Assembly: GCA_030065935.1 (NCBI GenBank)
Contig: JASJCP010000029.1
Location: 1,798-65,797, forward strand
Direction of reading: 5' to 3'
Source of the DNA: Xenococcaceae cyanobacterium MO_167.B27
GTDB lineage: Bacteria; Cyanobacteriota; Cyanobacteriia; Cyanobacteriales; Xenococcaceae
DNA length: 64,000 bases
Position numbers and translations under genes: made by a program
Notes under the pieces: generated by a model
What the model was told of the DNA's origin: nothing
Databases searched by the model: none
Seen by the model: the letters and a program-made list of their open reading frames with translations, nothing else
Shown: in pieces, positions 1 through 64,000 of the stretch
How the letters are laid out: every line of letters starts with the position of its first letter
Position numbering within the stretch: position 1 is the first letter of the stretch

Positions 1-313
1 TCAAAACTGGACTGATTCTTTAGCATTTTTCCAAGATTTAGTTCACCAATTACTCTCTTTTTCGACGGGCAAAAACGATTATTATCGTCAAGGTTTAAGA
101 GCTGCTTCCCTTATACAGTCTGCTTTTTGACCTTTTCTGTAGCCCCCCCCCGGCAGAGATTAAAGGAATTTGAAACCGTCAGGGAATGTGTAGATGCTGC
201 CTTGAAAAATTGTCCTAATGTTTTTGAGTAAGGCTATAACTTACTATCATACCATAAAAAACTTTTGCAAGAGTTCTAGTCTATGTTGTGATTAAAAAGT
301 CAATATAATGATT

Positions 314-3300
314 TTATTCTAATCCAGAGCCGAAAGCCTGTCGAAAATGGCGATCTTTAATGATCAGTAACCCATCTGTCCAATCGTCAAAAGCTAACTG
401 TGCTGAGGTTTCTATTGCAGTAGCAATATCACGACCCGATAAACCAACTAGAGCTTGAGCATAAACATTTAGGTCAACATCCTTATCTAATACCCAATCG
501 GGATGAATTTTGACCTGTAATAATTGCAATATTTCTTTGGCTCCTGGTAAAGGTATGAGAATTTCTCTTTGTAAGCGAGAGCGCACCGCAGCATCGACAT
601 TTTGAGGATAATTGGTTGCACCTAAAACAAAAAGATAACCTTCCTGGGAATGAATACCATCCACTTCCTGAAGAAATTGATTGACCAAGTTTTGGTTTTC
701 CAAATCTGCACCAGTACTACCTAGATTTTCTCGATTGGGAAATAGGGATTCTATTTCATCGAAGAAGAGAATCCCTGGAGAATTTTGACGAGCTTGGTTA
801 AAGACATCCGCTAGATTGCGGGAACTTTGACCGACCCATTTACTGCGGATCTCTGCTGGGGAGTAGCTTTTGAAATATAATCCTGATACCGAAGCCATCA
901 CCCTGGCAATTTGGGTTTTACCTGTTCCTGGTTCTCCACACAGTAGTGCGCCTTGGGGAGGATTAATTCCTGGAGGCAAATGGGCATAGTTGGCAACTAA
1001 TTTTAGCAATCGCTGGAGTTCGGTTTTAATCTGAGTCGGTAAAATAACATCATCCCAAGTTAGTTCTCCCAATGGTGCTTTGGCTTGTAATACTGCCTGA
1101 AAATCTTCTGTGGTAATCACTAGAGATTCTTCAGCAGAAATGCGATCGCTGGCATACTGACCTACTTCACTGACTAATTGCCGTAGATCCCGACCAGATT
1201 TGCCTTGTAGTAGTCGGGCAATCTTTTCCCAGTCTAAATGAGGAGCAATATTCATTTCTCTAGTAAATAAGCGCAGCATTGCTATACGCTCTGGTACGGC
1301 AGGTAGGGAAAGTTCCACTACTTTGTTCAAGCGAGAGCGTACTGCCTTATCTACCCGTTCTACATAATTAGTTGTTCCCACAACAAATACCCCTTTAGTT
1401 CCACCACGAAAACCATCTAGTTCTTGTAATAGCTGATTAATTAGTTCAATTTCATGTTGGGGACTGTTGCTGTCTCGTTGAGGAAAGAGAGCTTCAATTT
1501 CATCAATGAATAGGATTGCGGGAGCGTCTCGTCTAGCTTTAGCAAAGGTTTGGGCTAGTTTTTGGGTAGCTTCTCCTACATATTGGGAACGTACTTCGGC
1601 AATGGTTAGATTAATAAAGTTACAGCCAGCAGCTTTTGCTAACACTCTGGCTACTTGGGTTTTGCCAGTGCCAGGAGGTCCATAGAGTAGTATTCCTGGA
1701 GCGGGAGTCACGCCAGGCAGAGGATTACGGAAAAAGTCTAGAAATCTTTTAAGAGTAGTTTGAAGGGTTTGTTGGATTTCGGCAGGGAGAATTAATTGCT
1801 GCCAGGCAGAAGAATCGATCGCCACAGGGGGAAGTAATATTTGATCAAAATCAGCGCGGGTAAGAATTACTTTTGTCTTCGACCAGCCGTTTCTCTGGAT
1901 ATAGGCTTGTCCCACGCGAGATAATAACCTTTGGATATCTCGTCCCGATTTCCCGTCTAGTAGCTTACTAATTGTTGTTAGATTCACATCAGTAGCTAGT
2001 TGCCAATCCTTTTTCTGCAAAGCTTGTTCTAACATGATGCGCCGTTCTTCTAATCCAGGTAAAGGGACTTCTAGAGTTGGCTGCAAGCGAGAAATTACTG
2101 CTGGATCAACTGCCTCCCCACGGTTGGTTGTTGCCAAAATAAAAATTCCTGCTGCTCCATCTATCTGTTGTAAAAATTCATTGACTAATTCTACTTCTGT
2201 GTTGCTGCTGCCAGGTTCTCGACGGGGGAAAAGAGAATCAATTTCATCAAATAAGAGAATACAAGGAGAGCGATCGCGTGCATCGTTAAAAATAGTTTGT
2301 AAGTTCCGTAAACTGCCACCTTGATAGGGACTTTGCACTTCACTAGGGTTGATTGCCCGAAAATACCAACCCGTTTTAGCAGCTAAATAGCGAGCAATTT
2401 GGGTTTTGCCCGTTCCTGGTAAGCCGATTAATAGCATTCCTTGAGGGAGATCGAGTCCTAAACTCAGAGCTTGGGGTAAATTCTGGAGCGTGGTCAGAGT
2501 TTGCTCTACTCTTTGCCTGATAGGAGGCGACAGAATAAGCTCAGGAACATTCTGATTATCTCCTGTGCCTAAAATAGCTTGTTGAAAATGCTCTAGGGTA
2601 ATCTCTCCTTCATCCTTTTCTTGGCAAGCTAGGTGATAGGCTTCCTCTACTTTAGCCTTAATCGCACGACCCGACTTACCTGCTAAGAGTAAAGCAACCG
2701 CCTGCCAATCTAGTTGAGGAGCAACTGGACGTTCTCCCACAAATAATTTCAGTAACTCGATTCGTTCTGGTAATTCTGGCAAAGGAATCGCGATCGCTTT
2801 TGCTAAACGAGAACGAACGGCAGCATCTACCTGTTCTGGTCTATTAGTAGCTCCTACAACCAAAATTCCCCTGGCACTGTGTTTAACTCCATCTACCTCC
2901 TGAAGAAATTGATTGACCAACTCGATTTCATGTTGAGCTGTATTTTCACCACGAGAAGGAAAAAGACCGTCAATTTCGTCAAAAAAGAGGATAGCAGGGG
3001 AATTACGGCGAGCCTGGGCAAAAATTCGGGCTAATTTGCGGTTACTCTCTCCCACAAACTTGTCTCGAACGTCTCCCGCATTGATTCCTTGGAACTGAAT
3101 CCCCCCTAATTTTGCCATCGCCCTAGCAATTTCCGTTTTTCCCGTCCCAGGAGAGCCAGACAATAATAAACCTGCGGGAGGGGTTAGCCTTGGATTGGCA
3201 AAAGCTTGGAGAAATTGGGCTAAAGTTCTAGTAAGTTGCTTTCTCAATCTCTCTGGTAGAATCACCCCTGTAAGTTCCCCAGTTATTTTAGGAACTAAAA

Positions 3301-5203
3301 CTGAGTCAAACTGTTCTCGATTCAAAATCAAGTCAGAATGTGGCAATTGCCCTACTACCCGTTCTGCGATCGCTTTAATTTCTCTGCCTGATTTACCAAT
3401 TAGCAGTTGAGCATAATAGTTTAAATCTACATCCGCAGCTAGTTCCAGATTTTTATGCGGATTTTTAAGGGTAAAGTATGCCAACATTTGCTCTCGTTGT
3501 GATTCATCAGGTAGAGGCAAAGTAATTTGCTCTTGAAGTCGGGATAATACTGCTGGCTCGACTTGCTCTATGCGATTGGTGGTCGCTACAATCATTACCC
3601 CTGTAGAGGGGGATAGGCGGTCTATTTCTTGCAGAAATTGGTTAATCACCTCTCCACTAGTAGGGTCTCCTATCTGTTCATCTTGCCTGGGCAAGATAGC
3701 ATCTATTTCGTCAAACAATAGCATTGCTGGTGCTTTAACCCTGGCTTCAGCAAAAATATTTTGTAAGTTTTGCAGACTTTGACCAACGAGAGAACTTTTA
3801 ATTTTGCCTGGAGTTACGGTAATTAACTCACAGTTGGCATCTTGAGCCAATAGCTTACTGAGGGTTGTTTTTCCTGTTCCTGAAGCCCCATTTATCATTA
3901 GAGTTACGGGACAATCTGAGTTAGGGTAAGTAGCAAGATCCCATTCTCGCCATTGCCATCCCCATTGCTGAAACTGCTGTAACAATGGGGATGGCAGAAA
4001 AATCTGTTGCCAAATTTCTTCTGTAGATAAGGGCAAAAAGGGCTGAAAATGCTGCCAATCTAAATAGGGATTGCCAGTTTCATAGCGATATTTTTCAGCA
4101 TCTTTGACAATTTGGGCAATTTGATGACCGTCAATGCGTCCCAATCTTTGGGCTAAAACTACTAAATTTAGTTCTGGAGTTAGAGGACTATTAGTTTGAT
4201 GGAGATATTTGTTTAAAATTGCCACTCGACCTTCGAGATCGGGTTTGGGAACAGGTAAAACAAAGCTAAATAATCCTCCAGACTGTCGGAATTCTGGCGG
4301 GAGAATTTCTAAATTTTTAACCGCAGCAAGAATAATAATCTTTTTGGCTTGTTGCCGATTCCACTGCCAATAATTATCTAAGTTATCTCCTAGTTTTTCC
4401 TCCAATTGGCGAGATTTTTCCGCCTCAGAAGCTAAGTCTGCCACTCCCAGACTACCCCAAAAACGATTCCACCAAGTTGTTTGACCAGTGTTAGTCTGAC
4501 TAAATTGTTCAGTTTGTTGCAGATAGTGATAAAAAGTATCAAAATTCTGGAGCAAAATTACTGTAGGTGCGTGTTTAATGCTTTCTTTCAGCGATCGCTT
4601 AATTAATTTGCCTGCTTGATAAAGATTGTGAGCCTTACCTACATCCCTACTTATAAAGTTAAAGCTGATACCCCGCTCCTGACTCAATTCATCTGCCAAA
4701 CAGCGAGCTAAGAAACGTTTGCCTCTCCCTTCTCCTGCCACTAGCAGAATTCCTTGGACAGAGTGATTAAGATCCGCATCCAGAATCAAGTCACTATAGC
4801 GTTTAAGTTGAGTTCGTACCTGAGAATGACCCCGAAAGTTATCTAAACTGAAGGGTGGACTAGGGGGCGGTTCGGGATAATATAATTCTTGGTCATTGCT
4901 AGCTAACAGAGACTGAGTCTCAGGTACTAAACGCAACATTACTCCTGGTTCTTGACCCAAACGAAACCATTGATAAGGATTGATTGGCTGTTCTTGAATA
5001 GGCTGGTCTTGGATATAGGTTCCATAGGTGCTACTACAATCCCGCAGATACCAACTTCCTTCCGTCCAAAAAAGTTCCGCATGACTCCGAGAAACGGTAG
5101 GAATATCAAAACGAATATCCTGATTAGGATGACGACCGAGTCCATATACTCGGTCTTGATGTAGTAGCCAAGTTTGTCCAGAATCTTGCTCTTCCAAGAA
5201 CAT
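314..5203 (-). CDS. Giant FHA-domain protein with six tandem AAA+ ATPase modules (one degenerate, five canonical; classic-clade-like)
   Basis: 1629-aa ORF. The N-terminus has FHA signatures (GLGR...SRSHAEL...RDCSSTYGT). Walker A motifs fall at hand-counted aa 156 (GEGRGKR, degenerate), 439 (GASGTGKT), 683 (GSPGTGKT), 927 (GLPGTGKT), 1175 (GPPGTGKT) and 1423 (GEPGTGKT). Each canonical module also has a Walker B (LLFDEID, LFFDEID, LFIDEIE, LFFDEIE), a sensor-1 TN, a VD.AV.SRL motif and a lid motif GKSGR[DAE]I. Module spacing is 244-248 aa. Confidence 0.9.
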   Translation of the reverse strand: MFLEEQDSGQTWLLHQDRVYGLGRHPNQDIRFDIPTVSRSHAELFWTEGSWYLRDCSSTYGTYIQDQPIQEQPINPYQWFRLGQEPGVMLRLVPETQSLLASNDQELYYPEPPPSPPFSLDNFRGHSQVRTQLKRYSDLILDADLNHSVQGILLVAGEGRGKRFLARCLADELSQERGISFNFISRDVGKAHNLYQAGKLIKRSLKESIKHAPTVILLQNFDTFYHYLQQTEQFSQTNTGQTTWWNRFWGSLGVADLASEAEKSRQLEEKLGDNLDNYWQWNRQQAKKIIILAAVKNLEILPPEFRQSGGLFSFVLPVPKPDLEGRVAILNKYLHQTNSPLTPELNLVVLAQRLGRIDGHQIAQIVKDAEKYRYETGNPYLDWQHFQPFLPLSTEEIWQQIFLPSPLLQQFQQWGWQWREWDLATYPNSDCPVTLMINGASGTGKTTLSKLLAQDANCELITVTPGKIKSSLVGQSLQNLQNIFAEARVKAPAMLLFDEIDAILPRQDEQIGDPTSGEVINQFLQEIDRLSPSTGVMIVATTNRIEQVEPAVLSRLQEQITLPLPDESQREQMLAYFTLKNPHKNLELAADVDLNYYAQLLIGKSGREIKAIAERVVGQLPHSDLILNREQFDSVLVPKITGELTGVILPERLRKQLTRTLAQFLQAFANPRLTPPAGLLLSGSPGTGKTEIARAMAKLGGIQFQGINAGDVRDKFVGESNRKLARIFAQARRNSPAILFFDEIDGLFPSRGENTAQHEIELVNQFLQEVDGVKHSARGILVVGATNRPEQVDAAVRSRLAKAIAIPLPELPERIELLKLFVGERPVAPQLDWQAVALLLAGKSGRAIKAKVEEAYHLACQEKDEGEITLEHFQQAILGTGDNQNVPELILSPPIRQRVEQTLTTLQNLPQALSLGLDLPQGMLLIGLPGTGKTQIARYLAAKTGWYFRAINPSEVQSPYQGGSLRNLQTIFNDARDRSPCILLFDEIDSLFPRREPGSSNTEVELVNEFLQQIDGAAGIFILATTNRGEAVDPAVISRLQPTLEVPLPGLEERRIMLEQALQKKDWQLATDVNLTTISKLLDGKSGRDIQRLLSRVGQAYIQRNGWSKTKVILTRADFDQILLPPVAIDSSAWQQLILPAEIQQTLQTTLKRFLDFFRNPLPGVTPAPGILLYGPPGTGKTQVARVLAKAAGCNFINLTIAEVRSQYVGEATQKLAQTFAKARRDAPAILFIDEIEALFPQRDSNSPQHEIELINQLLQELDGFRGGTKGVFVVGTTNYVERVDKAVRSRLNKVVELSLPAVPERIAMLRLFTREMNIAPHLDWEKIARLLQGKSGRDLRQLVSEVGQYASDRISAEESLVITTEDFQAVLQAKAPLGELTWDDVILPTQIKTELQRLLKLVANYAHLPPGINPPQGALLCGEPGTGKTQIARVMASVSGLYFKSYSPAEIRSKWVGQSSRNLADVFNQARQNSPGILFFDEIESLFPNRENLGSTGADLENQNLVNQFLQEVDGIHSQEGYLFVLGATNYPQNVDAAVRSRLQREILIPLPGAKEILQLLQVKIHPDWVLDKDVDLNVYAQALVGLSGRDIATAIETSAQLAFDDWTDGLLIIKDRHFRQAFGSGLE
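317..4756 (-). other. Array of six AAA+ modules within one ORF (internal tandem duplication at protein level)
   Basis: Walker A, Walker B and lid motifs recur about every 245 aa. The first module lacks the DE of Walker B (VILLQNFD). Confidence 0.8.
4919..5152 (-). other. FHA (phosphothreonine-binding) domain of the 1629-aa protein
   Basis: aa ~18-95: RVYGLGRHPNQDIRFDIPTVSRSHAELFWTEGSWYLRDCSSTYGTYI. This carries the conserved G-R, S-R-x-H and S-x-x-G-T positions of FHA domains. Confidence 0.8.
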
Positions 5204-5261
5204 ATTGATATCGATACTTTAACTGGTGTGGGAGAATTAAAATTTACTAAAAAAGCTGATA

Positions 5262-5370
5262 GTGAAGCATTGCGGTCTTGGGCGGGGCTTTCCCCCATGA
5301 GGAGGCACGGACTCGGAGCTTGCATCCGAGTAGTGAGTGCCGTCAAATGCTGAACCCGAAGGGTTGATAG
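5262..5370. other. GC-rich multi-hairpin island between the AAA+ gene and the upstream membrane-protein gene
   Basis: Hairpins at 5304-5341 (ggcac..actcgga..tccgagt..gtgcc) and 5353-5365 (aaccc gaa gggtt), plus ggggctttcccc. Two blocks, 5272-5281 (gcggtcttgg) and 5286-5297 (ggctttccccca), are reverse complements of 18519-18528 and 18461-18472 in the TnpB 3' region, collinear and in consistent relative orientation. Confidence 0.4.
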
Positions 5371-5394
5371 CTAATAGCTAGGAGCTTCGTTGCT

Positions 5395-6699
5395 TTAAGG
5401 TTCCTCGCGGTTGATAATAAAAGATGCCGTACGTCCCTCTGGAATAGGTTGATTATTAACATTGCCTACACCAGCAATATTGGCTTCTAGGGTAATACCT
5501 CCTCTCCCATCTTTGACACCGACGATTTCCACTAAATTTCTTCCTGGTTTTAGGTCGAGCATGATAATCCTGCCATAATTGCGGATCATTTGATTGCTTG
5601 CCACAACTCGACCATTAACTTTTAAGGTTACATAATCCCCATCTTCTGCCCAATAATCTATTAGTTCAATAGGAACTTGGGGAGCAAAAACAGTTACATT
5701 ACGGAATCCATAACTATTACTGGTAGATGAGCTATTGGACAAACTAACTTTAGGCGATATTGGTTTGGTTTGAACTTGAGGAATGGTGACGTTTAAATAG
5801 GGGTCATTAGCAGCTAAAGGGGGTTGGGTGGCAGAGGTAATTTGCTTGGGTGGTTGACTAGGGGGTTTACTAGCAGGAAGGGTGGCAATTTTTGGCTGTT
5901 GAGTTGGGACAGAAGCAATTTTCGGAGTCTGTTTAACAGTAGTTCGTTGAGTTGGCTGGGGCTTAAAATTAGTCTTGCTTGCTCTTGCTTGTATTGGTGG
6001 TGGTGGAGGTAGCTTGGGCAGAGGACGAGATGCTGCTGCTAAAGCTTGGGCAAATTTCTGTTGCTCTGCTTGTTGCTGTTGTTGTTGCCATTGAGTAATT
6101 TGTTTTTGTACTTCTGCACTAGTTGTAATTTGTTCTGTAATTAATTTTGCGATCGCCACTGCTCCCGCTAAATCCCCTTTACTAGCTTGGGTTTTTGCTT
6201 GTTCTAGAATTTGTTGTGACCAGCTTGTAGTTAAAGATTGAGCTTGGTCACTAATTTTACTATCAGTAGGTAACTTACTGGCTATAGCAATCGCTCTGGC
6301 TAGGTCTGGGGTTTTATTGCTTTGGGCAAGTAATTTGGCTTGCTCCAATAACATTGCCTCTTCTTGCTGACTATTGCCTAAAGAATTTATCTTAGGAGCC
6401 TCCAGAGTCAGACGGGTATTAACAGTAGGATTAGGTTCCTCAGAAGTCAGTTTTTTTCCTGGTTGTAGTTGGGGAACAACTATAGTTGCGATCGCTGTTA
6501 ATAAACCCAATCCTACTATTCCTGAAATCCACCAATTTGGAGATTTCTGAGCAACAGTATCTAGGTTTTCGGCATCAATTTGGAAATTTTGCTTTTTTTG
6601 AGAATATTTAGGTTTATTTAGGGTTTTTGAGGGCAAATTAACCAATTTTTGCTCTCTTTTCTCTCTTTTACCTACGGTTTCAAACTCGTCTTTTGCCAC
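5395..6699 (-). CDS. Single-pass membrane protein with Q-rich and proline-rich linker and a C-terminal beta-rich domain; function unknown
   Basis: 434-aa ORF. It has a basic N-terminus, a TM segment (WWISGIVGLGLLTAIATIVVP), a QQQQQQ tract and a PKLPPPPPIQ proline-rich tract. Its start lies 20 nt downstream of the kinase gene's stop, on the same strand. Confidence 0.7.
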   Translation of the reverse strand: MAKDEFETVGKREKREQKLVNLPSKTLNKPKYSQKKQNFQIDAENLDTVAQKSPNWWISGIVGLGLLTAIATIVVPQLQPGKKLTSEEPNPTVNTRLTLEAPKINSLGNSQQEEAMLLEQAKLLAQSNKTPDLARAIAIASKLPTDSKISDQAQSLTTSWSQQILEQAKTQASKGDLAGAVAIAKLITEQITTSAEVQKQITQWQQQQQQAEQQKFAQALAAASRPLPKLPPPPPIQARASKTNFKPQPTQRTTVKQTPKIASVPTQQPKIATLPASKPPSQPPKQITSATQPPLAANDPYLNVTIPQVQTKPISPKVSLSNSSSTSNSYGFRNVTVFAPQVPIELIDYWAEDGDYVTLKVNGRVVASNQMIRNYGRIIMLDLKPGRNLVEIVGVKDGRGGITLEANIAGVGNVNNQPIPEGRTASFIINREEP

Positions 6700-6718
6700 C
6701 AGACCTTTCCTCCATTAA

Positions 6719-8074
6719 CTACTGAGATGTTGCAGGTTGAGATGTTAGCGCGCAAGCAACTTCCAAAGCTGCTGCATTCCCCAGATAATAAAAGGGGAAT
6801 TCTGAATCTAGAGATACTTCTTTTTCATAAGGGATACTTTCGGGAACTAACAAACGCAATTGATATCTATCTGGCGGAAAATTATTACCATCAGCCATAG
6901 ATTTAATCCAGATAAAACCTCGAATTGCATCACTTTCTTTGGCTAATAACTTTCCATTTCGCCAGACTTCTAACTTAGAGTCTCCAGCCAATGCTGTTTC
7001 TGGGTAATAGAATCTGGCTGCAAAACCGTGATCTGGTACTGGTAACTCTAGCTGACTTTTCACATAATTGGGACATTGAGGAACTTCAGCTGGTTTTTCC
7101 TGAAACAATTTTCTGACTTTAGGTAAGAGGAAAAAATAACCACCAGCCATAGCTGCCACTAGTAAAGTCATCACAGTTCCCACCATAAGGAATCTATTGC
7201 TGTTGCTACTTTCTTTGAGGAGATTGTTAGTTGGGGAACTACTGAGATTGATCGTTTCAACCTGAAATTTAAGAGCATCCCAGGCATCTATTAGCTTACA
7301 ATCCTCTGTTTTTAACATTTCTTTTAATAGTTCTTTTGTCCTATCAGAAAAGCCCAAACTATCTATTGACCAGGACTGATGCCAAGGAGGATTAGTTCCT
7401 AATCTAAAGGCAATAATAGTTTTTGCCAAAGCGTAAAGGTCCCATTGGGGACTAGCTGGAACTAGACCATCTCTTTGATCTGGATGAGCGTAACCAGGGG
7501 TATAAATTTGGGTATAACCGACTTTTTGCTGATGTTCTCCCAAAACAGTTGCCACTTCATCAACTAAACTCAGGTCACAAGCTGAACCGAAATCCACAAT
7601 TACTGTTGATTGATCGCTATTGCGACGCATTAGATTACTGGGCTTAATATCCCGATGTACGATCTTGGCTTTATGGAGTTCTGCTAAACCATTCAGAACT
7701 TCTATAAAAACTTGCTCAATTTCAGTAACAGTTAAAACTGAGCGATCGCCTTCTAAATAGTCAGCATAATTAATCCCATCAATCAATTCCTGAGCTAAAT
7801 ATAATCCTCCATCTTGTTCAAACAAGCAATAGGCTTTAGGGATACTGTTATGATTCAGCTTTTCTAGTATTTCCGCAGTCCTTTGGAAAGTGCGCCGACG
7901 CAAATTCTTTTCTTGAGTATCTCCTTGGATAATTAATTCTAATAAAGCTCTTTTAGGCTGACGGAGATCGAAAGTATCAGTAGCTGCATAAACTCTAGCA
8001 AAAGTACCTTGACCAATTAGATCTTGAATTTGGTACTTGGATAATTGGGTGAGTGGAGATAGGGGTTGATTCAT
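6719..8074 (-). CDS. Membrane-anchored Hanks-type Ser/Thr protein kinase with an extracytoplasmic C-terminal domain
   Basis: 451-aa ORF with GQGTFARVY (G-loop), HRDIKPSN (catalytic loop) and DFGSA. A TM segment (FLMVGTVMTLLVAAMAGGYFFLL) is followed by a ~120-aa C-terminal domain. Confidence 0.9.
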   Translation of the reverse strand: MNQPLSPLTQLSKYQIQDLIGQGTFARVYAATDTFDLRQPKRALLELIIQGDTQEKNLRRRTFQRTAEILEKLNHNSIPKAYCLFEQDGGLYLAQELIDGINYADYLEGDRSVLTVTEIEQVFIEVLNGLAELHKAKIVHRDIKPSNLMRRNSDQSTVIVDFGSACDLSLVDEVATVLGEHQQKVGYTQIYTPGYAHPDQRDGLVPASPQWDLYALAKTIIAFRLGTNPPWHQSWSIDSLGFSDRTKELLKEMLKTEDCKLIDAWDALKFQVETINLSSSPTNNLLKESSNSNRFLMVGTVMTLLVAAMAGGYFFLLPKVRKLFQEKPAEVPQCPNYVKSQLELPVPDHGFAARFYYPETALAGDSKLEVWRNGKLLAKESDAIRGFIWIKSMADGNNFPPDRYQLRLLVPESIPYEKEVSLDSEFPFYYLGNAAALEVACALTSQPATSQ

Positions 8075-8606
8075 CGACTTTGTCTTCTATTTCCCACCCT
8101 TAGCTACGGAAAGTTACCGTTTTCCAAGGGAGAATTGAGCTACTTATTAATATTTATTACTTAAATGCCCATTCAGTCTGGCACAGAATGGTTATAGGAT
8201 AATAAGTCCTCATCTTCGGCAGAATTATTCAGAGAGGAAGAGTTTAAACTTTCTTAGTTAATATGTCTCAGTAATTTTACTAGTTTTTAAATTTAACTAT
8301 AGTACAATTACTTATAACCTTGAATTGTATGATTTTTGTAAGCATTATACCTTCCTTGATTTGAGCCGTCAAAAAAAACCAGCATCAGGAAGCTTCAAAA
8401 GCTCTTTGAATTCAATGCTTTCTCCTATTGTTAACCTAGTTACATTTACCTAACTTAATATACTTCATTCCTGGTTTGATATTATGAACAGTATTTATCA
8501 AAAATAAGTCTTTAGTATTTGTCACAAATATAACAATTAGTAATCATCTCAGAAAATTGTTTTTTCAATTAATTCGATTAAGGGTTACATATTTTACCAA
8601 TAAGCC

Positions 8607-10562
8607 ATGAAAAGTAATTTTAATTTTTTAAAATCAACCTTTTTTTTACTTTTACAACCTAGTCCCAATACTAGTTTACATCGACGCAAAAATATCTTTT
8701 TTAAGACAGTTATCTTTCTCCTAGTTACATCTATGACTTTAGCCCCTGGATTTTTAGCCAGAGCAGCTATGATTATAGGTTTAATTGAAAGTTACGACCC
8801 CCAGACTAAACAAGCCACAATTAACTTAGGTAAAAAAGATGGTTTAGGTAAATATGACCGCGGGAAAATTGAGTTTACTAGTCTTGACGATCCCAATGTT
8901 AGGTTCATTGGTGCTAATATCGTCGTTTTAAGTGTTAAAGAAAACTCCGCAGTTGTTAGTGTAAGAGAAGCCCCTGGAATTCCAATTCCAGTTAAAGCTG
9001 GAGCGAGGGTAACATTAAATACAGAATCAGGTTTGGCTAGAAGAGAAGAAGAAGCTAGGCTCATAGCGATGGAGCAAGCCAAAAAAGCTCGCGAGCAGCA
9101 ACAACTTGAACAAGCTCGTCAACGTCGAGCGCAAGAACAAGCCCGTCAACGCCGAGCCGAAGAACAAGCCCGTCAACGCCGAGCCGAAGAACAAGCTCGT
9201 CAACGCCGAGCCGAAGAACAAGCTCGTCAACGCCGAGCCGAAGAACAAGCCCGTGCTGCCCAAACTCAACCGCAGATAGAAACCAAACAACCAAATAATC
9301 CCACTCAGAGTCAACCAAAAGCTTTTGATCTAGAAGAAGCGAGAAACTATTGGAAAACAGCATCTCAAGCAGATATTGAAGTTGGGGGACCTGCTTCTGA
9401 TTTACCCTCAGATTATCTCCAAGCTTATATAGAGGCTAGAACTGAGCCTTCTCCAGAAACTTACTATCAATTTGCTCAAATTTTAATTGATTATCAGATA
9501 ACAGACAAAGCATTAATGTGGCTCACAGAAGCTGAACGGCGTTTTCCTCTCACTAAATCTGTCAATAATTATTACGAAGCACTTGCTCTTACAGAAAATA
9601 ATTATTCTCCACAAAGTCTTAATCTTCTCCAAAGATCTGGTCTATCTGATAATCAATTATTAGAAGAAACTAAAAGCTATATCTTGACGCAAAATGGGAA
9701 TTGGCAAGAAGTAATTGAATTATCAGAAAAAAGACAGTCAGCAGTTATGTCGAATAACTATCTAATTGCTCTATATTGTGAACAGCCACAACAACTCAAT
9801 CCTAATACCTCTCTAGTTCTCACTGGCTGTCCTTCTGATTATAAAGAAGCTTCCCAAAAATCAAATTCCGAAGAATATTTAACCAACTTAAAAGCAGCAG
9901 CCAGAGAAGCCAAGGCTAAATATCCCAATGATCCTTACATTATTAACACTATTGGGTTTTTGGCACTTAAAACTGAAAATTATGATCTGGCTTATAAAAA
10001 CTATCAGAAACTTGCCAAACTAGTTGATAGCTATACTTCTACCCCACCTCACTTACAAATGCTTAAAGCTAATGCTATAAACTATATCAATAACTACAAC
10101 CAAAACTACGAATTTTTGGCGAGCAGAAGCGAAAATTTAGATATACTACGTTCTGAACAAAACTCTCTCACTAAATTAATAGCTTTTCAAGGTATTAGAG
10201 ATGTTGCCAGAAGAATTGATTACGATGCAAGTACTCAGAGTATTGTTGGAGGGGTGTTAGCAACCTTACTGCGTGTTAACCAATCCAGAATGCAGGCTAG
10301 ACGTATTGCTAATGAAAGAAAAGCATTACGCAGACAAATTCAGAGTACTTTCACAAAAGATATCAATCTAGTATCAGCACGTCCTGATTTAGAACCCAAA
10401 TCACTTTTAGAATCATCCTCCAATAATATTCAAAAACAGATGCTTTTGTACGATAGTTTCTGGAATTGTCAATGTCCTTCCTCTCCAAACTCAGATACCC
10501 TGAGTGAAAAAGGTGTAACTATTGTTGATGATAGCTGTAGTCGCTCCTGTAGAAACAGATAA
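8607..10562 (+). CDS. Large secreted or membrane-anchored protein with a charged coiled-coil repeat (EEQARQRRA x5) and a helical, TPR-like C-terminal region
   Basis: 651-aa ORF with an N-terminal hydrophobic segment and a perfect nonapeptide repeat. It is divergently oriented to the kinase operon. Confidence 0.75.
   Translation: MKSNFNFLKSTFFLLLQPSPNTSLHRRKNIFFKTVIFLLVTSMTLAPGFLARAAMIIGLIESYDPQTKQATINLGKKDGLGKYDRGKIEFTSLDDPNVRFIGANIVVLSVKENSAVVSVREAPGIPIPVKAGARVTLNTESGLARREEEARLIAMEQAKKAREQQQLEQARQRRAQEQARQRRAEEQARQRRAEEQARQRRAEEQARQRRAEEQARAAQTQPQIETKQPNNPTQSQPKAFDLEEARNYWKTASQADIEVGGPASDLPSDYLQAYIEARTEPSPETYYQFAQILIDYQITDKALMWLTEAERRFPLTKSVNNYYEALALTENNYSPQSLNLLQRSGLSDNQLLEETKSYILTQNGNWQEVIELSEKRQSAVMSNNYLIALYCEQPQQLNPNTSLVLTGCPSDYKEASQKSNSEEYLTNLKAAAREAKAKYPNDPYIINTIGFLALKTENYDLAYKNYQKLAKLVDSYTSTPPHLQMLKANAINYINNYNQNYEFLASRSENLDILRSEQNSLTKLIAFQGIRDVARRIDYDASTQSIVGGVLATLLRVNQSRMQARRIANERKALRRQIQSTFTKDINLVSARPDLEPKSLLESSSNNIQKQMLLYDSFWNCQCPSSPNSDTLSEKGVTIVDDSCSRSCRNR
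9108..9254 (+). repeat. 27-nt in-frame tandem repeat, about 5.4 copies, encoding EEQARQRRA
   Basis: The unit gaacaagc[ct]cgtcaacg[ct]cgagc..aa is repeated head to tail. It also produces the spurious antisense ORFs at 9027-9363. Confidence 0.9.
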
Positions 10563-10799
10563 TAGGCGAGTTAAGATAAGTAGGTGTGTGTGCAGAATAG
10601 ACCATTGCCCGAAACTCGTGACCAGCGAAGCTGTTGCCTTCGGCACCGCGTTCCTAATTTTGACTTTTTAAAAGCTCATAACGGGACTTAAACAAAAATT
10701 ATGCCCAAACAAAGCCTAAACTTGCTTTATAAGCTGTGAATACATACCTATTTTTGTTTAACCAATTTACAAAACGGAAAGACATAGCTGTACGAAAAG

Positions 10800-11454
10800 C
10801 AGGGTAAACGCATCTTAATTTATTTGACAAATAATTGATTTTCTGCCTTAAAATTATTGGTAATAAAAGAGGGTTTTTGAACTCAATAATGTCATAATTC
10901 TACTTTTATCTTCTGAAAAAGTTACGTCTAAACAGATCCTATTTTTTTAGTTATCGAATTAATCCAACTTGAAAAAGATGACGCGAATTCCTCTGGAAAA
11001 ACAGCGAGCAAAAACTCGGCTTATCGTATCATGAGAAGGAATCCCATTTGGTAATTCGCGCAAATTGTTCTAACCACTCTTGTTTAGCTTTTCCATAGGT
11101 CTCGATCAGCGAAGCTGGCACTGCGTGATCGCTGTCGGACCATCTGCTCCACTAATAACTGCCAATATGGCGGTGCCGAAGGCAACCAGCTTCGCGCTTG
11201 TCGCTATAATATCTATTAATAAATGATATGCACGTTCTATCTATTCTCGGATCTTTCAAAGAATGAAAATGATTCAGAAAACTATTTTTGAAAAAATTAA
11301 TACTATTAGAGTATAAAGATTGCTCTTTTTTCTTATTTAAAGAAGTAGCCTCAAGTCTTCTCGCCATTAATTATAGCAGTAAGCAATTGTCATGGATTTA
11401 GATAATCTTTAATCATACCATATTTCCTGCCAAAATTAAGATGCGTTTACCCTG
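10800..11454 (-). mobile_element. Internally deleted ISAs1-family insertion sequence remnant bounded by inverted repeats
   Basis: A 21-nt perfect inverted repeat: cagggtaaacgcatcttaatt at 10800-10820 and aattaagatgcgtttaccctg at 11434-11454. The interior encodes only N-terminal ISAs1-like transposase motifs. Confidence 0.6.
10960..11367 (-). pseudogene. ISAs1-family transposase pseudogene (N-terminal ~130 aa only; frameshifted, with short insertions)
   Basis: Frame 1 reads FLNHFHSLKDPRIDRT. A second frame reads HLLIDII..AILAVISGADG..., and then LPNGIPSHDTISRVFA (about 10985-11058). These motifs are typical of ISAs1 N-termini. Stops and frame changes lie between them, and the DDE domain is missing. 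Confidence 0.6.
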
Positions 11455-11523
11455 ATTTGCTGTATAGATAAAATGTAATAGAAATAGGGATAATTAATCA
11501 ATTACCCCTAATATTTTGATTTT

Positions 11524-12903
11524 TTACTTAGCTACAGCAGGTAAATAACTGTCTATTACCTGACGATATTCACTCTTTTGTTTAATGCCTTTCATCTCCT
11601 TAACTAATTCTTTATCGTGGAAAAATTGAATAGTAGGAGTACCGACAACTTGTCCCATTTTGGCAATTTCTGGGTCTTCCACAATGTCTATTTCGACAAA
11701 GTGAATTTTCCCTTCGTATTCTGCTACTACCTTATCTAACATTGGTTTTAGGGTTTTACAAGGACCACAGGTAGGAGATACATATTTTACCATCAAAAGG
11801 CGATCGCTCTCATGGAAGAGTTTTCTTAGGGCATAACCACCGTAATGGCTGGTAGCATTAAGATCAAAAGTGGCTTCAGTTTCTTGAGGGGTTTTAGTTT
11901 CAGGAGTGGTTTCTTTCTCTGTTACAGGCTGTTGAGAGTATTCTATAATCAGATTGTGTTCTGATAAATGTCTCTCTGCTGATAGTGCAGCCATACAACC
12001 AGTACCAGCAGCAGTAATAGCTTGACGGTATTCATGATCCTGTACATCGCCAGCAGCATAAACCCCAGGAATAGAAGTTGCTACTGTACCTGGTTGGACT
12101 TTAATGTAACCTACTTCATCTAGTTCTAGCTGTCCTTTGAACAAATCTGTATTAGGATTGTGACCGATAGCGTAAAATAGTCCTTTAGCTGCAATTTCGG
12201 TTTCTGCTCTAGTCTGGTTATTGCGAACTTTTATACCAGTCATGCGTCCATTTTCCCCGAATATGTCTATTGCTTCGGTGTGCCAATGAACTGTAACTTT
12301 AGGATTAGCTAATACTCTATCTTGCATTGCTTTAGAAGCTCGCATTTCTCCTTTACGTACTAAAAGATGCACATGAGAGCCATATTTAGTAAGATACACT
12401 GCTTCTTCGGCTGCGGAGTCACCACCACCAATTACGATTAATTCTTCTCCTACAAAAATGGGACTTGCACCATCACATATCGCACAAGCAGATATACCAT
12501 TATTCCAATAAGTTTTTTCACTAGGAAGTCCAAGACGCTTTGCTGTAGCACCAGTGGCAATGATGATACTATTGGCTTTAAATTCTCTGTCTGTAGAACG
12601 CACTGTAAAAGGTCGTTGAGTTAAATTTACTTCTACCACATCTTCTGTGTAACATTCTGTACCCCAACGCTCCGCCTGTAATTTCATTTGCTCCATTAGT
12701 TGAGGTCCTGTTATCCCTTCTGGAAAGCCAGGAAAGTTCTCTACTTCGGTGGTAGTCATTAGTTGTCCCCCAGGAATACCACCAGCTTGTAACCCTTCAA
12801 ACATCACAGGTTTCAAATTAGCTCTGGCTGCATAGATAGCAGCAGTAAAGCCAGCAGGTCCCGAACCAATAATTACAACATTTTCTACTTGAGGAGTGGT
12901 CAT
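11524..12903 (-). CDS. NADPH-dependent thioredoxin reductase C (NTRC; thioredoxin reductase fused to thioredoxin)
   Basis: 459 aa with IIGSGPAG (FAD), a CAICDG redox centre, [10 protein letters not shown] (NADPH) and a C-terminal thioredoxin module carrying CGPC. Confidence 0.9.
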
Positions 12904-13000
12904 TGCTTTCTAATTAAACTCATAACGACTTCGTTTTAATATGATAACTAAATTTCACTCAGAAAAGCAACTTTTTAGCTAGAGGAAAAGTCAAGAGGTC

Positions 13001-13170
13001 AGGATTAAAGAATGAAGGATTAAAGAAGGATGAAGTATCAAGGATGAACCATGAAGGAAGGATGAATTATGAAGGATGAAGGATGAAGCAGGAAAGATAA
13101 ATACCTCTGACCCCTGACCTATTCCCCAATCACCAATCACCAATCACCATTCCCCATTCCTCATCCCTTA
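13001..13170. repeat. Low-complexity GGATGAAG / CCTCATCC intergenic element, copy A of a dispersed family
   Basis: Iterated aaggatgaa units, then gataaatacctctgacc, caatcac repeats and a terminal cctcatccctta. Related copies lie at 19379-19474 and 37595-37878. Confidence 0.7.
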
Positions 13171-13559
13171 GATATAGATTCTGGATGAAAGATTCTGGAA
13201 ATATAAGCCGACTATAAGATTACATCTTGACCCAATGCTTACCCTATTAACAATCAGAGGTTTAATAAAGATTGAAAATGCTACAAGAAATTTGGCAGGA
13301 GATACTAAATTTAAAACAAGATAAAGAGTTTACTCGTAACTTAATTGTTGTGTTTATTATCACGATCGCATCTTCTCTAATTTTAGCGGAACAATACCGC
13401 CATCCTGCAAGACTAGCTCAACAACCAAGATTAACCCAATTTTATAACCTAGTATCTGTGGGAATGGTAATTAGGACTTATGACACTTTGCTGAATAAGG
13501 AATAAAGTTTTCATTAGTAATTGAAAAATTTTTGCGACTGCTCCTATTTATCATATTTT

Positions 13560-13990
13560 TTTGTAACCCCCCTTGCTCTCTGGTACAGGGAAAGGTTGTT
13601 GGCGACTATACATTTAGTAATATTTATTCAGGATAATACAAATAAATAAAATTCATATTCGAGTTTAGCTTCCTGAGAGAAAGTTATAATCGCTTTGTTC
13701 GGGCTATATAGAGCCACAGCAATTTGAAGGGAGTCATAAATCCCTAGAGAAGAGCAATCCCCACCAATGAATTGGGGGGCTTGTAAATCTTGTATATGAC
13801 CAGACTAAGCCAATATATTTGGCTACGTTAAACAGGCTATCTCACCCTTAAGTGCTTGCCAGCTTGAGGCTCTGAGGCTTTAAATTAAACATCTTTAGAG
13901 GGATTAAGGAAGTGTTTGAAGCACGACAAACCTTTTTAACTTTGTCGAGGCAAACTTTACACATTTATGTAGAAGAGACAAAACCATGTC
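13560..13990 (+). ncRNA. Candidate IscB omega-RNA (guide-scaffold RNA) in the non-coding leader upstream of iscB
   Basis: There is no credible ORF in the ~480 nt upstream of iscB. Perfect hairpins lie at 13759-13777, 13808-13824 and 13924-13947. In described IscB loci the omega-RNA lies immediately 5' of, and runs into, the ORF. The boundaries given here are guesses. Confidence 0.45.
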
Positions 13991-15464
13991 TAATTACGTA
14001 TTCGTTCTAGATACCAACAAGCAACCATTGTCGCCCTGTACACCAGGGATGGCTCGTAGTCTGCTCAAGGCAGGGAAGGCAGAGGTATTTAAGCGGTATC
14101 CGTTCACGATCATTTTAAAAAAAACCGTCAACTCATACCAACTTGCGTTCAGAAACGTAACTTTGAAGTTGGCTTTCCAATCTGCCGATTCCAAATTTAA
14201 TCCGCGTTTTGCTCGACTTAACACAAAGCACGAAAATTACACTTTAGATAGCAAGCTGGTATCAAAGGAGATTAAACCATGTCAATTAAAACTCGACCCA
14301 GGTTCAGTCACTACTGGTATAGCAATATTGCAAGATAATAAGCTTATCTGGGCTGCTGAATTAACCCATAGAGGGCAAAAAATTAAAGACGATTTAGAAT
14401 GTAGACGCTCTTTAAGAAGAGGTCGTAGAGGCAGAAAAACTAGATATAGAAAACCTAGGTTTCTGAATCGTAAGCGGTCTAAAGGATGGTTAGCACCGAG
14501 TTTAGAACATCGAGTTTTAACCATCATGACTTGGGTTAACCGATTAATTAAGCTTTGTCCGATTAATTCTATTGCCACAGAATTAGTCAGATTTGATACC
14601 CAAAAACTCAATAACCCAGAAATATCAGGAGTTGAGTATCAACAAGGAACTCTTTATCAGTACGAAGTTAGACAATATTTATTGGAGAAATTCAACAGAA
14701 CCTGTGCTTATTGTGGTGTTAAAGACGTTCCTTTGGAAGTTGAGCATATTAAGCCCAAATCCAAAGGTGGTAGTAACAGAGTTTCTAACCTAGCTATTGC
14801 CTGCGTTTCTTGCAACCAAGCTAAGTCAAATCTAAATATTAAAGAGTTTCTGTTTGGCAAACCATCAGTTTTGAAAAGAATTTTAGCTCAAGCTAAAGCC
14901 CCATTGAAAGATGCTGCTGCGGTTAATTCAACTCGATGGAAACTATTTAATACTCTTAAAGAGACTGGCTTACCTGTAACCACTGGAACAGGAGGAAAAA
15001 CTAAGTTTAACCGATCTGTGCAAAGTCTAAAAAAGCGTCACTATCTAGATGCTGCTTGTGTTGGAGACACCCCAAAACTTGAGATACTAACAACTCAACC
15101 ATTGCTAATCAAATGTGCTGGTCATGGAAAAAGACAAGTTATTCACGTCGATAAATTTGGTTTTCCTAAAAGAAATAAATCAGGAGAACTTGTGAAAAAA
15201 TCGGCTTTGATTAAATCAATCAAAGGTTTTAGAACTGGAGATATTGTGAAAGCAATAGTTCCCAAAGGTAAGAAAATTGACCGTGGGGGATGCTCTCGGT
15301 TAGAGAGCATATCCAACCACGGTGTTGGCTTTTATTTAGGTAAGGTTGCCATCCGTTCTACTGGTTCATTTAATATCAAAACTGTTACCAAAACGGTGCA
15401 GGGGATTAATTATAAATATTGCAGCATTGTTCATAGGAAAGATGGATACCTTTATGGCTTCTAA
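13986..15464 (+). CDS. iscB: IscB, an OMEGA-family RNA-guided nuclease (PLMP, split RuvC with inserted HNH, C-terminal target-interaction domain)
   Basis: 492 aa. PLMP-type N-terminus: MSNYVFVLDTNKQPLSPCTPGMARSLLKAGKAEVFKRYPFTIIL. RuvC-I: LKLDPGSVTTGIA (D104). Arginine-rich bridge helix: RRSLRRGRRGRKTRYRKPRF. RuvC-II: ATELVRFD (E199). HNH: CAYCG...EVEHIKPKSKGGSNRVSNLAIACVSCN. RuvC-III: HYLDAACVG (D355). Confidence 0.85.
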   Translation: MSNYVFVLDTNKQPLSPCTPGMARSLLKAGKAEVFKRYPFTIILKKTVNSYQLAFRNVTLKLAFQSADSKFNPRFARLNTKHENYTLDSKLVSKEIKPCQLKLDPGSVTTGIAILQDNKLIWAAELTHRGQKIKDDLECRRSLRRGRRGRKTRYRKPRFLNRKRSKGWLAPSLEHRVLTIMTWVNRLIKLCPINSIATELVRFDTQKLNNPEISGVEYQQGTLYQYEVRQYLLEKFNRTCAYCGVKDVPLEVEHIKPKSKGGSNRVSNLAIACVSCNQAKSNLNIKEFLFGKPSVLKRILAQAKAPLKDAAAVNSTRWKLFNTLKETGLPVTTGTGGKTKFNRSVQSLKKRHYLDAACVGDTPKLEILTTQPLLIKCAGHGKRQVIHVDKFGFPKRNKSGELVKKSALIKSIKGFRTGDIVKAIVPKGKKIDRGGCSRLESISNHGVGFYLGKVAIRSTGSFNIKTVTKTVQGINYKYCSIVHRKDGYLYGF

Positions 15465-15570
15465 AGTATTGAAGCCCTATCGGGCTGCTGTTTATGTAAG
15501 GGAAGTTCTCCTCCCCATACATGAATGCGATAAGGGGTATCCTTTCCTTCCCTTACCAACCCTATTTACG

Positions 15571-16860
15571 ATGAAACACCGTATCAGTAAGCTCTATAAT
15601 ACCTCTGCAAATAGACTAGTACAATTCAGTCGGCTATACGGTCGTCCTTCGTGGATTATTTTCCTCTTTATTTTCGCTCTTATAATAGTAATGGCTGGCT
15701 CTGGTTTGAGTTATCCTACTTCCGCTCAAACAAGCGATTGTAAGGCATCTCGGGAACTACGAGGAGTTTGGCTGACTAATATTGATAGTGAAGTTTTATT
15801 TTCTCCCGAAAATACGACTAATGGGATTGCAACCCTGGCAGAATTAAATTTTAATACACTTTACCCCACAGTATGGAATTGGGGTTATACACTTTATCCT
15901 TCGTCGGTAGCAGAGCAAGCCATAGGAACTGCTCTGGATCCTACACCAGGTTTACAAGGTAGAGATGTTTTACAAGAAATCATCCAACAGGGACATCAAC
16001 AGGGAATGACTGTAATTCCTTGGTTTGAGTTTGGCTTTATGGCACCTGCTGACTCTACACTAGCGGTTAAGCACCCTGAATGGTTAACCGCCAGACAAGA
16101 TGGTACTACTATTTGGTGGGAAGGAAAAGTACATCAAAGAGTATGGTTAAATCCCCTCCATCCAGAAGTTCAAAAATTAATCACTGATTTGGTGGTAGAA
16201 CTAGTTAGTAAATACGACATAGAGGGGATTCAATTTGATGACCACTTTGGTTATCCCTCTGAACTAGGGTACGATGACTATACGGTGGCACTGTATAAAC
16301 AAGAGCATCAGGGACAATCACCCCCAACAAATCATAAGGATAAAGATTGGGTACGTTGGCGAGCAGACAAAATTACTGCTTATATGGAAAATCTCTTCCG
16401 AGCTATTAAACAAGCCAATCCTCAAGCAATTGTCTCTTTATCTCCCAATCCTCAAAACTTTTCCCTCAATTCTTTTCTCCTCGACTGGAAAACTTGGGAA
16501 AGAAAAGGATTAATTGAAGAATTAGTATTGCAAGTATATCGTTCTCAGTATAATAGTTTTCTCCGAGAAATCACTCAGCCAGAAGTCATTGAAGCTAAAA
16601 ATCATATCCCCGTAAGTATTGGTGTCTTATCAGGTTTAAAAGGTCGTCCTGTGATGTTTGGGAGAATTCGTCAACAGGTCAACGGTCTTAGAGAAAAGGG
16701 TTTCGCGGGAGTCTCTTTTTTCTTCTATGAAAGTCTTTGGAATTTAGCAATTGAATCTCCTAAACAAAGAAAAACTGCTTGGAAGTCTTTATTTCCCGAT
16801 TCAGCTAAATATCCTCATATCTCTGATTGTCAAGACCCAACAACCCAGAAAAACAATTAA
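15571..16860 (+). CDS. GHL10 / DUF187-type glycoside-hydrolase-like protein (YngK/YddW family), secreted
   Basis: The listed ORF starts at 15346, inside iscB. I prefer the ATG at 15571 (MKHRISKL...), which is followed by a TM/signal segment. RGVWLTNIDS...LNFNTLYPTVWNWGYTLYPS and IQFDDHFGYP resemble the family. Confidence 0.7.
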   Translation: MKHRISKLYNTSANRLVQFSRLYGRPSWIIFLFIFALIIVMAGSGLSYPTSAQTSDCKASRELRGVWLTNIDSEVLFSPENTTNGIATLAELNFNTLYPTVWNWGYTLYPSSVAEQAIGTALDPTPGLQGRDVLQEIIQQGHQQGMTVIPWFEFGFMAPADSTLAVKHPEWLTARQDGTTIWWEGKVHQRVWLNPLHPEVQKLITDLVVELVSKYDIEGIQFDDHFGYPSELGYDDYTVALYKQEHQGQSPPTNHKDKDWVRWRADKITAYMENLFRAIKQANPQAIVSLSPNPQNFSLNSFLLDWKTWERKGLIEELVLQVYRSQYNSFLREITQPEVIEAKNHIPVSIGVLSGLKGRPVMFGRIRQQVNGLREKGFAGVSFFFYESLWNLAIESPKQRKTAWKSLFPDSAKYPHISDCQDPTTQKNN

Positions 16861-16889
16861 TTCTCCTCCTCTATCTGATAAACCACATC

Positions 16890-18347
16890 ATGGAAAATAA
16901 ATTAAAATTTCTTACTGTTGAAGACTATAACTTACTATTTGAAAAAGCCCAGATTGAAACCTACGATAAAAATACTATCATCCTTAAAGAGGGCTGTGCT
17001 TGTGGTTCTATTTATATCTTGCGTAGAGGAATTGTTCGGGTAGAAAATGCTGCTTCAGGAAAAGGGGTTGCTATCGCATTTTTAAAACCTGGTGATATTT
17101 TTGGGGAGATGTCTTTTTTACAAGAAATTCCCCCTAGTGCCAAAATTGTAGCAGAAGAACCTGTAGAAGTATTAATTTTAGAAAAAACAACTCTTTACTC
17201 CCTTTTAGGCTCCGTACCTGGTCTTTCCGCCCGTTTTTATCAGTCCTTAGCTCATAATCTTTCTTCTCGTTTAAGGGAAACTTCTTCTCTTCTTTCCTAT
17301 GTTATGGGTAAAATGAGCTATGAACCAGAATTTGCTCTGGGACGTACTGGCTTTAATGGACACAACCAAATTCCACCAGAATTAATCAGCGAAATCGAAT
17401 TATTTAAAAAAAACCTCTCAGCAATAGAACAAAATTTACGCAACAAAAAACTTAGTGAAGAGGAAGCACAAGAAACTGTTAGCCGAGTTTGTAATATGCT
17501 GGTTAACTCCATGCGAGAGCAAATCATTCATGAACCAAAAATTGAACAGGCGATCGGTACATACGTATTTCGTGAAAGTTTCCCCTTCTTGATGTTAAGT
17601 AGTTTTATTGATTCAGCTTTTCGCAAACCTTCTGAATGCGCTAATGATTCTTATATTGTAGAAATCCTCTCCCAAAATGAACCAGAAGGGGATGGACATT
17701 TAGGAGTATATATAGACCGTTGGATTCGCTCAATTCCCACTTGTTTGGCACTCAAGAACCGAGGTAATATGATCACTGCTACTCTCAAAGAACTAGCAGA
17801 TAATTGGTCATCTCCCAATGCCATGCCTGTAACTAGTCTTGCTAGTGGTGCTGCTAGTGAAATTTTAGACCTTTATTTTCAGACTACACCACCCAATATC
17901 AAGTTTACTTGCATCGATCTCAATCATCGCCATCTAGCTCGCGCTGCTAATCTCGCTCGGAAAATTGGCTGTAATGACTGTCTTACTTTTGTCCAAGAAA
18001 ATGTCTTGCTTTTGGCTCACAATAACAATCGTATGACTATTCCTCCACAACAGGTTGTTTATAGCGTGAGTATGAGTAACTACCTCAGAGATCGGGAATT
18101 GATTTCTCTCCTCAATTGGATTTATGACCATCTTTTACCCAATGGTACAGTAATCTTAGGCAATTTTCATGCAGCCAACCCAGACAAGGTATTACTAGAA
18201 CATATCTTAGAATGGCATCTAATTTATCGCTCCGCCGAACAACTAGAACAAATATTCGCTCATTCTAAATTTCGCTCCTTACCAGTAGAAATAGAATCCG
18301 ATGAATTTGGAGTAGAGTTATTTGCTGTCTGTAATAAGAGTTGGTAA
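16890..18347 (+). CDS. Cyclic-nucleotide-binding domain fused to a class I SAM-dependent methyltransferase domain
   Basis: Preferred start is MENKLKF at 16890. The cNMP-binding motif FGEMSFL sits in the N-terminal ~130 aa, and a methyltransferase-like region occupies the C-terminal ~200 aa. Confidence 0.65.
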   Translation: MENKLKFLTVEDYNLLFEKAQIETYDKNTIILKEGCACGSIYILRRGIVRVENAASGKGVAIAFLKPGDIFGEMSFLQEIPPSAKIVAEEPVEVLILEKTTLYSLLGSVPGLSARFYQSLAHNLSSRLRETSSLLSYVMGKMSYEPEFALGRTGFNGHNQIPPELISEIELFKKNLSAIEQNLRNKKLSEEEAQETVSRVCNMLVNSMREQIIHEPKIEQAIGTYVFRESFPFLMLSSFIDSAFRKPSECANDSYIVEILSQNEPEGDGHLGVYIDRWIRSIPTCLALKNRGNMITATLKELADNWSSPNAMPVTSLASGAASEILDLYFQTTPPNIKFTCIDLNHRHLARAANLARKIGCNDCLTFVQENVLLLAHNNNRMTIPPQQVVYSVSMSNYLRDRELISLLNWIYDHLLPNGTVILGNFHAANPDKVLLEHILEWHLIYRSAEQLEQIFAHSKFRSLPVEIESDEFGVELFAVCNKSW

Positions 18348-18349
18348 GT

Positions 18350-18560
18350 ACCTATTGAACCTCCCTCGTGGGACACGAGGGATTCCCTTTTAGACTCTTA
18401 TCTAGGCAAAAGCCCCCGACAGACCGCCATTACAGGGCTGTTTCTTGAACGAACAGCGAGTGGGGGAAAGCCGATCCGCTGTCTCTTGAATTCATTTCAA
18501 GAGCTTGTAAGCGGGAGTCCAAGACCGCGCTCGTCCGCTTAACTACGGGCGCACCGACCG
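18350..18560 (-). ncRNA. Retained TnpB omega-RNA (reRNA) scaffold region at the 3' end of the tnpB relic
   Basis: GC-rich structured sequence overlaps the tnpB 3' end, with a terminal hairpin at 18363-18381 (ccctcgtg gga cacgaggg). On the minus strand this is followed by ggttcaatag, directly abutting the stop codon (18345-18347) of the convergent gene. Confidence 0.4.
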
Positions 18561-19069
18561 CAGCATTTAATCCTCTATTACGTATCACTTCAGCAGCAGC
18601 TATATCTCTATTTTGCTCGTATCCGCACTCAGAACAAAAGTGTATTCTTTTTGAGATAATTACCATTAATCTCAAACTTGTTACTCAGAAGATTAAAAGA
18701 TTTCATCCTCTTCTTGTAACGCGGGAATCCCATACCTAATCGTGCCATATCATTGAACGCTCTATCCAGCTTTCTCAAAGTTTGTTGCATAGCCTGAGCG
18801 TTACCAGATTTCAAGTAAGGGTTAGTTTTCTTAGCTTGAGTTAGCTCCGCAGATTGAATATGGTAAGACGGATATTCAAAGGGTTCGACAACATATTCAG
18901 AGATTAGAGAACACTTATTGATATCGCACTTACGACTGTTATACCAAAGTTTTCTTTGATATAGAGCATGATTCCAAACGCTTTTACAAACAGCAAGATT
19001 ATGATCGATTATTTCTATTTGCTTCTTGTTTGGTTGTAGTTTGTAGGTGTAAGTGAGATTAAATGTCAC
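18430..19069 (-). pseudogene. tnpB: TnpB (IS200/IS605-family OMEGA nuclease) with a large internal deletion
   Basis: An N-terminal 146-aa ORF (MTFNLTYTYKLQPNKKQIEIID...GFPRYKKRMKSFNL..FEINGN) joins in a different frame to a C-terminal piece (HFCSECGYEQNRDIAAAEVIRNRGL). The central RuvC-I/II region of roughly 200 aa is missing. Confidence 0.75.
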
Positions 19070-19105
19070 GACCCAATTGCTTATGTTGTTATCGAAGGAG
19101 ATAGA

Positions 19106-19181
19106 AAATCAATGGGGTCTTAAAACCTATATCTTTAGTAATAGGACTCAGCAACTTAATTGATGAAGACCCCATTGATTT
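19106..19181. repeat. 16-bp perfect inverted repeat (aaatcaatggggtctt / aagaccccattgattt) with a 44-nt spacer, just upstream of the tnpB relic
   Basis: Arms read directly from the sequence at 19106-19121 and 19166-19181. This may be the left-end structure of the IS200/IS605-type element. Confidence 0.5.
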
Positions 19182-19295
19182 ACTTCCTTGTTTATCACTT
19201 ATTCTACTACATTTTTTACAAGCGTAGTTTATTAATTGTAAATTTTTTAGACATCTCTTATGCTTTAAACATTAATCAAAGCCCGCGATTCATGA

Positions 19296-19366
19296 GGGGC
19301 AGCTCACTTGGGGAAACCCCAAGTGAGCTGCCCCGTCCCGTCGCGGGACGCGAGGGTCTTCTCGCG
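19296..19366. repeat. Three consecutive GC-rich hairpins
   Basis: An 18-bp perfect stem at 19296-19334 (ggggcagctcacttgggg aaa ccccaagtgagctgcccc) is followed by gtcccg tcg cgggac and cgcgag ggtctt ctcgcg. Confidence 0.6.
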
Positions 19367-19378
19367 GAAGAAAGATAA

Positions 19379-19474
19379 AAGGATGAGGAATAAAGGATGA
19401 AGTATTAGGAAGGATAAATACCTCTTACGGATTGCGGATTGCCTTTTGCCTCACTCGGAACTCCTCATCCCTCA
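19379..19474. repeat. GGATGA(A/G)G / CCTCATCC element, copy B
   Basis: Reads aggatgaggaataaaggatgaag...ggataaatacctcttacgg...cctcactcggaactcctcatccctca. It lies immediately 3' of rnj. Confidence 0.65.
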
Positions 19475-19482
19475 GAAATGAT

Positions 19483-21243
19483 TTAAGATGCTACAGAAGC
19501 AGTCGCACTAGGACGTTTTCTTCTTCTAGCAGTTCTCGCCACTGGTTTTTCAGGAATTTGCAGCAAAAACACCAATAAAGGACGACTTTGCAACTCTCTT
19601 CTAATTAATCTTTGCAAGCTACCCTCGATTTCAATTTTTAATCCTGTCCAATCAACTTCTAGTTCTCCATCAATCTGACTAGTAAAGTTGTTCCAGCGAT
19701 CGCTTAAAGTGGTTTCGACAGCGCGACAAATAAGCTGTTGTAACAAAGAATGATCCATTGAAGTAACAACACCCCGTAAATGAGTTCCAGGGGTAGCAAC
19801 CAATTTACCAGACCAATCTACAGCCGTAGCTACTGTAATTACTCCATCTTCCGCTAACTGTTGTCTTTCTTTCAATACATTGTCGTGAACAATACCTGAA
19901 CGATCTACTAGTTCGATACCAGAAGGAACTTGTCCAGCTATCCCAATACTATCTTCTGTTAGCTCAATAATATCTCCGTTGTCGATCACAATCATGTTTT
20001 CTGAGGGAATACCCATGCTTTGAGCCATTTTGGCGTGCTGAACTAACATTCGATGCTCTCCGTGAACTGGGATAAAGAACTTGGGTTTAGTTAACGCCAA
20101 CATCAATTTATGGTCTTCCTGCGCTCCATGTCCTGAAACGTGAATTCCCTGCTGTTTCCCATAGACTACGTTTGCACCTTGCATCATCAGGCGGTCAATA
20201 GTATTCACTACTGCAATGGTGTTTCCTGGGATGGGATTAGCAGAAAAGATAATAGTATCTCCTTGTTTTACCTTGATCTGTCTGTGTTCTCCTTTGGAGA
20301 TACGGGTCATAGCTGCTAGGGGTTCACCCTGAGAGCCAGTGGTTAAAATCAGGGTTTTATCATCAGGAAAACTTCTCAACGACTTGATAGACTCAAACAA
20401 ATCATCAGGACATTTAATATAGCCTAAATTCCTGGCATGAGCGATCACATTGAGCATTGATCGCCCTACTACCATCACTTTTCTTTGGTGTTTCTGAGCT
20501 AATTGCAAAATGATATTAACTCGATGTACCGAAGACGCAAAAGTTGTCACCATAATTCGCCCTTCTGCTTGAGCAAATATACGGTCTAGATTGGGATAAA
20601 CGGAACTTTCCGAAGGGGTATGTCCTGGTACTTCTGCATTAGTGGAGTCACTCAACAAGCACAGTACTCCTTTTTCTCCATGTTCTGCTAGCTTTTGTAA
20701 GTCGTAGTGTTCTCCATCTATAGGGGTATGATCGATTTTGAAATCTCCTGTGTGAATAATCACTCCCAAAGGGGTATGAATCGCAACAGTAAAACTATCC
20801 GCAATGGAGTGGGTATTGCGAATAAACTCTACTAGAAAATGTTTACCTAGTCTCACTATTTCTCTAGGAACCACGGATTTTAGGCTTGTGCGATCACTAA
20901 CTCCCGCCTCTTCTAGTTTGTCTCGCAACAAAGTCATTGCCAAACGGGGTCCATAAATCACAGGAATATCAAACTGTTTGAGATGATATGCAATACCCCC
21001 GATATGGTCTTCATGTCCATGAGTGACTATCATTCCCTTGATTTTGTGGCGATTTTCTCTGATATAAGTCATATCAGGTAACACAATATTAACGCCGTGC
21101 ATTTCGTCTGTGGGAAAGGCTAAACCAGCATCTAATAAAATAATTTCATCTTCATATTCAAACACACAGGTGTTTTTCCCAATTTCATGGAGTCCACCAA
21201 GTGGAATAATCTTGATTGGGAGTTTTGTGGAATTTTTGCTCAT
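19483..21243 (-). CDS. rnj: Ribonuclease J
   Basis: 586 aa with the metallo-beta-lactamase motif HGHEDHIGG and beta-CASP architecture. The asd-dapA-rnj order matches the order I recall in Synechocystis. Confidence 0.9.
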   Translation of the reverse strand: MSKNSTKLPIKIIPLGGLHEIGKNTCVFEYEDEIILLDAGLAFPTDEMHGVNIVLPDMTYIRENRHKIKGMIVTHGHEDHIGGIAYHLKQFDIPVIYGPRLAMTLLRDKLEEAGVSDRTSLKSVVPREIVRLGKHFLVEFIRNTHSIADSFTVAIHTPLGVIIHTGDFKIDHTPIDGEHYDLQKLAEHGEKGVLCLLSDSTNAEVPGHTPSESSVYPNLDRIFAQAEGRIMVTTFASSVHRVNIILQLAQKHQRKVMVVGRSMLNVIAHARNLGYIKCPDDLFESIKSLRSFPDDKTLILTTGSQGEPLAAMTRISKGEHRQIKVKQGDTIIFSANPIPGNTIAVVNTIDRLMMQGANVVYGKQQGIHVSGHGAQEDHKLMLALTKPKFFIPVHGEHRMLVQHAKMAQSMGIPSENMIVIDNGDIIELTEDSIGIAGQVPSGIELVDRSGIVHDNVLKERQQLAEDGVITVATAVDWSGKLVATPGTHLRGVVTSMDHSLLQQLICRAVETTLSDRWNNFTSQIDGELEVDWTGLKIEIEGSLQRLIRRELQSRPLLVFLLQIPEKPVARTARRRKRPSATASVAS

Positions 21244-21759
21244 TATGTTTCCTTTTTTTGAGTTTTTATCTTGTAAATCAAGCTTGTTTAAAATTTCACA
21301 GTTAATATTAGTTAATAACTGAAAGTTAAACGTTTTAATAAATAATTATCTATTTTTTTATTATTGATAAGTAGTTATGCAAAATTAATTAGAGAGTTGA
21401 GATAGTGAATGTACAAATAATTTTGTAATTGTACTTATTTTAATGCTCGATCTTTATTGAAAAAATAAAGATTAACTATAGCCTTGAATTTTAAGGCTAC
21501 TATTCCCCATTGCTCTAAAATTTTGCGTCTTACAAATTAAATATTATTAAGATTTTAATGAAAAGTATTTGTAATTATAATCAGTTTTTAATGATTACTC
21601 TGGTTTTTCCTCCTTTGTCGCTCATTTCAACACTAGTTTCATAGCTCTCAGCTATTTTGTCTTTATATATTGCTTTTTTTATCAGATATTTTTGAGGTTT
21701 TTTTATTATTATACTTTTTTAGCGCAATTATAACTATTGGATTTTTATTAATATCAGTT

Positions 21760-22650
21760 TTAAATCAAACTGAGGTCTTGTAGAACATTTTTTAATTTTT
21801 CTTTTAGTTCTAATTGTAACTCACAAAGTGGGGAACGCAAACCTCCCACTTCCCAACCTTGTAAATTAAGAGCGCTCTTAATAGGAATTGGATTAGTGGT
21901 AATAAATAAAGTTTTAAACAAAGGAAGAAGTTGAATTTGTATATTAGTAGCTACCTCATTTTTGCCATCTACAAATGCTTGAATCATCTCTTGCATCTGT
22001 TTCCCTACTAAATGGGAGGCGACACTAACAACTCCTACTCCTCCTACTGTCAATAAAGGCAAAGTCAGAAAATCTTCTCCAGAATAGATGGCAAAATCTG
22101 GTGCTGTAGTGCTTCTAATTTGACAAGCTTGCTCTAAGTTTCCGCTAGCTTCCTTAATTGCTACGATATTAGGAATTTCTGCAAGTTTGGCAACTGTCTG
22201 CGCTTCTAAGTTGCGACTGGTTCGCCCAGGTACATTGTATAACATCATTGGTAGCTCTGGACAAGCTTCTGCGATCGCCTTAAAATGTTCATAAAGTCCT
22301 TCTTGGGGTGGTTTGTTGTAGTAGGGAACAACTTGCAGGGAGCCATCTAATCCTAATTTACCAGCCTCTTGAGTAGCTGCGATCGCTTCTTGAGTAGAAT
22401 TTGACCCTGTTCCTGCAATAATCTTAGCTCTATGTCCTACCGCTTGCTTAACTATCTTAAATAATTCATATTCTTCTTCCCAAGTCAAGCTAGGAGACTC
22501 TCCTGTTGTCCCACATATGACCAATCCATCATTACCGTTATCAACTAGATGAATTGCCAGTTTTTCTGCTACAGCATAATTAACACTTCCATCTTCTGCA
22601 AATGGCGTGACCATTGCTGCTATTACTCTACCGAATGGTGCATTAGTCAT
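21760..22650 (-). CDS. dapA: 4-hydroxy-tetrahydrodipicolinate synthase
   Basis: [11 protein letters not shown]...GTTGESPSL...YNVPGRT are DapA family motifs. I prefer the start at MTNAPFG (22650) over the listed upstream Met. Confidence 0.9.
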
Positions 22651-22963
22651 GGAGTTAAGATTTATCACAATTAATTTCAAAAGAGGGCTTTGTGCTATAG
22701 TCTTCGATTTAGCGACGATACCAGGTATTTAAAGTACTGAATAAAAAAGGATGGGAAATTGTGAGTAGGGCAAAATACACACACTAATCCCCAATTAATG
22801 ACACTGCGTTGGCTAGTTCCTCGACATTAGCAAATGTCTGGTACGCCCAAGGACATTTGAACCTCTATCACATAAGTGAAAGCTTGTTTGATAAGTTTGG
22901 TGGTTGAGTTGGGAATCCCGCCCTATATTTTCCATAGAAAATTAGGGTTGGGGGGATGTGAGT

Positions 22964-24007
22964 CTAAGCTGTTGTAGAAGCAAGACTCCCCTTGAGCCAA
23001 TTTTTCTCTAACAACAATTCCGCAATTTGAATCGCATTCAAGGCTGCTCCCTTACGAATTTGATCCCCACACAACCATAATTCCAAACCACAGGGGTTAG
23101 AAATATCTTGGCGAATGCGACCAACTAACACATCATCTTGACCCGTAGCGTCTATCGGCATAGGGAAATAGTTTTTACCCCAGTCTTCAACCAACTTAGC
23201 TCCTGGTGCAGCAGCTATTAAATCCCTGGCTTTTTCTACCCCAAAAGGTTTAGCAAACTCCAAGTTAATCGCTTCTGAATGGGCCCTCAGCACAGGAACT
23301 CGCACACAAGTTGCTGTAACCCTTAAATTGGGATCATTAAATATTTTACGGGTTTCATTGACCATTTTCATTTCTTCTTCACAATATCCGAGATCATTCA
23401 AGGCTGAATTGTGAGGAAACAGATTAAAAGCTAAAGGATAGGGTAAAATCTCAGGCTGAGGAGTTTTCCCTTGTAGAATTGCTTTAGCTTGGAGCTTGAC
23501 TTCTTCCATGGCTCTTGCTCCTGCTCCCGAAGCTGATTGATAAGTAGAAACCACAACTCTTTGAATTGGTTGTAGCTGATGCAGAGGATAAATAGCCACT
23601 CCCATGAGTATAGTTGTGCAGTTAGGGTTGGCGATAATTCCCTGATGATTAGCTGCTGCTTCAGGGTTGATTTCAGGAACTACCAAAGGTACTTTAGGAT
23701 TCATCCGAAAAGCACTAGAGTTGTCAATCATTACAGCTCCTGCTGCTACTATTTCGTCAGCCCAAGCTTTAGAGGTAGAGCCTCCAGCCGAAGCCAAAAC
23801 CAAGTCGATATCCTTAAAAGACCCACTCTCTACCGCTTCTACCTTGAGAGTTTCACCACTCCATTCTATAGTTTTACCAGCAGATTTGGCAGATGCCAAT
23901 AACTTAAGATGCTTGAGAGGAAAGTTACGGTTTGCCAATAATTCTAAGATCTCTTTTCCTACAGCCCCAGTTGCTCCTAAAACAGCAACCCTTAGTTGCT
24001 CACTCAA
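22964..24007 (-). CDS. asd: Aspartate-semialdehyde dehydrogenase
   Basis: 347 aa with VAVLGATGAVG at the N-terminus, NPNCTT at the active-site Cys and SGAG. Confidence 0.9.
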   Translation of the reverse strand: MSEQLRVAVLGATGAVGKEILELLANRNFPLKHLKLLASAKSAGKTIEWSGETLKVEAVESGSFKDIDLVLASAGGSTSKAWADEIVAAGAVMIDNSSAFRMNPKVPLVVPEINPEAAANHQGIIANPNCTTILMGVAIYPLHQLQPIQRVVVSTYQSASGAGARAMEEVKLQAKAILQGKTPQPEILPYPLAFNLFPHNSALNDLGYCEEEMKMVNETRKIFNDPNLRVTATCVRVPVLRAHSEAINLEFAKPFGVEKARDLIAAAPGAKLVEDWGKNYFPMPIDATGQDDVLVGRIRQDISNPCGLELWLCGDQIRKGAALNAIQIAELLLEKNWLKGSLASTTA

Positions 24008-24437
24008 TTATTCCAGCCTCCAACATAATATATATACTTGTTTTTTTAGTATGTGTAATTACAAATGTTATATGTCACTTAATTTAAACTAGATTCTCAA
24101 ACTATCTTTGATTTAAAAGATTTTTAACACGCATCTTAGTTAATGTTTGCTAATCTTAACAGATGTTGTAACAATAATTGGGAAATTTTAGTTGCTCCCT
24201 GATTAGCAAAGATGGCGCTATAACATACCGCTCTGTGGTGGAAGTCAGCTGCGACTTGGTCAAGACTACCTAATCGGTATATTAAGAATATATTAAGTTA
24301 GACTGACACAATCAAATCAGCAATTTGGTAATATAACATCTGAGAGAAAAGCTAATCAACTTAAGATAAGTTTCCTACTCCCCACATGGCATCAAGTAAA
24401 TTAAACCAAATAGTTGTAGTTTGAGATAGAAACATCG

Positions 24438-25817
24438 ATGAAAGTCACCCAGGAAAAACTTCCTGACAGTCAAATCGGCTTAGAAATAGAAATTACTGGC
24501 GAAACTTCCCGCAGCACTTATGACAAAGTGGTACAAAAATTAGCCCGTTCCAGCAGTATTCCTGGGTTTCGTAAGGGTAAAGTACCCCGTCAAATCCTCA
24601 TACAAAGGATTGGAACTCAAAGAATCAAAGCAGCAGCCTTAGAAGAGTTAATCCAAAACAGTCTAACAGAAGCAATTGAACAAGAATCTATTAAAGCTTT
24701 AGGTAACTACGAGCTACGTTCTAAGTTCGATGATTTAATTCAACAATATCAGCCAGGACAACCTCTAACCTTTAGTGCTGTTGTAGATGTTCCTCCATCA
24801 GTAGAATTGGCAGATTACCATAACTTACAGGTTAAAGCGGAAGAATCGGTTTATGAACCTCAACAAGTAGAAGACTTTTTAGAACAGCGTCGCGCCCAAC
24901 AAGCCGACTTAACACCTGTAGAAGACCGCCCTGCTCAAATGGGAGATGTAGCAATTATTGATTTCCAAGGAAAGCTCACCGCAGAAGGAGAAGAAGGGAC
25001 ATTAATTGAAGGGGGTAGTGCGGAAAACTTCCAAGTTGAACTGGCACAAGGTCAGCTAATTGAAGGAATGGTAGAAGGGGTTGTAGGGATGAATCCTGAA
25101 GAAACCAAAGAAGTTGCTGTGACCTTCCCTGAAGACTACCCCAAAGAAGACTTAGCAGGAAAACCCGCCGTTTTTTCCATAACCCTCAAAGAAATCAAAG
25201 CCAAAGATTTACCTGATTTAGATGATGATTTGGCGGAAGAAATCAGCAATGGGGAACATGAAACCCTAGAAGCCTTGAGAGAGTCTTTGGCAAAACAATT
25301 TCAGGAAAAGGCTGAAATTGAAACCAAAGAAAACATCAACGCTGCAATATTGCAAGCTCTTCTCGAACAAAATACCTTAGATTTGCCAGAAACTCTGATT
25401 CAGGAGGAAATTACTCAAGTCTTGACTAAAACCTTGATGCAAATGCAACAAATGGGGTTAGATGTGAAGCAAATTGTGAACTCAGACACCATTCCTCGGA
25501 TGCGGGAAAATGCTCGTCCTGAAGCTAGGGAAAATCTCAGCAAAAACTTGATTCTAGAGGAAATAGCTAAGAGAGAATCTCTCAACCCTGATGAAACAGC
25601 CATCAAAGATAAAATGTCAGAAATCGAGCAACAACTATCAGACCGCGAGATCGACTATGACAAACTTCGGGCTATGGTGACAGAAGATTTAATAGCGGAA
25701 AATACCTTCAAGTGGTTACGGGAAAAATCTCAAGTTGAATTAGTACCCCAAGGCTCATTATCAGAGTCGCCAACTGAACCTGATGGTGATGAAACTTTAG
25801 AAAATACTGAAGCATAA
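24438..25817 (+). CDS. tig: Trigger factor
   Basis: 459 aa with the GFRKGKVP ribosome-binding signature, located upstream of clpP-clpX. Confidence 0.9.
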   Translation: MKVTQEKLPDSQIGLEIEITGETSRSTYDKVVQKLARSSSIPGFRKGKVPRQILIQRIGTQRIKAAALEELIQNSLTEAIEQESIKALGNYELRSKFDDLIQQYQPGQPLTFSAVVDVPPSVELADYHNLQVKAEESVYEPQQVEDFLEQRRAQQADLTPVEDRPAQMGDVAIIDFQGKLTAEGEEGTLIEGGSAENFQVELAQGQLIEGMVEGVVGMNPEETKEVAVTFPEDYPKEDLAGKPAVFSITLKEIKAKDLPDLDDDLAEEISNGEHETLEALRESLAKQFQEKAEIETKENINAAILQALLEQNTLDLPETLIQEEITQVLTKTLMQMQQMGLDVKQIVNSDTIPRMRENARPEARENLSKNLILEEIAKRESLNPDETAIKDKMSEIEQQLSDREIDYDKLRAMVTEDLIAENTFKWLREKSQVELVPQGSLSESPTEPDGDETLENTEA

Positions 25818-26227
25818 TTTGGGTTATGGAAACTCCGCGCAATAAATTGACGCGGATTCTTGGTTCATCCCCATGGCTTGAAATTTTAAAGGGGATGCTT
25901 CCCTACCTCAAACCCTTACCCCTTTAACCCTACCAACAGGTGCAATTTTATCGGGCTATGGCATTACAATTCTAGTGGTCGTATGTCCCCAAGGGTACTA
26001 GAATATTGGAGCTAGAGTTAGACTGCACGCCAGCCTACTTTTTAAGGTTTCAATTTCCTGGTGTGGGGAAATATAAAAATATTCCAATTATACGTGACTA
26101 TAACCATCTTTATTGATTTAATTAGGTCATAATAGTCTTATAGTCAGGTGATGTAGCACATCCCAAACAAATTTACCCAATATAAATACTACAATACATA
26201 TATCACATAAGACCAACCCCAAAATTT

Positions 26228-26905
26228 ATGCTAAATTCCCTATCCTCTTATCAGATTCTTACCAGTTATAGCCGTTTGAAAGTTAATTCTCTCGGTAACG
26301 CATTACCAATGGTTGTGGAACAATCAGGTGTTGGGGAAAGAGCATTTGATATTTATTCGCGATTATTAAGAGAAAGAATTATCTTCTTAGGTACTGCTAT
26401 TGATGATAAAGTGGCAGACTCAGTTGTTGCCCAATTACTCTATTTAGAAGCGGAAGACCCAGAAAAAGACATACAAGTTTATATCAACTCTCCTGGAGGG
26501 TCAGTGTATGCTGGGATGGCTATCTATGACACAATGCAACAAATACAACCAGATGTTGTGACTATTTGTTATGGTATAGCTGCAAGTATGGGGGCGTTTC
26601 TACTGTCTGGTGGAGCAAAAGGCAAAAGAATGGCATTACCTAGTAGCCGTATTATGATTCATCAACCTCTAGGAGGAGCGCAAGGTCAAGCCGTCGATAT
26701 TGAAATTCAAGCTAAAGAAATTCTTTACATCAAGAAAAAGCTCAATGAGTTAATCTCAGAACACACAGGTCAACCATTTGATAAAGTAGCTAATGATACA
26801 GAACGAGATTTCTATATGTCTTCGGAAGAAGCTACAGAATATGGCTTAATCGACCGTGTTATCACCAAAACTGAATCTTCTCCATCCCTAACAACAGCAT
26901 CATAA
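26228..26905 (+). CDS. clpP: ATP-dependent Clp protease proteolytic subunit
   Basis: [26 protein letters not shown] (Ser) and MIHQPLGG (His). The true start may be the internal Met at 26309. Confidence 0.9.
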
Positions 26906-26925
26906 ATCCAAGCGAAGAGGAACTT

Positions 26926-28275
26926 ATGTCCAAGTATGACTCCCATCTGAAATGCTCTTTTTGTGGCAAATCCCAAGAACAAGTACGTAAACTAATTGCA
27001 GGCCCCGGGGTCTATATTTGCGATGAATGTGTAGAATTGTGTAACGAAATTTTAGATGAAGAGTTAATTGAAGAAGGAAAGAATAATGTATCTTCCTCAA
27101 ATACTCCTGTAGTCAATAAACCTGAGAAAAGACGTACTTCTTCCCGAGGAATTTCTTTTCGGGATTTACCAAAGCCCATAGAAATTAAAAGATACTTAGA
27201 TGATCATGTCATAGGACAGGAAGAAGCAAAAAAAGTCCTTTCGGTGGCTGTCTATAATCATTACAAAAGACTGAGCCTTAAAAATAGCGAACAACAACAT
27301 GACGACACTGTAGAGTTACAAAAGTCCAATGTTTTGTTGATGGGACCGACAGGTTGTGGTAAAACTTTACTGGCACAAACCTTAGCTAAAATATTGGATG
27401 TACCTTTCGCTGTTGCAGATGCTACTACTCTTACAGAAGCAGGGTATGTAGGAGAAGATGTAGAAAATATCTTGTTGCGTTTATTGCAAGTAGCAGACTT
27501 GGATGTAGAAGAGGCTCAAAGAGGGATTATATACATAGACGAAATTGACAAAATAGCCCGTAAAAGTGAAAATCCTTCTATAACCCGCGATGTTTCTGGA
27601 GAGGGAGTACAACAAGCATTACTCAAAATGCTGGAAGGAACAGTGGCTAATGTACCACCACAAGGGGGCAGAAAACACCCTTACCAAGATTGTATTCAAA
27701 TTGATACCAGTAATATCCTATTTATCTGTGGTGGTGCTTTTGTGGGGTTGGATAAGGTTGTAGAAAGAAGAATCGGCAAAAAAGGAGGAGTCATGGGTTT
27801 TGAAATTGACCCTTCTACTGATATTAATCAACCCAAAGAGCAAAGAGCAGCCAATTTATTACAACAGTTAGAACCAGATGATATGGTCAAGTATGGGATG
27901 ATTCCCGAGTTTGTAGGGCGCATTCCCGTGATGGCTGCTTTAGAACCTCTGGATGAAGAAGCATTAATGGCAATTCTGACCAAACCTCGCAACGCTCTGG
28001 TAAGACAGTATCAGAAGTTGCTGCAAATGGATAATATTCAATTGGAATTTGAGGAAGCAGCAATTAGAGCTATAGCCCAAGAAGCTTATCGCCGTAAAAC
28101 AGGTGCAAGAGCATTAAGGGGTATTGTAGAAGAATTAATGCTGGAAGTAATGTATGAGTTACCATCTCGTAAAGATGTACAAAAATGTACTGTTACCAAA
28201 GAAATGGTGGAAAAACGTTCTACAGCCGAGTTATTACTACATCCTACCTCTTTTAGGAAGTCTGAATCCGCTTAG
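26926..28275 (+). CDS. clpX: ATP-dependent Clp protease ATP-binding subunit ClpX
   Basis: N-terminal zinc-binding CSFCGK...CDEC, Walker A GPTGCGKT and Walker [10 protein letters not shown]. Confidence 0.95.
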
Positions 28276-28459
28276 TTCTAAAGATAATACAATGAACGGA
28301 AGTGGTTAAAGTCCACAAGCTAGTACTTTAGTCTTTAGAGGTAAGGCTACACAAACCAATAAATTTGTGTAGAGTTGAATTAACAGTAATCTTAATAATT
28401 GATTTGATTAATTGTGGTTAATCTGTTAGATAAAAAGAAAAAGATTATCTTTCTAATAT

Positions 28460-29338
28460 ATGTTTCAAAGCTGTCTTGTCTGCACTGATCTTACTGATGG
28501 TTTATACCGTTTAGTTGAGTTTGTCCCCGATTTAGCGAAAGGGGGATTAAACAAGATTATTTTCTTTACTAGTGTTCCCTTGTGGGAAGAAGGGGAAGTT
28601 CCCAGGGTGGATACAGAAAAAGTCCAACAAGCACAAGAACTGCTGGATAAAGCTCTATCCAATGTACCACAGGGAGTAGAAGTTAAAGTAGAAGTCGCTT
28701 CAGGAAAACCCCTAGATACCATACCCCGTGTTTTACAAAATAATCAGGTAGATGTGATCTTAACGGGTACTCCCATCAAAAGCTTACTAGAACAAAAGTT
28801 TTTTGGGAGTACTAGTGTCGGTTTATCTAAGTTAACGGAAAAACCGTTGACTATAATTCGCCCTCAGTTGATTACAACTTATACTCAAGAAGAACTAAGT
28901 TTGCGTTGTCAGCACTTGTGGCGGTATTTATTAATTCCTTACAATGATAGTAAATCTGCTCAATATCTGATAGAACAGATCGAGTTGTATGTTAAACAAT
29001 GTCCTACAAGTTCTTTAACAAAATGTATGTTGATTTCGGTAGTGGACAAGGTAGTGAGGGAAGAAGTATTAAAAGAGTATCGTATTAAAGAAGCACAAGA
29101 GAAATTAGAATCAGTAAAAGCGCAGTTAGAAGCACTGGGGATTACTGTAAATACAGAGGTGAGAGAAGGAAATCCTTTACAAGAAATTATGGATGCTGCT
29201 TTAGAGTTTGATATCAGCGCGATTGCGACCGCCACAACCTCTGGTAATTCCCTTTTAGAGTTTACTGCTCCTAGCTTTGCTAATGATGTAATTCGTCGTA
29301 GTTGGTTTCCTGTACTTTTCTTTTCTCCCAAAAAATAG
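28460..29338 (+). CDS. Tandem universal stress protein (UspA-family) domain protein
   Basis: 292 aa with two Usp-like halves. Assigned by overall resemblance only. Confidence 0.55.
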   Translation: MFQSCLVCTDLTDGLYRLVEFVPDLAKGGLNKIIFFTSVPLWEEGEVPRVDTEKVQQAQELLDKALSNVPQGVEVKVEVASGKPLDTIPRVLQNNQVDVILTGTPIKSLLEQKFFGSTSVGLSKLTEKPLTIIRPQLITTYTQEELSLRCQHLWRYLLIPYNDSKSAQYLIEQIELYVKQCPTSSLTKCMLISVVDKVVREEVLKEYRIKEAQEKLESVKAQLEALGITVNTEVREGNPLQEIMDAALEFDISAIATATTSGNSLLEFTAPSFANDVIRRSWFPVLFFSPKK

Positions 29339-29409
29339 CTTTTCTGTGTTCTCTGTTACTTGATGTGAGAAGATGAACGAATAACTATTAATCAAAGTAA
29401 AGAAAAATT

Positions 29410-29745
29410 ATGGCAGAAATTCAGTTTTCCAGAGGAATCAAAGAAGAAGTTGTACCAGATATTAGAGTGACTCGTTCTCGTAATGCTGATGGAGGCATAG
29501 CAACTTTTTATTTTGATTCTCCTCAAGCTTTAAACGATGATAGCACTGTTGAGATTACAGGAATGTATCTGGTAGATGATGAAGGAGAGATTATCACCAG
29601 AGATGTGAAAGGAAAGTTTATTAATGGAAAACCATCTGCAATTGAAGCTAAGTTGCTCATGAACTCTGCTGGTGAGTGGGAGCGATTTATTCGTTTTATG
29701 GACAAGTATGCTGAAGAGAATGGTTTAGGATTAACTAAATCATAA
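29410..29745 (+). CDS. psb28: Photosystem II assembly factor Psb28
   Basis: 111 aa: [33 protein letters not shown]...[11 protein letters not shown]...W.RFIRFM. The length and motifs are typical of Psb28. Confidence 0.85.
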
Positions 29746-29854
29746 ATTAATAGAGGAACTCCGAAGGAGGTAAGAGGTTATGTGGTTTTGTTTGATTTCA
29801 ATTTGAACGACAAACCCTTGCAGAGCGTGGACTTTTACTTTCTTCGGAGTTACT

Positions 29855-29882
29855 GTATCCGCAATGGGTGAATTGCGGATAC
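29855..29882 (+). terminator. 11-bp perfect hairpin (gtatccgcaat gggtga attgcggatac) followed by a T-rich tract; possible psb28 terminator or IS-end hairpin
   Basis: The stem was read directly and is followed by cgctttcttaaaaactcttttctt. It also abuts the tnpA fragment. Confidence 0.4.
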
Positions 29883-29891
29883 CGCTTTCTT

Positions 29892-30062
29892 AAAAACTCT
29901 TTTCTTAAAATAAACCTTAGAAACTATTGATTCAAACTTACGCCACATTGTTTTAGATGATGTAGCTTTGAAGTTAGCTATTAAACTACTCAATAATTTG
30001 TGAGGTGGATAAGACACAATTAAGTGGGCATGGTCTTTCTCACAATTAAATTCTATAAAATA
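29892..30062 (-). pseudogene. tnpA: IS200/IS605-family TnpA (Y1 HUH transposase) fragment
   Basis: The minus-strand translation is IEFNCEKDHAHLIVSYPPHKLLSSLIANFKATSSKTMWRKF...YFKKRVF. This matches the HUH region (DHVHLL..YPP...S.L.N.LK..SS) of TnpA. No N-terminus or catalytic-Tyr region is present. Confidence 0.6.
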
Positions 30063-30245
30063 AGATAAGCTGCTGCTGAAAGAGCAAAACAGCTAGATCA
30101 AGACCTTGAACTACACAAAGCAGAAATGTTACGGCAAATCGAAGCAATCAACCAACGTCAACAACAACGAAACACCGAAATTAACTTAGAAGATTCTGAA
30201 CATTAATAACGATAATTCGATTTTATAAGCGATCTGGAAGTTAAA

Positions 30246-30515
30246 CTACTGCTTTTTGCTTAAATCAAACTCTTCAAGGTAATAAGATTCATCAACTTCT
30301 ATCAAACGTTTCTTACCTTTTTGAAGTTCCAAGGTTTTCCCTGGTTCAGGTGGTTTGGGAGTATCGGGGTCATTGCTATATCCGTCATCACCACCGTTAC
30401 TAGAATTGAATAACGAGAATAACCAAGCAACTAGCAGACCGAATAAATAGGCTGATGCTAGGAGAATAATAATTCTGAATGCTATTAAAAACATAGTCTT
30501 TCTCCTTAGTACCAC
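30246..30515 (-). CDS. Small hypothetical membrane protein
   Basis: 89-aa ORF with one TM segment. There is no recognisable family. Confidence 0.35.
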   Translation of the reverse strand: MVLRRKTMFLIAFRIIILLASAYLFGLLVAWLFSLFNSSNGGDDGYSNDPDTPKPPEPGKTLELQKGKKRLIEVDESYYLEEFDLSKKQ

Positions 30516-30719
30516 TGGCAGCTATGGGTTTTGAAGAGTCTTCGTTTCTTAATTATACAGTCTTTTTTCCCCGAACCTCTCCCTTAATTTTGTGTATCGG
30601 TGAATAAGTTTAACTTGTTTAACCGGAATAAATATCTATTTGTCAAGTATGCTTTACAAAAATTCAGATAGTTGTTATATTAGTTAACATAGAAGAGTAA
30701 CAAAACAGAGGAACGCCCT

Positions 30720-30890
30720 ATGTACACCAGACAATTAGATAACGGAACTCTTAACAACTATGCTGTTGAACCTAAAATGACTTACGCGGAGTATCCCGCA
30801 GTATGGGAACAAAAACGCTATCTACAACAAGGCGCGATCGCTACACTATTAGTTACAGCATTAGTTTTAGTTTCTTTCTTCGTCAGCTAA
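30720..30890 (+). CDS. Psb34-like (ssl1498-family, single-helix light-harvesting-like) small protein
   Basis: A hand-found 56-aa ORF below the ORF-track cutoff: MYTRQLDNGTLNNYAVEPKMTYAEYPAVWEQKRYLQQGAIATLLVTALVLVSFFVS. The LNN[FY]A.EPK.Y motif plus a C-terminal TM helix matches my recollection of the ssl1498/Psb34 family. Confidence 0.6.
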   Translation: MYTRQLDNGTLNNYAVEPKMTYAEYPAVWEQKRYLQQGAIATLLVTALVLVSFFVS

Positions 30891-31150
30891 TCCTTTGAAA
30901 CAAACCAATTTAAACAACAACTTTGATTAACTTGCATCAGATTTTATCTGAAGTCAACATTGATTTTCTCCTACTTAACCTTGGTATGTGCGCCGAGGTT
31001 TTTTACTGTTTACCTCAACCAAATTGGTAATGTATTGCAAACGCTAGGTTATTAATTACAAATAATGAGATTTACGCTAACTATGGGACGATAGAAACTA
31101 ACGGACAATTAACTACAACTTAATCATTAAGTAGTTTGATTTTAAGAACT

Positions 31151-31510
31151 ATGAAACTTATATTTGTTTACAATGCGGATAGTGGTTGGATGAACACCCT
31201 CATAGATATCGGACATAAAGCACTTAGCCCTCAAACTTATGAATGTAATCTCTGTGGTCTGACTTTTGGGCTAGTTAGCGAACATAAACAGTGGAAGCAA
31301 TTTAGAGAAGAATCAGATACAGAGATGGAGTTTTTGCACAGAGATGAATTTGAGCAAAAATATGCTCGGAAATTTAAGTATCCAGTGATTCTCAAAGAGG
31401 ATAACGATCTTAGTGTTGCGATTTCTCAAGCAGAGTTAAACCAGATTAAAACACTAGATGAGTTGATTTCTCAGGTAAAAATAGTTAGCAAAATGCCAGG
31501 AAGTAGGTAA
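31151..31510 (+). CDS. Conserved hypothetical protein (C.LC motif)
   Basis: ORF with preferred start MKLIFVYNADSG. Function unknown. Confidence 0.5.
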   Translation: MKLIFVYNADSGWMNTLIDIGHKALSPQTYECNLCGLTFGLVSEHKQWKQFREESDTEMEFLHRDEFEQKYARKFKYPVILKEDNDLSVAISQAELNQIKTLDELISQVKIVSKMPGSR

Positions 31511-32103
31511 TGATGAGCGATCGCAGATAAACCAGCTTCTGTTCCTAATTTCTCTCGTTGCTGCCGACTGTACAATCTCATTTCACCAATCCAGGGGATA
31601 AAACTCGAAAAATTATTTTCTCCTCTGTAGCCATCAACTAAGTAAAAGCATCCGCCTGGAGTAAGAACCCGGGTGACTTGCTCAAAAACTTGCTTTGGAT
31701 GAGGATAATGAAGAAAGCTCATGGTACAGAAAACAGCATCAAACTGTTCATCAGCAAAAGAAAGAGCTTCTGCTTTGCCCCTGACAAAAATTAATCTCTT
31801 TCGGTATTGATTTCGCGCTCTTGCCTCCACAAGCATTTTAGGAGAAAGGTCTAACCCAATTGCCTTCACCGTAGGAAACTTGGCAGCAAGACGATTCATT
31901 AGCCGACCTGTACCGCATCCTAAATCAAGAACCGAGGCATTTTCTTTTAACTCCACATACTCTAGTAGCCTTTGATGAATTGCTTGGTAAAAGACGCTGG
32001 TGAACCAGCAATCATAGTAAGAAGCCCAAAGATTAAAGAAATTTTCTTTCTGTTGGTAAAAATTGTTAGTCATTGACTTTGAGGAGTTAGCGATCGCTAA
32101 CAT
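31471..32103 (-). CDS. Class I SAM-dependent methyltransferase
   Basis: VLDLGCGTGRL (motif I) and FDAVFCTMSFLH. Confidence 0.8.
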   Translation of the reverse strand: MLAIANSSKSMTNNFYQQKENFFNLWASYYDCWFTSVFYQAIHQRLLEYVELKENASVLDLGCGTGRLMNRLAAKFPTVKAIGLDLSPKMLVEARARNQYRKRLIFVRGKAEALSFADEQFDAVFCTMSFLHYPHPKQVFEQVTRVLTPGGCFYLVDGYRGENNFSSFIPWIGEMRLYSRQQREKLGTEAGLSAIAHHYLLPGILLTIFT

Positions 32104-32278
32104 GGCTGAGTTCTGAATTCATTACCAATTATTTCATTCATTATCTAGTTGAAATAATTTCTTCTAATAAATCCGAAGGCGCGGATAAATAAATGTTTCA
32201 TCATGTTGTTCGGAAATAGTATTAATCTACAGGAAAATTAATGTTTTCTCGGTTGAGCGCGATCGCTCTTTACTCTCA

Positions 32279-32605
32279 ATGACCAACATTTTTGATTTAC
32301 CCTCATCTCTGCCGAACAAAGAACTATTTGAATCAATAGTATCTACTGACAATATTTTAATTGAGAGAATTATCTCTACTGGTCAAACTACACCACCAGA
32401 GGAATGGTACGACCAAGCTAAAGATGAGTGGGTAATTTTGTTACAGGGAGAGGCTATTTTATCTTATGCCGATGGCTCACAAATTAAGCTCACAGCAGGA
32501 GATTATCTATTTATACCAGCCCATCAAAAGCATCGCGTTGAATACACCAGTTCTGAACCTCCCTGTATCTGGTTAGCTGTTCATGGAAACATGAGTAAGG
32601 TTTAA
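32279..32605 (+). CDS. Cupin domain protein
   Basis: 108 aa; the EW.ILL.G.A...GD...IPA...H.V pattern fits a small cupin. Confidence 0.65.
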   Translation: MTNIFDLPSSLPNKELFESIVSTDNILIERIISTGQTTPPEEWYDQAKDEWVILLQGEAILSYADGSQIKLTAGDYLFIPAHQKHRVEYTSSEPPCIWLAVHGNMSKV

Positions 32606-32623
32606 ATAACTATTTGTTACAGA

Positions 32624-32652
32624 GATGGCAATTTGCCAGCAGTTTTTTTTTG
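32624..32652 (+). terminator. Probable intrinsic terminator after the cupin gene
   Basis: A short stem (tggca att tgcca) is followed by a run of ten T. Confidence 0.45.
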
Positions 32653-32723
32653 TTTGATGCAAGATCGTATTATCAGAATAAATATCAAATGTCCTCAATC
32701 GATGCAACAGGGAGGATTTAAAA

Positions 32724-32933
32724 ATGAGTGAAAAAAATTATGTTTTAATTTCGGCAACTATTTTTGCTTTAGTTGCACTCTTACATTGTGTTAGACTGTT
32801 TACTCACTGGTCATTTCAAATTGGTGCTGTCACTGTTCCGCTCTGGGGGTCATGGCTCGGACTTTTAATTGGAGCTACATTGAGCATCTGGGCGTTTCGC
32901 CTGTTATCTCAGTGGAAGATTAGTCACCAATAA
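32724..32933 (+). CDS. Small two-TM membrane protein
   Basis: 69-aa hydrophobic ORF. Confidence 0.4.
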   Translation: MSEKNYVLISATIFALVALLHCVRLFTHWSFQIGAVTVPLWGSWLGLLIGATLSIWAFRLLSQWKISHQ

Positions 32934-33077
32934 TCACCCTCGTGATTATTGGGAAAATTGCCCTATTTAATATTGGCGATTTCAGCCAAGCTGAAATTCA
33001 GTTGCAAACAGTGAGCAGTATGCAGTAGGGATGGTGGAGGTTAAGCTAGTGCTATCTAAACAATTCCCAGGTTAACC

Positions 33078-33236
33078 TTACTGTGCTGGTTCAAAATCCG
33101 ATTGCTCCGCTCCGCAAACAGGACATACCCAATCTTCTGGTAAATCCTCAAAGGCTGTTCCTGGCTCAATGCCGTTATCTGGATCGCCTATTTCTGGGTC
33201 GTATTCGTAGCCACAAACCGAGCAAGTATATTTCAT
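33078..33236 (-). CDS. Rubredoxin
   Basis: [14 protein letters not shown]...WVCPVCGA carries two CxxCG knuckles. I prefer the start at 33236. Confidence 0.9.
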
Positions 33237-33542
33237 GGTGTTTCTTATAAAAGCTCTTCTCACTACTTGTCATGCTAGAAGAGACAATTTCAAGAGAATA
33301 TTAAATTAAATTAAATTCCCAACTTAACTGAGATGATCTTGGACACGCAAGTAGCCGATCTGGGAAGCCCACCGCTTTACTTAAAGAACAGGACGGTATT
33401 CGTTAGGATAGTGCGCTCATGATTATCGGACTATATCTCAAGAGGGTCGGCAAAATATACTATTGAATTTTCTCAAGGTGAAGACTGGTAATGGACTACA
33501 TTATCGATTTACAATCCCCTGTGCTTTAAGCCAGGGGATTAC

Positions 33543-34955
33543 TCAACGTAATAAACGTCTTTTAAATTTGATTTGCAATTCAGCATTAGGAATTTGTTGA
33601 GCAAGAGCGTTGACGAGAGCTTCTGGAGAGGAAATATTTTTTTGCGCTAAAGCTTCTTCGAGAATTAAATTAGCCATAGGTCCGATAAAATAAGCTAATT
33701 CTTGATGACAAAGGTTGATAAAATCAGAATCTAAACTATTGGGTTGTGGTTTTTGATTAAATCCTTGGGATTTAATTTCCGATGAATTGCTGTAAACTGG
33801 GTTAACAATCATCGTATCATCGAAGAAAGCATCATTTTTTGGCTGGTTATCAGATGAAAGATTGGGCTGTTGTCGATCTTTCTTCCCAGAAGTAGAATTA
33901 GCAGCACTGGGATTTACAATCATTGTCTCTTCAATATGACTTGACTTGGGTTGTGCGCCCAAGTATTGCTTCGCTGAAGGCGAGATTTGATTGTGACCAG
34001 CTACTAATTTTTGCTGAGACTTGGATTTTGTAGTTTTCTCTGGGTTCGTTCTTTGAATGATAGTATCTATATCAGCAAAATATCTTTCTAAATCTTTTAA
34101 AGTTTCCTTAGCAGATTGATATCGTTCCAGAGGTCGCTCTTCGGTCATTTTATCTATAAAAGCAGCAAACCCAGGACTTACTCGAACGTATTTTTGCCAT
34201 TGCCATTCTAAAGAGTACTGATCTAATAGTGCAGTGGGTTCTTGTCCTGTTAACATTACTAAAGCGGTGACACCCAAGGAGTAAAGATCGCTACTGGGGG
34301 AGCATCTTCCCATACTAATTTGCTCTCTGGGAGCATAACCAATTTTGCCCACAAAAGACATCTTTCCTACATAAGAATGATGTCCTCTTCCCAGTTTGGA
34401 GTCTTGGGAGATATTAGGATTAGTGAGCTTTCCTACTCCAAAATCAATTAGTACTGGTAATTCTTCTCCTTCAGGCTGCATAATATTATCGGGAGAGATA
34501 TCACGATGAATGATACCCTTTTCGTGGATGTAATCTAGGATGGGGAGAATATCCATCAACCATTTAATTATTTCTTGCTCACTAAAAGCTTGTTGTTTTT
34601 TTTGGCGTTCTTGTAGTAATTGAGAGTAAGTTTTTCCGTTGACAAATTCTTGTACCAGGAATAATCGTCCTTGACCTTCAAAACAAGCCAGAAATTTGGG
34701 AATTTGGGGATGGCTGATACGATGTAGGATTTTAGCTTCTCTTTTGAACAAATCACGAGATTTTTCTAGGTCATACTGTCCAGAACCCCATGGGGCAAAT
34801 TCTTTGAGAACGCAAGGTTCGTTAAAGCGATGGGTATCAAACGCTAGATAAGTACGTCCTAAACCCCCTTGTCCCAAAATTTTCTGAATCTGATAACGAT
34901 TATCTATAATCGTGCCAAAACTGATTTCTTCTGTTCCGATAGTAAATTTGGACAT
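33543..34955 (-). CDS. Ser/Thr protein kinase (soluble; C-terminal low-complexity region and helical domain)
   Basis: GQGGLGRTY, HRDISPDN and DFGVGK. The motif TMIVNP occurs twice in the tail. Confidence 0.9.
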   Translation of the reverse strand: MSKFTIGTEEISFGTIIDNRYQIQKILGQGGLGRTYLAFDTHRFNEPCVLKEFAPWGSGQYDLEKSRDLFKREAKILHRISHPQIPKFLACFEGQGRLFLVQEFVNGKTYSQLLQERQKKQQAFSEQEIIKWLMDILPILDYIHEKGIIHRDISPDNIMQPEGEELPVLIDFGVGKLTNPNISQDSKLGRGHHSYVGKMSFVGKIGYAPREQISMGRCSPSSDLYSLGVTALVMLTGQEPTALLDQYSLEWQWQKYVRVSPGFAAFIDKMTEERPLERYQSAKETLKDLERYFADIDTIIQRTNPEKTTKSKSQQKLVAGHNQISPSAKQYLGAQPKSSHIEETMIVNPSAANSTSGKKDRQQPNLSSDNQPKNDAFFDDTMIVNPVYSNSSEIKSQGFNQKPQPNSLDSDFINLCHQELAYFIGPMANLILEEALAQKNISSPEALVNALAQQIPNAELQIKFKRRLLR

Positions 34956-35160
34956 TGTTGTTCAACCCTTAGCTTATGATTGACTATTGATTCATACTTT
35001 TAAATAATAATGTCTCTCACTATAAGTCTATAGGAATGGACTTAGATTTATATGTCATAAAATTACAAAAAAATTACGGGAAAATCACTCTTTTCCCGAC
35101 TTTCCTGTCATAATGCAAGCAATTTAGCTTGCGAGAATAGTTTACTAAAGTTAAAAACTG

Positions 35161-37596
35161 ATGACTAATAGTTTTGCTGAACAAACTGTTGTCAATACGA
35201 AACCCCTAATTGAATTAAATAATCAGGGACAGATTCAAAGATTCGAGTTGACCAGAAATACCCACCACTTGGGAAGACTTGCAGAATGGTCCGATCTTCT
35301 AGTACCTGTAGATTGGAACGTCATATCTCGTAAACAAGCAGTAATTCAAAGAGAAGGTACAGATTATCGGATTTATGACGGCGATCGCGAAAATCCTAGT
35401 GGTAATGGTATGTTTATTGATAATACTCGCATTACTCTTTCGGAGGGATATCTCCTTAAACATGGGGTACAACTCTACATCGGACAAGACCCTCGTTATC
35501 AAATTATCCTGAGATACATTAACTCTAAGAGTAGTTCTCAGATCACTGTACCTAGTAGGCGCAAGCTGAATTTAAGTGGCTTAGAAGGTCGTGTAGAATT
35601 GGGTCGCTCTCCTCAACCCAATAACTATTATTCAATGCAGTTGGATGCACCCACAGTATCACGATTGCACGCTACTATCTATCTTGATGGGAAGGGTGGT
35701 CATATCCTGCAAGACCACAGCACTAATGGTACTTTTGTCAATGGCACAAGGCTAGAGCACAAAGTTCTACTCAAGCGAGACGATACCATTCAAATCGGCC
35801 CTTATATTCTTATTTATACAGGAGAATCTCTAGAATTAAATAACGCTACTAATAATATTCGTCTTGATGCTCATCAACTGTGTCGTAAAGTTAAAGATAA
35901 AAATAAACAAGAAAAAATAATTCTTAATAATCTGTCTTTGGCGATCGAACCAGGACAGCTAGTGGCTTTGGTGGGGGGTAGTGGCGCAGGAAAATCAACT
36001 TTAATGAAATCCTTATTAGGAATTGCACCTCTTTCTTCTGGAGAAGTTTTTTTGAATGGAGATAATCTGGCGCAAAATTGGGGGATCTATCGTTCTCAAA
36101 TTGGCTATGTTCCTCAAGAGGATATTATTCATTACAACTTAACTGTCAAGGAAGTTTTGACCTATGCTTGTCGGTTGCGCCTTCCTCCTGATACAGATAT
36201 TGAGCAAGTAGTTAGCAATACCCTAGAGCAAATTAAGTTATCTCATGTTGCTAATACCTTAGTTAGTCAACTTAGTGGCGGACAAAGAAAAAGAGTCAGT
36301 ATTGGAGTAGAGTTATTGGCAGACCCTAAACTGTTCTTTTTGGATGAACCAACTTCAGGGCTTGATCCTGGTCTGGATAAGGAAATGATGGAGTTGTTGC
36401 AAGAACAAGCTCAACGGGGTAGAACTATTGTATTGATAACTCATGCTACAGCAAATATCGAAGTATGCGATCGCATTGCCTTTCTGGGTTTGGGAGGGAA
36501 TCTCTGTTATTTTGGCCCTCCCAAAGGAGCTTTAAGTTTTTTTCAAATGCCGAAAATAGATTTTAAATATTTTGCCGATATTTATCTCAAACTCAATGAA
36601 GGTAAAGCTAAAGTAGAAGAATGGTCCAGAAAATATCTTAGTTCTCCTCAGTATTCTGCTTATATTAAAAATACTCTTAGCCCAGGAAAGCAAGAACAAC
36701 AAACTACAGATACGGCGATTAAAACTGGTATTTCCCCAATTAAACAACTATGGTTATTGTGCCAACGTTATTGGCAATTAGTAATAGGCGATCGTACTAG
36801 TTTAATATTGGCTTTATTATCTGGTCCCATCACGATTCTTCTAACTAGTTTCTCTTTAGGAGAAGAGCAACCCCTAAGTTTTATTAATAATTCCCCAGAT
36901 ATTACTCAAGCTTCTTTGGCTCTACGTTTACTATTTATTTTTAGTTGTATTGCCATCTGGATTGGACTTTCTAATTCTATTCAAGAAATTGTCAAAGAAT
37001 CTGCTATTTATTTTCGAGAAAGATTACTTAATTTAGGTTTAATTCCCTATGTTGGATCAAAATTAATTATTCGGGGGGGAATGGCGATCGCTCAAACCCT
37101 ACTGATGACTTTAGCTATTCTAGTATTTGAAGCTCCTGAATCAGATTTAATTAATTGGTATGGAGGATTTGCGATTACTACAGCTTTAACTTTAATAGCT
37201 AGTACAAGTTTAAGTTTAATGCTTTCTGCTGCTGTTAAAGATATTAATAAAGGCAATAGTCTGCTACCTTTGATTATGATTCCCCAGATTATTTTATCAG
37301 GAGTATTATTTATTTTTGAGGCTGAAACTTGGTCTAGTAAACTTTCCTGGTTGACCTTAAGTCGCTGGTCAGTAGCAGCCTATGGAGCTTTAGTCGATGT
37401 TAATTCTATAGCCCCAGAAATGCCAGACATGAATGAGTTATCTCAAATATTTCAACCTAGTGATGTTTATACTGCTAGCTGGGAAAACTTACTATTAAAC
37501 TGGGGAATACTATTAGTTCATGCTGTACTTTATTTTATTGCTACTTTAATAATTCAAAAAAGCAAAGATATATTAGTTTTATCTAAAAAAAAATGA
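35161..37596 (+). CDS. ABC transporter with two N-terminal FHA domains, an ATPase domain and an ABC-2-type permease domain (Rv1747-like architecture)
   Basis: 811 aa. FHA1: LGR...ISRKQAVI...SGNG. FHA2: LGRS...VSRLHATI...STNGT. Walker A GGSGAGKST, signature LSGGQRKR, Walker B FFLDEPTSGLD, then about 6 TM segments. Confidence 0.9.
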   Translation: MTNSFAEQTVVNTKPLIELNNQGQIQRFELTRNTHHLGRLAEWSDLLVPVDWNVISRKQAVIQREGTDYRIYDGDRENPSGNGMFIDNTRITLSEGYLLKHGVQLYIGQDPRYQIILRYINSKSSSQITVPSRRKLNLSGLEGRVELGRSPQPNNYYSMQLDAPTVSRLHATIYLDGKGGHILQDHSTNGTFVNGTRLEHKVLLKRDDTIQIGPYILIYTGESLELNNATNNIRLDAHQLCRKVKDKNKQEKIILNNLSLAIEPGQLVALVGGSGAGKSTLMKSLLGIAPLSSGEVFLNGDNLAQNWGIYRSQIGYVPQEDIIHYNLTVKEVLTYACRLRLPPDTDIEQVVSNTLEQIKLSHVANTLVSQLSGGQRKRVSIGVELLADPKLFFLDEPTSGLDPGLDKEMMELLQEQAQRGRTIVLITHATANIEVCDRIAFLGLGGNLCYFGPPKGALSFFQMPKIDFKYFADIYLKLNEGKAKVEEWSRKYLSSPQYSAYIKNTLSPGKQEQQTTDTAIKTGISPIKQLWLLCQRYWQLVIGDRTSLILALLSGPITILLTSFSLGEEQPLSFINNSPDITQASLALRLLFIFSCIAIWIGLSNSIQEIVKESAIYFRERLLNLGLIPYVGSKLIIRGGMAIAQTLLMTLAILVFEAPESDLINWYGGFAITTALTLIASTSLSLMLSAAVKDINKGNSLLPLIMIPQIILSGVLFIFEAETWSSKLSWLTLSRWSVAAYGALVDVNSIAPEMPDMNELSQIFQPSDVYTASWENLLLNWGILLVHAVLYFIATLIIQKSKDILVLSKKK

Positions 37597-37878
37597 TGAA
37601 GGATGAAGGATGAAGGATAAAGGATGAAGGATGAGGAATAAGTAATAAGTAATAAGAAGTAATAACAATCAACCACCTCCTCTCCCCAGTCCCCAATCCC
37701 CCAATTCCCCCCGAGAGGAGACTTAATAAATCTAGGTATTGAAGCCAAAACAGATGGACTTTGTAATGAAGTCTCCTTCGGTGCCCCACTCGCGAAGCGA
37801 CGAGTTGGGTCTCCCCCAGTCTCCCTAGTCCCCCTGACCTCTTACCTCACTCCTCATCCCTCATAATTTATCCCTCAT
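37595..37878. repeat. GGATGAAG / CCTCATCC low-complexity element, copy C; it fills the whole convergent intergenic region
   Basis: Reads gatgaaggatgaaggatgaaggataaaggatgaaggatgagg...ccccaatccccc...cctcactcctcatccctcat. It also generates the spurious ORFs at 37554-37789. Confidence 0.7.
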
Positions 37879-37884
37879 AATTAA

Positions 37885-38343
37885 TTAGACGTACTTTAAC
37901 TGACGACGAGCTTCAAATAAGCCAATAGCAACACTAACAGAGAGGTTAAGACTCCTTACTTTAGGCTGAGTAATAGAAATGTAAGCTCGATAGTCGCAAG
38001 TTGATAAAACTTCTGGTGGTAATCCTTGGGTTTCACTTCCAAATAGCAACCAGTCATTATCTTCGTAGGGACAGTCTAAATAGTTAGTATTACCACGAAC
38101 AGTAAAGCCAATTAACTTACCTGATTTTTGTTGATATTCTTGCCAAAATGCTGCTAAATTCTCATGGTAGTGCAAATTGACGTAGGGCCAATAGTCAAGA
38201 CCTGCTCTTTTCAGATAGCGATCGCTGATTTCAAAACCTAAAGGTGCAACTAAATGCAATTCTGTTTCTGTTGCTGCACAGGTACGAGCGATATTTCCTG
38301 TATTGGGTGGTATTTGAGGATAAACTAAAACTACACGCAGCAT
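37885..38343 (-). CDS. trmL: tRNA (cytidine/uridine-2'-O-)-methyltransferase, SpoU/TrmL family
   Basis: 152 aa with PPNTGNIARTC and LNLSVSVAI. The size is typical of TrmL. Confidence 0.8.
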   Translation of the reverse strand: MLRVVLVYPQIPPNTGNIARTCAATETELHLVAPLGFEISDRYLKRAGLDYWPYVNLHYHENLAAFWQEYQQKSGKLIGFTVRGNTNYLDCPYEDNDWLLFGSETQGLPPEVLSTCDYRAYISITQPKVRSLNLSVSVAIGLFEARRQLKYV

Positions 38344-38389
38344 TTTGGCAGTAATCAGTATATTTGTGGTTATTATTCTGTTTTAGGTA

Positions 38390-39544
38390 TTATGCCACTA
38401 AAATGGGTTGACAGAGTTTAGATTCTAAGTCTTGTTCTTGTTGGGCAACATTAGCAATTGCTTGTTCAATGATAGTAGGTATAGGTTGTCCCTGTTGATA
38501 TAGCTCTAACCATTGTTGAGCTTGATTTCCTTCCCGTAGAATTTTTTTCAGTGGCAGTAAGAAACAACTATATCCTTGCTGTTTGGCAATGGGGAATACT
38601 TCTTGATACATTGCTTCAATCCAGTCTCTAGCCTTAATTGTACGTCCATCTTCCCAGTGTTGTAACTCTGCATCAAGACTGTTACGGGCTACTGCTAATT
38701 CATTTTTATCGGCGATCGCAATTAGTTCTGCATTTAAATTACTGCTACTGAGGCGACTTTGTTGTAAGGGGTCAAGAGTCGGTCGTGCTAAGATTTGAGA
38801 AATCCTGGCTTCTAGCAAGGCGGTAATTGCCAATAAAGCAATAGGATCGATAATTAGGTCACAGATTCTAAGTTCTAAACGATTGAGGTTATAGGGGCGA
38901 TTATCTCCATTAGGTCTTACTGATGACCAGAGATGACGCACATTTCTCATTGTTCCTGTTGCTAGTTGTTCTTGTGTCCAGTGAATGAAATGATTATGAC
39001 TGGTAAATAGGGGAACAATAGAAGGGGTTTTAGGAAACATTTGCCAACGAGTAGAATGAAACCCAGTAGCTTTACCATCAAGAAACGGGGAAGAAGCACT
39101 CAAAGCAAGGAATAAAGGTGCTTCCATCCGAATTAGACGACAAGCTTGAAGTAGTTTTTCAGGGTCACTAATTCCGATGTTGATATGGACACTAGCAGTA
39201 ACTACATCTGTGCCATAGGTGTCTTCGATATAAGCATGATAGGGATTGTTGGGGTCAGAACGATAAAAGCGATCGCTACCTTCCAAGGATAGAGTACTCC
39301 CAGGAATTATGGTGTAGTTACCTAAGCTTGAAACATAATTTCTCAGCTTTTGTCGCGGTTTTAGTAAAGCACAAAGAATGCGATCGTAGTTAGTATAAGG
39401 CGCGGTAGTATATTCGACATTGCGACTATCAGGCTCACGCACAAACCCATCTAATTTTTTGACAATTTTGTCTGACAAACCCACGATATTGCCTTGGGGT
39501 GTGCCAGTGTACATCTCAATCTCAAAGCCTTTGCAAAGTAACAC
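38390..39544 (-). CDS. gshA: Glutamate-cysteine ligase (cyanobacterial type)
   Basis: 384 aa. The N-terminus MLLCKGFEIEMYTG resembles cyanobacterial GshA. Confidence 0.75.
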   Translation of the reverse strand: MLLCKGFEIEMYTGTPQGNIVGLSDKIVKKLDGFVREPDSRNVEYTTAPYTNYDRILCALLKPRQKLRNYVSSLGNYTIIPGSTLSLEGSDRFYRSDPNNPYHAYIEDTYGTDVVTASVHINIGISDPEKLLQACRLIRMEAPLFLALSASSPFLDGKATGFHSTRWQMFPKTPSIVPLFTSHNHFIHWTQEQLATGTMRNVRHLWSSVRPNGDNRPYNLNRLELRICDLIIDPIALLAITALLEARISQILARPTLDPLQQSRLSSSNLNAELIAIADKNELAVARNSLDAELQHWEDGRTIKARDWIEAMYQEVFPIAKQQGYSCFLLPLKKILREGNQAQQWLELYQQGQPIPTIIEQAIANVAQQEQDLESKLCQPILVA

Positions 39545-39915
39545 AATTGTCCCTCATTTAGCAGATACTAGGTTGTAGTTGTTTTTTCAGCAGAAAATTG
39601 TTTGACTCTCTAAGAGGATAACAGTTTCAGGATGCTTTACTAATAAATCCTGATTTATGGTCTGTTGACTTATTGTAAAAAAGTTCTCCTAATATTCAAG
39701 ATCAAAAAAATTTAATACTTGTTTTTAAACCCAGATGCCGATCTAGAAATGCCAATCTGCGAGGATTGGAAGCCCTTACTCTATTCGTAGAATGAGTGTC
39801 GGGAGATGTCACTAGCTCATTGACAATCCACAAAGCGACATAATGGCTACAGTATATTGGTTTCTACTAGGATAAGATCTGTCTCTGGTGTGACAAGTGA
39901 AGGAAAACAAGTTAT

Positions 39916-40158
39916 ATGTCAACTGTTTTATCATCCAACAAAAATAACAAATTACTCAGCACAGATGGGGTACAGCCTACTGTTGGTCAAAAATCCTCAG
40001 TTAAATCTCTCAGCAGAGTAGAAAATTTTGAATCTAAATTGAGTAAGATAACCCAGTGCTATCAAGCAGATCAACAAGTAAAGTATCTTCATCTACAAGC
40101 TGAGATAGATGTGTTAATTCAAAAGTTACAATCCTTAAAAAACCAAAAGCAACATTAG
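39916..40158 (+). CDS. Small hypothetical coiled-coil protein
   Basis: 80-aa ORF followed by a strong hairpin. Confidence 0.35.
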   Translation: MSTVLSSNKNNKLLSTDGVQPTVGQKSSVKSLSRVENFESKLSKITQCYQADQQVKYLHLQAEIDVLIQKLQSLKNQKQH

Positions 40159-40174
40159 TTATTGTTCAATCAAA

Positions 40175-40207
40175 CATCTAGGGACAATTAGTCTCTGTCC
40201 CTAGATG
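40175..40207. terminator. 12-bp perfect hairpin between convergent genes (possible bidirectional terminator)
   Basis: catctagggaca attagtctc tgtccctagatg. Confidence 0.5.
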
Positions 40208-40215
40208 AATTAGAT

Positions 40216-43200
40216 TTAAGCTTTAATAAAGATATCAGCAGATGTTAGATTGGGGCTGCCATTGAGATTAGCGATCGCTATAGCCGAATTGTTACCAGTA
40301 CCATCTACATCAAAGAACAAGTTACCAGTAGTATTATCATAGATAAAGCGATCGCCGTTATCTAAGGCTGCTGTTCCAACTACAAATTGTGCCGAAGCAA
40401 TTACACTATTAGCAACTAGTCCCCCACCAAAGCCAGAAGCAGAGAAAACCAGAGTATCATCACCTGCTCCAAAATCAGTAATTTGATCTCCTACTTCACC
40501 TAATTGATTGAAGACAAAGCGGTCATCCCCATTACCTCCTGTGAGAGTGTCTGAACCAATACCACCAATTAAACGGTCTGAATTACTATCACCGATTAAT
40601 ACATCATTGCCTCTATTCCCAACTAGGGTATCATCACCTTGACCACCTTCTAGAGGATCATTTCCCTGATTACCCCACAAGTGATCGTTGCCATTACCGC
40701 CAAATAAAGCATCATTTCCTTTACCACCTACTAGGGTATCATCACCATCCCCACCAAATAAGTTATCGTTACCGTTTTGTCCTTCTAGAAGATCGGGTTG
40801 ATTTAAACCTTTCAGGGTATCGTTATTAACACCACCAATGAGGGTGTCATTTCCTGTTGCACCTTCTAAGATGACATCCATAGTAGTAACCGCAGAAGCA
40901 TCTAATAGATTATTACCTGCACCACCTACTAAACGAGCTAACTCAAATTCACTAATAGTATCTGTACCTCTAGCGATTAACTGGGTATCAGTAAGTAGAA
41001 AATCAGAGTTGTTAATTTCTACCAGACGGTCATATCCAGCACCACCAATTATAGTATCGTTTCCATTACCACCACGGAGAGTGTCATTACCATTTCCGCC
41101 ATCTAAACTATCTATTCCTCCTTCTCCAAAGAGATTATCATTTCCTTCTCCTCCTATGAGAGTGTCATTCCCGTTACTAGCATTGATCAGGTCATTTCCT
41201 TCTCCTCCGTCTAGCAAATCTTTTCCTTTATTGCCACTGAGAGTATCATTCCCACTATTCCCAAAGATGCTGTCATTATCATCTCCGCCAAAGATGCTGT
41301 CATTATCATCTCCACCAAAGATAGAATCACTACCAGTTGCGCCAAAAATAGTATCGGCACCTGTAGCACCATCGATCCAGTCATCACCGCTACCACCATT
41401 AAAGAAGTCGTTACCTGCTGCTCCAATTAGCCGATCGTTTTGATTCCCACCATTGAGAGTATCATCACTATCACCACCAATGAGAGTATCAGAGCCATCA
41501 TTTCCATTGAGGATATCTGATTGTTCATTCCCCTCAAGAAGATCGTTCCCCTCTCCTCCATTGAGAGTATCTTGTCCAGTACCACCAACTAGAGTATCGT
41601 TACCATTGCCTCCGATTAAACTATCATTCCCAATACCGCCCTCTAAACTATCATCGTTGTTCTTACCGTCTAGGGTGTCGTTACCTCCTAAGCCAATGAT
41701 GTTATCTTTATCTGCTGTACCATTCAGTAGATTTGCATTGGCATTCCCAGTGATAATACTGGGGAAAGCTTCTGCAATATTGAGAATTTGATTGACACCA
41801 ACGTTATTTAAAATTGTAGTTTCACCAGAGGGCCATTGTACCTCAAGTGTACTGATAGTGGTGTTTTGACCCAAACCAAAGTGTAATCTAGAGGTATTTT
41901 GAGCGAAGACATGAACACCCCCATTTTGTTCTCGAAGTTGAGTTACACCATCGGGAGTAGTTACGAGGACTCTTGCACCAATAGCATCACGATTAGATTG
42001 AATACCTTGTAAATCTATTTCAATCCACTTATTAGTATTGCCGTTGATTCCTTCTTGATTCTGGAAGAGTTGGGAAGGAGTGCCTAAATAGGTTTTACGG
42101 GGAGATCTAGCAGTAGTAGAACCTGCAAAGATATCTAGGAAACCATCATTATCATAATCTGCAACGGCTAGTCTTTGCCCTACTTCAAAATCAAGACGAT
42201 GGGGACCTACTTCCCCGCTAGATGCTCCTCCAGCTAATTCTACTTTAGTAAAGTTACCATTACCATCATTTTCGTAGAGGATATTGGATTGATTAAAACT
42301 AGGATAGGCATTAGCAAGATAGATATCTAAATCCCCATCGTTGTCAAAGTCCCCTGTTACAGCAGACTGAGCTAAAGTAGGGTCACTAAGTCCTGCCAGA
42401 ATAGTTCGGTCTTCATAGGTGCCAGAGTTAGGATTATAAACTAAAAATTGGTCAGACAGAGCCAAACTATCAGGGTCAGCAGAAGTAAAATTGATTTCGG
42501 TTAAATCAGTAATGGCTTGATTTGACTCGACAGCAATGCGGACAATTTCGCTAGTAGTTGAAGAAACTCGCACTTCCCAAGTTTGGGTATTGGGATTGTA
42601 TCCGATATAAATACCCCTTGCAGAGCGGTTATTTTTAAGACCAACAACAGTAGAATCATTGGGGTCAAGTTGGAAAGCAGCACTACTATGATTATGTCCT
42701 GAATGATCTTCCCCACAAAAAGGACAAGCATCGCTACCAGAAGTTAAATTGGGGTCATAACCAGAACTAAAAATAGCGTCTAATTCCGCTTGTGTCGGAT
42801 TTCTGCCACTTGCACCAATAAAGATATTATTAGCATCAAAACTTCCCAAACTCCCACCTTGACTATTGAAATTAAAAAATCCAGAAGCAATCAGCCCTTC
42901 GGAATTTAATAAGTCAAAAGCAAATACTCCCTGGGTTTTGAAGCTGACCCCAATTTCTCCCCCAGTTTGCATAATTAAATCGGCGGAAACAATGGTATCA
43001 CTACCTTGAAAAACACTGGCTTCGGGAGTAAAAATGCGAGAGCGAGTTAAAAAGATATCGTTGTAACCATCGTTGTTGAAATCAGCAAGAATCGAATCTC
43101 TAGCTGAACTATGATCGGCAAAATCAAAAGAAGGATCAGTTGGCGGTGAATTACTGATTTGAGGGATAGTATCGGTAACATCAACAAAAGTATTACCAGA

Positions 43201-43917
43201 AGAAAAATCATAAACTCCCAGGGGCCAAGTATAAGTACCCTGAATTACTAAATCTAGTTTGCCATCTCCTGTTAAGTCTGCTAACTGTGCATAGCGAGAA
43301 GACTCATTTACATCTAAACCTACATCAAAGGTGCGGTCAATAAATGTACCATCAGATTGCTGTTCAAAATATGCTGTGTAGCCTTGGTTATCTTCTCTTA
43401 ATGCGGTTACTATTACCACATCAAGTAAACCATCATTATTACCATCAAACCAGACAGAAGAACGACTACGGGCGATCGCATTTTCTAAGCCTCTAACGTC
43501 TGCTTCATTTTCTAAATTACCGTTATTATTAACAAATAACTTATTACTTAAAAGAGATAAATCAACACCGCTAACATCCCCTAGTCTTCCTCCACCAGCA
43601 GCTAAGAAATCTTGATCTCCATCGTTATCAAAATCAATCCAAGTTGTACCATGAACATCCCCCCCCGCACCTTGTCGCCAGTCTGAATCAAACAGATTAG
43701 TAAAAGTTCCATCTCCATTATTTATATACAAATAAGGATATTTTCCATCGGGATATTGGGGAGATTTTCCGTTGTAACCATGTCCACTAATCCAAAGGTC
43801 TTGTAAACCATCGTTGTTATAGTCTAACCAAGCAACACTAAAAGCTTCATTACCTTTTTGTCTTGACCAATCAATACCAGCACTGGCTGCTACTTCTTTA
43901 AAAGAGTTTGAATTCAT
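40216..43917 (-). CDS. Large secreted FG-GAP/VCBS-repeat (ASPIC/UnbV-like) protein with a long RTX-type calcium-binding repeat region
   Basis: 1233 aa. The N-terminal half has repeated DxDxDGxxD FG-GAP-like motifs. The C-terminal half has dozens of GGxGxDxL nonapeptides. Confidence 0.85.
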   Translation of the reverse strand: MNSNSFKEVAASAGIDWSRQKGNEAFSVAWLDYNNDGLQDLWISGHGYNGKSPQYPDGKYPYLYINNGDGTFTNLFDSDWRQGAGGDVHGTTWIDFDNDGDQDFLAAGGGRLGDVSGVDLSLLSNKLFVNNNGNLENEADVRGLENAIARSRSSVWFDGNNDGLLDVVIVTALREDNQGYTAYFEQQSDGTFIDRTFDVGLDVNESSRYAQLADLTGDGKLDLVIQGTYTWPLGVYDFSSGNTFVDVTDTIPQISNSPPTDPSFDFADHSSARDSILADFNNDGYNDIFLTRSRIFTPEASVFQGSDTIVSADLIMQTGGEIGVSFKTQGVFAFDLLNSEGLIASGFFNFNSQGGSLGSFDANNIFIGASGRNPTQAELDAIFSSGYDPNLTSGSDACPFCGEDHSGHNHSSAAFQLDPNDSTVVGLKNNRSARGIYIGYNPNTQTWEVRVSSTTSEIVRIAVESNQAITDLTEINFTSADPDSLALSDQFLVYNPNSGTYEDRTILAGLSDPTLAQSAVTGDFDNDGDLDIYLANAYPSFNQSNILYENDGNGNFTKVELAGGASSGEVGPHRLDFEVGQRLAVADYDNDGFLDIFAGSTTARSPRKTYLGTPSQLFQNQEGINGNTNKWIEIDLQGIQSNRDAIGARVLVTTPDGVTQLREQNGGVHVFAQNTSRLHFGLGQNTTISTLEVQWPSGETTILNNVGVNQILNIAEAFPSIITGNANANLLNGTADKDNIIGLGGNDTLDGKNNDDSLEGGIGNDSLIGGNGNDTLVGGTGQDTLNGGEGNDLLEGNEQSDILNGNDGSDTLIGGDSDDTLNGGNQNDRLIGAAGNDFFNGGSGDDWIDGATGADTIFGATGSDSIFGGDDNDSIFGGDDNDSIFGNSGNDTLSGNKGKDLLDGGEGNDLINASNGNDTLIGGEGNDNLFGEGGIDSLDGGNGNDTLRGGNGNDTIIGGAGYDRLVEINNSDFLLTDTQLIARGTDTISEFELARLVGGAGNNLLDASAVTTMDVILEGATGNDTLIGGVNNDTLKGLNQPDLLEGQNGNDNLFGGDGDDTLVGGKGNDALFGGNGNDHLWGNQGNDPLEGGQGDDTLVGNRGNDVLIGDSNSDRLIGGIGSDTLTGGNGDDRFVFNQLGEVGDQITDFGAGDDTLVFSASGFGGGLVANSVIASAQFVVGTAALDNGDRFIYDNTTGNLFFDVDGTGNNSAIAIANLNGSPNLTSADIFIKA

Positions 43918-44560
43918 ATTTAGAATAATAATTATTGAATAGTGAGTTTTGCGGTGTTTAAATCTTAAATTTCTCGAATAAAAACTAAGATTTCCTAAGT
44001 ATTATCATGTATATGATGGCATTATTTATTGGCGATCACTGCAAAGATTCAATAAAGTCTCTATGTTTTTTTGGTAAAAATACTTAATAATGTAAAACAG
44101 ATTTAATAGACTTCTTGCACCCATTCTTCATTAATCGGTTTAGGAAGACAAGGACGACAAGGGAGACAAGGGAGAAATTGATTAAAAATTTACTTTTGCA
44201 AGAGGTATAATCACTATTTTCAGATCTTGCATCAGCGCGATACATCACCAAGAAATAAATTTCTTGGCTGATACTATTAAGTCCTCTCAAGAGGACTAAT
44301 ACCAGTTCTCGAAACTAACTAAATACATGAAAAATTATTTGTTATTAGGAAAAAGCTTCCAAACCCTTGTTTTATCTATTGCCTGTTGCATGAATACCTT
44401 TTGCCTTATCCTCTACTTTCGTCTCTTATGACTTTTGAGAAACGGTATAAAAGCTAGGTTTCATAAAATTGGTAGTCTATATTAACAATAAACACAAAAA
44501 AATCTAAACTTGATTATCAAGCTTAGATAAAAAAAAAGTAATTTTAAAAAGTTGTTTACT

Positions 44561-44893
44561 TTACAAATTGCTGTCTAACATGGTTTGTAGCTGTTGTTTG
44601 CCAATTGCTCCTTCATGGGAAGCAACAATTTGCTTATCTTTAAAAAGTCTTAAAGCTGGTACTCCTTCAACTTTACATTTAGCTACTGATTCGGGATTGG
44701 GATCTACTTCTAGTTTAATTACTTTTAGGCGATCGCTGTAAGTAGCAGCTACCCAACTAACGGAAGGAGACACCAGACGACAAGGGCCACACCAAGATGC
44801 CCAAAAATACACTAGTACTGCTTTATCCGTTGTCTCAACTTCTTGTTCAAACTCAGAGTCAGCAATTTCAATTACACTACTCATTAACAGCAC
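44561..44893 (-). CDS. trxA: Thioredoxin
   Basis: About 107 aa with a WCGPC active site. Confidence 0.9.
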   Translation of the reverse strand: MLLMSSVIEIADSEFEQEVETTDKAVLVYFWASWCGPCRLVSPSVSWVAATYSDRLKVIKLEVDPNPESVAKCKVEGVPALRLFKDKQIVASHEGAIGKQQLQTMLDSNL

Positions 44894-44953
44894 TCCAATT
44901 ATTCACAACAGATTGCATAGTAGCGGATTGAGTTACTTATTGAAAGTTTAGTG

Positions 44954-45718
44954 CTAGTTATCTTTTTTCAATTGAGAGCGCAACTGTTCGAGTTCATCAT
45001 CAATTTCGCTTTTCGCTGTATTAGTTTCAGCAGCAGGTAAGGATTGCTGATCAGGAGCAGAACCAGATAAACTTGCTTTCATTGCTGCTAGCTCGTCTTC
45101 AATACCACTGCTTGATTCTAAGGCTGCAAACTGCTGTTCTAGACCGACACCTTCCAATTCTGCTACAGATTGAGATTGTGCTTCTAGTTGCATCACCTTA
45201 TCTTCCATTCTCTCAAAAGCACTCATAGCACTACTGGTGTCGATACTGCCAATACTTTCTTGGAGTTGTTTTTGAGCTTTAGCAGCATTAGCTCTGGCTT
45301 TGAGCATATCTTTCTTGGTTTTGGCTTCCGAGATTTTGCTTTCTAAAGCAATCAAATTTCGCTTCAGGGTATCGACGTTAGCAGTTTGTTGATCTAACTG
45401 TACTTTGAGAGTACCTGCGGTATCACTAAAAGACTTTTTCCGCATTAAGGCTTCACGGGCTAAACTTTCGTCTCCTTTTGACAAAGCCAATTGCGCTCTT
45501 TGTTGCCAAGTATTAGCTTCTTGTTGATTTTTATTATATTGTTGTTCGGTTCTTTTTTGGCTGGCGATCGCTCTTGCTACAGCTTGGCGCAACTGTACCA
45601 AGTCTTCTTGCATATCGACTACAGCTTGTTCTAGTACTTTTTCTGGGTCTTCTGCTTTGCTCACTAAGTCATTCATGTTAGCTCGAACAACTCTGCTAAG
45701 ACGATCAAATAATCCCAT
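44954..45718 (-). CDS. vipp1: Vipp1 / IM30 (PspA family, membrane remodelling)
   Basis: MGLFDRLSRVVRANMNDLVSKAEDPEKVLEQAV at the N-terminus. A C-terminal extension ending in IDDELEQLRSQL resembles the Vipp1-specific helix. Confidence 0.8.
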   Translation of the reverse strand: MGLFDRLSRVVRANMNDLVSKAEDPEKVLEQAVVDMQEDLVQLRQAVARAIASQKRTEQQYNKNQQEANTWQQRAQLALSKGDESLAREALMRKKSFSDTAGTLKVQLDQQTANVDTLKRNLIALESKISEAKTKKDMLKARANAAKAQKQLQESIGSIDTSSAMSAFERMEDKVMQLEAQSQSVAELEGVGLEQQFAALESSSGIEDELAAMKASLSGSAPDQQSLPAAETNTAKSEIDDELEQLRSQLKKDN

Positions 45719-45898
45719 GACCTTTCTCTATCCTTGAAAATAAGTAACGACTTTATACCATGGTAGTAGCAAACCTATAGACTCTAGTTTGCAAGATGTG
45801 AGATAGTAATAATTTGAATTACTCTTGACTCCCACATTCCTAGTTTGACATATTTTTCTTGTCTAACGTGAAGCGCGGAGTTAGTAGGTGAAATTTTT

Positions 45899-46129
45899 TC
45901 ACTCTTCTGGTTCAACTATAGACTTAAGTGTTTTTGAATCGTTTGCAGCATTTAGAACAATCTTTGATAGCTGTTCTATTTCTGTAGCAAGTATTTGTCC
46001 AGCAACAGCAGCAATATAAATTCCAATCGTAGCAGCAACTAAAAAGTATTCCCCTGTAATTGCTTCTGAATTTTGGCTATATTTTGCATAAGCAAAGTAT
46101 AAAGTAGCAATGGCACCGAATAATACCAA
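45899..46129 (-). CDS. Small two-TM hypothetical protein
   Basis: 76-aa hydrophobic ORF. Confidence 0.35.
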   Translation of the reverse strand: MVLFGAIATLYFAYAKYSQNSEAITGEYFLVAATIGIYIAAVAGQILATEIEQLSKIVLNAANDSKTLKSIVEPEE

Positions 46130-46215
46130 CTTTATCCAACGCGACCATTGTCAAATTAACTCCCTTGTAAAGAAAGCTCTTTTTCTGAAGCAATATTCAA
46201 TCAAGTGTGAATAAT

Positions 46216-47139
46216 TTAAGTAACATTCAAAGCACCATGTTTTTTCAGCCATTGCTTTTGTTCATCGGTTAAACCATGGCTATCAGTGAAAACCGCCCCA
46301 TCCACATTACAATTGTCAAATATCACATTTTGGCAAACAGTCTTTTCAAAATTGCTATCTTGTAAATTAGCATTTGTCAGATTGATATGACTGAGTTTTG
46401 CTCCTTCTAGATTTGCTGATAATAGGGAGCTATGACTGAAATTAATTTGGTTTAGTTGAGCCTTACGAAAATCTGCTTCTAGTAATTCTGCTTGGGTAAA
46501 GTTAACTGTATCTAATTGAGCTTGAATAAATTTAGAGTTTACTAAACTAGCATCTATAAAATCAGCGTTACTAATATTGGCTTGTGTCAGATTCGTATTT
46601 TGTAAATTAGCTTTGTGCCATCTAGAATCATTGATATTTGCACTTTGTAAGCTAACATTTGTAACTGTGGCTCTTTCAAAATTGATTTGAGTAAACTTGG
46701 TTTTTACTAATAAAGCTTTGCTGAGATTAGCTCCACTAAAATTAATGTTTGCTCCTGAAGCTTCTCGTAAATCTGCTAGGGATAAATTAGTATTAATTGC
46801 TCTAACCCCATCTAACCTAGAATTAAATAATTTAATCTTGTAGCAATTGGCATCATCCAGAATAGCTTTATTTAAAGTAGCACTATTTAGTTCAGTTCTT
46901 TCAAGATTAGCTTGAGATAGGTTAGCATAACTTAAATCAGCAAACATTAAATTAGTCCTTGTAAAATTAGTTTTATGACAAGAAGCTTCTACTAACTTAG
47001 CTCCTCGCATATAACATTCAATAAATACAGCTTCATCTATATTGGCATTTTCTAAGTTGAGTCTGCTTAGTTCTGCCTCTTTAAAATTATATCCTGCTTG
47101 GATTTTTTGTAGAACAGCCTCTCTCGTAAATAAAGTCAT
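46216..47139 (-). CDS. Pentapeptide-repeat protein
   Basis: Long run of A(D/N)LxX pentapeptides. I prefer the start MTLFTRE at 47139, 2 nt after the upstream stop. Confidence 0.85.
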   Translation of the reverse strand: MTLFTREAVLQKIQAGYNFKEAELSRLNLENANIDEAVFIECYMRGAKLVEASCHKTNFTRTNLMFADLSYANLSQANLERTELNSATLNKAILDDANCYKIKLFNSRLDGVRAINTNLSLADLREASGANINFSGANLSKALLVKTKFTQINFERATVTNVSLQSANINDSRWHKANLQNTNLTQANISNADFIDASLVNSKFIQAQLDTVNFTQAELLEADFRKAQLNQINFSHSSLLSANLEGAKLSHINLTNANLQDSNFEKTVCQNVIFDNCNVDGAVFTDSHGLTDEQKQWLKKHGALNVT

Positions 47140-47141
47140 TT

Positions 47142-47756
47142 TTACTGATAAAAATAAGCTAGAAATATATGAAAGGCTAACATGATAAAAAATATGCTCA
47201 CTAAAATAATATGAGTATTTAACCAAAAAGCACGCATACCTTTTACCATATTACCTTTGGATATTCCTGCTATAGTTTTTCCGTCAGGATTTTGGGTATA
47301 AATCCAAGTCAAAAATCTTTTTTGAGGTGATTCTAGAACTCCTGCTTCTGCTACTACACCAATCAATGCAGAAAGGTTAACTGCAAAAAATATCCATAAA
47401 AAAATAGCATTAAAATTTAATCCAGTTGCGCCAATAGTATGAATTAAAACTATACTTAACAAGCTAACACCCAGAAAAATATGTAGCCTGCGCCACAACT
47501 GCATTGAACCTGGAATTGTTATTTTGACTATCCAGCCTCGCCCTCTTTTACGAGCAGTCAACACCATTTCTAGGATGACAAAAGCCAGAGCAATATAACC
47601 AGTGATTTGTTTATAAAGATTGTCTTCTAGAAATAGCAGAGTGCTAAAAGCTTTCTCTCTTAAAATCGGAATATATATCGAACTGAAAGCAAAAGGAGTA
47701 AGAATTGCTGCGGATAATAATGTCAGGATAATTAAAGTGGAAAACTTGGGTTTCAT
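47142..47756 (-). CDS. Polytopic membrane protein with two His-x13-His pairs (ferric-reductase-like, putative di-heme-b electron conduit)
   Basis: 204 aa with about 5-6 TM segments. LHIFLGVSLLSIVLIH and THIILVSIFFIMLAFH each place two His 13 residues apart (hand-counted) within a hydrophobic helix. Confidence 0.6.
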   Translation of the reverse strand: MKPKFSTLIILTLLSAAILTPFAFSSIYIPILREKAFSTLLFLEDNLYKQITGYIALAFVILEMVLTARKRGRGWIVKITIPGSMQLWRRLHIFLGVSLLSIVLIHTIGATGLNFNAIFLWIFFAVNLSALIGVVAEAGVLESPQKRFLTWIYTQNPDGKTIAGISKGNMVKGMRAFWLNTHIILVSIFFIMLAFHIFLAYFYQ

Positions 47757-47864
47757 AGCTTTTTTAAAAGCTGTTAGTGGTTAGTGCTTAGTGGTTCGTG
47801 GTAAGTGGGAGGGTATCCGCAATTGATGAATTATCCGAGAGCTTGGTTAGTAATTAGTAGTCAA

Positions 47865-48524
47865 TTAACTTTTATTAATAGGTAGGTTAATAATGACACC
47901 TCCCATCACATCATCTAACTTGAATTTTTTATCTGGATAAAGTTCGAGGTGAATAGGATGAGTGTTGTGACAGGTAACACAAGCTTCTGCTACCGCTTTG
48001 TCAGGATAAAGAGCGGAGAAGTATTTTTGACCGCCAATTTCTTGATATTCTTTGTATGGTTCGCCTGTTTTATTTACTTCTTCCATGGCTCTCTTTTCAA
48101 AATCCGACTTGGGTGCATGGTTATCATTGAGATTCCAGGTGGAAATTAGGTTATAGGTAAAACCAATACCTTTTTCTTCGGATGTTTCAGCAGCAATTTC
48201 TGAACCCAAGCGGAACATTTGAGCAGGTAGGGGAATACCGCCAGTTTCTTCCCAGCCTTCAGTAGCTTCAGCAGGAACAACGCCTTTTGCCTTGGTTTTC
48301 CCTTCTAGGGTTTTGAGTCTGTTAACTACGTGCTTGGTGTAAGCAGTTCTATCTGCAAGCAGTACAGTATGAATATAATCTACTACCACTTCGGGAGGAA
48401 TACCAGGGGTAGCTTGGGTTGAATTAACAGTACCACTACAAGCGATCGCAGTAAAGCAAATAGTTGTAGCTAGAGCTATTAAGCCTATGGCTTTAGTTTT
48501 AATTTTACTGATTAGTTTGTCCAT
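47865..48524 (-). CDS. Tll0287-like (DUF3365) c-type heme protein, lipoprotein or secreted
   Basis: 219 aa with a signal peptide and Cys (AIACSG) and a single CVTCH near the C-terminus. The overall pattern resembles DUF3365. Confidence 0.65.
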   Translation of the reverse strand: MDKLISKIKTKAIGLIALATTICFTAIACSGTVNSTQATPGIPPEVVVDYIHTVLLADRTAYTKHVVNRLKTLEGKTKAKGVVPAEATEGWEETGGIPLPAQMFRLGSEIAAETSEEKGIGFTYNLISTWNLNDNHAPKSDFEKRAMEEVNKTGEPYKEYQEIGGQKYFSALYPDKAVAEACVTCHNTHPIHLELYPDKKFKLDDVMGGVIINLPINKS

Positions 48525-48554
48525 TGCGAATATGATTTTGTTGAGTTTAGTTAT

Positions 48555-49355
48555 TTACTGAGTCTGTTGGCTTGACCTTTTCTTTTCTAAATCCCGCACT
48601 AATTTAAAGGTTGGCAATTCTAGACTCGGAGGATGAGCAAAGTTAGCTTCGACTAATTCATCGTCGAAAATGCTATTGTAGGCGTGTTCTAAGCCGTGAC
48701 AGTTCATGCAAACCTCTTTGACCATGCGATCGCGTGGTTTGAGTGTATAAGTGTTGTTATGATTTACTAAAACCCCATCTCCAGATACTTCCCTGGGTAA
48801 GTGACAGGTTGCACAAGTTACAGACTTGGAGTCAGGACGTGGTAAGACCCCAATATCTGCAACAATTTGGGCGTGAGGAGAGTTTTTATAGTTGAGAGAA
48901 TGGGTGTCATTGTGACAAGACAAGCAAGAATCTACTGATGCTTGATAGGTATTGACCGTATGTACGTTATGACAACTGTTACAGTTCATTTGCTTGTCCA
49001 GTGCTGATTTTTTCATTGGCAAATGAGCCATTGTGGGACTTAGAGGTGACAAGCCTTCGAGGGTGCGAATACCATGTTTTCCTAAAAGGAAAGTGTCTGT
49101 ACTATATTCATGACAGCTTTTACAACTTACTTCGGTGGGTTTGGCTCTAAAAGCTTTGCTTTTTTCATCAATATGACAACTAGAACAATTGACTTCGTTT
49201 AAAGCATGAATACTACTTTGCCACTGCTGTTGGATTTCTTGTAGTTGACTCTCGGAGATGTTACTTGCAAAAGATGTACCAGGAAAAACCCAAGAAAAGA
49301 GGAATAGCAAACACAAAACCATTACGGTTACGCTGTCTTTCTTCCTTCTCATCAT
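48555..49355 (-). CDS. Hexa-heme c-type cytochrome (secreted)
   Basis: Signal peptide plus six CxxCH motifs: CSSCH, CKSCH, CNSCH, CLSCH, CATCH, CMNCH. Confidence 0.85.
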   Translation of the reverse strand: MMRRKKDSVTVMVLCLLFLFSWVFPGTSFASNISESQLQEIQQQWQSSIHALNEVNCSSCHIDEKSKAFRAKPTEVSCKSCHEYSTDTFLLGKHGIRTLEGLSPLSPTMAHLPMKKSALDKQMNCNSCHNVHTVNTYQASVDSCLSCHNDTHSLNYKNSPHAQIVADIGVLPRPDSKSVTCATCHLPREVSGDGVLVNHNNTYTLKPRDRMVKEVCMNCHGLEHAYNSIFDDELVEANFAHPPSLELPTFKLVRDLEKKRSSQQTQ

Positions 49356-49966
49356 GACTTTCCTCCTATAAATTCCTTACCCAAATCTGGCTTGGGGGCA
49401 GTATCTAATTTGGTTTTCACGACTATATTGGGTAATTCTGGTTCGGGTAACATCCAAGGCTGGTCGAGATTTTGCCGTAAAAAGCCAGTGGAAATAGAAC
49501 GATGATCGTGAAAATTATGACAGCCAGCCGTCCAACAGCCATTGGGACTAAAGCCATTATGACTGGCTAATTCCCCTTTAATAATTCCTTGATGACAAGC
49601 CATACACAAGTCTGGCTTAAGATGTACCCCTCGACCAAACATATGGGTATGTTCTTCATGACAAGCGGTACAACTTAGGACATCAATGTTTTCCCGTAAT
49701 TCAGCCCAGCGAGGATCGCGAAACTTTTTCGCACCGTGTACATCTTTTGCTAATTCTGCTTCGTGACAGCGATTACAAGTCTCATTACTTACAGGCTTAA
49801 AGCCTTCGTGACAAGAACTGCAAGAAACTTCAAATAAAACATGACCATTAGAAGTTTCCCCTGGTAAAAACACACTACGGCGATCAAGGGCGAAAGCAGA
49901 ACTCAGTATCAACAAGAGCATTAGCATCACCCCTATAATGGCGAACTTTGAGTTGAAAAACGCCAA
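49352..49966 (-). CDS. Multiheme c-type cytochrome (four CxxCH plus one CxxxxCH)
   Basis: CSSCH, CNRCH, CTACH and CMACH plus CWTAGCH, with an N-terminal TM/signal segment. The stop overlaps the next gene's start (ATGA at 49352-49355). Confidence 0.85.
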   Translation of the reverse strand: MAFFNSKFAIIGVMLMLLLILSSAFALDRRSVFLPGETSNGHVLFEVSCSSCHEGFKPVSNETCNRCHEAELAKDVHGAKKFRDPRWAELRENIDVLSCTACHEEHTHMFGRGVHLKPDLCMACHQGIIKGELASHNGFSPNGCWTAGCHNFHDHRSISTGFLRQNLDQPWMLPEPELPNIVVKTKLDTAPKPDLGKEFIGGKS

Positions 49967-50008
49967 TGGTTGAAAAATTCTCCCTAAGTTATTTGCCAGT
50001 ACTTATCT

Positions 50009-50641
50009 CTATAACAGCAAAGCTAAAATCGCTGCGATTATCCCCATAATTCCGCCACCACCCATAGCATATAATATTGCTTTATCTGTATCGGGTATCA
50101 TTACTATTTCCGCAGTCATAGAGGCTTGAGAATTAGATTTTTCAAGGGATGGTGGTTCAGATACAAATTCAGATACATATGAGGAAGATGTATTAACATT
50201 AGCGGATGGCGATTTTAGAGCAATATCATTTTGGGAATAGTCAGCACCATCAAGCATCATCTGGCTAATTGTTGCATAAGCATCAATCCAAGCTTGTTTC
50301 ACATCTGGTGTCCATTTATCTTTTAGATACTGCTCGAAAGTAGTTAGTAAAGCATTTCCTACTAAGGGATAATGTTCAGGTAATGCACCATATTTAATAT
50401 GACGCGCCCCTAAGCCTCTGAGGGTATCATCTAATACTTCGGGCTTCCGTAAGTTTTCTACTACCAGCACTAAAGAGCCTAGTAATTTTTTCTTCTGCTC
50501 TGTCATGTTAGTAGTTGCAAATAAAGGTTTGGCTTCAGGATTAGCTGTAAATAGATTGTTATAGAAGCTATTGACAAAATCATTTGCACTGGGCTTAATT
50601 GCTTCAAAACTCTGTTCTAGGAGTTCTACCTGTAAGGACAT
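50009..50641 (-). CDS. Globin-domain protein with a C-terminal transmembrane anchor
   Basis: Globin fold signature (SFEAIKP...F..FY..LF...P....LF...LGARHIKYG) in aa 1-135, then a linker and a C-terminal hydrophobic tail (GGGGIMGIIAAILALLL). Confidence 0.75.
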   Translation of the reverse strand: MSLQVELLEQSFEAIKPSANDFVNSFYNNLFTANPEAKPLFATTNMTEQKKKLLGSLVLVVENLRKPEVLDDTLRGLGARHIKYGALPEHYPLVGNALLTTFEQYLKDKWTPDVKQAWIDAYATISQMMLDGADYSQNDIALKSPSANVNTSSSYVSEFVSEPPSLEKSNSQASMTAEIVMIPDTDKAILYAMGGGGIMGIIAAILALLL

Positions 50642-51342
50642 TCGGATTAATTCCCCTTTTTAATTAATTTATGGATTTTGGTTGAAACTAACAGTCTTAG
50701 TTGGATTTAAAGTTTAAAAGACAGTTTTCATTGAATGTTTTTGAATTGCATTGGCATTGGTGTTAGATGTCTTGTCTTATCTGGATGTCAAGACGTTAGC
50801 AAGATTTATAAAATATCTATTTATGGTATTTTGTAGCAAAGTTTACCATTATCCTTAAATAATCTAAATATCGTATAGGTTTAATGCTTTTTTGACATTT
50901 GCAACCAACTTACTGTTCCAAACCCCAACTCTACTCCTTGATTAATCAGAATTACTCAAATTTATCAAGAACTGTGGAGCCTTATTACCAGTGCTTTACC
51001 AGAGGTTGATTTTGACAGGTTTTCTCTCGGTTTTTTAGGGGGAATATCTGTAGGGTGTAGGAAAAATTCTTGACTATGATAATTTTTATTTAAGTCTTTC
51101 TAGCTACTTAAATAATATCAAAAACTTCGATTCGCTAAACTTAAGCTTTTATGTTACGTTTGTGAACCCCAAATTTCATATTAAATACTATATAATGTAA
51201 CAAGTTAACATAATGAATTTATATAGTAATTTTGCAGCTAATCTTTGAGTTTATATAAAGTCTTGTATCTCTTCTTTGCCAGATTAAAGCTTAAGGCAAT
51301 ATTTTATATAACAATCTTGCAAACCAACATCATTGATTAATT

Positions 51343-51609
51343 ATGGATACTGTAAAAGATAACCGTTTTGTTTGGTTTAATCGAGGTAAATTACTAGCTA
51401 AGTTAGGAAAATTAGAAGCTGCTTTAGATTGCTTTGATCGCGCTATTGCTATGAAAGAGAGTTACTATGAGGCATGGTGTGAAAAAGGATGTGTACTGGA
51501 AGAATTGGGGCGCGTTAGAGAAGGAGAAATTTGTTTTAATAAGAGTCTAGGCGCATTTTGTGGTGATATTAGTCTGAGTTTGGAAGACGATTTATTATCA
51601 ATCTCCTAA
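51343..51609 (+). CDS. Small TPR-repeat protein
   Basis: 88 aa with two TPR-like units (W.N.G..L..LG..E.AL..FD.A). Confidence 0.5.
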   Translation: MDTVKDNRFVWFNRGKLLAKLGKLEAALDCFDRAIAMKESYYEAWCEKGCVLEELGRVREGEICFNKSLGAFCGDISLSLEDDLLSIS

Positions 51610-51724
51610 GAACTTTTGACAATTATTTTGGCTCTTGTTATTAATTAGCCCAACCTATACCGAGTTGCATTGTAATTTATTATTTATGTTATCCCCCCGT
51701 TAAGAGGGATTAAATAAACAGTAT

Positions 51725-52513
51725 TTAACGGCTGACAATTCCTGACCACTGTACCTTTTTCTCTTTGGTACGACGATAGGAGAAAAAATAATCTGGCTGT
51801 TGATAGGTACAATAGGGAGCAATGGAAATTTGTGATTCTTTTATACCTAGCTGTTGCATTTGGATCCCATTAACTCGCCTGACATCTAACCTGACTCTTC
51901 CTGGGTGGGAATCTTCTAGTATAGGAGAATCGGGTAATTGAAATAGGGCTTGTAGAATATCTGACTCTGTAGACGAGACGATACTTTTCCCGACTTCTAC
52001 TGCTACTGTTTCAGAAACTTGATATACTTCCCCTGAAATAGCAGGACCCATAGCAATGCGTAAATCTGAGATAGTGCTACCATGGTTTTGGAGTAGAGCG
52101 ATCGCTCTTTGAACAATTTTTTTAGCTGTACCACGCCAACCAGCATGAACTGCTGCTACTTTACCCGTTTTCATGTCTGCAATCAAAACAGGGTTGCAAT
52201 CTGCACTAGCTACCCAAGGAGATTGTTTGTTTCCCTTGACTAGAATCCCATCTGCTTCAGGAAAACTGCTGCTTTGATCTATGGTGCTGCTAATTTCTTC
52301 TGGAGTTAAAACTATATTGCCATGCACTTGTTTGGCTCTATAGACTGTAGCTTCTGTATCCAAAGCTGTTACTAACTGTTCGGGGGTATGGGGGTAACAC
52401 TGTTGAGTAAAAAATCCATGTTGCCAAGGTGCTAGTAAATCACAAGTTAGATAAGGTAATCCTTGCCACTGTTGCCATTGCCAACCAGAATTTATATTGT
52501 TGATTTCTACCAT
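51725..52513 (-). CDS. pgeF: Peptidoglycan editing factor PgeF (YfiH / laccase-domain, DUF152 family)
   Basis: ADCNPVL, VHAGWRG and the C-terminal SYRR are family motifs. Confidence 0.8.
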   Translation of the reverse strand: MVEINNINSGWQWQQWQGLPYLTCDLLAPWQHGFFTQQCYPHTPEQLVTALDTEATVYRAKQVHGNIVLTPEEISSTIDQSSSFPEADGILVKGNKQSPWVASADCNPVLIADMKTGKVAAVHAGWRGTAKKIVQRAIALLQNHGSTISDLRIAMGPAISGEVYQVSETVAVEVGKSIVSSTESDILQALFQLPDSPILEDSHPGRVRLDVRRVNGIQMQQLGIKESQISIAPYCTYQQPDYFFSYRRTKEKKVQWSGIVSR

Positions 52514-53308
52514 CTAATTAACTGTATAGGTAACTTCTTGAACTTGACCAGGTTTACCTAGTAATTTTTCTTGCCCATTATTGTAGGTTACGATTACCCC
52601 ACCAGCATTACCTGCTATGATAGTTACCTCTTGTGTTCCTTTCCAAGTACGATGAGTTCCCGCAGCAAGAGTTCCTTCAAAGGTAACGTTACCATCTACT
52701 ATGACTTTCATCCAGCAGCGATCTTTTAAACTTACATTTACTACTACTTCATTGAGATTAGAACTATTAGATTGGGAAATCAATTGAGACGGGGAATCTT
52801 GTATTAACTGTGATTTATTATTTTCTGAGTCAGATTCTACTAAAGTTTCATCCCTGACTGCTACAGTATTATTGGTTATTTTGAAGCTAACTAACTTCAC
52901 AGAGATTGCTATAACAACCAGATATAGTAGATATAGATGCACAGAACTTAATTGAAACTGATTGAACCCTAATGGCGATCGCTCCCTCCTTCGACTCAGC
53001 CAAGATTGCTTCTTCTGCTTTGCTGGAGGTAATAGTAATGGTTTAGCAGTAGCTGTATAGTCTGGTATAGGCTTTACTCCTAGGGCTTGAGCGTATTTTT
53101 TTATTAAAGCTTGAGTGTAAAAAGGTTCTGGTAATCGATCTATTGCACCTTGTTCGATAGCTACTAATACTCGTTTGGCAATCATGGTTTGATTAGCCAT
53201 CGCCTCTAACGAGATACCTTGTTCTTTACGAATGCGATACAGATTAGCACCTATTTCCTCTAACTTTTGTTGTTGTTCTAAATGATTTTGAGAATTAAGT
53301 TTTGTCAT
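52514..53308 (-). CDS. RodZ-like HTH protein with a TM segment and a C-terminal DUF4115 domain
   Basis: N-terminal XRE-type HTH (IRKEQGISLEAMANQT), a TM segment and a C-terminal beta domain. Confidence 0.7.
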   Translation of the reverse strand: MTKLNSQNHLEQQQKLEEIGANLYRIRKEQGISLEAMANQTMIAKRVLVAIEQGAIDRLPEPFYTQALIKKYAQALGVKPIPDYTATAKPLLLPPAKQKKQSWLSRRRERSPLGFNQFQLSSVHLYLLYLVVIAISVKLVSFKITNNTVAVRDETLVESDSENNKSQLIQDSPSQLISQSNSSNLNEVVVNVSLKDRCWMKVIVDGNVTFEGTLAAGTHRTWKGTQEVTIIAGNAGGVIVTYNNGQEKLLGKPGQVQEVTYTVN

Positions 53309-54089
53309 AAACTGCGCTCCTACTCGGTGCAGCTAAACTAATAGATGGTGATTTTTTTTGTAAAAAAGTAACTTCTGTTTTGGTGAGATGGCGGTATTTC
53401 CCTGGTGGTAAATTGCCATGTTCCGAACTCTTGAGAGCGATAGAACCAATAGCAGTACGATGCAAACTCAGAACTTTGAACCCTAACTGCGCTGCAACCC
53501 GTCGTATTTGGCGGTTTTTGCCTTCAGTTAGAACAATCTTGAGTAAAGTTCGATCTAGCTCTTTTTTAACTACAGTTACCTGAGCGGGTAAGGTTTTTTG
53601 AGCAGACAAAATAACCCCTGTGCGCCAGTGTTGTAAATCTTGAGTTGTCGGACAACCATTCAGCCAAACCAGATAAGTTTTGGGTAAATGATAGCGAGGG
53701 TGAGTTAACTTGAGAGTTAAGCTCCCATCATTAGTGAGGAGTAGTGCGCCAGTGGAATTAAAATCGAGTCTTCCTACAGGATGAATTCCCTGACCTTTTT
53801 TTAGTTTAGCAGGGAGTAAATCAATTACGGTTGGTCTGCTTTGTGGATCGTAACAAGTTGAAACTACTCCTACAGGTTTGTTGAGTAGTAAGTAAATGTT
53901 CTGAGGGCGGTGGTTCAATTGAACTATCTTACCATCTACCTCTAATATATCTGTTTGAAGATCGACTTTTTCTCCTAAAGTTGCTATCCGATTGTTTAGC
54001 TTGACTCTCCCCTCCAAAATCATCTGTTCTCCTTTGCGCCGTGACGCAATTCCCCATTGAGACAAAATTTTTTGTATTCTTTCTGTCAT
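53295..54089 (-). CDS. Pseudouridine synthase, RsuA/RluB family (N-terminal S4 domain)
   Basis: RIQKILSQWGIASRRKGEQMILEGRV (S4), GRLDFNSTG (catalytic Asp) and GKNRQIRR. Confidence 0.85.
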   Translation of the reverse strand: MTERIQKILSQWGIASRRKGEQMILEGRVKLNNRIATLGEKVDLQTDILEVDGKIVQLNHRPQNIYLLLNKPVGVVSTCYDPQSRPTVIDLLPAKLKKGQGIHPVGRLDFNSTGALLLTNDGSLTLKLTHPRYHLPKTYLVWLNGCPTTQDLQHWRTGVILSAQKTLPAQVTVVKKELDRTLLKIVLTEGKNRQIRRVAAQLGFKVLSLHRTAIGSIALKSSEHGNLPPGKYRHLTKTEVTFLQKKSPSISLAAPSRSAVYDKT

Positions 54090-54221
54090 CTGTTGTTTTT
54101 TAGTTTACTTTATTTAACAAAACTTTATATGAATAGTTAGATTGCGTAGCTAGTTCCATCTTGTTGATGGAGTCTCTCTAGCTTGCTAACATGAAGGCTT
54201 ATAGCTTTCTGTCTCAAAACA

Positions 54222-54263
54222 GTCCCAGGTACTCCGCCGTGCAACGGCGGAGCCTGCTTGGAC
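54222..54263 (-). terminator. Strong hairpin followed by TGTTTT on the minus strand; orphan terminator-like element
   Basis: The core 9-bp stem ctccgccgt gca acggcggag is extended by gtcccagg / cctg(ctt)ggac. No annotated minus-strand gene lies upstream of it. Confidence 0.35.
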
Positions 54264-54444
54264 TTCGTAAACTTAACACCAGTCCTTTTAAAATTTGTTT
54301 CGACTTTATCAATATCAGTATGACAATAAGACTTCTTGTTTCTCAACTTAAGGAAATCTATGGGTATATTTCCCAGAAAGATGAAGAAAGTATCAATTAT
54401 TAGGGGACAATTTGTGATGAAATCTTAAAATTACCGAGGGAAAG

Positions 54445-55155
54445 ATGATTATTGGTAGATTACTTGCTGGTGGGGTTAAACTCTGGTTGCGATCGCAACT
54501 TACAGGAATAGATCGACTTAAAGTCAAAATAAATGGTAAAAATCAGCAAATTATGACTGGTTATATACCTGAGATTGTCATTGCTGCTAATGCTGCTACC
54601 TATCAAGGAATATCTTTGAGTCAAGTTGAAATGACGGGGGTAAACATTCGGTTTAATCTGACTGAAATCCTTAAAGCGCAACCTTTTAAACTTTTAGAGC
54701 CAATTTCAGTAACAACAAAAGTATTACTTAAAGAATCTGATTTACAAGCTTCTTTAGCTTCTCCTCTATTATTAAATGGTCTGACAGATTTTTGGTATAA
54801 TTTACTCCGACAAGCCGATCGCACTATTGCTGAAGATTGCCAAAAGCCTTCTATAACATGGCAAAAATTTTCCCTAGATACAGAAACTCTGAAGCTAATA
54901 GGCAATATAGAGGATAATCAATCCTTAGTAGGTGTAATTAGTGGTTTGAATTTGTCTAATCCTCAAACCTTGCTGTTATCTCCGATTACTATTTTAGGCT
55001 TGCCAGAATTACCAACAGATAGCATCTGTGAATTAGCTATAGATTTAGGAAGTGATGTAACTATTTCCGAATTGAAGTTACAAGCTCATCAATTATTACT
55101 CACGGGAACAATTACAATTTTTCCCCCCTATGCTGATGAGAGTTTGAGAAATTAA
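54445..55155 (+). CDS. DUF2993 (LmeA-like) family protein
   Basis: 236 aa with an N-terminal hydrophobic segment and repeated half-domains. Assigned by resemblance only. Confidence 0.55.
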   Translation: MIIGRLLAGGVKLWLRSQLTGIDRLKVKINGKNQQIMTGYIPEIVIAANAATYQGISLSQVEMTGVNIRFNLTEILKAQPFKLLEPISVTTKVLLKESDLQASLASPLLLNGLTDFWYNLLRQADRTIAEDCQKPSITWQKFSLDTETLKLIGNIEDNQSLVGVISGLNLSNPQTLLLSPITILGLPELPTDSICELAIDLGSDVTISELKLQAHQLLLTGTITIFPPYADESLRN

Positions 55156-55333
55156 TTACAAAAAAGTGACCACTTATCAGGATGATCACTTAATCAATTC
55201 AGTTCTTTATCTAATTTAAAAGGCAGTAATCAAAAAAAACTTATTAACTACTACTATCTATATATAATATGGTATTTTGACAAAATGTTGGTATTTTTAA
55301 CATAAAGCTCCAGTTTTTTTTAATAAAGTTATC

Positions 55334-55576
55334 ATGAAACAACAATTGTTAACGTGGCTGAATCGTTTTTTAGTAGCAGACGTTTTTCTGGTTTTGTTTG
55401 GTTTTATTTGGTTTGCGATCGCTGTAATCGGAAAATACTTAAATATTCCTCTAGGTTTTGATCTCTGGTATAAATTGTGGCAACCTTTGTTTAATCCTGC
55501 TATTGGAATTCTGTTTCTGGGTGCAATTGCTAGTTGGTTGATTAACAAGATATCAGAAAAATTTGGAGCTAACTAA
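55334..55576 (+). CDS. Small two-TM membrane protein
   Basis: 80-aa ORF with hydrophobic helices. Confidence 0.45.
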   Translation: MKQQLLTWLNRFLVADVFLVLFGFIWFAIAVIGKYLNIPLGFDLWYKLWQPLFNPAIGILFLGAIASWLINKISEKFGAN

Positions 55577-56049
55577 ATCTTAGATCGATGTTCAAGACTC
55601 AATGTTAAAAACTGTTAACTAATATGAAAAACTACAAAATTATCTCAAAGCTCTTTGACAAAAATTAATTTTGAGATCAACTACACAATCAGCCACAATC
55701 AGGGGATATTTGACAAATCCAGGCACAGCATATCTATTTGAGATGTTTATTCCTAGAGCGCATTTAATTAGATAAATCAGATAAATCAAAATTAGCACTA
55801 ATAATGTTCTTTTAGTCTGGCGGAGAGTAATGGACATAAATCTGTGTGTGTGGTTTTTTATATTAGAACAAGCAAAAGTTAAAAGTTAGCTCATATCTAG
55901 TTTTTTACTTTTTTTGATTAACCAAAAAGCCCTTAGCTATCAGCCATTAGCTCTCCTCTTTTAACCAGGGTTTCTTAACGTCAGTGGGAGGAATTATATA
56001 TTAGGTTCAATATTTGATTCTTGAGATGCAATAATAACCTAGGAAGTGA

Positions 56050-56094
56050 CAGTAGAGCTACAGTAACAAGACAGTTATTACTGTAGCTCTACTG
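56050..56094 (-). terminator. 17-bp perfect hairpin 19 nt downstream of the TPR gene stop
   Basis: cagtagagctacagtaa (11-nt loop) ttactgtagctctactg. There is no clear U-tract. Confidence 0.4.
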
Positions 56095-56112
56095 CTTTAA
56101 AATTAGCTACTT

Positions 56113-57339
56113 TTAGTTGAATTGCTGAATCTTGTCAGTAAAATAATCAACGCGGTAATTAATAGATTTTGCTATGGCTAATCCTGCTTCAAAAGAAGCT
56201 AGTGCTTGAGAATAATCCTTGATTTCCAGATAGATATTGCCTAAACTGTCGTAGGCATTCATTAAGCCATAAAAATTGTTAGCTTTTTCTGAGGTATCTA
56301 TTAATTGCTGATAAGTTGCGATCGCCAATTCCAGTTGATTTTCTTGTTGATAAAGTATGGCTAATTGATTTAAAGCATCTGTTGCTAAAGCTACTTGTTG
56401 TAGAGAGCTAGCTAGAGTATAAGCCTCTTGATAAGATTGACTCGCTAATTGTGGTTGCTCTAAATTTTGGTAATCATTACCTAGAGAAATTTTTAATGTA
56501 GCTATGGAAGTGATTTTCCCTTCCGTAATATATTGGTCTATAAGTTGTTTTTTGATCTTGATTGCTGCTTCTGGTTGCTTGAGATGATGATAAATTTCTA
56601 CTAATTCTACAAGATAGGTCTCTAGGCTCTGTTTATTTTCTTCTTTAGTTAAATTATTTTCTACTAAACTAACTAGCTCTTCATAAATTGAAGCTGCTGG
56701 TAAATAATCAAATTGAGCTAAATATAATTTTCCCAGTACTTCTAAATTTTTTTGCTCCGCTACTACATCCTCCTGTTGACGAATTTCTTTTAAGATTATT
56801 TTATAGATATTTATAGCGCGATCAAGATATTTAACCTGTTGATAAGCTAACCCTATAGTAGATAAAAATTCACTATTAAAATTGTTTTCTGTCTGTGCTT
56901 CTTGTTCGATAACTATTAATCTTTCAGCAATGGTTCTTAATTCTACTCCTCGATTTTGTTGCCAAGCAATGCCACCAATTCTACCTAAAGCCGTGATTTC
57001 TTCTTTTATTCCCAAAGCTCTTTGTAATCTTAGTTCTCTAAACCAAAGTTGGAAAGCAATTTCTGGATTACCGTTGCCTAATTCTGTAGTTGCTTGTTGA
57101 TTGATGTTAGTTATTTCTCGCCTAATTCTTCTAATTTCTAAAGGAGATAAATCCCGTTCAATATTAGGAGGAGGTAGTAAAGGATCATGAGCAGGAATCT
57201 CTAAAGCATTAGTTGTGTTGCTTTGTGCTGTGGCTAATAGATTAATAGACAAACTGAAATCAACAATATTTACTATGAGGTTTAACAAAATAATAGTAAA
57301 AAGATTTAATCTCAGATTCTTATTGCTGTCTGGCTTCAC
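56113..57339 (-). CDS. TPR-repeat protein with an N-terminal signal or anchor
   Basis: 408 aa with multiple 34-aa TPR-like units (A...Y...L.....). Confidence 0.75.
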   Translation of the reverse strand: MKPDSNKNLRLNLFTIILLNLIVNIVDFSLSINLLATAQSNTTNALEIPAHDPLLPPPNIERDLSPLEIRRIRREITNINQQATTELGNGNPEIAFQLWFRELRLQRALGIKEEITALGRIGGIAWQQNRGVELRTIAERLIVIEQEAQTENNFNSEFLSTIGLAYQQVKYLDRAINIYKIILKEIRQQEDVVAEQKNLEVLGKLYLAQFDYLPAASIYEELVSLVENNLTKEENKQSLETYLVELVEIYHHLKQPEAAIKIKKQLIDQYITEGKITSIATLKISLGNDYQNLEQPQLASQSYQEAYTLASSLQQVALATDALNQLAILYQQENQLELAIATYQQLIDTSEKANNFYGLMNAYDSLGNIYLEIKDYSQALASFEAGLAIAKSINYRVDYFTDKIQQFN

Positions 57340-57426
57340 GGGAGAATTTAACTATTGTTAATTATTAGCTAAGATATCAATTTTATATTGTTTTTGACCA
57401 AATATAACTTACAATTATAGACCTAT

Positions 57427-58305
57427 TTAGCTCTTTTTCTGAGCCAACCGCAATTTAGCAGAACGACAGCGAGGATTGGCTTTTTGTTCCTCTATTTGGG
57501 GAATTATGGGTTTTTTAGTTATAACTTCTAATAAATCATGATTCCGAAATCCATGTTTAACTATTCTGTCTTCTAGGCTATGAAAGCTGATAATTCCAAT
57601 AATTCCGCCTGAAGTTAGCCAATGGGGAGCTTTTTCGAGGAAAGTTTCCAAAGATTCTAACTCTTGGTTAACTACAATTCTTAATGCTTGAAATACTCTT
57701 GTTGCTGGATGAATTTTACCGTAACGATATTTGCTTGGAACCGAACTGGCGATCGCATTTGCTAATTCAGTAGTAGTATAAAAGGGGCGTTTTTGGACAA
57801 TGTTGCGAGCAATACGACGAGAAAACCTTTCTTCCCCATATTTATAAAATATATCTGCTAAAGATACTTCTTTTTCGTAGTTAATGATATCTGCTGCGGT
57901 CAAAGATTGAGTTCGATCCATTCGCATATCCAGGGGTGCTGTGGCGCGAAAACTAAAGCCTCGTTCTGCTACATCAAACTGGGGAGAACTAACCCCCAAA
58001 TCAGCAATAATACCCTCAAATAATTGTCCTTGGGGCTGATAATCAGCAAAATTACCATGCCATAAAGTAAGCTTCTCAGGAAAATATTGAGCTAATCTAA
58101 TTTTAACTGCTGCGATCGCTTCTTGATCCAGATCGATTCCTGTCACCTTGATATCTTCTCCAGCGGCCAAAATCAACTCACTATGTCCCCCTCTACCAAG
58201 AGTTGCGTCTAAATAATGACCAGGAGAAGATATATTTAATCCCGTAATTAATTCATTACTCAGTACAGAAATGTGGTTGAAACTATTGTTATTCTGTACT
58301 TGCAC
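57427..58305 (-). CDS. rsmH: 16S rRNA (cytosine1402-N4)-methyltransferase RsmH (MraW)
   Basis: [24 protein letters not shown] and NPR.RSAKLR are motifs of the family. Confidence 0.9.
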
Positions 58306-58869
58306 TAGCTTTTAACCTCAATGACTTTTAACAAATATTTAACATTCTTGGTCTTATAAGATACCACTTTTATCGAAAAATACCGCTAATATTATATTAA
58401 AGAAGTAATTAGGATAATTTGTTCTTCTTACTTTTTCTTACAGAGTTCAAATTTCACAAACAAAACATGGAATTAAGCCAGCCTTCTGGTAGAGATGCCG
58501 ACACCCCCCATCATAGGTGGGCTGGGATATTAGGAACAGTGGTTGCTGTCTTAACAATAACGCTTCCATTACTAATGGTTGCTTCTTATTCACCATCAAG
58601 GAGTAATGCACAACCCTCGCCAAACCGCATTTATTCCGTACACCAACAGAGCATTTAAGATGTCTTTAAGAGCAACATCAGAAAGTAAGAGCGTTCCCCC
58701 ATAGCTGTCATCTTCTAAGGAATTAGGAGGGAGGATTTGTGGTGAATACGCTTGTGTATGACCTCTACTTATCCTTAATTGTTATGTAAGGGCAGAAAGA
58801 ACAGTCAAGGATTTACGTTATCGTAATTAAGTTGAAGCAAAACTTAATCACAATAACTTAGGATTTCTT

Positions 58870-59919
58870 GTGAAAAATTTAACCATTATTTCTGGCATTA
58901 CTAGCTTGGTTATTGGCTTACAATTACCAGCAACAGCAGCTACTTTTACCGAAATTAACTTTTTCGGAGATAGTCTGCTCGACCAAGGTAACTTATTTAA
59001 CGCTACCTCTTTTCCTCCCAGTCCTCCTTATTTTGAGGGGCGTTTTTCTAATGGAAAAATTGTATCAGATGTACTCGCAGAAGAATTAGACCTCAATCCC
59101 ATTTTAGTCACTCAATTAGCAACTACAATTCCTACAGAAGGAGTTAATTTTGCAGTTGGTGGTGCAACTACAGGAGCGAATAATGTGGGAGGAAGTCCTT
59201 TATTTGGATTAGAAGGACAAATCGCTTCTTTTGCCAATTTAACCAATATTCAACCAGCCGATCCTAATGGATTGTACGTCTTATGGGCAGGAGCTAATGA
59301 CTATAATGAAGTCTTTTTTAATCCTGATAGCTTGACTGTTTCTATTGAACAACTACCAGATCAAGTAACATCCAATTTATCAGATGCAGTACAATCTCTG
59401 TATGATTTGGGAGCAAGAAACTTTTTAGTCCCTAATCTTCCCGATTTAGGGATAACTCCTTTTGCTGATTTTCTTGATGAATTCAACCCCAATATCAATA
59501 TTTCCACTCAACTTAGTAATTTAACGACGGCTCACAATAATCTTTTAGAAGTAAAACTAACAGAGCTTGATGATTCGCTGTCTGAAACTAACATTAGTTT
59601 ATTAGATGCTAATGCTTTGCTATCAGACATCATTAGCAATCCCAGTAGTTTTGGGATTAGCGATCTAGACAATTCTTGTTTAACTAACTTTCAGCCAGGA
59701 TTTATGTTTGATGGTATTTGTAGTAATCCAGACGAGTTCTTGTTTTGGGACAATATCCATCCTACTGCTGCGGTACATCAACTAATAGCGGAAGAAGCTT
59801 TAGAAGTTTTACAGCAACAAGAATCAGAAAATGTCCCCGAACCTAATAATAATTGGGGCTTATTATCTATGATGTTTTTAGGTCTTATCGCAACAGCGAA
59901 AAAATATGTAAGGAGTTAA
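58870..59919 (+). CDS. SGNH/GDSL-family esterase-lipase with a C-terminal PEP-CTERM-like sorting signal
   Basis: GTG start and signal peptide. FGDSLLDQGN (block I), GANDY (block III), DNIHPT (block V). The C-terminus is VPEP followed by a hydrophobic stretch and KKYVRS. Confidence 0.8.
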   Translation: MKNLTIISGITSLVIGLQLPATAATFTEINFFGDSLLDQGNLFNATSFPPSPPYFEGRFSNGKIVSDVLAEELDLNPILVTQLATTIPTEGVNFAVGGATTGANNVGGSPLFGLEGQIASFANLTNIQPADPNGLYVLWAGANDYNEVFFNPDSLTVSIEQLPDQVTSNLSDAVQSLYDLGARNFLVPNLPDLGITPFADFLDEFNPNINISTQLSNLTTAHNNLLEVKLTELDDSLSETNISLLDANALLSDIISNPSSFGISDLDNSCLTNFQPGFMFDGICSNPDEFLFWDNIHPTAAVHQLIAEEALEVLQQQESENVPEPNNNWGLLSMMFLGLIATAKKYVRS

Positions 59920-60009
59920 TAGAACAATAGATTCTTACTAATTTAATCATAATACTTGGCTTAATATCATCTTTTAATACTTTCGATTAGGACATCATAT
60001 TTAACCTTA

Positions 60010-60037
60010 GTAGGGGTAATTCATGAATTACCCCTAC
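60010..60037. repeat. 28-nt perfect palindrome gtaggggtaattca/tgaattacccctac
   Basis: Read directly from the sequence. A related imperfect copy (tagggataatt aatc aattaccccta) lies at 11485-11510. Confidence 0.8.
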
Positions 60038-60200
60038 AAGACTATGTCATAACCTAAATTTGTTGAAACACTGTTCAGTAAACAGATAATTGATAACTGA
60101 TTTATAGCCTTTCTCGCCTCTTGTAAGATACACCCAAAAATTCAGGAAAACTAACAACGCTCCAACTGTACGGACAATTCATGAATTGCAGATATTGATT

Positions 60201-60227
60201 GTATCCGCGCAAGCCTTGCGCGGATAC
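60201..60227 (-). terminator. 13-bp perfect GC-rich palindrome (gtatccgcgcaag c cttgcgcggatac) 34 nt downstream of the DUF3386 gene stop
   Basis: Read directly from the sequence. It shares the gtatccgc arm with the hairpin at 29855-29882. Confidence 0.4.
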
Positions 60228-60260
60228 TGTAGCTGATGAAGAGGGAGAATTGCTGTAGTT

Positions 60261-60917
60261 TTAAACAGCTACTGCTGATTCTAAAAGTTGTATTTGAGAG
60301 AAAGTAAATTCAGTAGTGGTTTTTTCTCCTTCTTTGCCAATAGACTCAATTACTTGATGAGTAGGGAGATAGTAATTACCAAATTTTTCATAGGTTTCTT
60401 TAAACTCCCGTTTTCCTTTAAGATCGTTAGTCTTAGAATCGCGGAATATAGCGTTATAGCCAGTAGAAATATAACCTTCTCCTGTGTCTAAACTATCATT
60501 AGTATTAATCACAAAAGCCATAGGTCCCATTACTCGGCTTACTTGAGATATTTCTTTACCTCGTACCTTGTAATTTGACCCCATAGAGTCGCCTTCTACC
60601 AGAATTTCTACTGCACCTGTAGAGTCTTCCTCTCCCATAGAAAAAGTATTTTTGCCATGAGCTTCCTCAAAAGAAGCGCGTTTGCGGTGAGTAATCACAT
60701 CTCGCATATGATTGTAGATACTTTCTTGTACTTTCTCATCTCCAATACCTGTAACCTCTACAGATAAGTCGCTATCTACTTTAATTGTTCCTGTATATAC
60801 TTCTTCTCCCTGTTTTAATTCTAATTCGGTGGTGTAACCAGGGAAATTTTCATCCCAAGTATAACGGTTTTCATAAGCTGCTTGAAAGCGATCGCGAGCG
60901 GGATTATTGTCTGTCAT
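60261..60917 (-). CDS. DUF3386-family protein (conserved in cyanobacteria and plastid lineages)
   Basis: 218 aa. The N-terminal ARDRFQAAYENRYTWDENFPGY pattern resembles DUF3386. Assigned from memory only. Confidence 0.5.
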   Translation of the reverse strand: MTDNNPARDRFQAAYENRYTWDENFPGYTTELELKQGEEVYTGTIKVDSDLSVEVTGIGDEKVQESIYNHMRDVITHRKRASFEEAHGKNTFSMGEEDSTGAVEILVEGDSMGSNYKVRGKEISQVSRVMGPMAFVINTNDSLDTGEGYISTGYNAIFRDSKTNDLKGKREFKETYEKFGNYYLPTHQVIESIGKEGEKTTTEFTFSQIQLLESAVAV

Positions 60918-61054
60918 AAATAAAATTCCAATTAAAATTAATAGGACTACTTCAGTTAATGTAACAAAACCCCAAGCTCTATTTAAGGGTATTCTGGCTG
61001 TTAGGGGATATCAAGATCAAAAAAATCCCAGTCATTAGGGACTGGGACATAAAG

Positions 61055-61510
61055 TTAGACAGTAGCTTTGTCTAGATTTACTTTCACTACTTTGTTCTTT
61101 TCTTCTTCAGCTTTAGGTAGAGTTAGAGTCAGAATTCCATCTTTGTATTCTGCGGTAACGTTGGTGTTTTGGATGCGTACAGGGAGAGGAATTACTCTAG
61201 AGAATTTACCATAGCGGAATTCAGAGCGAGTTTTACCATTTTCTTCAGTTTTGGTTTCGGATTTTCGCTCGCCACTGATTGAAACCCGATCTACAGTAAC
61301 TTGAATATCTAAGTCTTTGACTTCAATACCAGGAACTTCTAGTTTAAGATGTAGTGCATCCTCAGTTTCCGTTAATTCCGCAGCAGGAACTTTAGCAAAA
61401 TTACTTATTTCACCCCAAGAGTCGGGAGTTAAAGCATCATCAAATAGACGATTTAATTGACGTTGTAAACTACTCATTTCTTGCCAGGGATTGTAACGTA
61501 CTAATGCCAT
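61055..61510 (-). CDS. hspA: Small heat-shock protein (Hsp20 / alpha-crystallin family)
   Basis: The alpha-crystallin domain includes the motif DGILTLTLPK. I prefer the ATG at 61510, which has AGGAGA 8 nt upstream. Confidence 0.85.
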   Translation of the reverse strand: MALVRYNPWQEMSSLQRQLNRLFDDALTPDSWGEISNFAKVPAAELTETEDALHLKLEVPGIEVKDLDIQVTVDRVSISGERKSETKTEENGKTRSEFRYGKFSRVIPLPVRIQNTNVTAEYKDGILTLTLPKAEEEKNKVVKVNLDKATV

Positions 61511-61914
61511 AATCAATGTCTCCTATTCTTTAATCAGTGTTGGATTAATGTGATTTGTGATTAACTTCAATTACTATATTAGTCACCTTATCAAAAGAAA
61601 GTAAGTGTGGTTGCCATCCCTTATATAGTAGAGTTTTCTGCCCGAACCAAAAGTAGTAGGGTAAGCCGTAATGCAATAATTTCGCTATGGCTGATTGGGT
61701 GATTTTAGATATGAAGAAATTTGCGATCGCACTACGGGTACTTTCTTCTTTATCAAAAAACTGGTCGTATAATTAGTAACACTTTTTTTTAGCTGTTTTG
61801 AACCATTAAAAAAGGCTCAGTAGCAAAGCCGTTTAAAGTATTGTTGAATAAAGATTTTAGGCTTTTACTTTATCGAATTATACGTCGAGTTTTGTTTTCT
61901 GTTTGATTGCTGTC

Positions 61915-62784
61915 CTAACGCCTATTTAAATTTCGTGATTGTTGTTGTAAAAGATATTGACAATATTGACCAGCCTTATCTGAAAGTATGCCAAGATAGA
62001 TCAGATCACTAGTACATTGTGGCAAAGTTTGTATTGGGGGTTGATATTTAAGTGTATTAACACATATTATGACAGCATCATCTGCAAGTGTGCCACCATA
62101 GATCATATCACGAGTACATTGTGGCAAAGTTTGATTAGCTTGCCCCGTAGTAACTGTAGGAAAACTTGGAGGTATAGGAGAAGGAGAAACTTGTATGTTA
62201 ACTGGTTCTTCTATTATTTTTTGTTCTGATTGGTACTTTCTTTGGTTTTGTTCTGCTATAGCTTGATAATAAGCATTGATTTTATTTTTAACAATTCTAT
62301 TTCCTTTGATTTGTAATAATAATATTAGTTCTTTAGAATCTTTTTCTTCAAGCTTAAAATTTGTCGCATAAGTTCCCGATTGATCATGCCAAATAAAGGT
62401 AAATGATTTAAAATAATTAACTCTCATAGTCCAATGATTATAGGATGATTCACTTTCTATTTCTAAATGATCGACATTATTAAGATTGATAATTTGATTG
62501 AGTTCTGATTCTTTAAATTTCAAATTAAGAATATTGTTTTTTAGCTCAACACGGCATTTATCCATATCTTTTTCTATTTTATCTTTACATTTTCCTTTAT
62601 AATCTTGAGCGAAAGCTGCTATGCTTGTTGACAAAAATACTCCTATTATTAAAAGTGAACTAAGAGAAACCTTTTCTAGAATTGTTATTTTGTTTTTGAA
62701 GATTTTTTTAAATATCTTTTTCTGAGAAATATTTTCAGTATTATTAGATATATAGGTATAATACATTTGTGATTCCTTTTTCAT
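61915..62784 (-). CDS. Hypothetical membrane-anchored protein with a duplicated Cys-containing C-terminal motif
   Basis: 289 aa with a TM segment. QTLPQCT[RS]D[ML]IY.G.L.D.A...C occurs twice, and the DNA 21-mer agtacattgtggcaaagtttg is repeated at 62011 and 62113. Confidence 0.5.
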   Translation of the reverse strand: MKKESQMYYTYISNNTENISQKKIFKKIFKNKITILEKVSLSSLLIIGVFLSTSIAAFAQDYKGKCKDKIEKDMDKCRVELKNNILNLKFKESELNQIINLNNVDHLEIESESSYNHWTMRVNYFKSFTFIWHDQSGTYATNFKLEEKDSKELILLLQIKGNRIVKNKINAYYQAIAEQNQRKYQSEQKIIEEPVNIQVSPSPIPPSFPTVTTGQANQTLPQCTRDMIYGGTLADDAVIICVNTLKYQPPIQTLPQCTSDLIYLGILSDKAGQYCQYLLQQQSRNLNRR

Positions 62785-62924
62785 AGCTACTTTTTTCTTT
62801 AAAATAGCTATTACGGCAACTCAGGCACAGTGATCTAAATCACTCAAAATTATTCAGTATAATTTTGCTTTAATTTCTGGTTTTTGATACAGATGATTTG
62901 GTCAATGGTGATCGGGCTTTTTTT

Positions 62925-64000
62925 CTAATTGATGACACGCCCTAACCTTAGTGCTGTTAACTGTGCTTCTGCTTTATTAAGAGATTCATACCATTCTCGC
63001 TCTGGATCGCTATCAGCGACTATTCCTGCCCCTACTTGCCCATAAACAGTGTTTTTTGTCCCAGAACTGGTATATAATAGAGTGCGGATTAAGATGTTTA
63101 AGTCTAAATTACCTCGCCAGTCGAGATAACCACAAGAACCATAAAAGAGGCTGCGTTTGACTGGTTCTAATTCTTCGATAATTTCCATACAACGCACTTT
63201 GGGACAACCTGTAATTGTTCCCCCTGGAAACATCCCCTGAATTAAGTCTATAGAATTATATTTTGATTCGAGTTTTCCTACTATATTAGTTACTAGGTGC
63301 ATTACATGGCTGTATCTTTCGATTACTAAGAGTTCATCTACTGCTACTGAACCCCACTGACAGACTTTTCCTAGATCGTTGCGTTCTAAATCTACTAGCA
63401 TAATGTGTTCTGCTCTCTCTTTGGTGTTAGCTAGTAATTCTGCTGCTAGTTGCCGATCTTGTTGGGGGGTTATTCCTCTTCTTCTTGTTCCTGCGATGGG
63501 GCGGGTTTGGGCGATATTTTCTTGCAAACTAACTAATCTTTCAGGAGAACAACTAATCATTATACCCCAAGGCGATCGCCAGTAAGAGGCAAAAGGAGAA
63601 GGATTAATTTTGTGTAGGGTTTTATAAATCGACCAACTATCAGCAGTGGTAGTAGTGTGAAATCTTAGGGAGAGGTTAGCTTGAAAGATATCCCCTGCTT
63701 GAATATGTTTTTTAGCTTTCCTTACTGCTGTTTCGTAGTCTTCTTGGGGAGTTAGATAGGTGATGGGAGATGGAGCAGTAAGAGCAGTAGGAGTAGTAAG
63801 AGCAGTAGGGGGAGTATGGAGTTTAGTTTCTAGAATGTCTAACTGTTGGGGTAAAGTTGCAGCTAACCACAGTATTTGTTGTTGATGATCTAATACTGCA
63901 AAGGTTTCTGGTTGATACCAATAGGCGACAGGGAAAGGAAGAGGATCGGGGTTAATTTGGGGTAAGTTTTCGATTTCCCATGCGACATCGTAACTAAGCC
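62925..64000 (-). CDS. Chorismate-utilising enzyme: aminodeoxychorismate synthase component I or anthranilate synthase I family. The 5' end lies outside the window.
   Basis: SPERL, PIAGT..RG, VDLERNDLG, FPGGTITGCPKVRCMEIIEELE and GAGIVADSDPE.EW.E. The reading frame stays open upstream of the listed Met (..PFASYWRSPWGIM..) to the window edge. Confidence 0.8.
   Translation of the reverse strand, partial: LSYDVAWEIENLPQINPDPLPFPVAYWYQPETFAVLDHQQQILWLAATLPQQLDILETKLHTPPTALTTPTALTAPSPITYLTPQEDYETAVRKAKKHIQAGDIFQANLSLRFHTTTTADSWSIYKTLHKINPSPFASYWRSPWGIMISCSPERLVSLQENIAQTRPIAGTRRRGITPQQDRQLAAELLANTKERAEHIMLVDLERNDLGKVCQWGSVAVDELLVIERYSHVMHLVTNIVGKLESKYNSIDLIQGMFPGGTITGCPKVRCMEIIEELEPVKRSLFYGSCGYLDWRGNLDLNILIRTLLYTSSGTKNTVYGQVGAGIVADSDPEREWYESLNKAEAQLTALRLGRVIN

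What the first reader, a model, noticed from the sequence alone, without database searches (positions are those of the whole stretch)
314..5203. Six AAA+ modules in one polypeptide behind an FHA domain: a possible single-chain pseudo-hexameric ATPase read out by phosphothreonine
Classic-clade AAA+ proteins usually carry one or two ATPase modules and assemble into hexamers. This single uninterrupted 1629-aa ORF contains six modules at a regular hand-counted spacing of 244-248 aa. Five have intact Walker A (G.[SP]GTGKT), Walker B (FDEI[DE]), sensor-1 and lid (GKSGR.I) motifs. The first is degenerate, with GEGRGKR and no DE. Six modules in one chain is the stoichiometry of a complete ring; known precedents are dynein and midasin/Rea1, which belong to different clades. 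The N-terminal FHA domain suggests recruitment or gating by a pThr mark, and a Hanks kinase is encoded two genes upstream. I know of no characterised bacterial protein with this architecture, but I could not search for one.
Basis: partly seen in the sequence, partly recalled or inferred. Interest (0 to 1): 0.85.

Follow-up and report, generated by a model that had tools for sequence, protein, structure and literature searches.

The report
Six-module AAA+ ATPase with FHA head
A rare cyanobacterial gene really does encode one 1629-residue chain with a phosphothreonine-reader (FHA) domain, one dead and five intact classic AAA+ ATPase modules, always next to a membrane kinase and a membrane partner. 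Whether the six modules close into one ring is still untested.

Summary
ORF 314..5203(-) encodes 1629 aa: an FHA domain, a degenerate AAA module (M0) and five classic-clade AAA modules with intact Walker A/B, sensor-1 and lid motifs at a 244-248 aa period. The modules are only 33-49% identical to each other. About 19 independent assemblies carry the same architecture, so it is not an assembly artefact.

The family is tiny. It occurs in 11 of 185,579 species representatives, all cyanobacterial MAGs (several named Xenococcaceae, Xenococcus or Pleurocapsa), and is named only "AAA family ATPase". I found no paper on it.

The gene is the last of a conserved cluster: P651, kinase, TM434, AAA6. All four genes are present in 12 of the 14 loci with informative flanks. 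The kinase lacks the canonical beta3 lysine in all 11 sequences examined (10 fetched loci and the window).

The single-chain ring idea is neither shown nor refuted:
- AlphaFold gave pTM 0.49 for the five active modules.
- Inter-module connectors are only 7-9 residues.
- One relative has four modules fused to TPR-CHAT.

My best reading is a pThr-recruited, membrane-proximal unfoldase whose modules assemble within one chain. Verdict: a new variant of a known kind, interest about 0.68.

The parts
314..5203 (-). AAA6 gene: 1629-aa FHA + M0 + M1-M5 protein (stop codon at 314-316). Identical to NCBI MDJ0743504.1, 'AAA family ATPase', Xenococcaceae cyanobacterium MO_167.B27.
4904..5203 (-). FHA domain (residues 1-100). 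G23-R24 and S38-R39-x-H41 are invariant in 19 homologues. The Asn of the NG loop is replaced by Y/H/Q.
   Evidence: Pfam FHA E 1e-14. AF2 pLDDT about 90 and Foldseek TM 0.80-0.88 to FhaA/Rv1747/GarA/OdhI. Conservation.
4010..4873 (-). M0, the degenerate AAA module (residues 111-398). The P-loop remnant is G-x-G-R-G-[KI]-R. The Walker B equivalent is QNF[DE]. Both SRH arginines are lost.
   Evidence: hhalign probability 97.9%, E 4e-13 against the active modules. Two colinear HMM hits. Motif table across 19 homologues. The AF2 model of its large subdomain has low confidence.
4349..4510 (-). Conserved Trp-rich insert in M0 (about residues 232-285; TGQTTWWNRFWG...YWQWN). It occupies the segment between the Walker B strand and the DG(ISS)/beta4 region of the active modules.
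   Evidence: Alignment. Invariant G240, W244, W245, G253, D256, S259, E262, R265, Y278, W279, W281 and N282.
3275..4009 (-). M1 (residues 399-643): GASGTGKT, LFDEID, pore loop L-V-G, SRH AVLSR (first Arg is Leu in 18/19). It is the fastest-evolving active module. In 4 divergent homologues Walker B is DD and the pore loop is x-P-G.
2543..3274 (-). M2 (residues 644-887): GSPGTGKT, FFDEID, pore loop K-[FY]-V-G, SRH AVRSR, lid GKSGRAI.
1799..2542 (-). M3 (residues 888-1135): GLPGTGKT, LFDEID, pore loop Y-Q-G, SRH AVISR (first Arg is I/V/A in 19/19), lid GKSGRDI.
1055..1798 (-). M4 (residues 1136-1383): GPPGTGKT, FIDEIE, pore loop Y-V-G, SRH AVRSR, lid GKSGRDL.
317..1054 (-). M5 (residues 1384-1629): GEPGTGKT, FFDEIE, pore loop W-V-G, SRH AVRSR (19/19), lid GLSGRDI.
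5395..6699 (-). TM434, the conserved partner gene immediately upstream. It has a cytoplasmic N-tail of about 55 aa, one TM helix, a variable PQ-rich or coiled-coil spacer and a conserved C-terminal domain of about 110-140 aa (EDGD[FY]V...GGITLE). No Pfam, NCBIfam or PDB match.
6553..6564 (-). Candidate FHA docking site in the TM434 tail: L46-D47-T48-V49, 8-12 residues before the TM helix. The motif [LIVF]-D-T-[VI] is kept in 12 of 13 orthologues; the remaining one has Ser.
   Evidence: Its role is inferred, not shown.
6719..8074 (-). Membrane Hanks-type kinase: a kinase domain, a TM helix and a conserved extracytoplasmic domain of about 130 aa with two Cys. HRDIKPxN and DFG are invariant, but the beta3 Lys position reads A-L-L-E in all 11 sequences examined.
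8607..10562 (+). P651, the fourth conserved gene. It is divergent here and co-directional in L014 and L015. It has an N-terminal hydrophobic anchor or signal, an EQARQRRAE coiled-coil repeat and a helical C-terminal region. No family match.
8344..8372 (-). Best sigma-70-like site in the region (TTGACG-17-TATAAT, 11/12), upstream of the kinase start. It is compatible with one kinase-TM434-AAA6 transcript. No terminator-like site falls in the intergenic gaps between the three genes.
   Evidence: a consensus match only; the overall count is not above the shuffles

Best explanation
AAA6 is the cytoplasmic ATP-driven effector of a four-gene envelope signalling module (P651, membrane kinase, TM434, AAA6) found in a few cyanobacteria, several of them named Xenococcaceae, Xenococcus or Pleurocapsa.

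Proposed mechanism:
1. A cue is sensed outside the cytoplasmic membrane by the extracytoplasmic domains of the kinase, TM434 and P651. This is inferred.
2. A threonine becomes phosphorylated. The best candidate is the conserved D-T-V just before the TM helix of TM434. The writer would be the adjacent atypical kinase or another kinase. This is inferred.
3. The FHA domain docks AAA6 on that pThr. The FHA fold and its phosphate-binding residues are shown; the ligand is inferred.
4. The five active classic-clade AAA modules grip a polypeptide with their pore loops and unfold or extract it. This is inferred from intact Walker A/B, sensor-1 and SRH motifs and [aromatic/Leu]-x-Gly pore loops.

The most likely assembly is intramolecular: the five active modules form the staircase of a ring or spiral within one chain, and the dead M0 module fills or flanks the sixth ('seam') position. 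That would make it a natural counterpart of engineered single-chain ClpX or linked Msp1 pseudohexamers. This last step is the least secure.
For: Architecture and motifs.

M0 is a AAA homologue.

All five active modules are under strong purifying selection. Mean pairwise identity is 0.61-0.77. The Walker A Lys/Thr, the second SRH Arg and the lid Arg are invariant. The Walker B acidic pair is kept in all, with the Glu replaced by Asp in M1 of 4 homologues and M4 of one.

Pore loop 1 is [FYW]-V-G in M2, M4 and M5, L-V-G in M1 and Y-Q-G in M3.

Classic-clade identity: the closest PDB relatives are unfoldases, namely VAT, Cdc48/p97 and PAN.

FHA fold.

Conserved gene cluster. Conserved D-T-V tail motif.

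The six-module count is kept in all 19 full-length homologues.

M1, whose arginine finger would face the dead M0 site in a dynein-like n+1-to-n ring, has lost its first SRH Arg in 18/19 sequences. M5, which would face it in the opposite handedness, keeps R-S-R in 19/19.

Precedent that rings tolerate inactive subunits: linked Msp1 dimers with one inactive subunit remain partly active (PMC12793716). The ClpX single-chain work is from my own knowledge.
Against: There is no direct evidence of ring closure. AF2 pTM is 0.49. Foldseek returned only p97/Cdc48-like chains, with rough two-module fits. AF2 is biased towards the D1-D2 stacking it has seen in single chains (my judgement).

Inter-module connectors are only 7-9 residues. 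The module period is 244-248 aa, against 273-280 in p97 and VAT (alignment; p97 K251/K524 from my own knowledge). Linking Msp1 subunits within a ring worked best with 35 residues, the adjacent visible termini being 55-76 A apart.

P0021, a relative with an intact 2244-aa ORF, carries only M0 plus three active modules.

In a closed ring M5's site would have no arginine finger, because M0 has none. Yet M5's cis motifs are invariant.

M0 and M1 show correlated loss of cis and trans elements. That is what a stacked homo-oligomer predicts.

The kinase lacks the beta3 Lys. No substrate is identified.
Confidence: 0.45

Rival explanations
1. Stacked homo-oligomer. Six chains assemble side by side, so that each module type forms its own homo-hexameric tier: an inactive M0 tier plus five active tiers. 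This would be an elongated Cdc48/ClpB-like tube with a long central channel, carrying six FHA domains on top.
For: - Modules are closest to the D1 and D2 modules of the type-II unfoldases VAT/p97, and the TIGR01243 CDC48 model aligns colinearly across M4-M5.
- In the AF2 model, consecutive modules superpose roughly on D1-D2 of substrate-engaged Cdc48/p97 (TMt up to 0.59).
- Cis and trans catalytic elements decay together within M0 and within M1.
- The four-module variant P0021 is easy to accommodate, because tiers can be removed.
- Other chains with 2, 3 and 5 tandem AAA modules exist: P0124, P0100 and P0028.
Against: - No AAA+ machine with more than two tiers is known (my own knowledge).
- Connectors of 7-9 residues are about half the length of the p97/VAT D1-D2 connector.
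- The superposition on p97 is poor: rmsd 7-15 A, and TMt 0.29-0.39 for the many non-engaged p97 states listed.
- The count of six is conserved in all 19 full-length homologues.
- M3 has lost its first SRH Arg while its cis motifs are intact.
Confidence: 0.2
2. Conflict or defence (abortive-infection-type) system. The kinase/FHA pair senses infection or damage, and the multi-AAA chain activates or is itself an effector. In the P0021 relative this effector role would be taken by the fused TPR-CHAT caspase-like protease.
For: - P0021 is FHA-M0-3xAAA-TPR-CHAT (CHAT E 7e-67).
- PADLOC IetA models hit all five modules (E 5e-157), and PD-T4-6 and MAD6 kinase models hit the kinase.
- Distribution is sporadic, in 11 species representatives.
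- The flanks differ between genomes. In L001 they include PIN/RHH, a UvrD-like gene with DUF2290, and methyltransferases. A TnpB-like IS abuts the gene in L016.
Against: - The IetA score is summed over five generic AAA modules. It is below the NCBIfam cut-off (469.7 vs 510) and below the CDC48 and PAN scores.
- No IetS-like protease or other effector is in the cluster.
- The kinase hits are generic kinase-domain similarity.
- Three of the four gene products have extracytoplasmic parts, which suggests envelope sensing.
- In other genomes the flanks are housekeeping genes such as recA, cobN and phytoene synthase/desaturase.
Confidence: 0.15
3. Artefact or decaying gene: a mis-assembled array of shorter tandem AAA genes, or a pseudogene.
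For: The window comes from a MAG. The gene is internally repetitive at protein level.
Against: - Modules are only 33-49% identical, and the DNA repeats are at most 47 nt.
- The same 1619-1684-aa ORF is found in about 19 clusters and 11 species representatives, including Mb-scale contigs.
- Catalytic motifs are invariant across 57-74% identical homologues.
Confidence: 0.01

Closest known systems
Cdc48/p97/VAT (type-II classic-clade AAA unfoldases)
   Same: - It is the best sequence and structure relative of each module, at about 30-45% identity.
- It shares Walker A/B, SRH, pore loop 1, the DG ISS motif and the AAA_lid_3 lid.
- Modules start with the same T-W-x-D-[IV] N-loop as D2 of p97.
   Different: - Six modules rather than two.
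- No Cdc48 N-domain.
- It scores below the TIGR01243 cut-off (644.8 vs 802.65).
- The module period is 244-248 aa rather than 273-280.
- The SRH is shortened to R-S-R-L, where most classic-clade relatives retrieved here have R-x-G-R-[FL].
- The lid is GKSGRD, with an Arg where most relatives examined here have Ala (GxSGAD). Both features are family-specific.
Dynein / midasin (Rea1) / RNF213 single-chain AAA+ rings
   Same: Six AAA+ modules in one polypeptide, some of them catalytically dead. If the modules form a ring, the n+1 module would supply the finger to site n, as in dynein.
   Different: - A different clade. There is no independent AAA_5 or dynein-type signal beyond P-loop overlap.
- It is prokaryotic, far smaller (181 kDa), and has almost no inserts or linker domain.
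- Ring closure is untested.
Engineered single-chain or linked pseudohexamers (ClpX; Msp1 linked dimers, PMC12793716)
   Same: Covalent linkage of AAA+ modules, with a mix of active and inactive subunits that still work.
   Different: - The engineered versions use 20-35-residue flexible linkers (ClpX from my own knowledge).
- Here the connectors are 7-9 conserved residues, and the modules have diverged to 33-49% identity.
Threonine-phosphorylation pathways with FHA adaptors (T6SS PpkA-Fha1-ClpV; mycobacterial PknB-FhaA, Rv1747)
   Same: A membrane Hanks-type kinase with an extracytoplasmic domain, an FHA reader, and an ATPase effector encoded together. The FHA fold is closest to FhaA, Rv1747 and GarA.
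   Different: - The FHA is fused directly to the AAA+ motor.
- No T6SS genes are in the cluster.
- The kinase lacks the beta3 Lys.
- The partner proteins TM434 and P651 belong to no described family.
IetA (AAA ATPase of the IetAS anti-phage system)
   Same: It is a classic-clade AAA module. PADLOC and NCBIfam IetA models align to every active module.
   Different: - IetA has one module.
- The summed score here is below the cut-off (469.7 vs 510).
- No IetS protease partner is present.
- CDC48 and PAN models score higher.

Membership tests
Classic-clade AAA (PF00004 + AAA_lid_3) | Walker A GxxGxGK[ST] and Walker B hhhhDE | tested here: met
   Five modules have both motifs. The Walker A Lys/Thr is invariant in 19 homologues, and Walker B D-E is kept except D-D in M1 of 4 and M4 of 1. 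M0 fails both.
Classic-clade AAA (PF00004 + AAA_lid_3) | Second region of homology: sensor-1 Asn plus two arginines | tested here: met
   T-N-[RY] and A-V-R-S-R-L in M2, M4 and M5. M1 and M3 keep only the second Arg. The SRH is two residues shorter than in VAT.
Classic-clade AAA (PF00004 + AAA_lid_3) | No sensor-2 arginine (lid motif GxSGAD) | tested here: not met
   All five lids read G[KL]SGR[DEA]. The Arg is invariant and aligns with the Ala of VAT GADL. That this feature defines the clade is from my own knowledge.
CDC48/p97 family (TIGR01243) | Score above the curated cut-off; N-domain plus exactly D1-D2 | tested here: not met
   644.8 bits against a cut-off of 802.65. There is no CDC48_N hit, and there are six modules.
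FHA domain (PF00498) | 11-strand beta-sandwich fold with G-R and S-x-x-H loops | tested here: met
   Pfam E 1e-14. TM 0.80-0.88 to solved FHA domains. G23, R24, S38 and H41 are invariant. The Asn of the NG loop is not conserved.
FHA domain (PF00498) | Binds phosphothreonine peptides | not testable with these tools
   This needs ITC or a pull-down with pThr peptides.
Single-chain AAA+ ring (dynein/midasin type) | Six AAA+ modules in one polypeptide | tested here: met
   Five active modules plus M0.
Single-chain AAA+ ring (dynein/midasin type) | The modules close into one intramolecular ring | tested here: inconclusive
   AF2 pTM 0.49 for residues 430-1629. The full chain exceeds the 1200-aa limit and no coordinates were available. 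Foldseek shows only p97-like chains.
Single-chain AAA+ ring (dynein/midasin type) | Membership of the dynein/midasin/MoxR AAA_5 lineage | tested here: not met
   The PF07728 hit (E 3e-24) is far weaker than PF00004 (E 1e-173), and its best stretch covers only the N-terminal half of the P-loop domain. The lids are AAA_lid_3.
Hanks-type Ser/Thr kinase (neighbour gene) | Gly-rich loop, beta3 Lys (VAIK), HRD...N, DFG | tested here: inconclusive
   The Gly-rich loop, HRDIKPxN and DFG are invariant. The beta3 Lys position reads A-L-L-E in all 11 sequences examined. The Pkinase domain has E 5e-27.
IetAS defence system | IetA equivalog score and an adjacent IetS protease | tested here: not met
   NF042959 scores 469.7 against a cut-off of 510, summed over five modules. 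No protease is in the cluster.

The most novel reading that the evidence does not exclude
A natural, asymmetric single-chain AAA+ hexamer of the classic (Cdc48/PAN-type) clade in bacteria. Five diverged active modules would be hard-wired as the substrate-gripping staircase, and a dead, Trp-rich M0 module would be fixed at the seam. The machine would be recruited to a membrane protein tail by an N-terminal pThr reader. This would be a convergent, minimal analogue of dynein, midasin or RNF213. It would also be a natural version of the engineered single-chain ClpX and linked Msp1 pseudohexamers used to ask whether strict rotary hand-over-hand hydrolysis is required.
Probability: 0.35. Interest if true: 0.85.

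Novelty: new variant of a known kind. Interest (0 to 1): 0.68.

Why it matters
AAA+ unfoldases of the classic clade are textbook homo- or hetero-hexamers of chains with one or two modules. A chain with six such modules is not described in any paper I could find, especially one whose modules have each diverged and specialised.

If it folds into one ring, it fixes the order and identity of every subunit. This family has one dead site, two sites whose predicted finger donors lack the first arginine, distinct pore loops per position, and an added cis arginine in every lid. It would then be a natural test case for how much subunit equivalence and sequential hydrolysis a translocating AAA+ ring needs. 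Until now that question has been approached only with engineered linked constructs.

If instead it stacks into five or six tiers, that would be equally unprecedented.

The conserved link to a membrane kinase lacking the canonical lysine, and to two membrane proteins of unknown family, also defines a new envelope-to-cytoplasm signalling module. It occurs in a group of cyanobacteria that is known here almost entirely from MAGs.

Tried and rejected
1. Assembly artefact: rejected.

2. Structure of the whole chain: not possible, because of the 1200-aa limit. I predicted residues 430-1629 and 1-430 instead. The tools return no coordinates or PAE, so ring geometry could not be measured.

3. Foldseek as an indirect geometry test: inconclusive. 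The ranking is dominated by sequence-similar p97 chains, and no dynein or midasin chain appears in the top 50.

4. AF2 of M0: low confidence (pLDDT 30-55 in the large subdomain, with only 8 sequences), so Foldseek TM scores for M0 are meaningless. M0's AAA identity therefore rests on profile comparison.

5. Arginine-finger and Walker-motif bookkeeping to discriminate ring from stack: it fits both about equally.

6. Connector-length argument: the connectors are shorter than both the p97 D1-D2 linker and engineered in-ring linkers, so it does not discriminate either.

7. Family assignment of TM434, P651 and the kinase's outer domain: no significant Pfam, NCBIfam, PADLOC or PDB match. The only hits are weak, E of 4e-4 or worse and far below the curated cut-offs.

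8. Literature: five searches found nothing on this family.

9. Four-module ancestor idea: rejected. P0021's second and third active modules are clearly M4-like and M5-like. Its first looks like an M1(N-half)/M3(C-half) chimera. P0021 is therefore derived from a six-module form by an in-register two-module deletion.

10. IetA membership: rejected.
Full report
**1. Observation**

The minus-strand ORF 314..5203 is intact and encodes 1629 aa. Five Walker A motifs (GASGTGKT, GSPGTGKT, GLPGTGKT, GPPGTGKT, GEPGTGKT) lie at residues 439, 683, 927, 1175 and 1423, giving spacings of 244, 244, 248 and 248. Each is followed by hhhhDE, a sensor-1 T-N-[RY], an A-V-x-S-R-L arginine motif and a G[KL]SGR lid motif.

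Pfam reports FHA at residues 22-75 (E 1e-14) and PF00004 in five stretches (E 1e-173). NCBIfam PAN and FtsH models report six stretches.

hhalign gives probability 97.9%, E 4e-13, over 222 columns. An HMM built from the 95 active modules gives two colinear hits. M0 has no functional P-loop: the motif is G-x-G-R-G-[K/I]-R, with Ile in most homologues. It has no Walker B (Q-N-F-[D/E]) and neither SRH arginine. It carries a highly conserved Trp-rich insert of roughly 45-55 residues.

The FHA domain is modelled with pLDDT about 90. It superposes on mycobacterial FhaA, Rv1747 FHA-1 and GarA, and on corynebacterial OdhI, with TM 0.80-0.88 and rmsd 1.5-2.3 A. Its G-R and S-R-x-H loops are invariant. 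The NG-loop Asn is not conserved.

**2. Not an artefact**

- Modules M1-M5 are 33-49% identical to each other, and M0 is about 20% identical to them.
- DNA repeats inside the gene are 20-47 nt at 60-94% identity.
- The exact protein is NCBI MDJ0743504.1, 'AAA family ATPase', from Xenococcaceae cyanobacterium MO_167.B27.
- Eighteen further clusters at 57-74% identity have 1619-1684 aa and the same five Walker A positions. Some come from contigs of 1.5-4.6 Mb.

**3. Distribution**

A phmmer search with FHA+M0 (residues 1-430) ran against 1.84 billion representatives at 50% identity. It found three clusters covering the whole query (E below 1e-150) and a few shorter fragments of the same region; the remaining hits are generic FHA domains.

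A scan of 185,579 GTDB species genomes found the FHA+M0 unit in 11. All are cyanobacterial MAGs: Xenococcaceae, Xenococcus, Pleurocapsa, one 'Leptolyngbyaceae', and unclassified Cyanobacteria or uncultured-bacterium MAGs. A two-module fragment at 48% identity from Cyanothece sp. SIO1E1 hints at more divergent members.

**4. Gene context**

By tblastn, the window's upstream genes recur in the same order in nearly every locus. They are TM434 (5395..6699), the kinase (6719..8074) and P651 (8607..10562). All four genes are present in 12 of the 14 fetched loci whose upstream flank is informative. These 14 loci include duplicate fetches of some genomes.

- TM434 is adjacent to AAA6 in 13 of the 14, the 13th being L003.
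- L003 lacks the kinase and P651 within 8 kb.
- In L016 a TnpB-like IS element abuts the gene.
- In L001 a 23S-rRNA-IVP/bAvd-like gene is inserted between TM434 and AAA6.

The gap between the kinase and TM434 genes is 19 nt, and the gap between TM434 and AAA6 is 191 nt. The best promoter-like site, 11/12, lies upstream of the kinase.

TM434 has a tail of about 55 residues, one TM helix, a variable spacer and a conserved C-terminal domain. The motif [LIVF]-D-T-[VI], 8-12 residues before the TM helix, is kept in 12 of 13 orthologues.

The kinase has a TM helix and a conserved outer domain with two Cys. HRDIKPxN and DFG are invariant. The beta3 Lys position reads A-L-L-E in all 11 sequences examined, with no conserved substitute nearby.

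None of TM434, P651 or the kinase's outer domain matches a described family.

**5. What the modules are**

Each module is a classic-clade AAA domain with an AAA_lid_3 lid. The best solved relatives are VAT, Cdc48/p97 D1 and D2, Rix7/NVL, Afg2 and PAN.

Two features are shared by all five active modules, including those of P0021. They are absent from the nearest outside relatives, which are TPR-AAA proteins of about 425 aa at 46-48% identity with RRGGRL and G[YL]SGAD motifs.

- The SRH is two residues shorter (R-S-R-L).
- An invariant Arg sits at the classical sensor-2 position of the lid (GKSGRD rather than GxSGAD).

The modules are therefore monophyletic products of intragenic duplication.

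Conservation is uneven. M2-M5 have mean identity 0.73-0.77, and M0 and M1 have 0.61-0.63. In the four most divergent homologues, M1 has D-D for Walker B and x-P-G for the pore loop. The first SRH Arg is Leu in M1 (18/19) and I/V/A in M3 (19/19), and Arg in M2 (19/19), M5 (19/19) and M4 (18/19).

**6. Ring or not**

Points for an intramolecular ring or spiral:
- The count of six is conserved in all full-length homologues.
- Five gripping modules plus one dead module matches the five-engaged-plus-seam geometry of substrate-bound AAA+ rings (my own knowledge).
- M1, which would face the dead M0 site in a dynein-like arrangement, has a degenerate finger. M5 does not.

Points against, or neutral:
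- AF2 of residues 430-1629 gives pLDDT 82 but pTM 0.49.
- The Foldseek top hits are p97, Cdc48, Rix7 and NVL over two modules, with TMt 0.29-0.59 and rmsd 7-15 A. This is neither a clean D1-D2 stack nor evidence for a ring.
- Connectors are 7-9 residues. The period of 244-248 compares with 273-280 in p97 and VAT. That is shorter than the p97 D1-D2 linker, and much shorter than the 35-residue linker that worked best for in-ring linkage of Msp1, whose adjacent visible termini are 55-76 A apart.
- M0 has no arginine finger to give M5.
- Cis and trans decay are correlated within M0 and within M1.
- P0021 (2244 aa) is FHA-M0-[M1/M3 chimera]-M4-like-M5-like-TPR-CHAT. It is a six-module form that lost exactly two modules.
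- Other tandem-AAA chains exist. P0028 has five SpoVK-type modules and occurs in Ignavibacteriota. P0100 has three classic modules. P0124 has FHA plus two.

**7. Mechanism proposed**

I propose an envelope-signal-controlled, pThr-recruited unfoldase or extractase.

Shown:
- The domain architecture.
- Intact ATPase and pore-loop motifs under purifying selection.
- The FHA fold.
- The conserved four-gene cluster.
- The conserved Thr motif in the partner's cytoplasmic tail.

Inferred:
- Who phosphorylates what.
- That the FHA domain binds the TM434 tail.
- That a polypeptide, perhaps TM434 itself, is threaded.
- That the modules assemble within one chain.

**8. Novelty**

No paper on this family was found, and databases give only a generic name. 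It is a new architectural variant of classic AAA+ unfoldases coupled to FHA/kinase signalling, not a new kind of enzyme. It could become much more interesting if the single-chain ring, or a multi-tier tube, is confirmed.

Noticed in passing
window 6719-8074 (-); L001, L004, L006-L009, L011-L014: The conserved neighbouring Hanks-type kinase has invariant HRDIKPxN and DFG. The canonical beta3 (VAIK) lysine position reads A-L-L-E in all 11 sequences examined, with no conserved replacement Lys. It is either an atypical kinase or a pseudokinase.
   Followed up: partly
L005 662-7396 (P0021): A 2244-aa relative is FHA-M0-three AAA modules-TPR-CHAT. Its first active module looks like an M1/M3 chimera, which implies an in-register two-module deletion plus fusion to a caspase-like protease. 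It is known from a single 9.4-kb Logan contig.
   Followed up: partly
window 314-5203, all five lids (e.g. residues 603-609, 842-848): Every active module has an invariant Arg at the classical sensor-2 position (GKSGRD, against GxSGAD in most classic AAA relatives examined). Each also has an SRH shortened by two residues (R-S-R-L). Both features are family-specific.
   Followed up: partly
window 4349-4510 (-), M0 residues ~232-285: A strongly conserved Trp-rich insert (TGQTTWWNRFWG...YWQWN) occupies the segment between the Walker B strand and the DG/beta4 region in the dead module. It might be a membrane-interface or substrate-binding element. The AF2 model there has pLDDT about 30.
   Followed up: no
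window 33543-34955 (-) and 35161-37596 (+): A second Hanks-type kinase is encoded divergently from an FHA-FHA-ABC transporter. This arrangement is like mycobacterial Rv1747 with PknF.
   Followed up: no
P0028 (MBZ0181742.1, Melioribacteraceae/Ignavibacteriota), P0100, P0124: Other single chains carry tandem AAA modules. P0028 has five SpoVK/CbbX-type modules in 1392 aa. P0100 has three classic modules in 915 aa. P0124 has FHA plus two modules in 976 aa. None is close to this family.
   Followed up: partly
L016 5694-6941; L001 9527-9898: In a sister MAG (MO_167.B52) a TnpB-like IS200/IS605 ORF sits directly upstream of the AAA6 gene in place of TM434 and the kinase. In L001 and L002 a 23S-rRNA-IVP/bAvd-like gene is inserted between TM434 and AAA6.
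   Followed up: partly
window 11524-12903, 13986-15464, 19483-21243, 24438-28275, 40216-43917: Other genes in the window: an NTRC-type thioredoxin reductase-thioredoxin fusion; an RRXRR+HNH endonuclease; RNase J; a trigger factor ... ClpX cluster; and a 1233-aa FG-GAP/ASPIC protein with 11 RTX repeats.
   Followed up: no
window ~140-150 (minus-strand reading): A run of nine G (ccgggggggggct) lies in the intergenic DNA downstream of the AAA6 stop codon.
   Followed up: no

Follow-up and report, generated by a model that had tools for sequence, protein, structure and literature searches.

The 64-kb stretch of DNA that we analysed (the window), from the MAG Xenococcaceae cyanobacterium MO_167.B27, probably carries at 13733-15570 a non-autonomous ISC transposon of the IS200/IS605 superfamily that encodes an IscB nuclease and its ωRNA (Table 1). 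The element separates the start codon of a host GHL10 gene from its 5' UTR. The locus is an IscB that has already been annotated, the NCBI record of the identical protein (same MAG) reading "RNA-guided endonuclease IscB", and it represents no discovery; IscB-ωRNA systems, the HEARO RNA, ISC termini and the cyanobacterial N|ATGA target have all been published. Its discovery value is accordingly small and its practical value modest: it is a fully delimited natural example, in which ends, guide, target-adjacent motif (TAM) and empty site are all defined from sequence at one locus.

Table 1. Features of the IscB locus and its surroundings (positions in the window)
Feature	Position	Strand	Remarks
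Host TATAAT, candidate -10	13685..13690	+	same position in IscB-free orthologs L088 and L090
Predicted guide of the ωRNA, GCCACAGCAATTTGAAGGGA	13713..13732	+	host DNA abutting the 5' end of the element
Complete element, probably ISC (IscB-encoding, IS200/IS605 superfamily), 1838 bp	13733..15570	+	termini 5'-GTCA...TTTACG-3'
ωRNA scaffold, Rfam HEARO RF02033, full-length match	13733..13960	+	135.5 bits, model 1-211
3' extension of ωRNA and iscB translation-start region	13961..13985	+	two sequence variants; conservation reaches the ATG in every relative
iscB ORF	13986..15464	+	492 aa; C-terminal domain ~361-492
MITE, ~122 bp	14138..14259	+	TA flanks 14136-14137 and 14260-14261
Second in-frame insertion, 48 nt, hairpin potential	15279..15326	+	encodes DRGGCSRLESISNHGV, residues 432-447, C-terminal domain
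iscB-distal transposon end (TnpA-sense "left end")	15465..15570	+	conserved in L001, L003, L007 and L028
Predicted TAM ATGAA, host DNA	15571..15575	+	also start codon of the GHL10 gene
GHL10 (glycoside-hydrolase) gene, host	15571-16860	+	starts at the junction ATG, same orientation as the element

The IscB protein and its catalytic motifs

The initial annotation had read the 492-aa ORF as IscB, and this was borne out: its product scored 454.1 bits against the NCBIfam equivalog NF040563 (guided_IscB; cutoff 175), matched RRXRR and HNH in Pfam, and had IscB chains as its nearest solved structures in the PDB, with Cas9 also among the matches. PF01844 (HNH) covers residues 240-282, between RuvC-II and RuvC-III. 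The motifs lie where they had been placed from the letters alone: a PLMP-type N-terminal domain (PLSP, residues 14-17), RuvC-I (KLDPGS, D104), an arginine-rich bridge helix (RRSLRRGRRGRKTRYRKPRF, residues 140-159), RuvC-II (ATELVRFD, E199), an HNH domain with Cys pairs C240/C243 and C273/C276 and an LEVEH motif with H254, and RuvC-III (RHYLDAA, H352 and D355). At the N-terminus, residues 5-44 align with OgeuIscB 4-44 and residues 4-52 with TbaIscB, and the beginning of both family models (RRXRR and guided_IscB) is matched too.

In the alignment to solved IscB chains, D104, E199, H254 and H352/D355 face the conserved DPG, LEL, HH and HYLDA motifs of OgeuIscB, with no catalytic residue substituted; the OgeuIscB counterparts are D61, E193 and H247 in the published numbering. 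The same residues and C240, C243, C273 and C276 are invariant in 15 relatives. Judged by sequence, all RuvC and HNH catalytic residues of this IscB are in place. Codon comparisons with four relatives gave dN/dS values of 0.07-0.11, and by this measure iscB is under purifying selection. Residues 361-492 are conserved among relatives and have no sequence-level alignment to the IscBs of the PDB; an AlphaFold2 model of the protein (15-sequence alignment A1) had a mean pLDDT of 35 and a pTM of 0.18.

Insertions inside iscB

For the catalytic motifs the description of the ORF as apparently intact was right, but the reading frame has taken up a MITE, which is translated, and a further insertion of 16 aa. 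The protein measures 492 aa, or 433 aa minus both, which is within the ~400-500 aa of IscB proteins, and like them it has no REC lobe. The longer spacer between PLMP motif and RuvC-I that had been remarked upon does exist: OgeuIscB and close relatives of 433 aa lack anything that corresponds to residues ~49-91. By alignment, this long spacer is the translated MITE, which lies in frame in the linker and has terminal inverted repeats of ~27-30 nt (CCAACTTGC...GCAAGCTGG). The MITE family emerged only from a metagenome scan with the consensus of its two arms, which occurred on 21 contigs; in four of these the arms form an inverted pair. Several copies show 74-95% identity and, in alignment, visible TA flanks; those in L096, L111, L105 and L091 reach 92-95% (alignment, BLAST). 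The copy in iscB has already diverged by 5-8% from its nearest relatives, so its insertion is not of very recent date. The one feature that bears on its parent, the TA flanks, suggests an IS630/Tc1-like element.

The 48-nt insertion contains an inverted repeat, is missing in 13 of the 14 aligned relatives and is common to the diverged P0002. A search of the window that allowed up to 3 mismatches turned up no second copy of it, and neither of the two iscB insertions had further BLAST matches in the window or in 80 related loci (L001-L080).

Folding, ωRNA binding or TAM reading could suffer from the 43-aa MITE segment and from the 16 extra residues in the C-terminal domain. The locus might then be an immobilised, dead relic, ISC by descent, whose IscB was inactivated by the MITE and/or the 16-aa insertion and is too young to have decayed. 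We consider this unlikely, although it is the only alternative that deserves serious weight. Two lineage-specific insertions in one gene would be in line with it, as would the divergence that the MITE copy has already reached; however, the MITE has a single open frame out of six, which is the translated one, and because a random 43-codon insert stays open only ~5% of the time, this placement suggests selection for intact ORFs. The linker also seems, from sequence comparison, to be permissive, as it holds unrelated insertions in L028, L002, P0004, P0006 and P0048, and the second insertion is found in P0002 as well. The distribution of the protein also speaks for a relic: the exact IscB occurs in one genomic context (five contigs) and its same-genome paralogs are only 70-74% identical, none nearly so close as to be a recent copy, and hence there is no sign of recent transposition; the window is also without a tnpA. 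Against this stand the intact state of every catalytic residue and an ωRNA that scores as high as the ωRNAs of relatives. We retain the non-autonomous ISC transposon as the main reading. The locus also constitutes a natural experiment on how far insertions are tolerated between PLMP and RuvC-I, which could interest the engineering of compact IscB editors.

Element borders, target site and host gene

Borders were obtained by removing 13733-15570 in silico and comparing the result with IscB-free orthologous loci, these empty sites being located via orthologs of the downstream GHL10 protein. The element-removed sequence was collinear across the junction with L090 (84.9% over 675 nt) and L088 (76% over 678 nt). 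Empty sites read ...|ATGAAACA, and their alignment places the insertion precisely 5' of ATGA, without target-site duplication. A preference of HEARO for insertion at ATGA or GTGA was reportedly part of its original description by Weinberg and colleagues in Nature in 2009. Among 16 relatives, conservation begins at GTCA and ends at the [A/G]TGA junction; position 15570, at which the initial annotation had ended the locus, is the true end of the element.

The iscB-distal end bears a perfect 10-bp inverted repeat (15496-15505 and 15547-15556), and in L007 the bases differ but still pair (GTAAGGGAAAATC / GATTTTCCCTTAC, by eye). The other end is the P1 region of the ωRNA, and both ends are conserved among relatives. 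As expected for ISC elements and the IS200/IS605 superfamily, they carry imperfect hairpins near the termini and lack terminal inverted repeats. In this superfamily TnpA recognises such subterminal hairpins, and cyanobacterial ISC elements are known to target N|ATGA (Kapitonov et al. 2016, PMC4810608). The ATGAA that follows the element is the reverse complement of TTCAT, the TAM measured for GstIscB (Meers et al. 2023, bioRxiv 10.1101/2023.03.14.532601).

No Y1_Tnp (TnpA) was found among the ten ORFs of 110-153 aa in the window, in agreement with the earlier remark that no tnpA is adjacent. Lack of a tnpA in cis places the element in the non-autonomous class, which is the norm for iscB: only ~1.5% of iscB genes are near a tnpA (Meers et al. 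2023). In the metagenome scan, GCAATTTGAAGG N0-8 AACACCGTATCA, which is the empty joint exactly as predicted, had 0 matches. On the host side, orthologs of GHL10 are mostly 425-434 aa long, consistent with a start at 15571.

The locus had been described as either non-autonomous or domesticated. The first term is supported by the ISC termini, the target and the scarless insertion. In a domesticated IscB, the host would use nuclease and guide, for instance in GHL10 regulation or in defence, and transposon behaviour would have been lost. The exact placement between host 5' UTR and start codon, through which the element must influence GHL10 expression, and its stability at the locus across five contigs speak for such a role, but the element still has its two intact ends, each of them conserved, and the guide is mere flanking sequence, as transposon logic demands. 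Catalytic residues have been kept, unlike in known repurposed relatives, which tend to be nuclease-dead (TnpB-derived TldR). The insertion is moreover absent from close orthologous genomes and so is not a fixed host feature. With ends intact and close orthologous genomes free of the insertion, we rejected domestication as the main reading and regard it as very improbable.

The ωRNA and its predicted guide

Described IscB loci have their ωRNA upstream of the gene, and the leader here had been proposed as a candidate. A covariance-model search upstream of iscB gave a full-length match to HEARO (RF02033) at 135.5 bits (gathering score 83, E = 2.6e-29), ending 25 nt 5' of the iscB ATG. HEARO lies upstream in 16/16 close relatives, its position unchanged, and the score here is on a par with theirs. 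Across 15 relatives, 27 of the 46 consensus pairs showed compensatory changes, and 94.9% of alignment cells were paired vs 34-43% with slid partners, a structure signal far above slid and shuffled controls. The candidate was thus borne out by the match, by the relatives and by covariation.

P1, the terminal helix, pairs 13733-13738 with 13795-13800, shows covariation and starts right at the element's first base. Long-range helix 2 pairs 13797-13805 with 13944-13952, and helix 4 pairs 13827-13832 with 13935-13940. Three hairpins had been singled out beforehand. Two of them, helix 1 (13759-13777) and helix 3 (13808-13824), are conserved and covarying; in this copy the third, 13924-13947, is also perfect, but it is not conserved, part of its 3' arm (13944-13947) belonging to helix 2 and its loop containing the 3' strand of helix 4. 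The leader had been put at ~480 nt, which proved too long: the structured RNA is 13733-13985, ~250 nt, and the empty-site comparison identifies the rest, 13506-13732, as host intergenic DNA. The absence of a credible ORF was confirmed, with no plus-strand ORF >42 aa within 13506-13985. As for the 3' extension listed in Table 1, the RF02033 model does not include downstream structural elements (Meers et al. 2023).

These results also dispose of a rival reading, in which the protein would be an ordinary restriction endonuclease (HNH or McrA type) and the structured 5' UTR would have nothing to do with it. The HNH Pfam matches and the JGI name "5-methylcytosine-specific restriction endonuclease McrA" given to P0049 and P0063 speak for that reading, but it has practically no chance of being correct and is ruled out, since HNH accounts for residues 240-282 only, RRXRR/RuvC and the IscB equivalog (454 bits) cover the rest, PDB matches are IscB and Cas9, and the RNA is HEARO.

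In the element as we read it, the guide would be supplied by the host. Among the IscB relatives there is no conservation 5' of the scaffold start, and the stretch 13713-13732 is homologous to the GHL10 5' UTR in empty-site orthologs. A guide located beyond the transposon boundary is what has been described for IscB (Meers et al. 2023). We infer an effective guide length of 16-20 nt; the guide 16-mer occurs once in the window.

Transcription and proposed mechanism

IscB elements require transcription from outside the element (Meers et al. 2023). The TATAAT hexamer in the host flank could drive guide, ωRNA and iscB. It failed a two-hexamer promoter scan, with no passing -35, and in sigma-70 and terminator scans no signal exceeded the shuffled expectation, nor did a promoter appear 5' of the guide. 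Conservation of the hexamer could instead serve the divergent GNAT gene of the orthologs.

We propose the following cycle, whose transcription, excision and recutting steps are drawn from published work. Transcription would start in host DNA upstream, at the TATAAT or by read-through from a small plus-strand ORF ending at 13505, and the last 16-20 host nt, ending at 13732, would serve as a guide fused to the scaffold 13733-13985. One transcript would also carry iscB and probably continue into GHL10. If the genome encodes a Y1 transposase (TnpA) at another locus, that enzyme would excise the element, and the flanks would rejoin as ...GCAATTTGAAGGGA|ATGAA.... The IscB-ωRNA complex would recognise this donor joint by its guide match and the 3' TAM ATGAA, and would cut it; the element would then be restored by recombination with a sister copy that is occupied. 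The occupied site would be immune because the guide match there precedes GTCAT, not ATGAA.

Start-codon junctions

An ORF of at least 100 aa opens exactly at the junction ATG in 11/14 distinct relatives, a count still compatible with the 5' UTR expectation of ~0.6 (p = 0.12), under which a bias would be trivial. As a tentative idea, somewhat less likely to be true than false, ISC elements of the N|ATGA lineage may persist preferentially at host start-codon ATGA. If so, a 1.8-kb cassette would sit between host promoter/5' UTR and coding sequence, the host promoter would be borrowed for the guide-bearing ωRNA, and the host gene would rely on read-through from the element. The TAM would in effect also detect start codons, and the element would be tied to its host gene in an obligate co-transcription unit. 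This start-codon reading is not stated in Kapitonov et al. 2016 (where "start codon" is absent) or in Meers et al. 2023 (where it appears in a figure-axis definition only). Such a bias would be a small testable point on how these elements get an external guide transcribed.

Comparison with known systems

Among the closest published systems are ISC1-1_MA from Microcystis aeruginosa and related cyanobacterial ISC transposons (Kapitonov et al. 2016), ISC1-1_MA being likewise a non-autonomous element with IscB only in a cyanobacterial host. Both have 5'-GTCA...CG-3' termini, N|ATGA, no duplication and empty orthologous sites. Compared through that description, the locus here differs in its diverged sequence, in its Xenococcaceae MAG host and in the MITE and 48-nt insertion in iscB. 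GstIscB of Geobacillus stearothermophilus (ISGst IscB; Meers et al. 2023) shares an ωRNA (HEARO) that abuts one end, with the guide outside and the TAM at the other end, as well as the lack of an adjacent tnpA and an orientation that follows upstream transcription. The phylum differs, and activity, TAM and donor-joint cleavage are experimental for GstIscB whereas here they are predicted.

OgeuIscB-ωRNA (PDB 7XHT, 7UTN, 8CSZ) shows the same order of PLMP, RuvC-I, bridge helix, RuvC-II, HNH, RuvC-III and C-terminal domain. The catalytic motifs align, although similarity is low (~80-89 bits); the IscB here has ~44 extra residues between PLMP and RuvC-I, from the MITE, and its C-terminal domain is without sequence alignment to that of OgeuIscB. 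The OgeuIscB TAM is NWRRNA (PMC12660989) and not ATGA.

Relative to Rfam RF02033, the match is full length and likewise 5' of an HNH/IscB ORF, with a first hairpin region of 28 nt vs 10 in the model. The 5' end of the ωRNA is of the subtype GTCATRAATC..., unlike the GTCAGCACC... subtype of other close relatives.

IscB and its ωRNA

That the locus is an ISC element encoding IscB and an ωRNA is close to certain, and it is already known: its annotation exists, and it agrees point by point with published accounts. As an account of the whole, we favor as likely a mobile ISC element whose transcription and donor joint follow the model presented below; our reservation concerns mostly the activity of an IscB copy that bears a MITE. 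Judged from sequence, the features of IscB, of a HEARO/ωRNA and of a non-autonomous ISC transposon (one of two options in the initial annotation) are all found, the fold of the C-terminal domain excepted.

Features of the ISC element and its surroundings (window coordinates unless a related locus is named)
Feature	Position	Strand	Remarks
Small ORF	13272-13505	+	75-77 aa; no Pfam match on record; position conserved beside NTRC gene in related loci L087 and L088
Segment unmatched in IscB-free loci	~13422-13601		~180 nt; compared with L088 3394-3885 and L090 96-599
TATAAT	13685-13690		43 nt upstream of the element
Predicted guide	13713-13732		terminal 16-20 nt of host DNA
ISC element	13733-15570	+	1838 bp; termini 5'-GTCA...TTTACG-3'; target N, then ATGA; duplication absent; from empty-site alignment
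HEARO match (RF02033)	13733-13960		only match in the window
iscB ORF	13986-15464	+	492 aa
MITE	14138-14259		inside iscB
MITE relatives	L091, L093, L096-L099, L101, L104-L106, L110, L111		dispersed in the same metagenomes
Second insertion	15279-15326		48 nt; 16 extra residues (432-447) in C-terminal domain; hairpin potential
Start-codon junctions	15571; L081/L082 5387; L084 5384; L024 about 6385; others		
HTH_OrfB_IS605 ORF	18632-19069	-	146 aa
PsrR1	30926-31003	+	43.4 bits, barely over gathering score 42

Every motif listed in the initial annotation sits at its residue: PLSP (14-17), DPGS with D104, an arginine-rich stretch (140-159), ELVRFD with E199, C240/C243 and C273/C276, EVEH with H254, and HYLDA with H352 and D355. 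Pfam models place RRXRR (PF14239, E = 7.7e-72) and HNH domains in the protein, which also reaches 454 bits with the NCBIfam equivalog NF040563 ("RNA-guided endonuclease IscB"; cutoff 175). The closest solved structures are all IscBs first (TbaIscB, OgeuIscB, HfmIscB), then IsrB and small Cas9s; at residue level, D104, E199, H254 and H352/D355 align opposite the conserved catalytic motifs of characterised IscBs. An identical protein in NCBI (P0001) bears the same name as the equivalog, and the same MAG holds two further IscBs with 70-74% identity.

The covariance-model search proposed for the region upstream of iscB returned a full-length HEARO (135.5 bits, gathering score 83, E = 2.6e-29), an RNA since identified as the ωRNA of IscB (Meers et al. 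2023; PMC9755519). Together with NF040563, the structure alignments and covariation, this supports the reading of IscB with an upstream ωRNA. All 16 close relatives carry a full-length HEARO ending ~25 nt 5' of the iscB ATG. In a 15-sequence alignment RNAalifold predicted 46 pairs, 27 of them changed on both sides with pairing kept. Paired cells under this predicted structure amount to 94.9%, versus 34-43% with partners slid by 1-3 columns, and its covariation score of 0.52 (0.05-0.14 with slid partners) was reached by none of 500 shuffles. A terminal 6-bp helix (13733-13738/13795-13800) starts at scaffold base 1, and its positions 5-6 covary among subtypes. Among the three hairpins proposed earlier, 13759-13777 and 13808-13824 are conserved helices, but 13924-13947 is not conserved: the family consensus uses part of its 3' arm and loop for long-range helices 2 and 4. 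Plus-strand ORFs in 13506-13985 are all 42 aa or shorter, as expected from the claim of no credible ORF there. The leader of ~480 nt has to be shortened, however, to an ωRNA of ~250 nt, 13506-13732 being host intergenic DNA that would contribute the guide.

Close relatives combine either of two ωRNA 5' subtypes (GTCAGCACCyCGC... or GTCATRAATCYC...) with either of two forms of the 3' stretch preceding the ATG (ACA..GTAGAAGAGACAAAACC or CCA..GGAGAA.AGACGCAAAA) in different ways, a hint of recombination between elements. Some relatives have enlarged ωRNA regions (a 341-nt HEARO match in L014, 4410-4750; a ~90-nt insert within the scaffold in L084, about 3700-4000), which suggests insertions of small elements in the ωRNA gene as well.

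Insertion between a 5' UTR and its coding sequence

Conservation among relatives is nil 5' of the GTCA opening the element, and extends ~105 nt 3' of the iscB stop, up to ATGA or GTGA. Three orthologous loci (L088, L089, L090) are free of IscB. When we deleted the element in silico, the joined flanks aligned collinearly across the joint (84.9% over 675 nt with L090; 76% over 678 nt with L088). The orthologs read "...ggaaagga" directly followed by ATGAAACACCG, and the window "...gaaggga", the element, then ATGAAACACCG. This alignment sets the element's length and its insertion before ATGA without duplication, as in the Microcystis element ISC1-1_MA and further ISC transposons of cyanobacteria, for which the same pattern was reported (Kapitonov et al. 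2016).

These empty sites, together with ortholog lengths (mostly 425-434 aa), show ATG 15571 to be the native start of GHL10, the downstream glycoside-hydrolase gene. Gene callers lengthen GHL10 to 468 aa (P0121), or to 504 aa from a TTG start; the called extensions (15346-15570; L087 4469) run into the transposon end and the iscB 3' end. In orthologous loci a GNAT acetyltransferase gene (minus strand) separates GHL10 from the small conserved ORF. This gene is missing from the window, where ~180 nt of unmatched sequence stand instead; DNA beside the insertion site was thus deleted or replaced.

Across 14 distinct junctions (close relatives and same-MAG paralogs), 11 open an ORF of at least 100 aa (106-1349 aa) exactly at the junction ATG, versus a background of 14.3% over every [A/G]TGA site of these loci; at the two same-MAG paralog loci, independent gene calls begin there. 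Where the junction ATG is the host's first codon, the element lies exactly between host 5' UTR and coding sequence. The excess is significant against the 0.143 background (p = 1e-7) and against 0.3 (p = 2.5e-4), but not against ~0.6 (p = 0.12), our estimate should insertions persist in sense-oriented 5' UTRs alone, so the known target motif and need for upstream transcription may suffice to explain it.

Proposed transcription and mobilization

Biogenesis of IscB ωRNA requires transcription initiated outside the element, the guide is located outside it, and IscB elements are biased to the upstream gene's orientation (Meers et al. 2023). Here the element occupies the former GHL10 5' UTR in sense orientation, below a TATAAT that the IscB-free orthologs share. 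On the Meers et al. model, the guide would be the last host nucleotides before the element; its 16-mer is unique in the window, with no second perfect or near-perfect match. Read on the opposite strand, the junction ATGAA gives TTCAT, which Meers et al. (2023) measured as the GstIscB TAM, written in TnpA orientation. By analogy with this established work, a guide/ωRNA transcript would start at the TATAAT or read through from the small ORF, which points toward the ωRNA; TnpA in trans would excise the element, and the rejoined flanks would present a guide match followed by ATGAA; IscB would cleave this target, after which recombination would bring the element back.

The initial annotation saw no adjacent tnpA, and indeed none of ten suitably sized ORFs in the window is a Y1 transposase. 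This is ordinary, since tnpA lies near only ~1.5% of iscB genes (Meers et al. 2023). The HTH_OrfB_IS605 ORF matches only that N-terminal domain of TnpB (E = 1e-9) and represents either what is left of a truncated TnpB or an independent HTH protein; in L084, a similar ORF of 130 aa (3024-3416) precedes the paralogous IscB.

Two insertions within iscB

The earlier description of IscB as apparently intact holds for its catalytic residues, but the ORF carries two in-frame insertions, residues 49-91 and 432-447, relative to close relatives of mostly 433 aa. The first accounts for the long PLMP-to-RuvC-I spacer noticed before, and coincides with an imperfect 30-nt inverted repeat (14135-14164/14233-14262). 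A metagenome scan with the two-arm consensus retrieved 21 contigs, most of them produced by the sequencing project that also yielded the relatives; 4 of the 21 have paired inverted arms ~90 nt apart. Their alignment defines a ~122-bp family with ~27-nt arms, ending in CCAACTTGC...GCAAGTTGG flanked by TA on both sides. Four members share 92-95% identity with the window copy; by this alignment the linker insert is a MITE, probably IS630/Tc1-like given its TA flanks.

The second insertion, which could form a hairpin (ACCGTGG..GCTCTC GGTTA GAGAGC..CCACGGT) and has no further copies in the window or the related loci examined, is common only to this IscB and P0002; the confidence of structure prediction (pLDDT 35) is too low to place either insertion. 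Either insertion, or both, could have left IscB a dead relic. On the other side, dN/dS of 0.07-0.11 against four relatives, a rough value given saturated dS, points to purifying selection in this IscB's lineage. Only one of six frames through the MITE is open, the one translated in iscB, and a random 43-codon insert stays open with ~5% chance, which hints weakly at selection for an uninterrupted ORF. Unrelated insertions in the same linker of L028, L002, P0004, P0006 and P0048 make it seem permissive. We regard an inactive MITE-bearing copy as rather unlikely, and retain the mobile ISC element as our reading.

Further downstream lies a match to photosynthesis regulatory RNA 1 (PsrR1), which agrees with a cyanobacterial origin of the window; PsrR1 also occurs near the IscB relatives in L006 and L009.

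Follow-up and report, generated by a model that had tools for sequence, protein, structure and literature searches.

The window analysed here is a 64,000-nucleotide stretch of DNA from the Xenococcaceae cyanobacterium MO_167.B27, and six ORFs lie on the minus strand between positions 46216 and 50641 (Table 1). The initial annotation had described them as an operon, and reading the ORFs again returned the same coordinates and the same gaps, which in gene order are 42, -4, 30, 108, and 2 nt. The -4-nt gap is an ATGA overlap of the pentahaem and hexahaem cytochrome genes, read directly from the letters. Pfam searches agreed with the families that had been named (Globin, Cytochrom_c3_2 twice, and Tll0287-like), with only a sub-threshold DUF4405 match for the membrane protein. 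Motif counts gave 15 possible haem sites, the total proposed earlier. Judged by the conservation of the haem Cys and His residues and of the membrane His residues, the motif pattern of the operon is far beyond chance.

Table 1. Genes and promoter elements of the haem protein operon, in window coordinates
Feature	Position	Strand	Details
NtcA-type box GTAAACTTTGCTAC (GTA-N8-TAC)	50833..50846	-	~190-205 nt upstream of globin ATG
-10-like hexamer TATAAA	50805..50810	-	22 nt downstream of NtcA-type box
Tail-anchored flavohaemoglobin-type single-domain globin	50009..50641	-	Pfam Globin, 67.9 bits
Exported/anchored pentahaem cytochrome c	49352..49966	-	TTG start; 4 CxxCH + CxxxxCH; Cytochrom_c3_2, 31.9 bits
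Exported hexahaem cytochrome c	48555..49355	-	6 CxxCH; Cytochrom_c3_2, 42.8 bits
Cache-fold c-haem lipoprotein (Tll0287-like / sCache_heme)	47865..48524	-	Pfam PF11845, 69.7 bits
Predicted di-haem-b membrane protein	47142..47756	-	Two H-x13-H pairs; DUF4405 match sub-threshold
Cytoplasmic pentapeptide-repeat protein	46216..47139	-	307 aa; ATG at 47139; Pfam Pentapeptide, 153.9 bits

Gene order and promoter region in cyanobacteria

Across 80 other cyanobacterial species, 79 loci were usable, and every one of them kept the order globin, pentahaem, hexahaem, Cache-haem, and membrane protein, which bears out the proposal that the genes form one unit. Multihaem c cytochromes had been thought uncommon in cyanobacteria, but this cluster is not rare, with at least 86 species carrying it. 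Of 67 cyanobacterial loci where this could be tested, 65 had a globin gene immediately upstream of the pentahaem gene, and the hydrophobic tail was present in 53 of these 65 globins. The pentapeptide-repeat gene had also been placed in the operon. A 2-nt gap does separate it from the membrane protein gene in the window, but a pentapeptide-type protein of ~307-310 aa was near the cluster in only 26 of 39 long loci, and on either strand. We regard it as an accessory of the cyanobacterial cluster that is only loosely linked.

The region upstream of the globin gene contains an NtcA-type box, which the initial annotation did not mention. Of 63 orthologous cyanobacterial loci, 43 had an exact GTA-N8-TAC between -400 and +60 relative to the globin ORF. 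The number expected from dinucleotide shuffles was 4.1 ± 2.1 loci (maximum of 10 in 200 shuffles), and control windows inside the operon had the motif in 21 of 230 cases; enrichment upstream of the globin was approximately tenfold. An arrangement of the box, about 22 nt, and then TATAAA/TAN3T recurred among the orthologous loci, and 20 had a box with TAN3T at 20 to 24 nt, compared with 0.5 in shuffles. The hexamer in the window ends in A, not T. The box itself matches the NtcA-type consensus and is a putative site.

Predicted properties of the haem proteins

The globin domain occupies residues 1 to 135, followed by a low-complexity linker and a C-terminal transmembrane helix (residues 192 to 210; Kyte-Doolittle score of 2.2 for the hydrophobic 19-mer). 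Among solved structures it is closest to Hell's Gate globin I, Vitreoscilla Hb, and flavohaemoglobins, and the NCBIfam Hmp model covers residues 10 to 131 (E=6.9e-21). TyrB10 (Y27), GlnE7 (Q49), HisF8 (H81), and TyrG5 (Y91) were 99 to 100% conserved in 132 cluster-linked globin domains. The TyrB10/GlnE7/HisF8 pocket is of the NO-dioxygenase type. The domain is homologous to that of the flavohaemoglobin Hmp and shares these four residues with it. However, the operon globin has a C-terminal membrane anchor in place of the FAD/NAD(P)H reductase domain of Hmp, and its orthologues bear one to four tandem globin domains.

The pentahaem protein has four CxxCH motifs and CWTAGCH, the hexahaem protein has six CxxCH motifs, and all haem Cys and His residues were 100% conserved in 73 to 76 orthologues. 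In non-cyanobacterial homologues the two proteins are one 11-haem ORF with identical motif order, and 74 of 76 complete fused ORFs from metagenome loci had 11 motifs. Near-invariant His residues outside the motifs number five in the pentahaem protein and six in the hexahaem protein, giving 11 for 11 haems. No CxxCK motif was found in the 11-haem unit. The hexahaem profile was collinear with Kuenenia HAO 4n4j (E=4.2e-9), and its final two haems resemble those of NrfA and ONR, of the HAO/NrfA/octahaem nitrite reductase family. Opposite the fourth HAO motif (GCAHCH), however, the hexahaem family has a conserved PMKxx, so no haem is expected there. When a model of a fused homologue (pLDDT 90) was searched with Foldseek, HAOs 6t5e and 1fgj were the best matches and the only near-significant ones. 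The hexahaem half is an HAO/NrfA-type scaffold without the catalytic haem (the fourth-motif haem of HAO and the CxxCK haem of NrfA). The unit also differs from that family in having a conserved distal His at each haem and five extra N-terminal haems. Because a second His is conserved at all 11 haems and the catalytic haem is absent, we read the 11-haem cytochrome as a wire rather than an enzyme; at the sequence level, the multihaem proteins look like pure wires. The CxxCH proteins bear signals for export, on which the original proposal depended: the hexahaem protein has a Sec-type signal, the N-terminus of the pentahaem protein is hydrophobic, and the Tll0287-like protein has a lipobox.

That lipobox Cys (Cys29) was 99% conserved. 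The Tll0287-like protein has one CxxCH (CVTCH, residues 182 to 186), and M103, M207, and H189 are invariant. The initial annotation had called it a PAS-like sensor. However, the current classification places it among the Cache-fold c-haem domains rather than PAS, and sCache_heme proteins that stand alone lack a signalling output (bioRxiv 10.64898/2026.02.01.703092). The operon protein shares PF11845, a single CxxCH, extracytoplasmic location, and stand-alone architecture with Tll0287/sCache_heme (PDB 5B82; bioRxiv 10.64898/2026.02.01.703092), but it lacks the axial Cys. Consistently, all 54 complete metagenome domains had only the two CxxCH Cys residues, leaving no axial-Cys candidate. The subfamily is also set apart by a profile too diverged to retrieve 5B82 by sequence, and by the multihaem cytochrome and di-haem membrane protein genes that always accompany it; its gene always adjoins the membrane gene in distant homologues. 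Without the Cys, the haem resembles that of the NO-binding class (bioRxiv 10.64898/2026.02.01.703092). Even so, with Met103 and Met207 both invariant, the haem could simply carry electrons. Cache-haem proteins that stand alone are reported to show redox rather than NO-binding behavior, although the one tested had the Cys ligand (bioRxiv 10.64898/2026.02.01.703092).

The membrane protein has five long predicted helices, with positive-inside topology and a cytoplasmic N-terminus. It contains exactly four His residues, at 92 and 106 in TM3 and at 182 and 196 in TM5, so that two H-x13-H pairs lie in predicted transmembrane helices. Conservation of these residues had been named as decisive for the di-haem reading, and none of the four varied among 23 homologues, including ones as distant as 23% identity. 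Exactly two H-x13-H pairs were also present in 67 of 67 complete membrane domains from metagenome loci. With this predicted placement, TM3 and TM5 can hold two haems between them, one close to each side of the membrane. The family is small, with 68 of 1.84 billion representatives matched at E<=0.001. Among 23 members, 15 matched DUF4405 (best 9.7e-10) and 8 matched Ferric_reduct (best 1.5e-6); Ni_hydr_CYTB was matched as well. Haem b binding was shown for one DUF4405 protein (PMC11334425). Like DUF4405 (PMC11334425), MsrQ, NOX, and STEAP proteins, the family has two helices, each with a membrane-spanning pair of His residues at a spacing of 13 residues. However, it has five rather than six long helices, the window protein is below the Pfam threshold, and no solved structure, NOX5 included, was a significant Foldseek match. 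The suggested ferric-reductase/NOX-type membership is thus not established, and we describe the protein as a predicted di-haem-b transmembrane electron carrier.

Relatives outside cyanobacteria

The quartet also occurs on GC-rich non-cyanobacterial contigs, where the globin is 60% identical to that of the window. In most non-cyanobacterial homologues the membrane domain is fused at its N-terminus to Pyr_redox_2, Rubredoxin_C, and BFD [2Fe-2S] domains, and the exported multihaem gene follows. The membrane domain was upstream of the multihaem gene in 64 of 80 metagenome loci, and 56 of those 64 were demonstrably flavoprotein-BFD fused. Because the flavoprotein/[2Fe-2S] fusion is on the cytoplasmic N-terminus, the membrane domain is probably a transmembrane electron conduit. 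This gives strong indirect support to the conduit proposed in the initial annotation, from which the flavoprotein-fused relatives, and a dedicated ResB/CcsA pair that relatives have, were absent. As in NOX, electrons in the fused forms would pass from NAD(P)H to flavin, two b-haems, and the outside, but the flavin module is Pyr_redox_2 plus BFD, not FNR-type. A globin gene came after the Cache-haem gene in 28 of 40 testable metagenome loci. Several non-cyanobacterial loci had the membrane, multihaem, and Cache-haem genes without a globin, which suggests that the globin is an add-on to this core. The surroundings point to nitrogen oxides: H-NOX was fused to the flavoprotein-membrane protein in two loci and adjacent in two more, and of the 37 loci that were 9 kb or longer, 19 had ANTAR regulators or nitrate/nitrite reductase genes.

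We found no published description of this module in the literature. In anaerobic respiration, systems such as Geobacter CbcL/CbcBA, NrfH/CymA, and Qrc link a membrane haem protein to multihaem cytochromes of the periplasm for electron transfer, and the module is similar in that respect. However, homology is limited to generic CxxCH families, with NCBIfam matches far below cut-offs; there is no evidence of a quinol site, and the module's cytoplasmic partners are the globin and the flavoprotein. Globin genes are commonly linked to their reductases (PMC3820574), and in Bradyrhizobium the globin Bjgb and the flavoprotein Flp are encoded inside a nitrate assimilation operon, narK-bjgb-flp-nasC (PMC4724949). 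That pair, too, is a flavohaemoglobin-type single-domain globin with a presumed reductase, co-regulated with nitrate assimilation, and the relatives described here carry an NAD(P)H flavoprotein, often beside ANTAR and nitrate/nitrite reductase genes. Unlike Flp, the flavoprotein of those module members that have one forms a single protein with a di-haem membrane domain and is coupled to 12 exported c-haems. The cyanobacterial form has no flavoprotein, its globin is tail-anchored, and its control is apparently via NtcA (compare PMC4724949).

Possible roles of the module

Cache and globin domains are common sensor modules, and H-NOX fusions occur in relatives, so the Cache-haem and globin might sense NO, O2, or redox state and signal via the membrane or pentapeptide-repeat protein. 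However, kinase, cyclase, HAMP, and DNA-binding output domains were absent from all conserved genes (Pfam/NCBIfam), and eleven bis-His haems with an NAD(P)H flavoprotein are electron-transfer hardware; we consider a sensor quite improbable. Extracellular electron transfer or metal reduction via the multihaem cytochromes, one of the functions first listed, is very hard to credit. It would suit a weak Pfam/NCBIfam likeness to MtrC/DmsE-type and c3/c7 cytochromes, and many cyanobacterial carriers are from marine or mat-type genera (judged by name) or such metagenomes. However, those matches were under curated cut-offs, porin and outer-membrane cytochrome genes were absent from all loci inspected, and the surrounding genes concern nitrogen and NO rather than metals. 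That context does back the NO and nitrogen oxide functions on the same list. NtcA-type control and tandem globin arrays on a membrane tether would fit O2 scavenging under nitrogen limitation, with tethered globins and the relay as an auxiliary oxidase guarding O2-sensitive nitrogen metabolism. Related globins with a TyrB10/GlnE7 pocket bind O2 with high affinity. An older proposal of this kind, for a membrane-associated Nostoc cyanoglobin, is in the reference list of PMC3820574. However, globins are poor O2 reductases that produce superoxide, the non-cyanobacterial context is nitrate assimilation and H-NOX rather than nitrogenase, and general inspection of the loci noticed no nif genes beside the cluster. 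This role is improbable.

A more serious competitor, which we still think unlikely, is an outward reductase in the periplasm or lumen. Cytoplasmic electrons would pass through the b-haems and the 11-haem wire to a catalytic Cache-haem that reduces NO, nitrite, or hydroxylamine, and the globin would be a parallel, co-regulated cytoplasmic NO scavenger outside the electron path. Their source would be NAD(P)H in heterotrophs, by way of the fused flavoprotein, and ferredoxin in cyanobacteria. Nitrate and nitrite reductases show the same division, using ferredoxin in cyanobacteria where those of heterotrophs use NAD(P)H flavoproteins. In favor, the flavoprotein fusion sets cytoplasmic NAD(P)H entry in most homologues, the invariant core of membrane, multihaem, and Cache-haem proteins is found without the globin, and the multihaem half comes from the HAO/NrfA enzyme family, with eleven haems suiting multi-electron chemistry. 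The missing Cys ligand of the Cache-haem, as in the NO-binding class, also fits. However, the 11-haem protein has no catalytic-looking haem, the invariant Met residues could close the Cache-haem site, and the redox-type behavior of stand-alone Cache-haem proteins, albeit with a Cys ligand in the one tested, argues against NO chemistry there (bioRxiv 10.64898/2026.02.01.703092). Membrane anchoring of the cyanobacterial globin, often with two to four tandem domains, is also left unexplained.

Bacterial redox modules of this four-part type are widespread and apparently undescribed, and the operon represents their cyanobacterial form. Our favored, still tentative reading is that it acts as a nitrogen-regulated membrane NO detoxifier. 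The 12 of 65 cyanobacterial globins without a membrane tail count against this detoxifier, and ferredoxin or FNR could reduce the globin without a relay. Furthermore, electrons in the flavoprotein-fused relatives start from cytoplasmic NAD(P)H and can go outward, so the periplasmic haems are perhaps a sink and not a source. In the detoxifier, the globin would convert by-product NO and O2 into nitrate when NtcA is active and nitrate or nitrite is being assimilated. Its haem, ferric after each turnover, would be re-reduced via the b-haem that the membrane protein holds near its cytoplasmic face. Through the pair of b-haems, the globin would be connected to 12 c-haems in the periplasm or lumen. 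Soluble carriers on that side would charge these c-haems, which would both supply and buffer electrons, and the Cys-less Cache-haem might be a second NO-reactive site there. In heterotrophs a fused flavoprotein would feed the relay from NAD(P)H, and cyanobacteria may have lost the flavoprotein and anchored the globin instead.

The gene cluster in the window and in other cyanobacteria

The six minus-strand ORFs proposed in the initial annotation were all recovered at the same coordinates, with spacings of 42, -4, 30, 108, and 2 nt. Direct reading of the sequence confirmed that an ATGA overlap joins the pentahaem and hexahaem cytochrome genes. Translation bore out the proposed haem motifs, which are CSSCH, CNRCH, CTACH, CMACH, and CWTAGCH in the pentahaem protein, six CxxCH motifs in the hexahaem protein, and CVTCH in the Tll0287-like (Cache-haem) protein. 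The membrane protein has exactly four His residues (92, 106, 182, and 196), and the globin has a hydrophobic C-terminal tail. A Pfam search matched the proteins to Globin, Cytochrom_c3_2 (twice), Tll0287-like, and Pentapeptide, and the membrane protein had only a subthreshold match to DUF4405. The pentapeptide-repeat protein, which has tandem A(D/N)LXX repeats, scored 153.9 bits (cutoff, 20.2).

By homology searches, the source organism belongs with the Pleurocapsales/Xenococcaceae. The base composition and GC3 of the operon genes are native. We rejected recent horizontal transfer because the GC and GC3 values of the six genes were within the range of neighbouring housekeeping genes, with two slightly higher exceptions (GC3 of 0.38 for the hexahaem gene and 0.35 for the pentahaem gene, versus 0.25 to 0.31 for the neighbours). 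Identity also declines gradually with cyanobacterial distance, which argues against recent transfer too. A scan of the operon for sigma-70 promoters and terminators gave chance-level hits only, an Rfam search of positions 45700-51800 found no match, and the upstream spacer held no repeats of note.

The flanking genes (PspA/IM30, thioredoxin, YfiH-like, RluA-like, and others) were set aside as unrelated housekeeping genes. Those encoding PspA/IM30 and thioredoxin are unlinked to the cluster in other genomes. A 76-amino-acid ORF on the same side of the cluster, perhaps not a true gene, had no counterpart among 80 related loci. These and other features are listed in the table.

Coordinates of features in the window and in related loci
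Feature	Location	Description
Six-gene operon	window 46216-50641	minus strand
Membrane protein gene	window 47142-47756	minus strand
NtcA-type box (candidate)	window 50833-50846	GTAAACTTTGCTAC; GTA-N8-TAC; ~200 nt upstream of the globin ATG
-10-like sequence	window 50805-50810	TATAAA; 22 nt after the NtcA-type box
PspA/IM30 (Vipp1-like) and thioredoxin genes	window 44561-45718	directly downstream, same strand; membrane-stress or redox genes
76-aa ORF	window 45899-46129	one hydrophobic helix; between the pentapeptide-repeat gene and pspA
RTX / FG-GAP / ASPIC-UnbV repeat protein	window 40216-43917	1233 aa
FHA-ABC-2 protein	window 35161-37596	811 aa; two FHA domains fused to an ABC-2 transporter
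H-NOX fusion	L107:1970-4552, L125:5322-7904	860-aa chain: N-terminal H-NOX, NAD(P)H flavoprotein, BFD [2Fe-2S], four-His membrane domain
Three- or four-domain globins	L027:5771-7714, L025:1602-3149, L079:5985-7508, L074:684-2315, L082:5665-7413	one C-terminal membrane anchor
Second globin	L010, L013, L017, others; e.g. L001:10643-11194	soluble, ~180 aa, 47% identical to the first; after the membrane gene
ResB and CcsA	L001:3900-5714, 12157-13905; also most of L008-L086	~600 and ~570 aa, unusually long
Ser/Thr kinase and Cache-haem-HAMP receptor	L001:16350-17534, 19393-20286	6-9 kb from the cluster

When one genome per species was scanned, the membrane protein turned up in 86 species, from which 80 loci were kept; all appear to be cyanobacterial, most by name, with a few labelled only "uncultured bacterium." Carriers include Pleurocapsales, Moorena, Coleofasciculus, Okeania, Roseofilum, Spirulina, Symploca, Leptolyngbya PCC 7375 and its relatives, Acaryochloris, and Pseudanabaenaceae. 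Every locus that reached far enough had the gene order globin, pentahaem, hexahaem, Cache-haem, and membrane protein. In 65 of 67 testable cyanobacterial loci, the gene immediately upstream of the pentahaem gene encodes a globin, and 53 of those 65 globins had a hydrophobic tail. Orthologues contained one (41 cases), two (35), three (4), or four (1) tandem globin domains. The second globin was encoded in 11 cyanobacterial loci and is absent from the window.

Most long cyanobacterial loci (33 of 39) also had a dedicated ResB and CcsA pair for system II cytochrome c maturation, which may be needed for multihaem or CxxxxCH attachment. We sought this pair in the 64-kb window and found no copy. Therefore, cytochrome maturation here must use genes elsewhere. 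The pentapeptide-repeat protein (~307 amino acids), which is present in the window, was encoded in 26 of the 39 long loci, on either strand. The Cache-haem-HAMP receptor of Pleurocapsa sp. PCC 7319 (locus L001) has the same architecture as a reported NO-binding receptor (bioRxiv 10.64898/2026.05.25.727664). We rejected it and the accompanying kinase as cluster partners because the arrangement is not conserved in other loci.

The multihaem cytochromes and the membrane protein

Both cytochromes matched Cytochrom_c3_2 (31.9 and 42.8 bits; cutoff, 25) and have hydrophobic N-termini, with an SFA/S cleavage-type site in the hexahaem protein. An 82-sequence alignment contained eleven haem motifs and exactly eleven other near-invariant His residues, and there was no CxxCK motif. 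When a profile of the family was aligned with Kuenenia hydroxylamine oxidoreductase (HAO; 4n4j), its hexahaem half was collinear over 181 positions (E = 4.2e-9). The aligned stretch of HAO has seven motifs, six of which paired with the six of the hexahaem half. The remaining one, the fourth (GCAHCH), which we take to be that of the catalytic P460 haem, lies opposite a conserved PMKxx that has no Cys. For one fused homologue, a Foldseek search with its AlphaFold model (pLDDT, 90) gave two HAOs as the sole near-significant fold matches, 6t5e (E = 6e-3; probability, 1.00) and 1fgj (E = 2.5e-2), at a TM-score of only 0.27.

From these alignments and the model, we conclude that the cytochrome descends from the HAO/NrfA family and has lost the catalytic haem. 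It shares a collinear haem-motif scaffold with HAO, NrfA, and octahaem nitrite reductase but, unlike them, appears to have no catalytic five-coordinate haem. The 11-haem unit is thus predicted to be a wire, and it would show how nature can convert an enzyme scaffold to electron transfer alone. NCBI uses the name "NrfA- nitrite reduction protein" for two fused 11-haem homologues (P0433 and P0437, from Thermoanaerobaculia and Verrucomicrobiota metagenome-assembled genomes). Because the family is without CxxCK or any other evident catalytic haem, this name is probably misleading as to function.

The membrane protein family is small, with 68 representatives at E <= 0.001 among 1.84 billion sequences. 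The four His residues behind the di-haem-b prediction of the initial annotation are indeed conserved, being invariant in 23 full-length homologues down to 23% identity, and all 67 complete metagenome domains have exactly two H-x13-H pairs. In an AlphaFold2 model (pLDDT, 86), the protein forms five long helices, and those at residues 85-107 and 167-203 contain the His pairs. The charge distribution suggests that the N-terminus and two Lys/Arg-rich loops are cytoplasmic, which would place His92 and His182 close to the inner side of the membrane and the other two, His106 and His196, close to its outer side. Profile matches among the 23 family members were to DUF4405 (15 of 23), Ferric_reduct (8 of 23), and also Ni_hydr_CYTB. 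The best homologue E values were 9.7e-10 for DUF4405 and 1.5e-6 for Ferric_reduct, whereas the window protein reached only 16.8 bits against DUF4405 (cutoff, 26.7). A DUF4405 protein has been reported to bind haem b (PMC11334425). A Foldseek search of the model against the PDB returned nothing significant (best E = 1.4; NOX5 transmembrane domain, E = 4.6 and TM-score of 0.20). The membrane protein is predicted to carry two b-haems and to move electrons across the membrane.

Relatives outside the cyanobacteria bear on both predictions. We inspected eleven non-cyanobacterial contexts manually and processed eighty metagenome loci with a script. In those contexts, the membrane domain was invariably encoded with a cytochrome homologue and a Tll0287-like gene. 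There, one ORF encodes both cytochromes and has the same eleven motifs, CxxxxCH among them (11 motifs in 74 of 76 complete ORFs). Therefore, the pentahaem and hexahaem proteins of the window form one unit. Distant membrane-domain homologues have an N-terminal module of Pyr_redox_2, Rubredoxin_C, and BFD-[2Fe-2S]. The membrane domain preceded the multihaem gene in 64 of the 80 metagenome loci, in 56 of which it was demonstrably fused to this flavoprotein module. The relatives would thus have NAD(P)H, flavin, and [2Fe-2S] on the cytoplasmic side, four-His helices across the membrane, and c-haems beyond it, a layout that follows the logic of NADPH oxidase. This layout is the best available evidence for transmembrane electron conduction by the membrane domain. 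Within 10 kb of the cyanobacterial loci, we found no flavoprotein of this type.

A globin gene followed the Cache-haem gene in 28 of 40 testable metagenome loci and preceded the flavoprotein gene in 5, and one GC-rich contig encodes a globin 60% identical to that of the window. We considered whether globin and flavoprotein are alternative cytoplasmic modules and rejected this because most metagenome operons have both. One metagenome scan gave 411 tblastn-confirmed relatives among its first 599 pattern matches. The module is common in environmental bacteria, usually with a fused NAD(P)H flavoprotein and often beside nitrate assimilation genes.

The globin, the Cache-haem protein, and links to nitrogen metabolism

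The globin matched Pfam Globin at 67.9 bits (cutoff, 22), and among solved structures it is most closely related to Hell's Gate globin I, Vitreoscilla haemoglobin, and flavohaemoglobins. Alignment to 3s1i identified HisF8 as H81, TyrB10 as Y27, and GlnE7 as Q49; these three positions and TyrG5 are conserved at 99 to 100% across 132 domains. By sequence, it is a 3/3 single-domain globin of the flavohaemoglobin lineage. However, unlike flavohaemoglobin (Hmp), it has no C-terminal FAD/NAD(P)H reductase domain and ends in a linker and a transmembrane helix (the NCBIfam Hmp model covers only residues 10-131, at 74.6 bits versus a cutoff of 432). Every NO dioxygenation must be followed by re-reduction of the globin by a one-electron donor, and globin genes often lie close to the gene for this donor (PMC3820574).

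The Cache-haem protein matched PF11845 at 69.7 bits (cutoff, 24.1), with an invariant CVTCH and a lipobox Cys that is 99% conserved. Apart from the pair in CxxCH, the mature domain contains no Cys, which holds for the window protein and for 54 of 54 complete metagenome homologues. The Cys/His axial ligation of Tll0287 therefore has no counterpart in the window protein, as judged from its lack of a candidate Cys rather than from a direct alignment to 5B82 (sequence and profile searches against the PDB did not retrieve Tll0287/5B82). A 2026 preprint reclassified this family as Cache domains with a c-haem, in which a stand-alone Cys/His-ligated type acts as a redox protein and a Cys-less, signalling-linked type binds NO tightly (10.64898/2026.02.01.703092). 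The operon proteins are stand-alone yet Cys-less. Because Met103, Met207, and His189 are all invariant, the haem might be either a His/Met-ligated carrier or an open NO-binding site.

Several gene arrangements connect the module to nitrogen metabolism and NO. In two loci, the flavoprotein-membrane protein begins with a fused H-NOX domain, and an H-NOX gene adjoins the module in two others. The fusion would set an NO-sensing haem directly on the putative transmembrane conduit. ANTAR response regulators were directly upstream in 8 of 35 testable metagenome loci, and genes for ANTAR or assimilatory nitrate/nitrite reductase were present in 19 of the 37 loci of at least 9 kb. In one locus, ANTAR precedes, in this order, genes for a di-iron protein, globin, the 11-haem cytochrome, the Cache-haem protein, the membrane protein, cytochrome c, ferredoxin, nitrite reductase, and nitrate reductase.

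Upstream of the window globin, the spacing of the candidate NtcA-type box and the -10-like sequence matches the layout expected of an NtcA-activated promoter. An exact GTA-N8-TAC was present in the same region (-400 to +60 of the globin ORF) in 43 of 63 cyanobacterial loci, compared with 4.1 +/- 2.1 after dinucleotide shuffling and 9% in control windows within the operon. This putative promoter layout ahead of a globin operon resembles the situation of the Bradyrhizobium narK-bjgb-flp-nasC operon, in which a single-domain globin and a flavoprotein remove NO from nitrate assimilation (PMC4724949).

A proposed mechanism and its alternatives

Our observations concern which genes are present, how they are conserved and fused, the counts of their motifs, and the enrichment of a regulatory motif. 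In the mechanism that we propose, the operon would build an NO detoxifier that is sited at the membrane and regulated by nitrogen. Its tethered globin would oxidise NO to nitrate and then be re-reduced via the inner b-haem, and the b-haem pair would connect it to twelve c-haems on the opposite side. These could supply or buffer electrons, and they may provide a second NO-reactive haem. In heterotrophs, the fused flavoprotein would feed the relay from NAD(P)H; in cyanobacteria, which are without the flavoprotein, the globin would be anchored instead. Such anchoring is expected if the globin must meet the membrane protein.

Haem binding and complex formation are inferences, as are the substrate and, most of all, which way the electrons flow. 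The main rival uses the same hardware with electrons moving outward (from ferredoxin in cyanobacteria) to a catalytic Cache-haem, so that the globin would be a parallel scavenger. Core loci that lack a globin favour this outward flow, but that the cyanobacterial globin is anchored in the membrane and multiplied in tandem speaks for NO detoxification by the globin. Oxygen scavenging, redox or gas sensing, and extracellular electron transfer are less likely functions for these genes.

The detoxifier proposal can be widened, to a form that we consider rather unlikely as a whole. The flavoprotein (or none), membrane protein, 11-haem wire, Cache-haem protein, and globin would constitute an unrecognised two-sided NO machine. 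Its HAO scaffold, without a catalytic haem of its own, would use the Cache-haem lipoprotein in trans as the outer active site, the same relay would serve the cytoplasmic globin, and the cyanobacterial form would be under NtcA control. Every part of the module has a known family, and there are precedents of both kinds, transmembrane haem conduits as well as globin-reductase pairs. In the full-text literature, whose coverage leaves out most subscription journals, we found no description of the combination or of an HAO-derived wire without a catalytic haem. The module is widespread and directly testable.

The general view is that cyanobacteria use only a few c-type cytochromes, all mono-haem. In contrast, at least 86 cyanobacterial species have this operon, with 12 c-haems, 2 predicted b-haems, and 1 to 4 globin haems. 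If the two-sided machine exists, it would include the first globin with a transmembrane cytochrome chain as its redox partner, and cyanobacterial NO detoxification would be wired to the photosynthetic or periplasmic electron pool. If the proposed NO detoxifier is right, the missing reductase would have been found for a large group of bacterial single-domain globins, and stand-alone Cache-haem (Tll0287-like) proteins and a DUF4405-like cytochrome b family would gain a physiological context. The nitrogen cycle of sea and soil would also gain an NO sink under nitrogen regulation.
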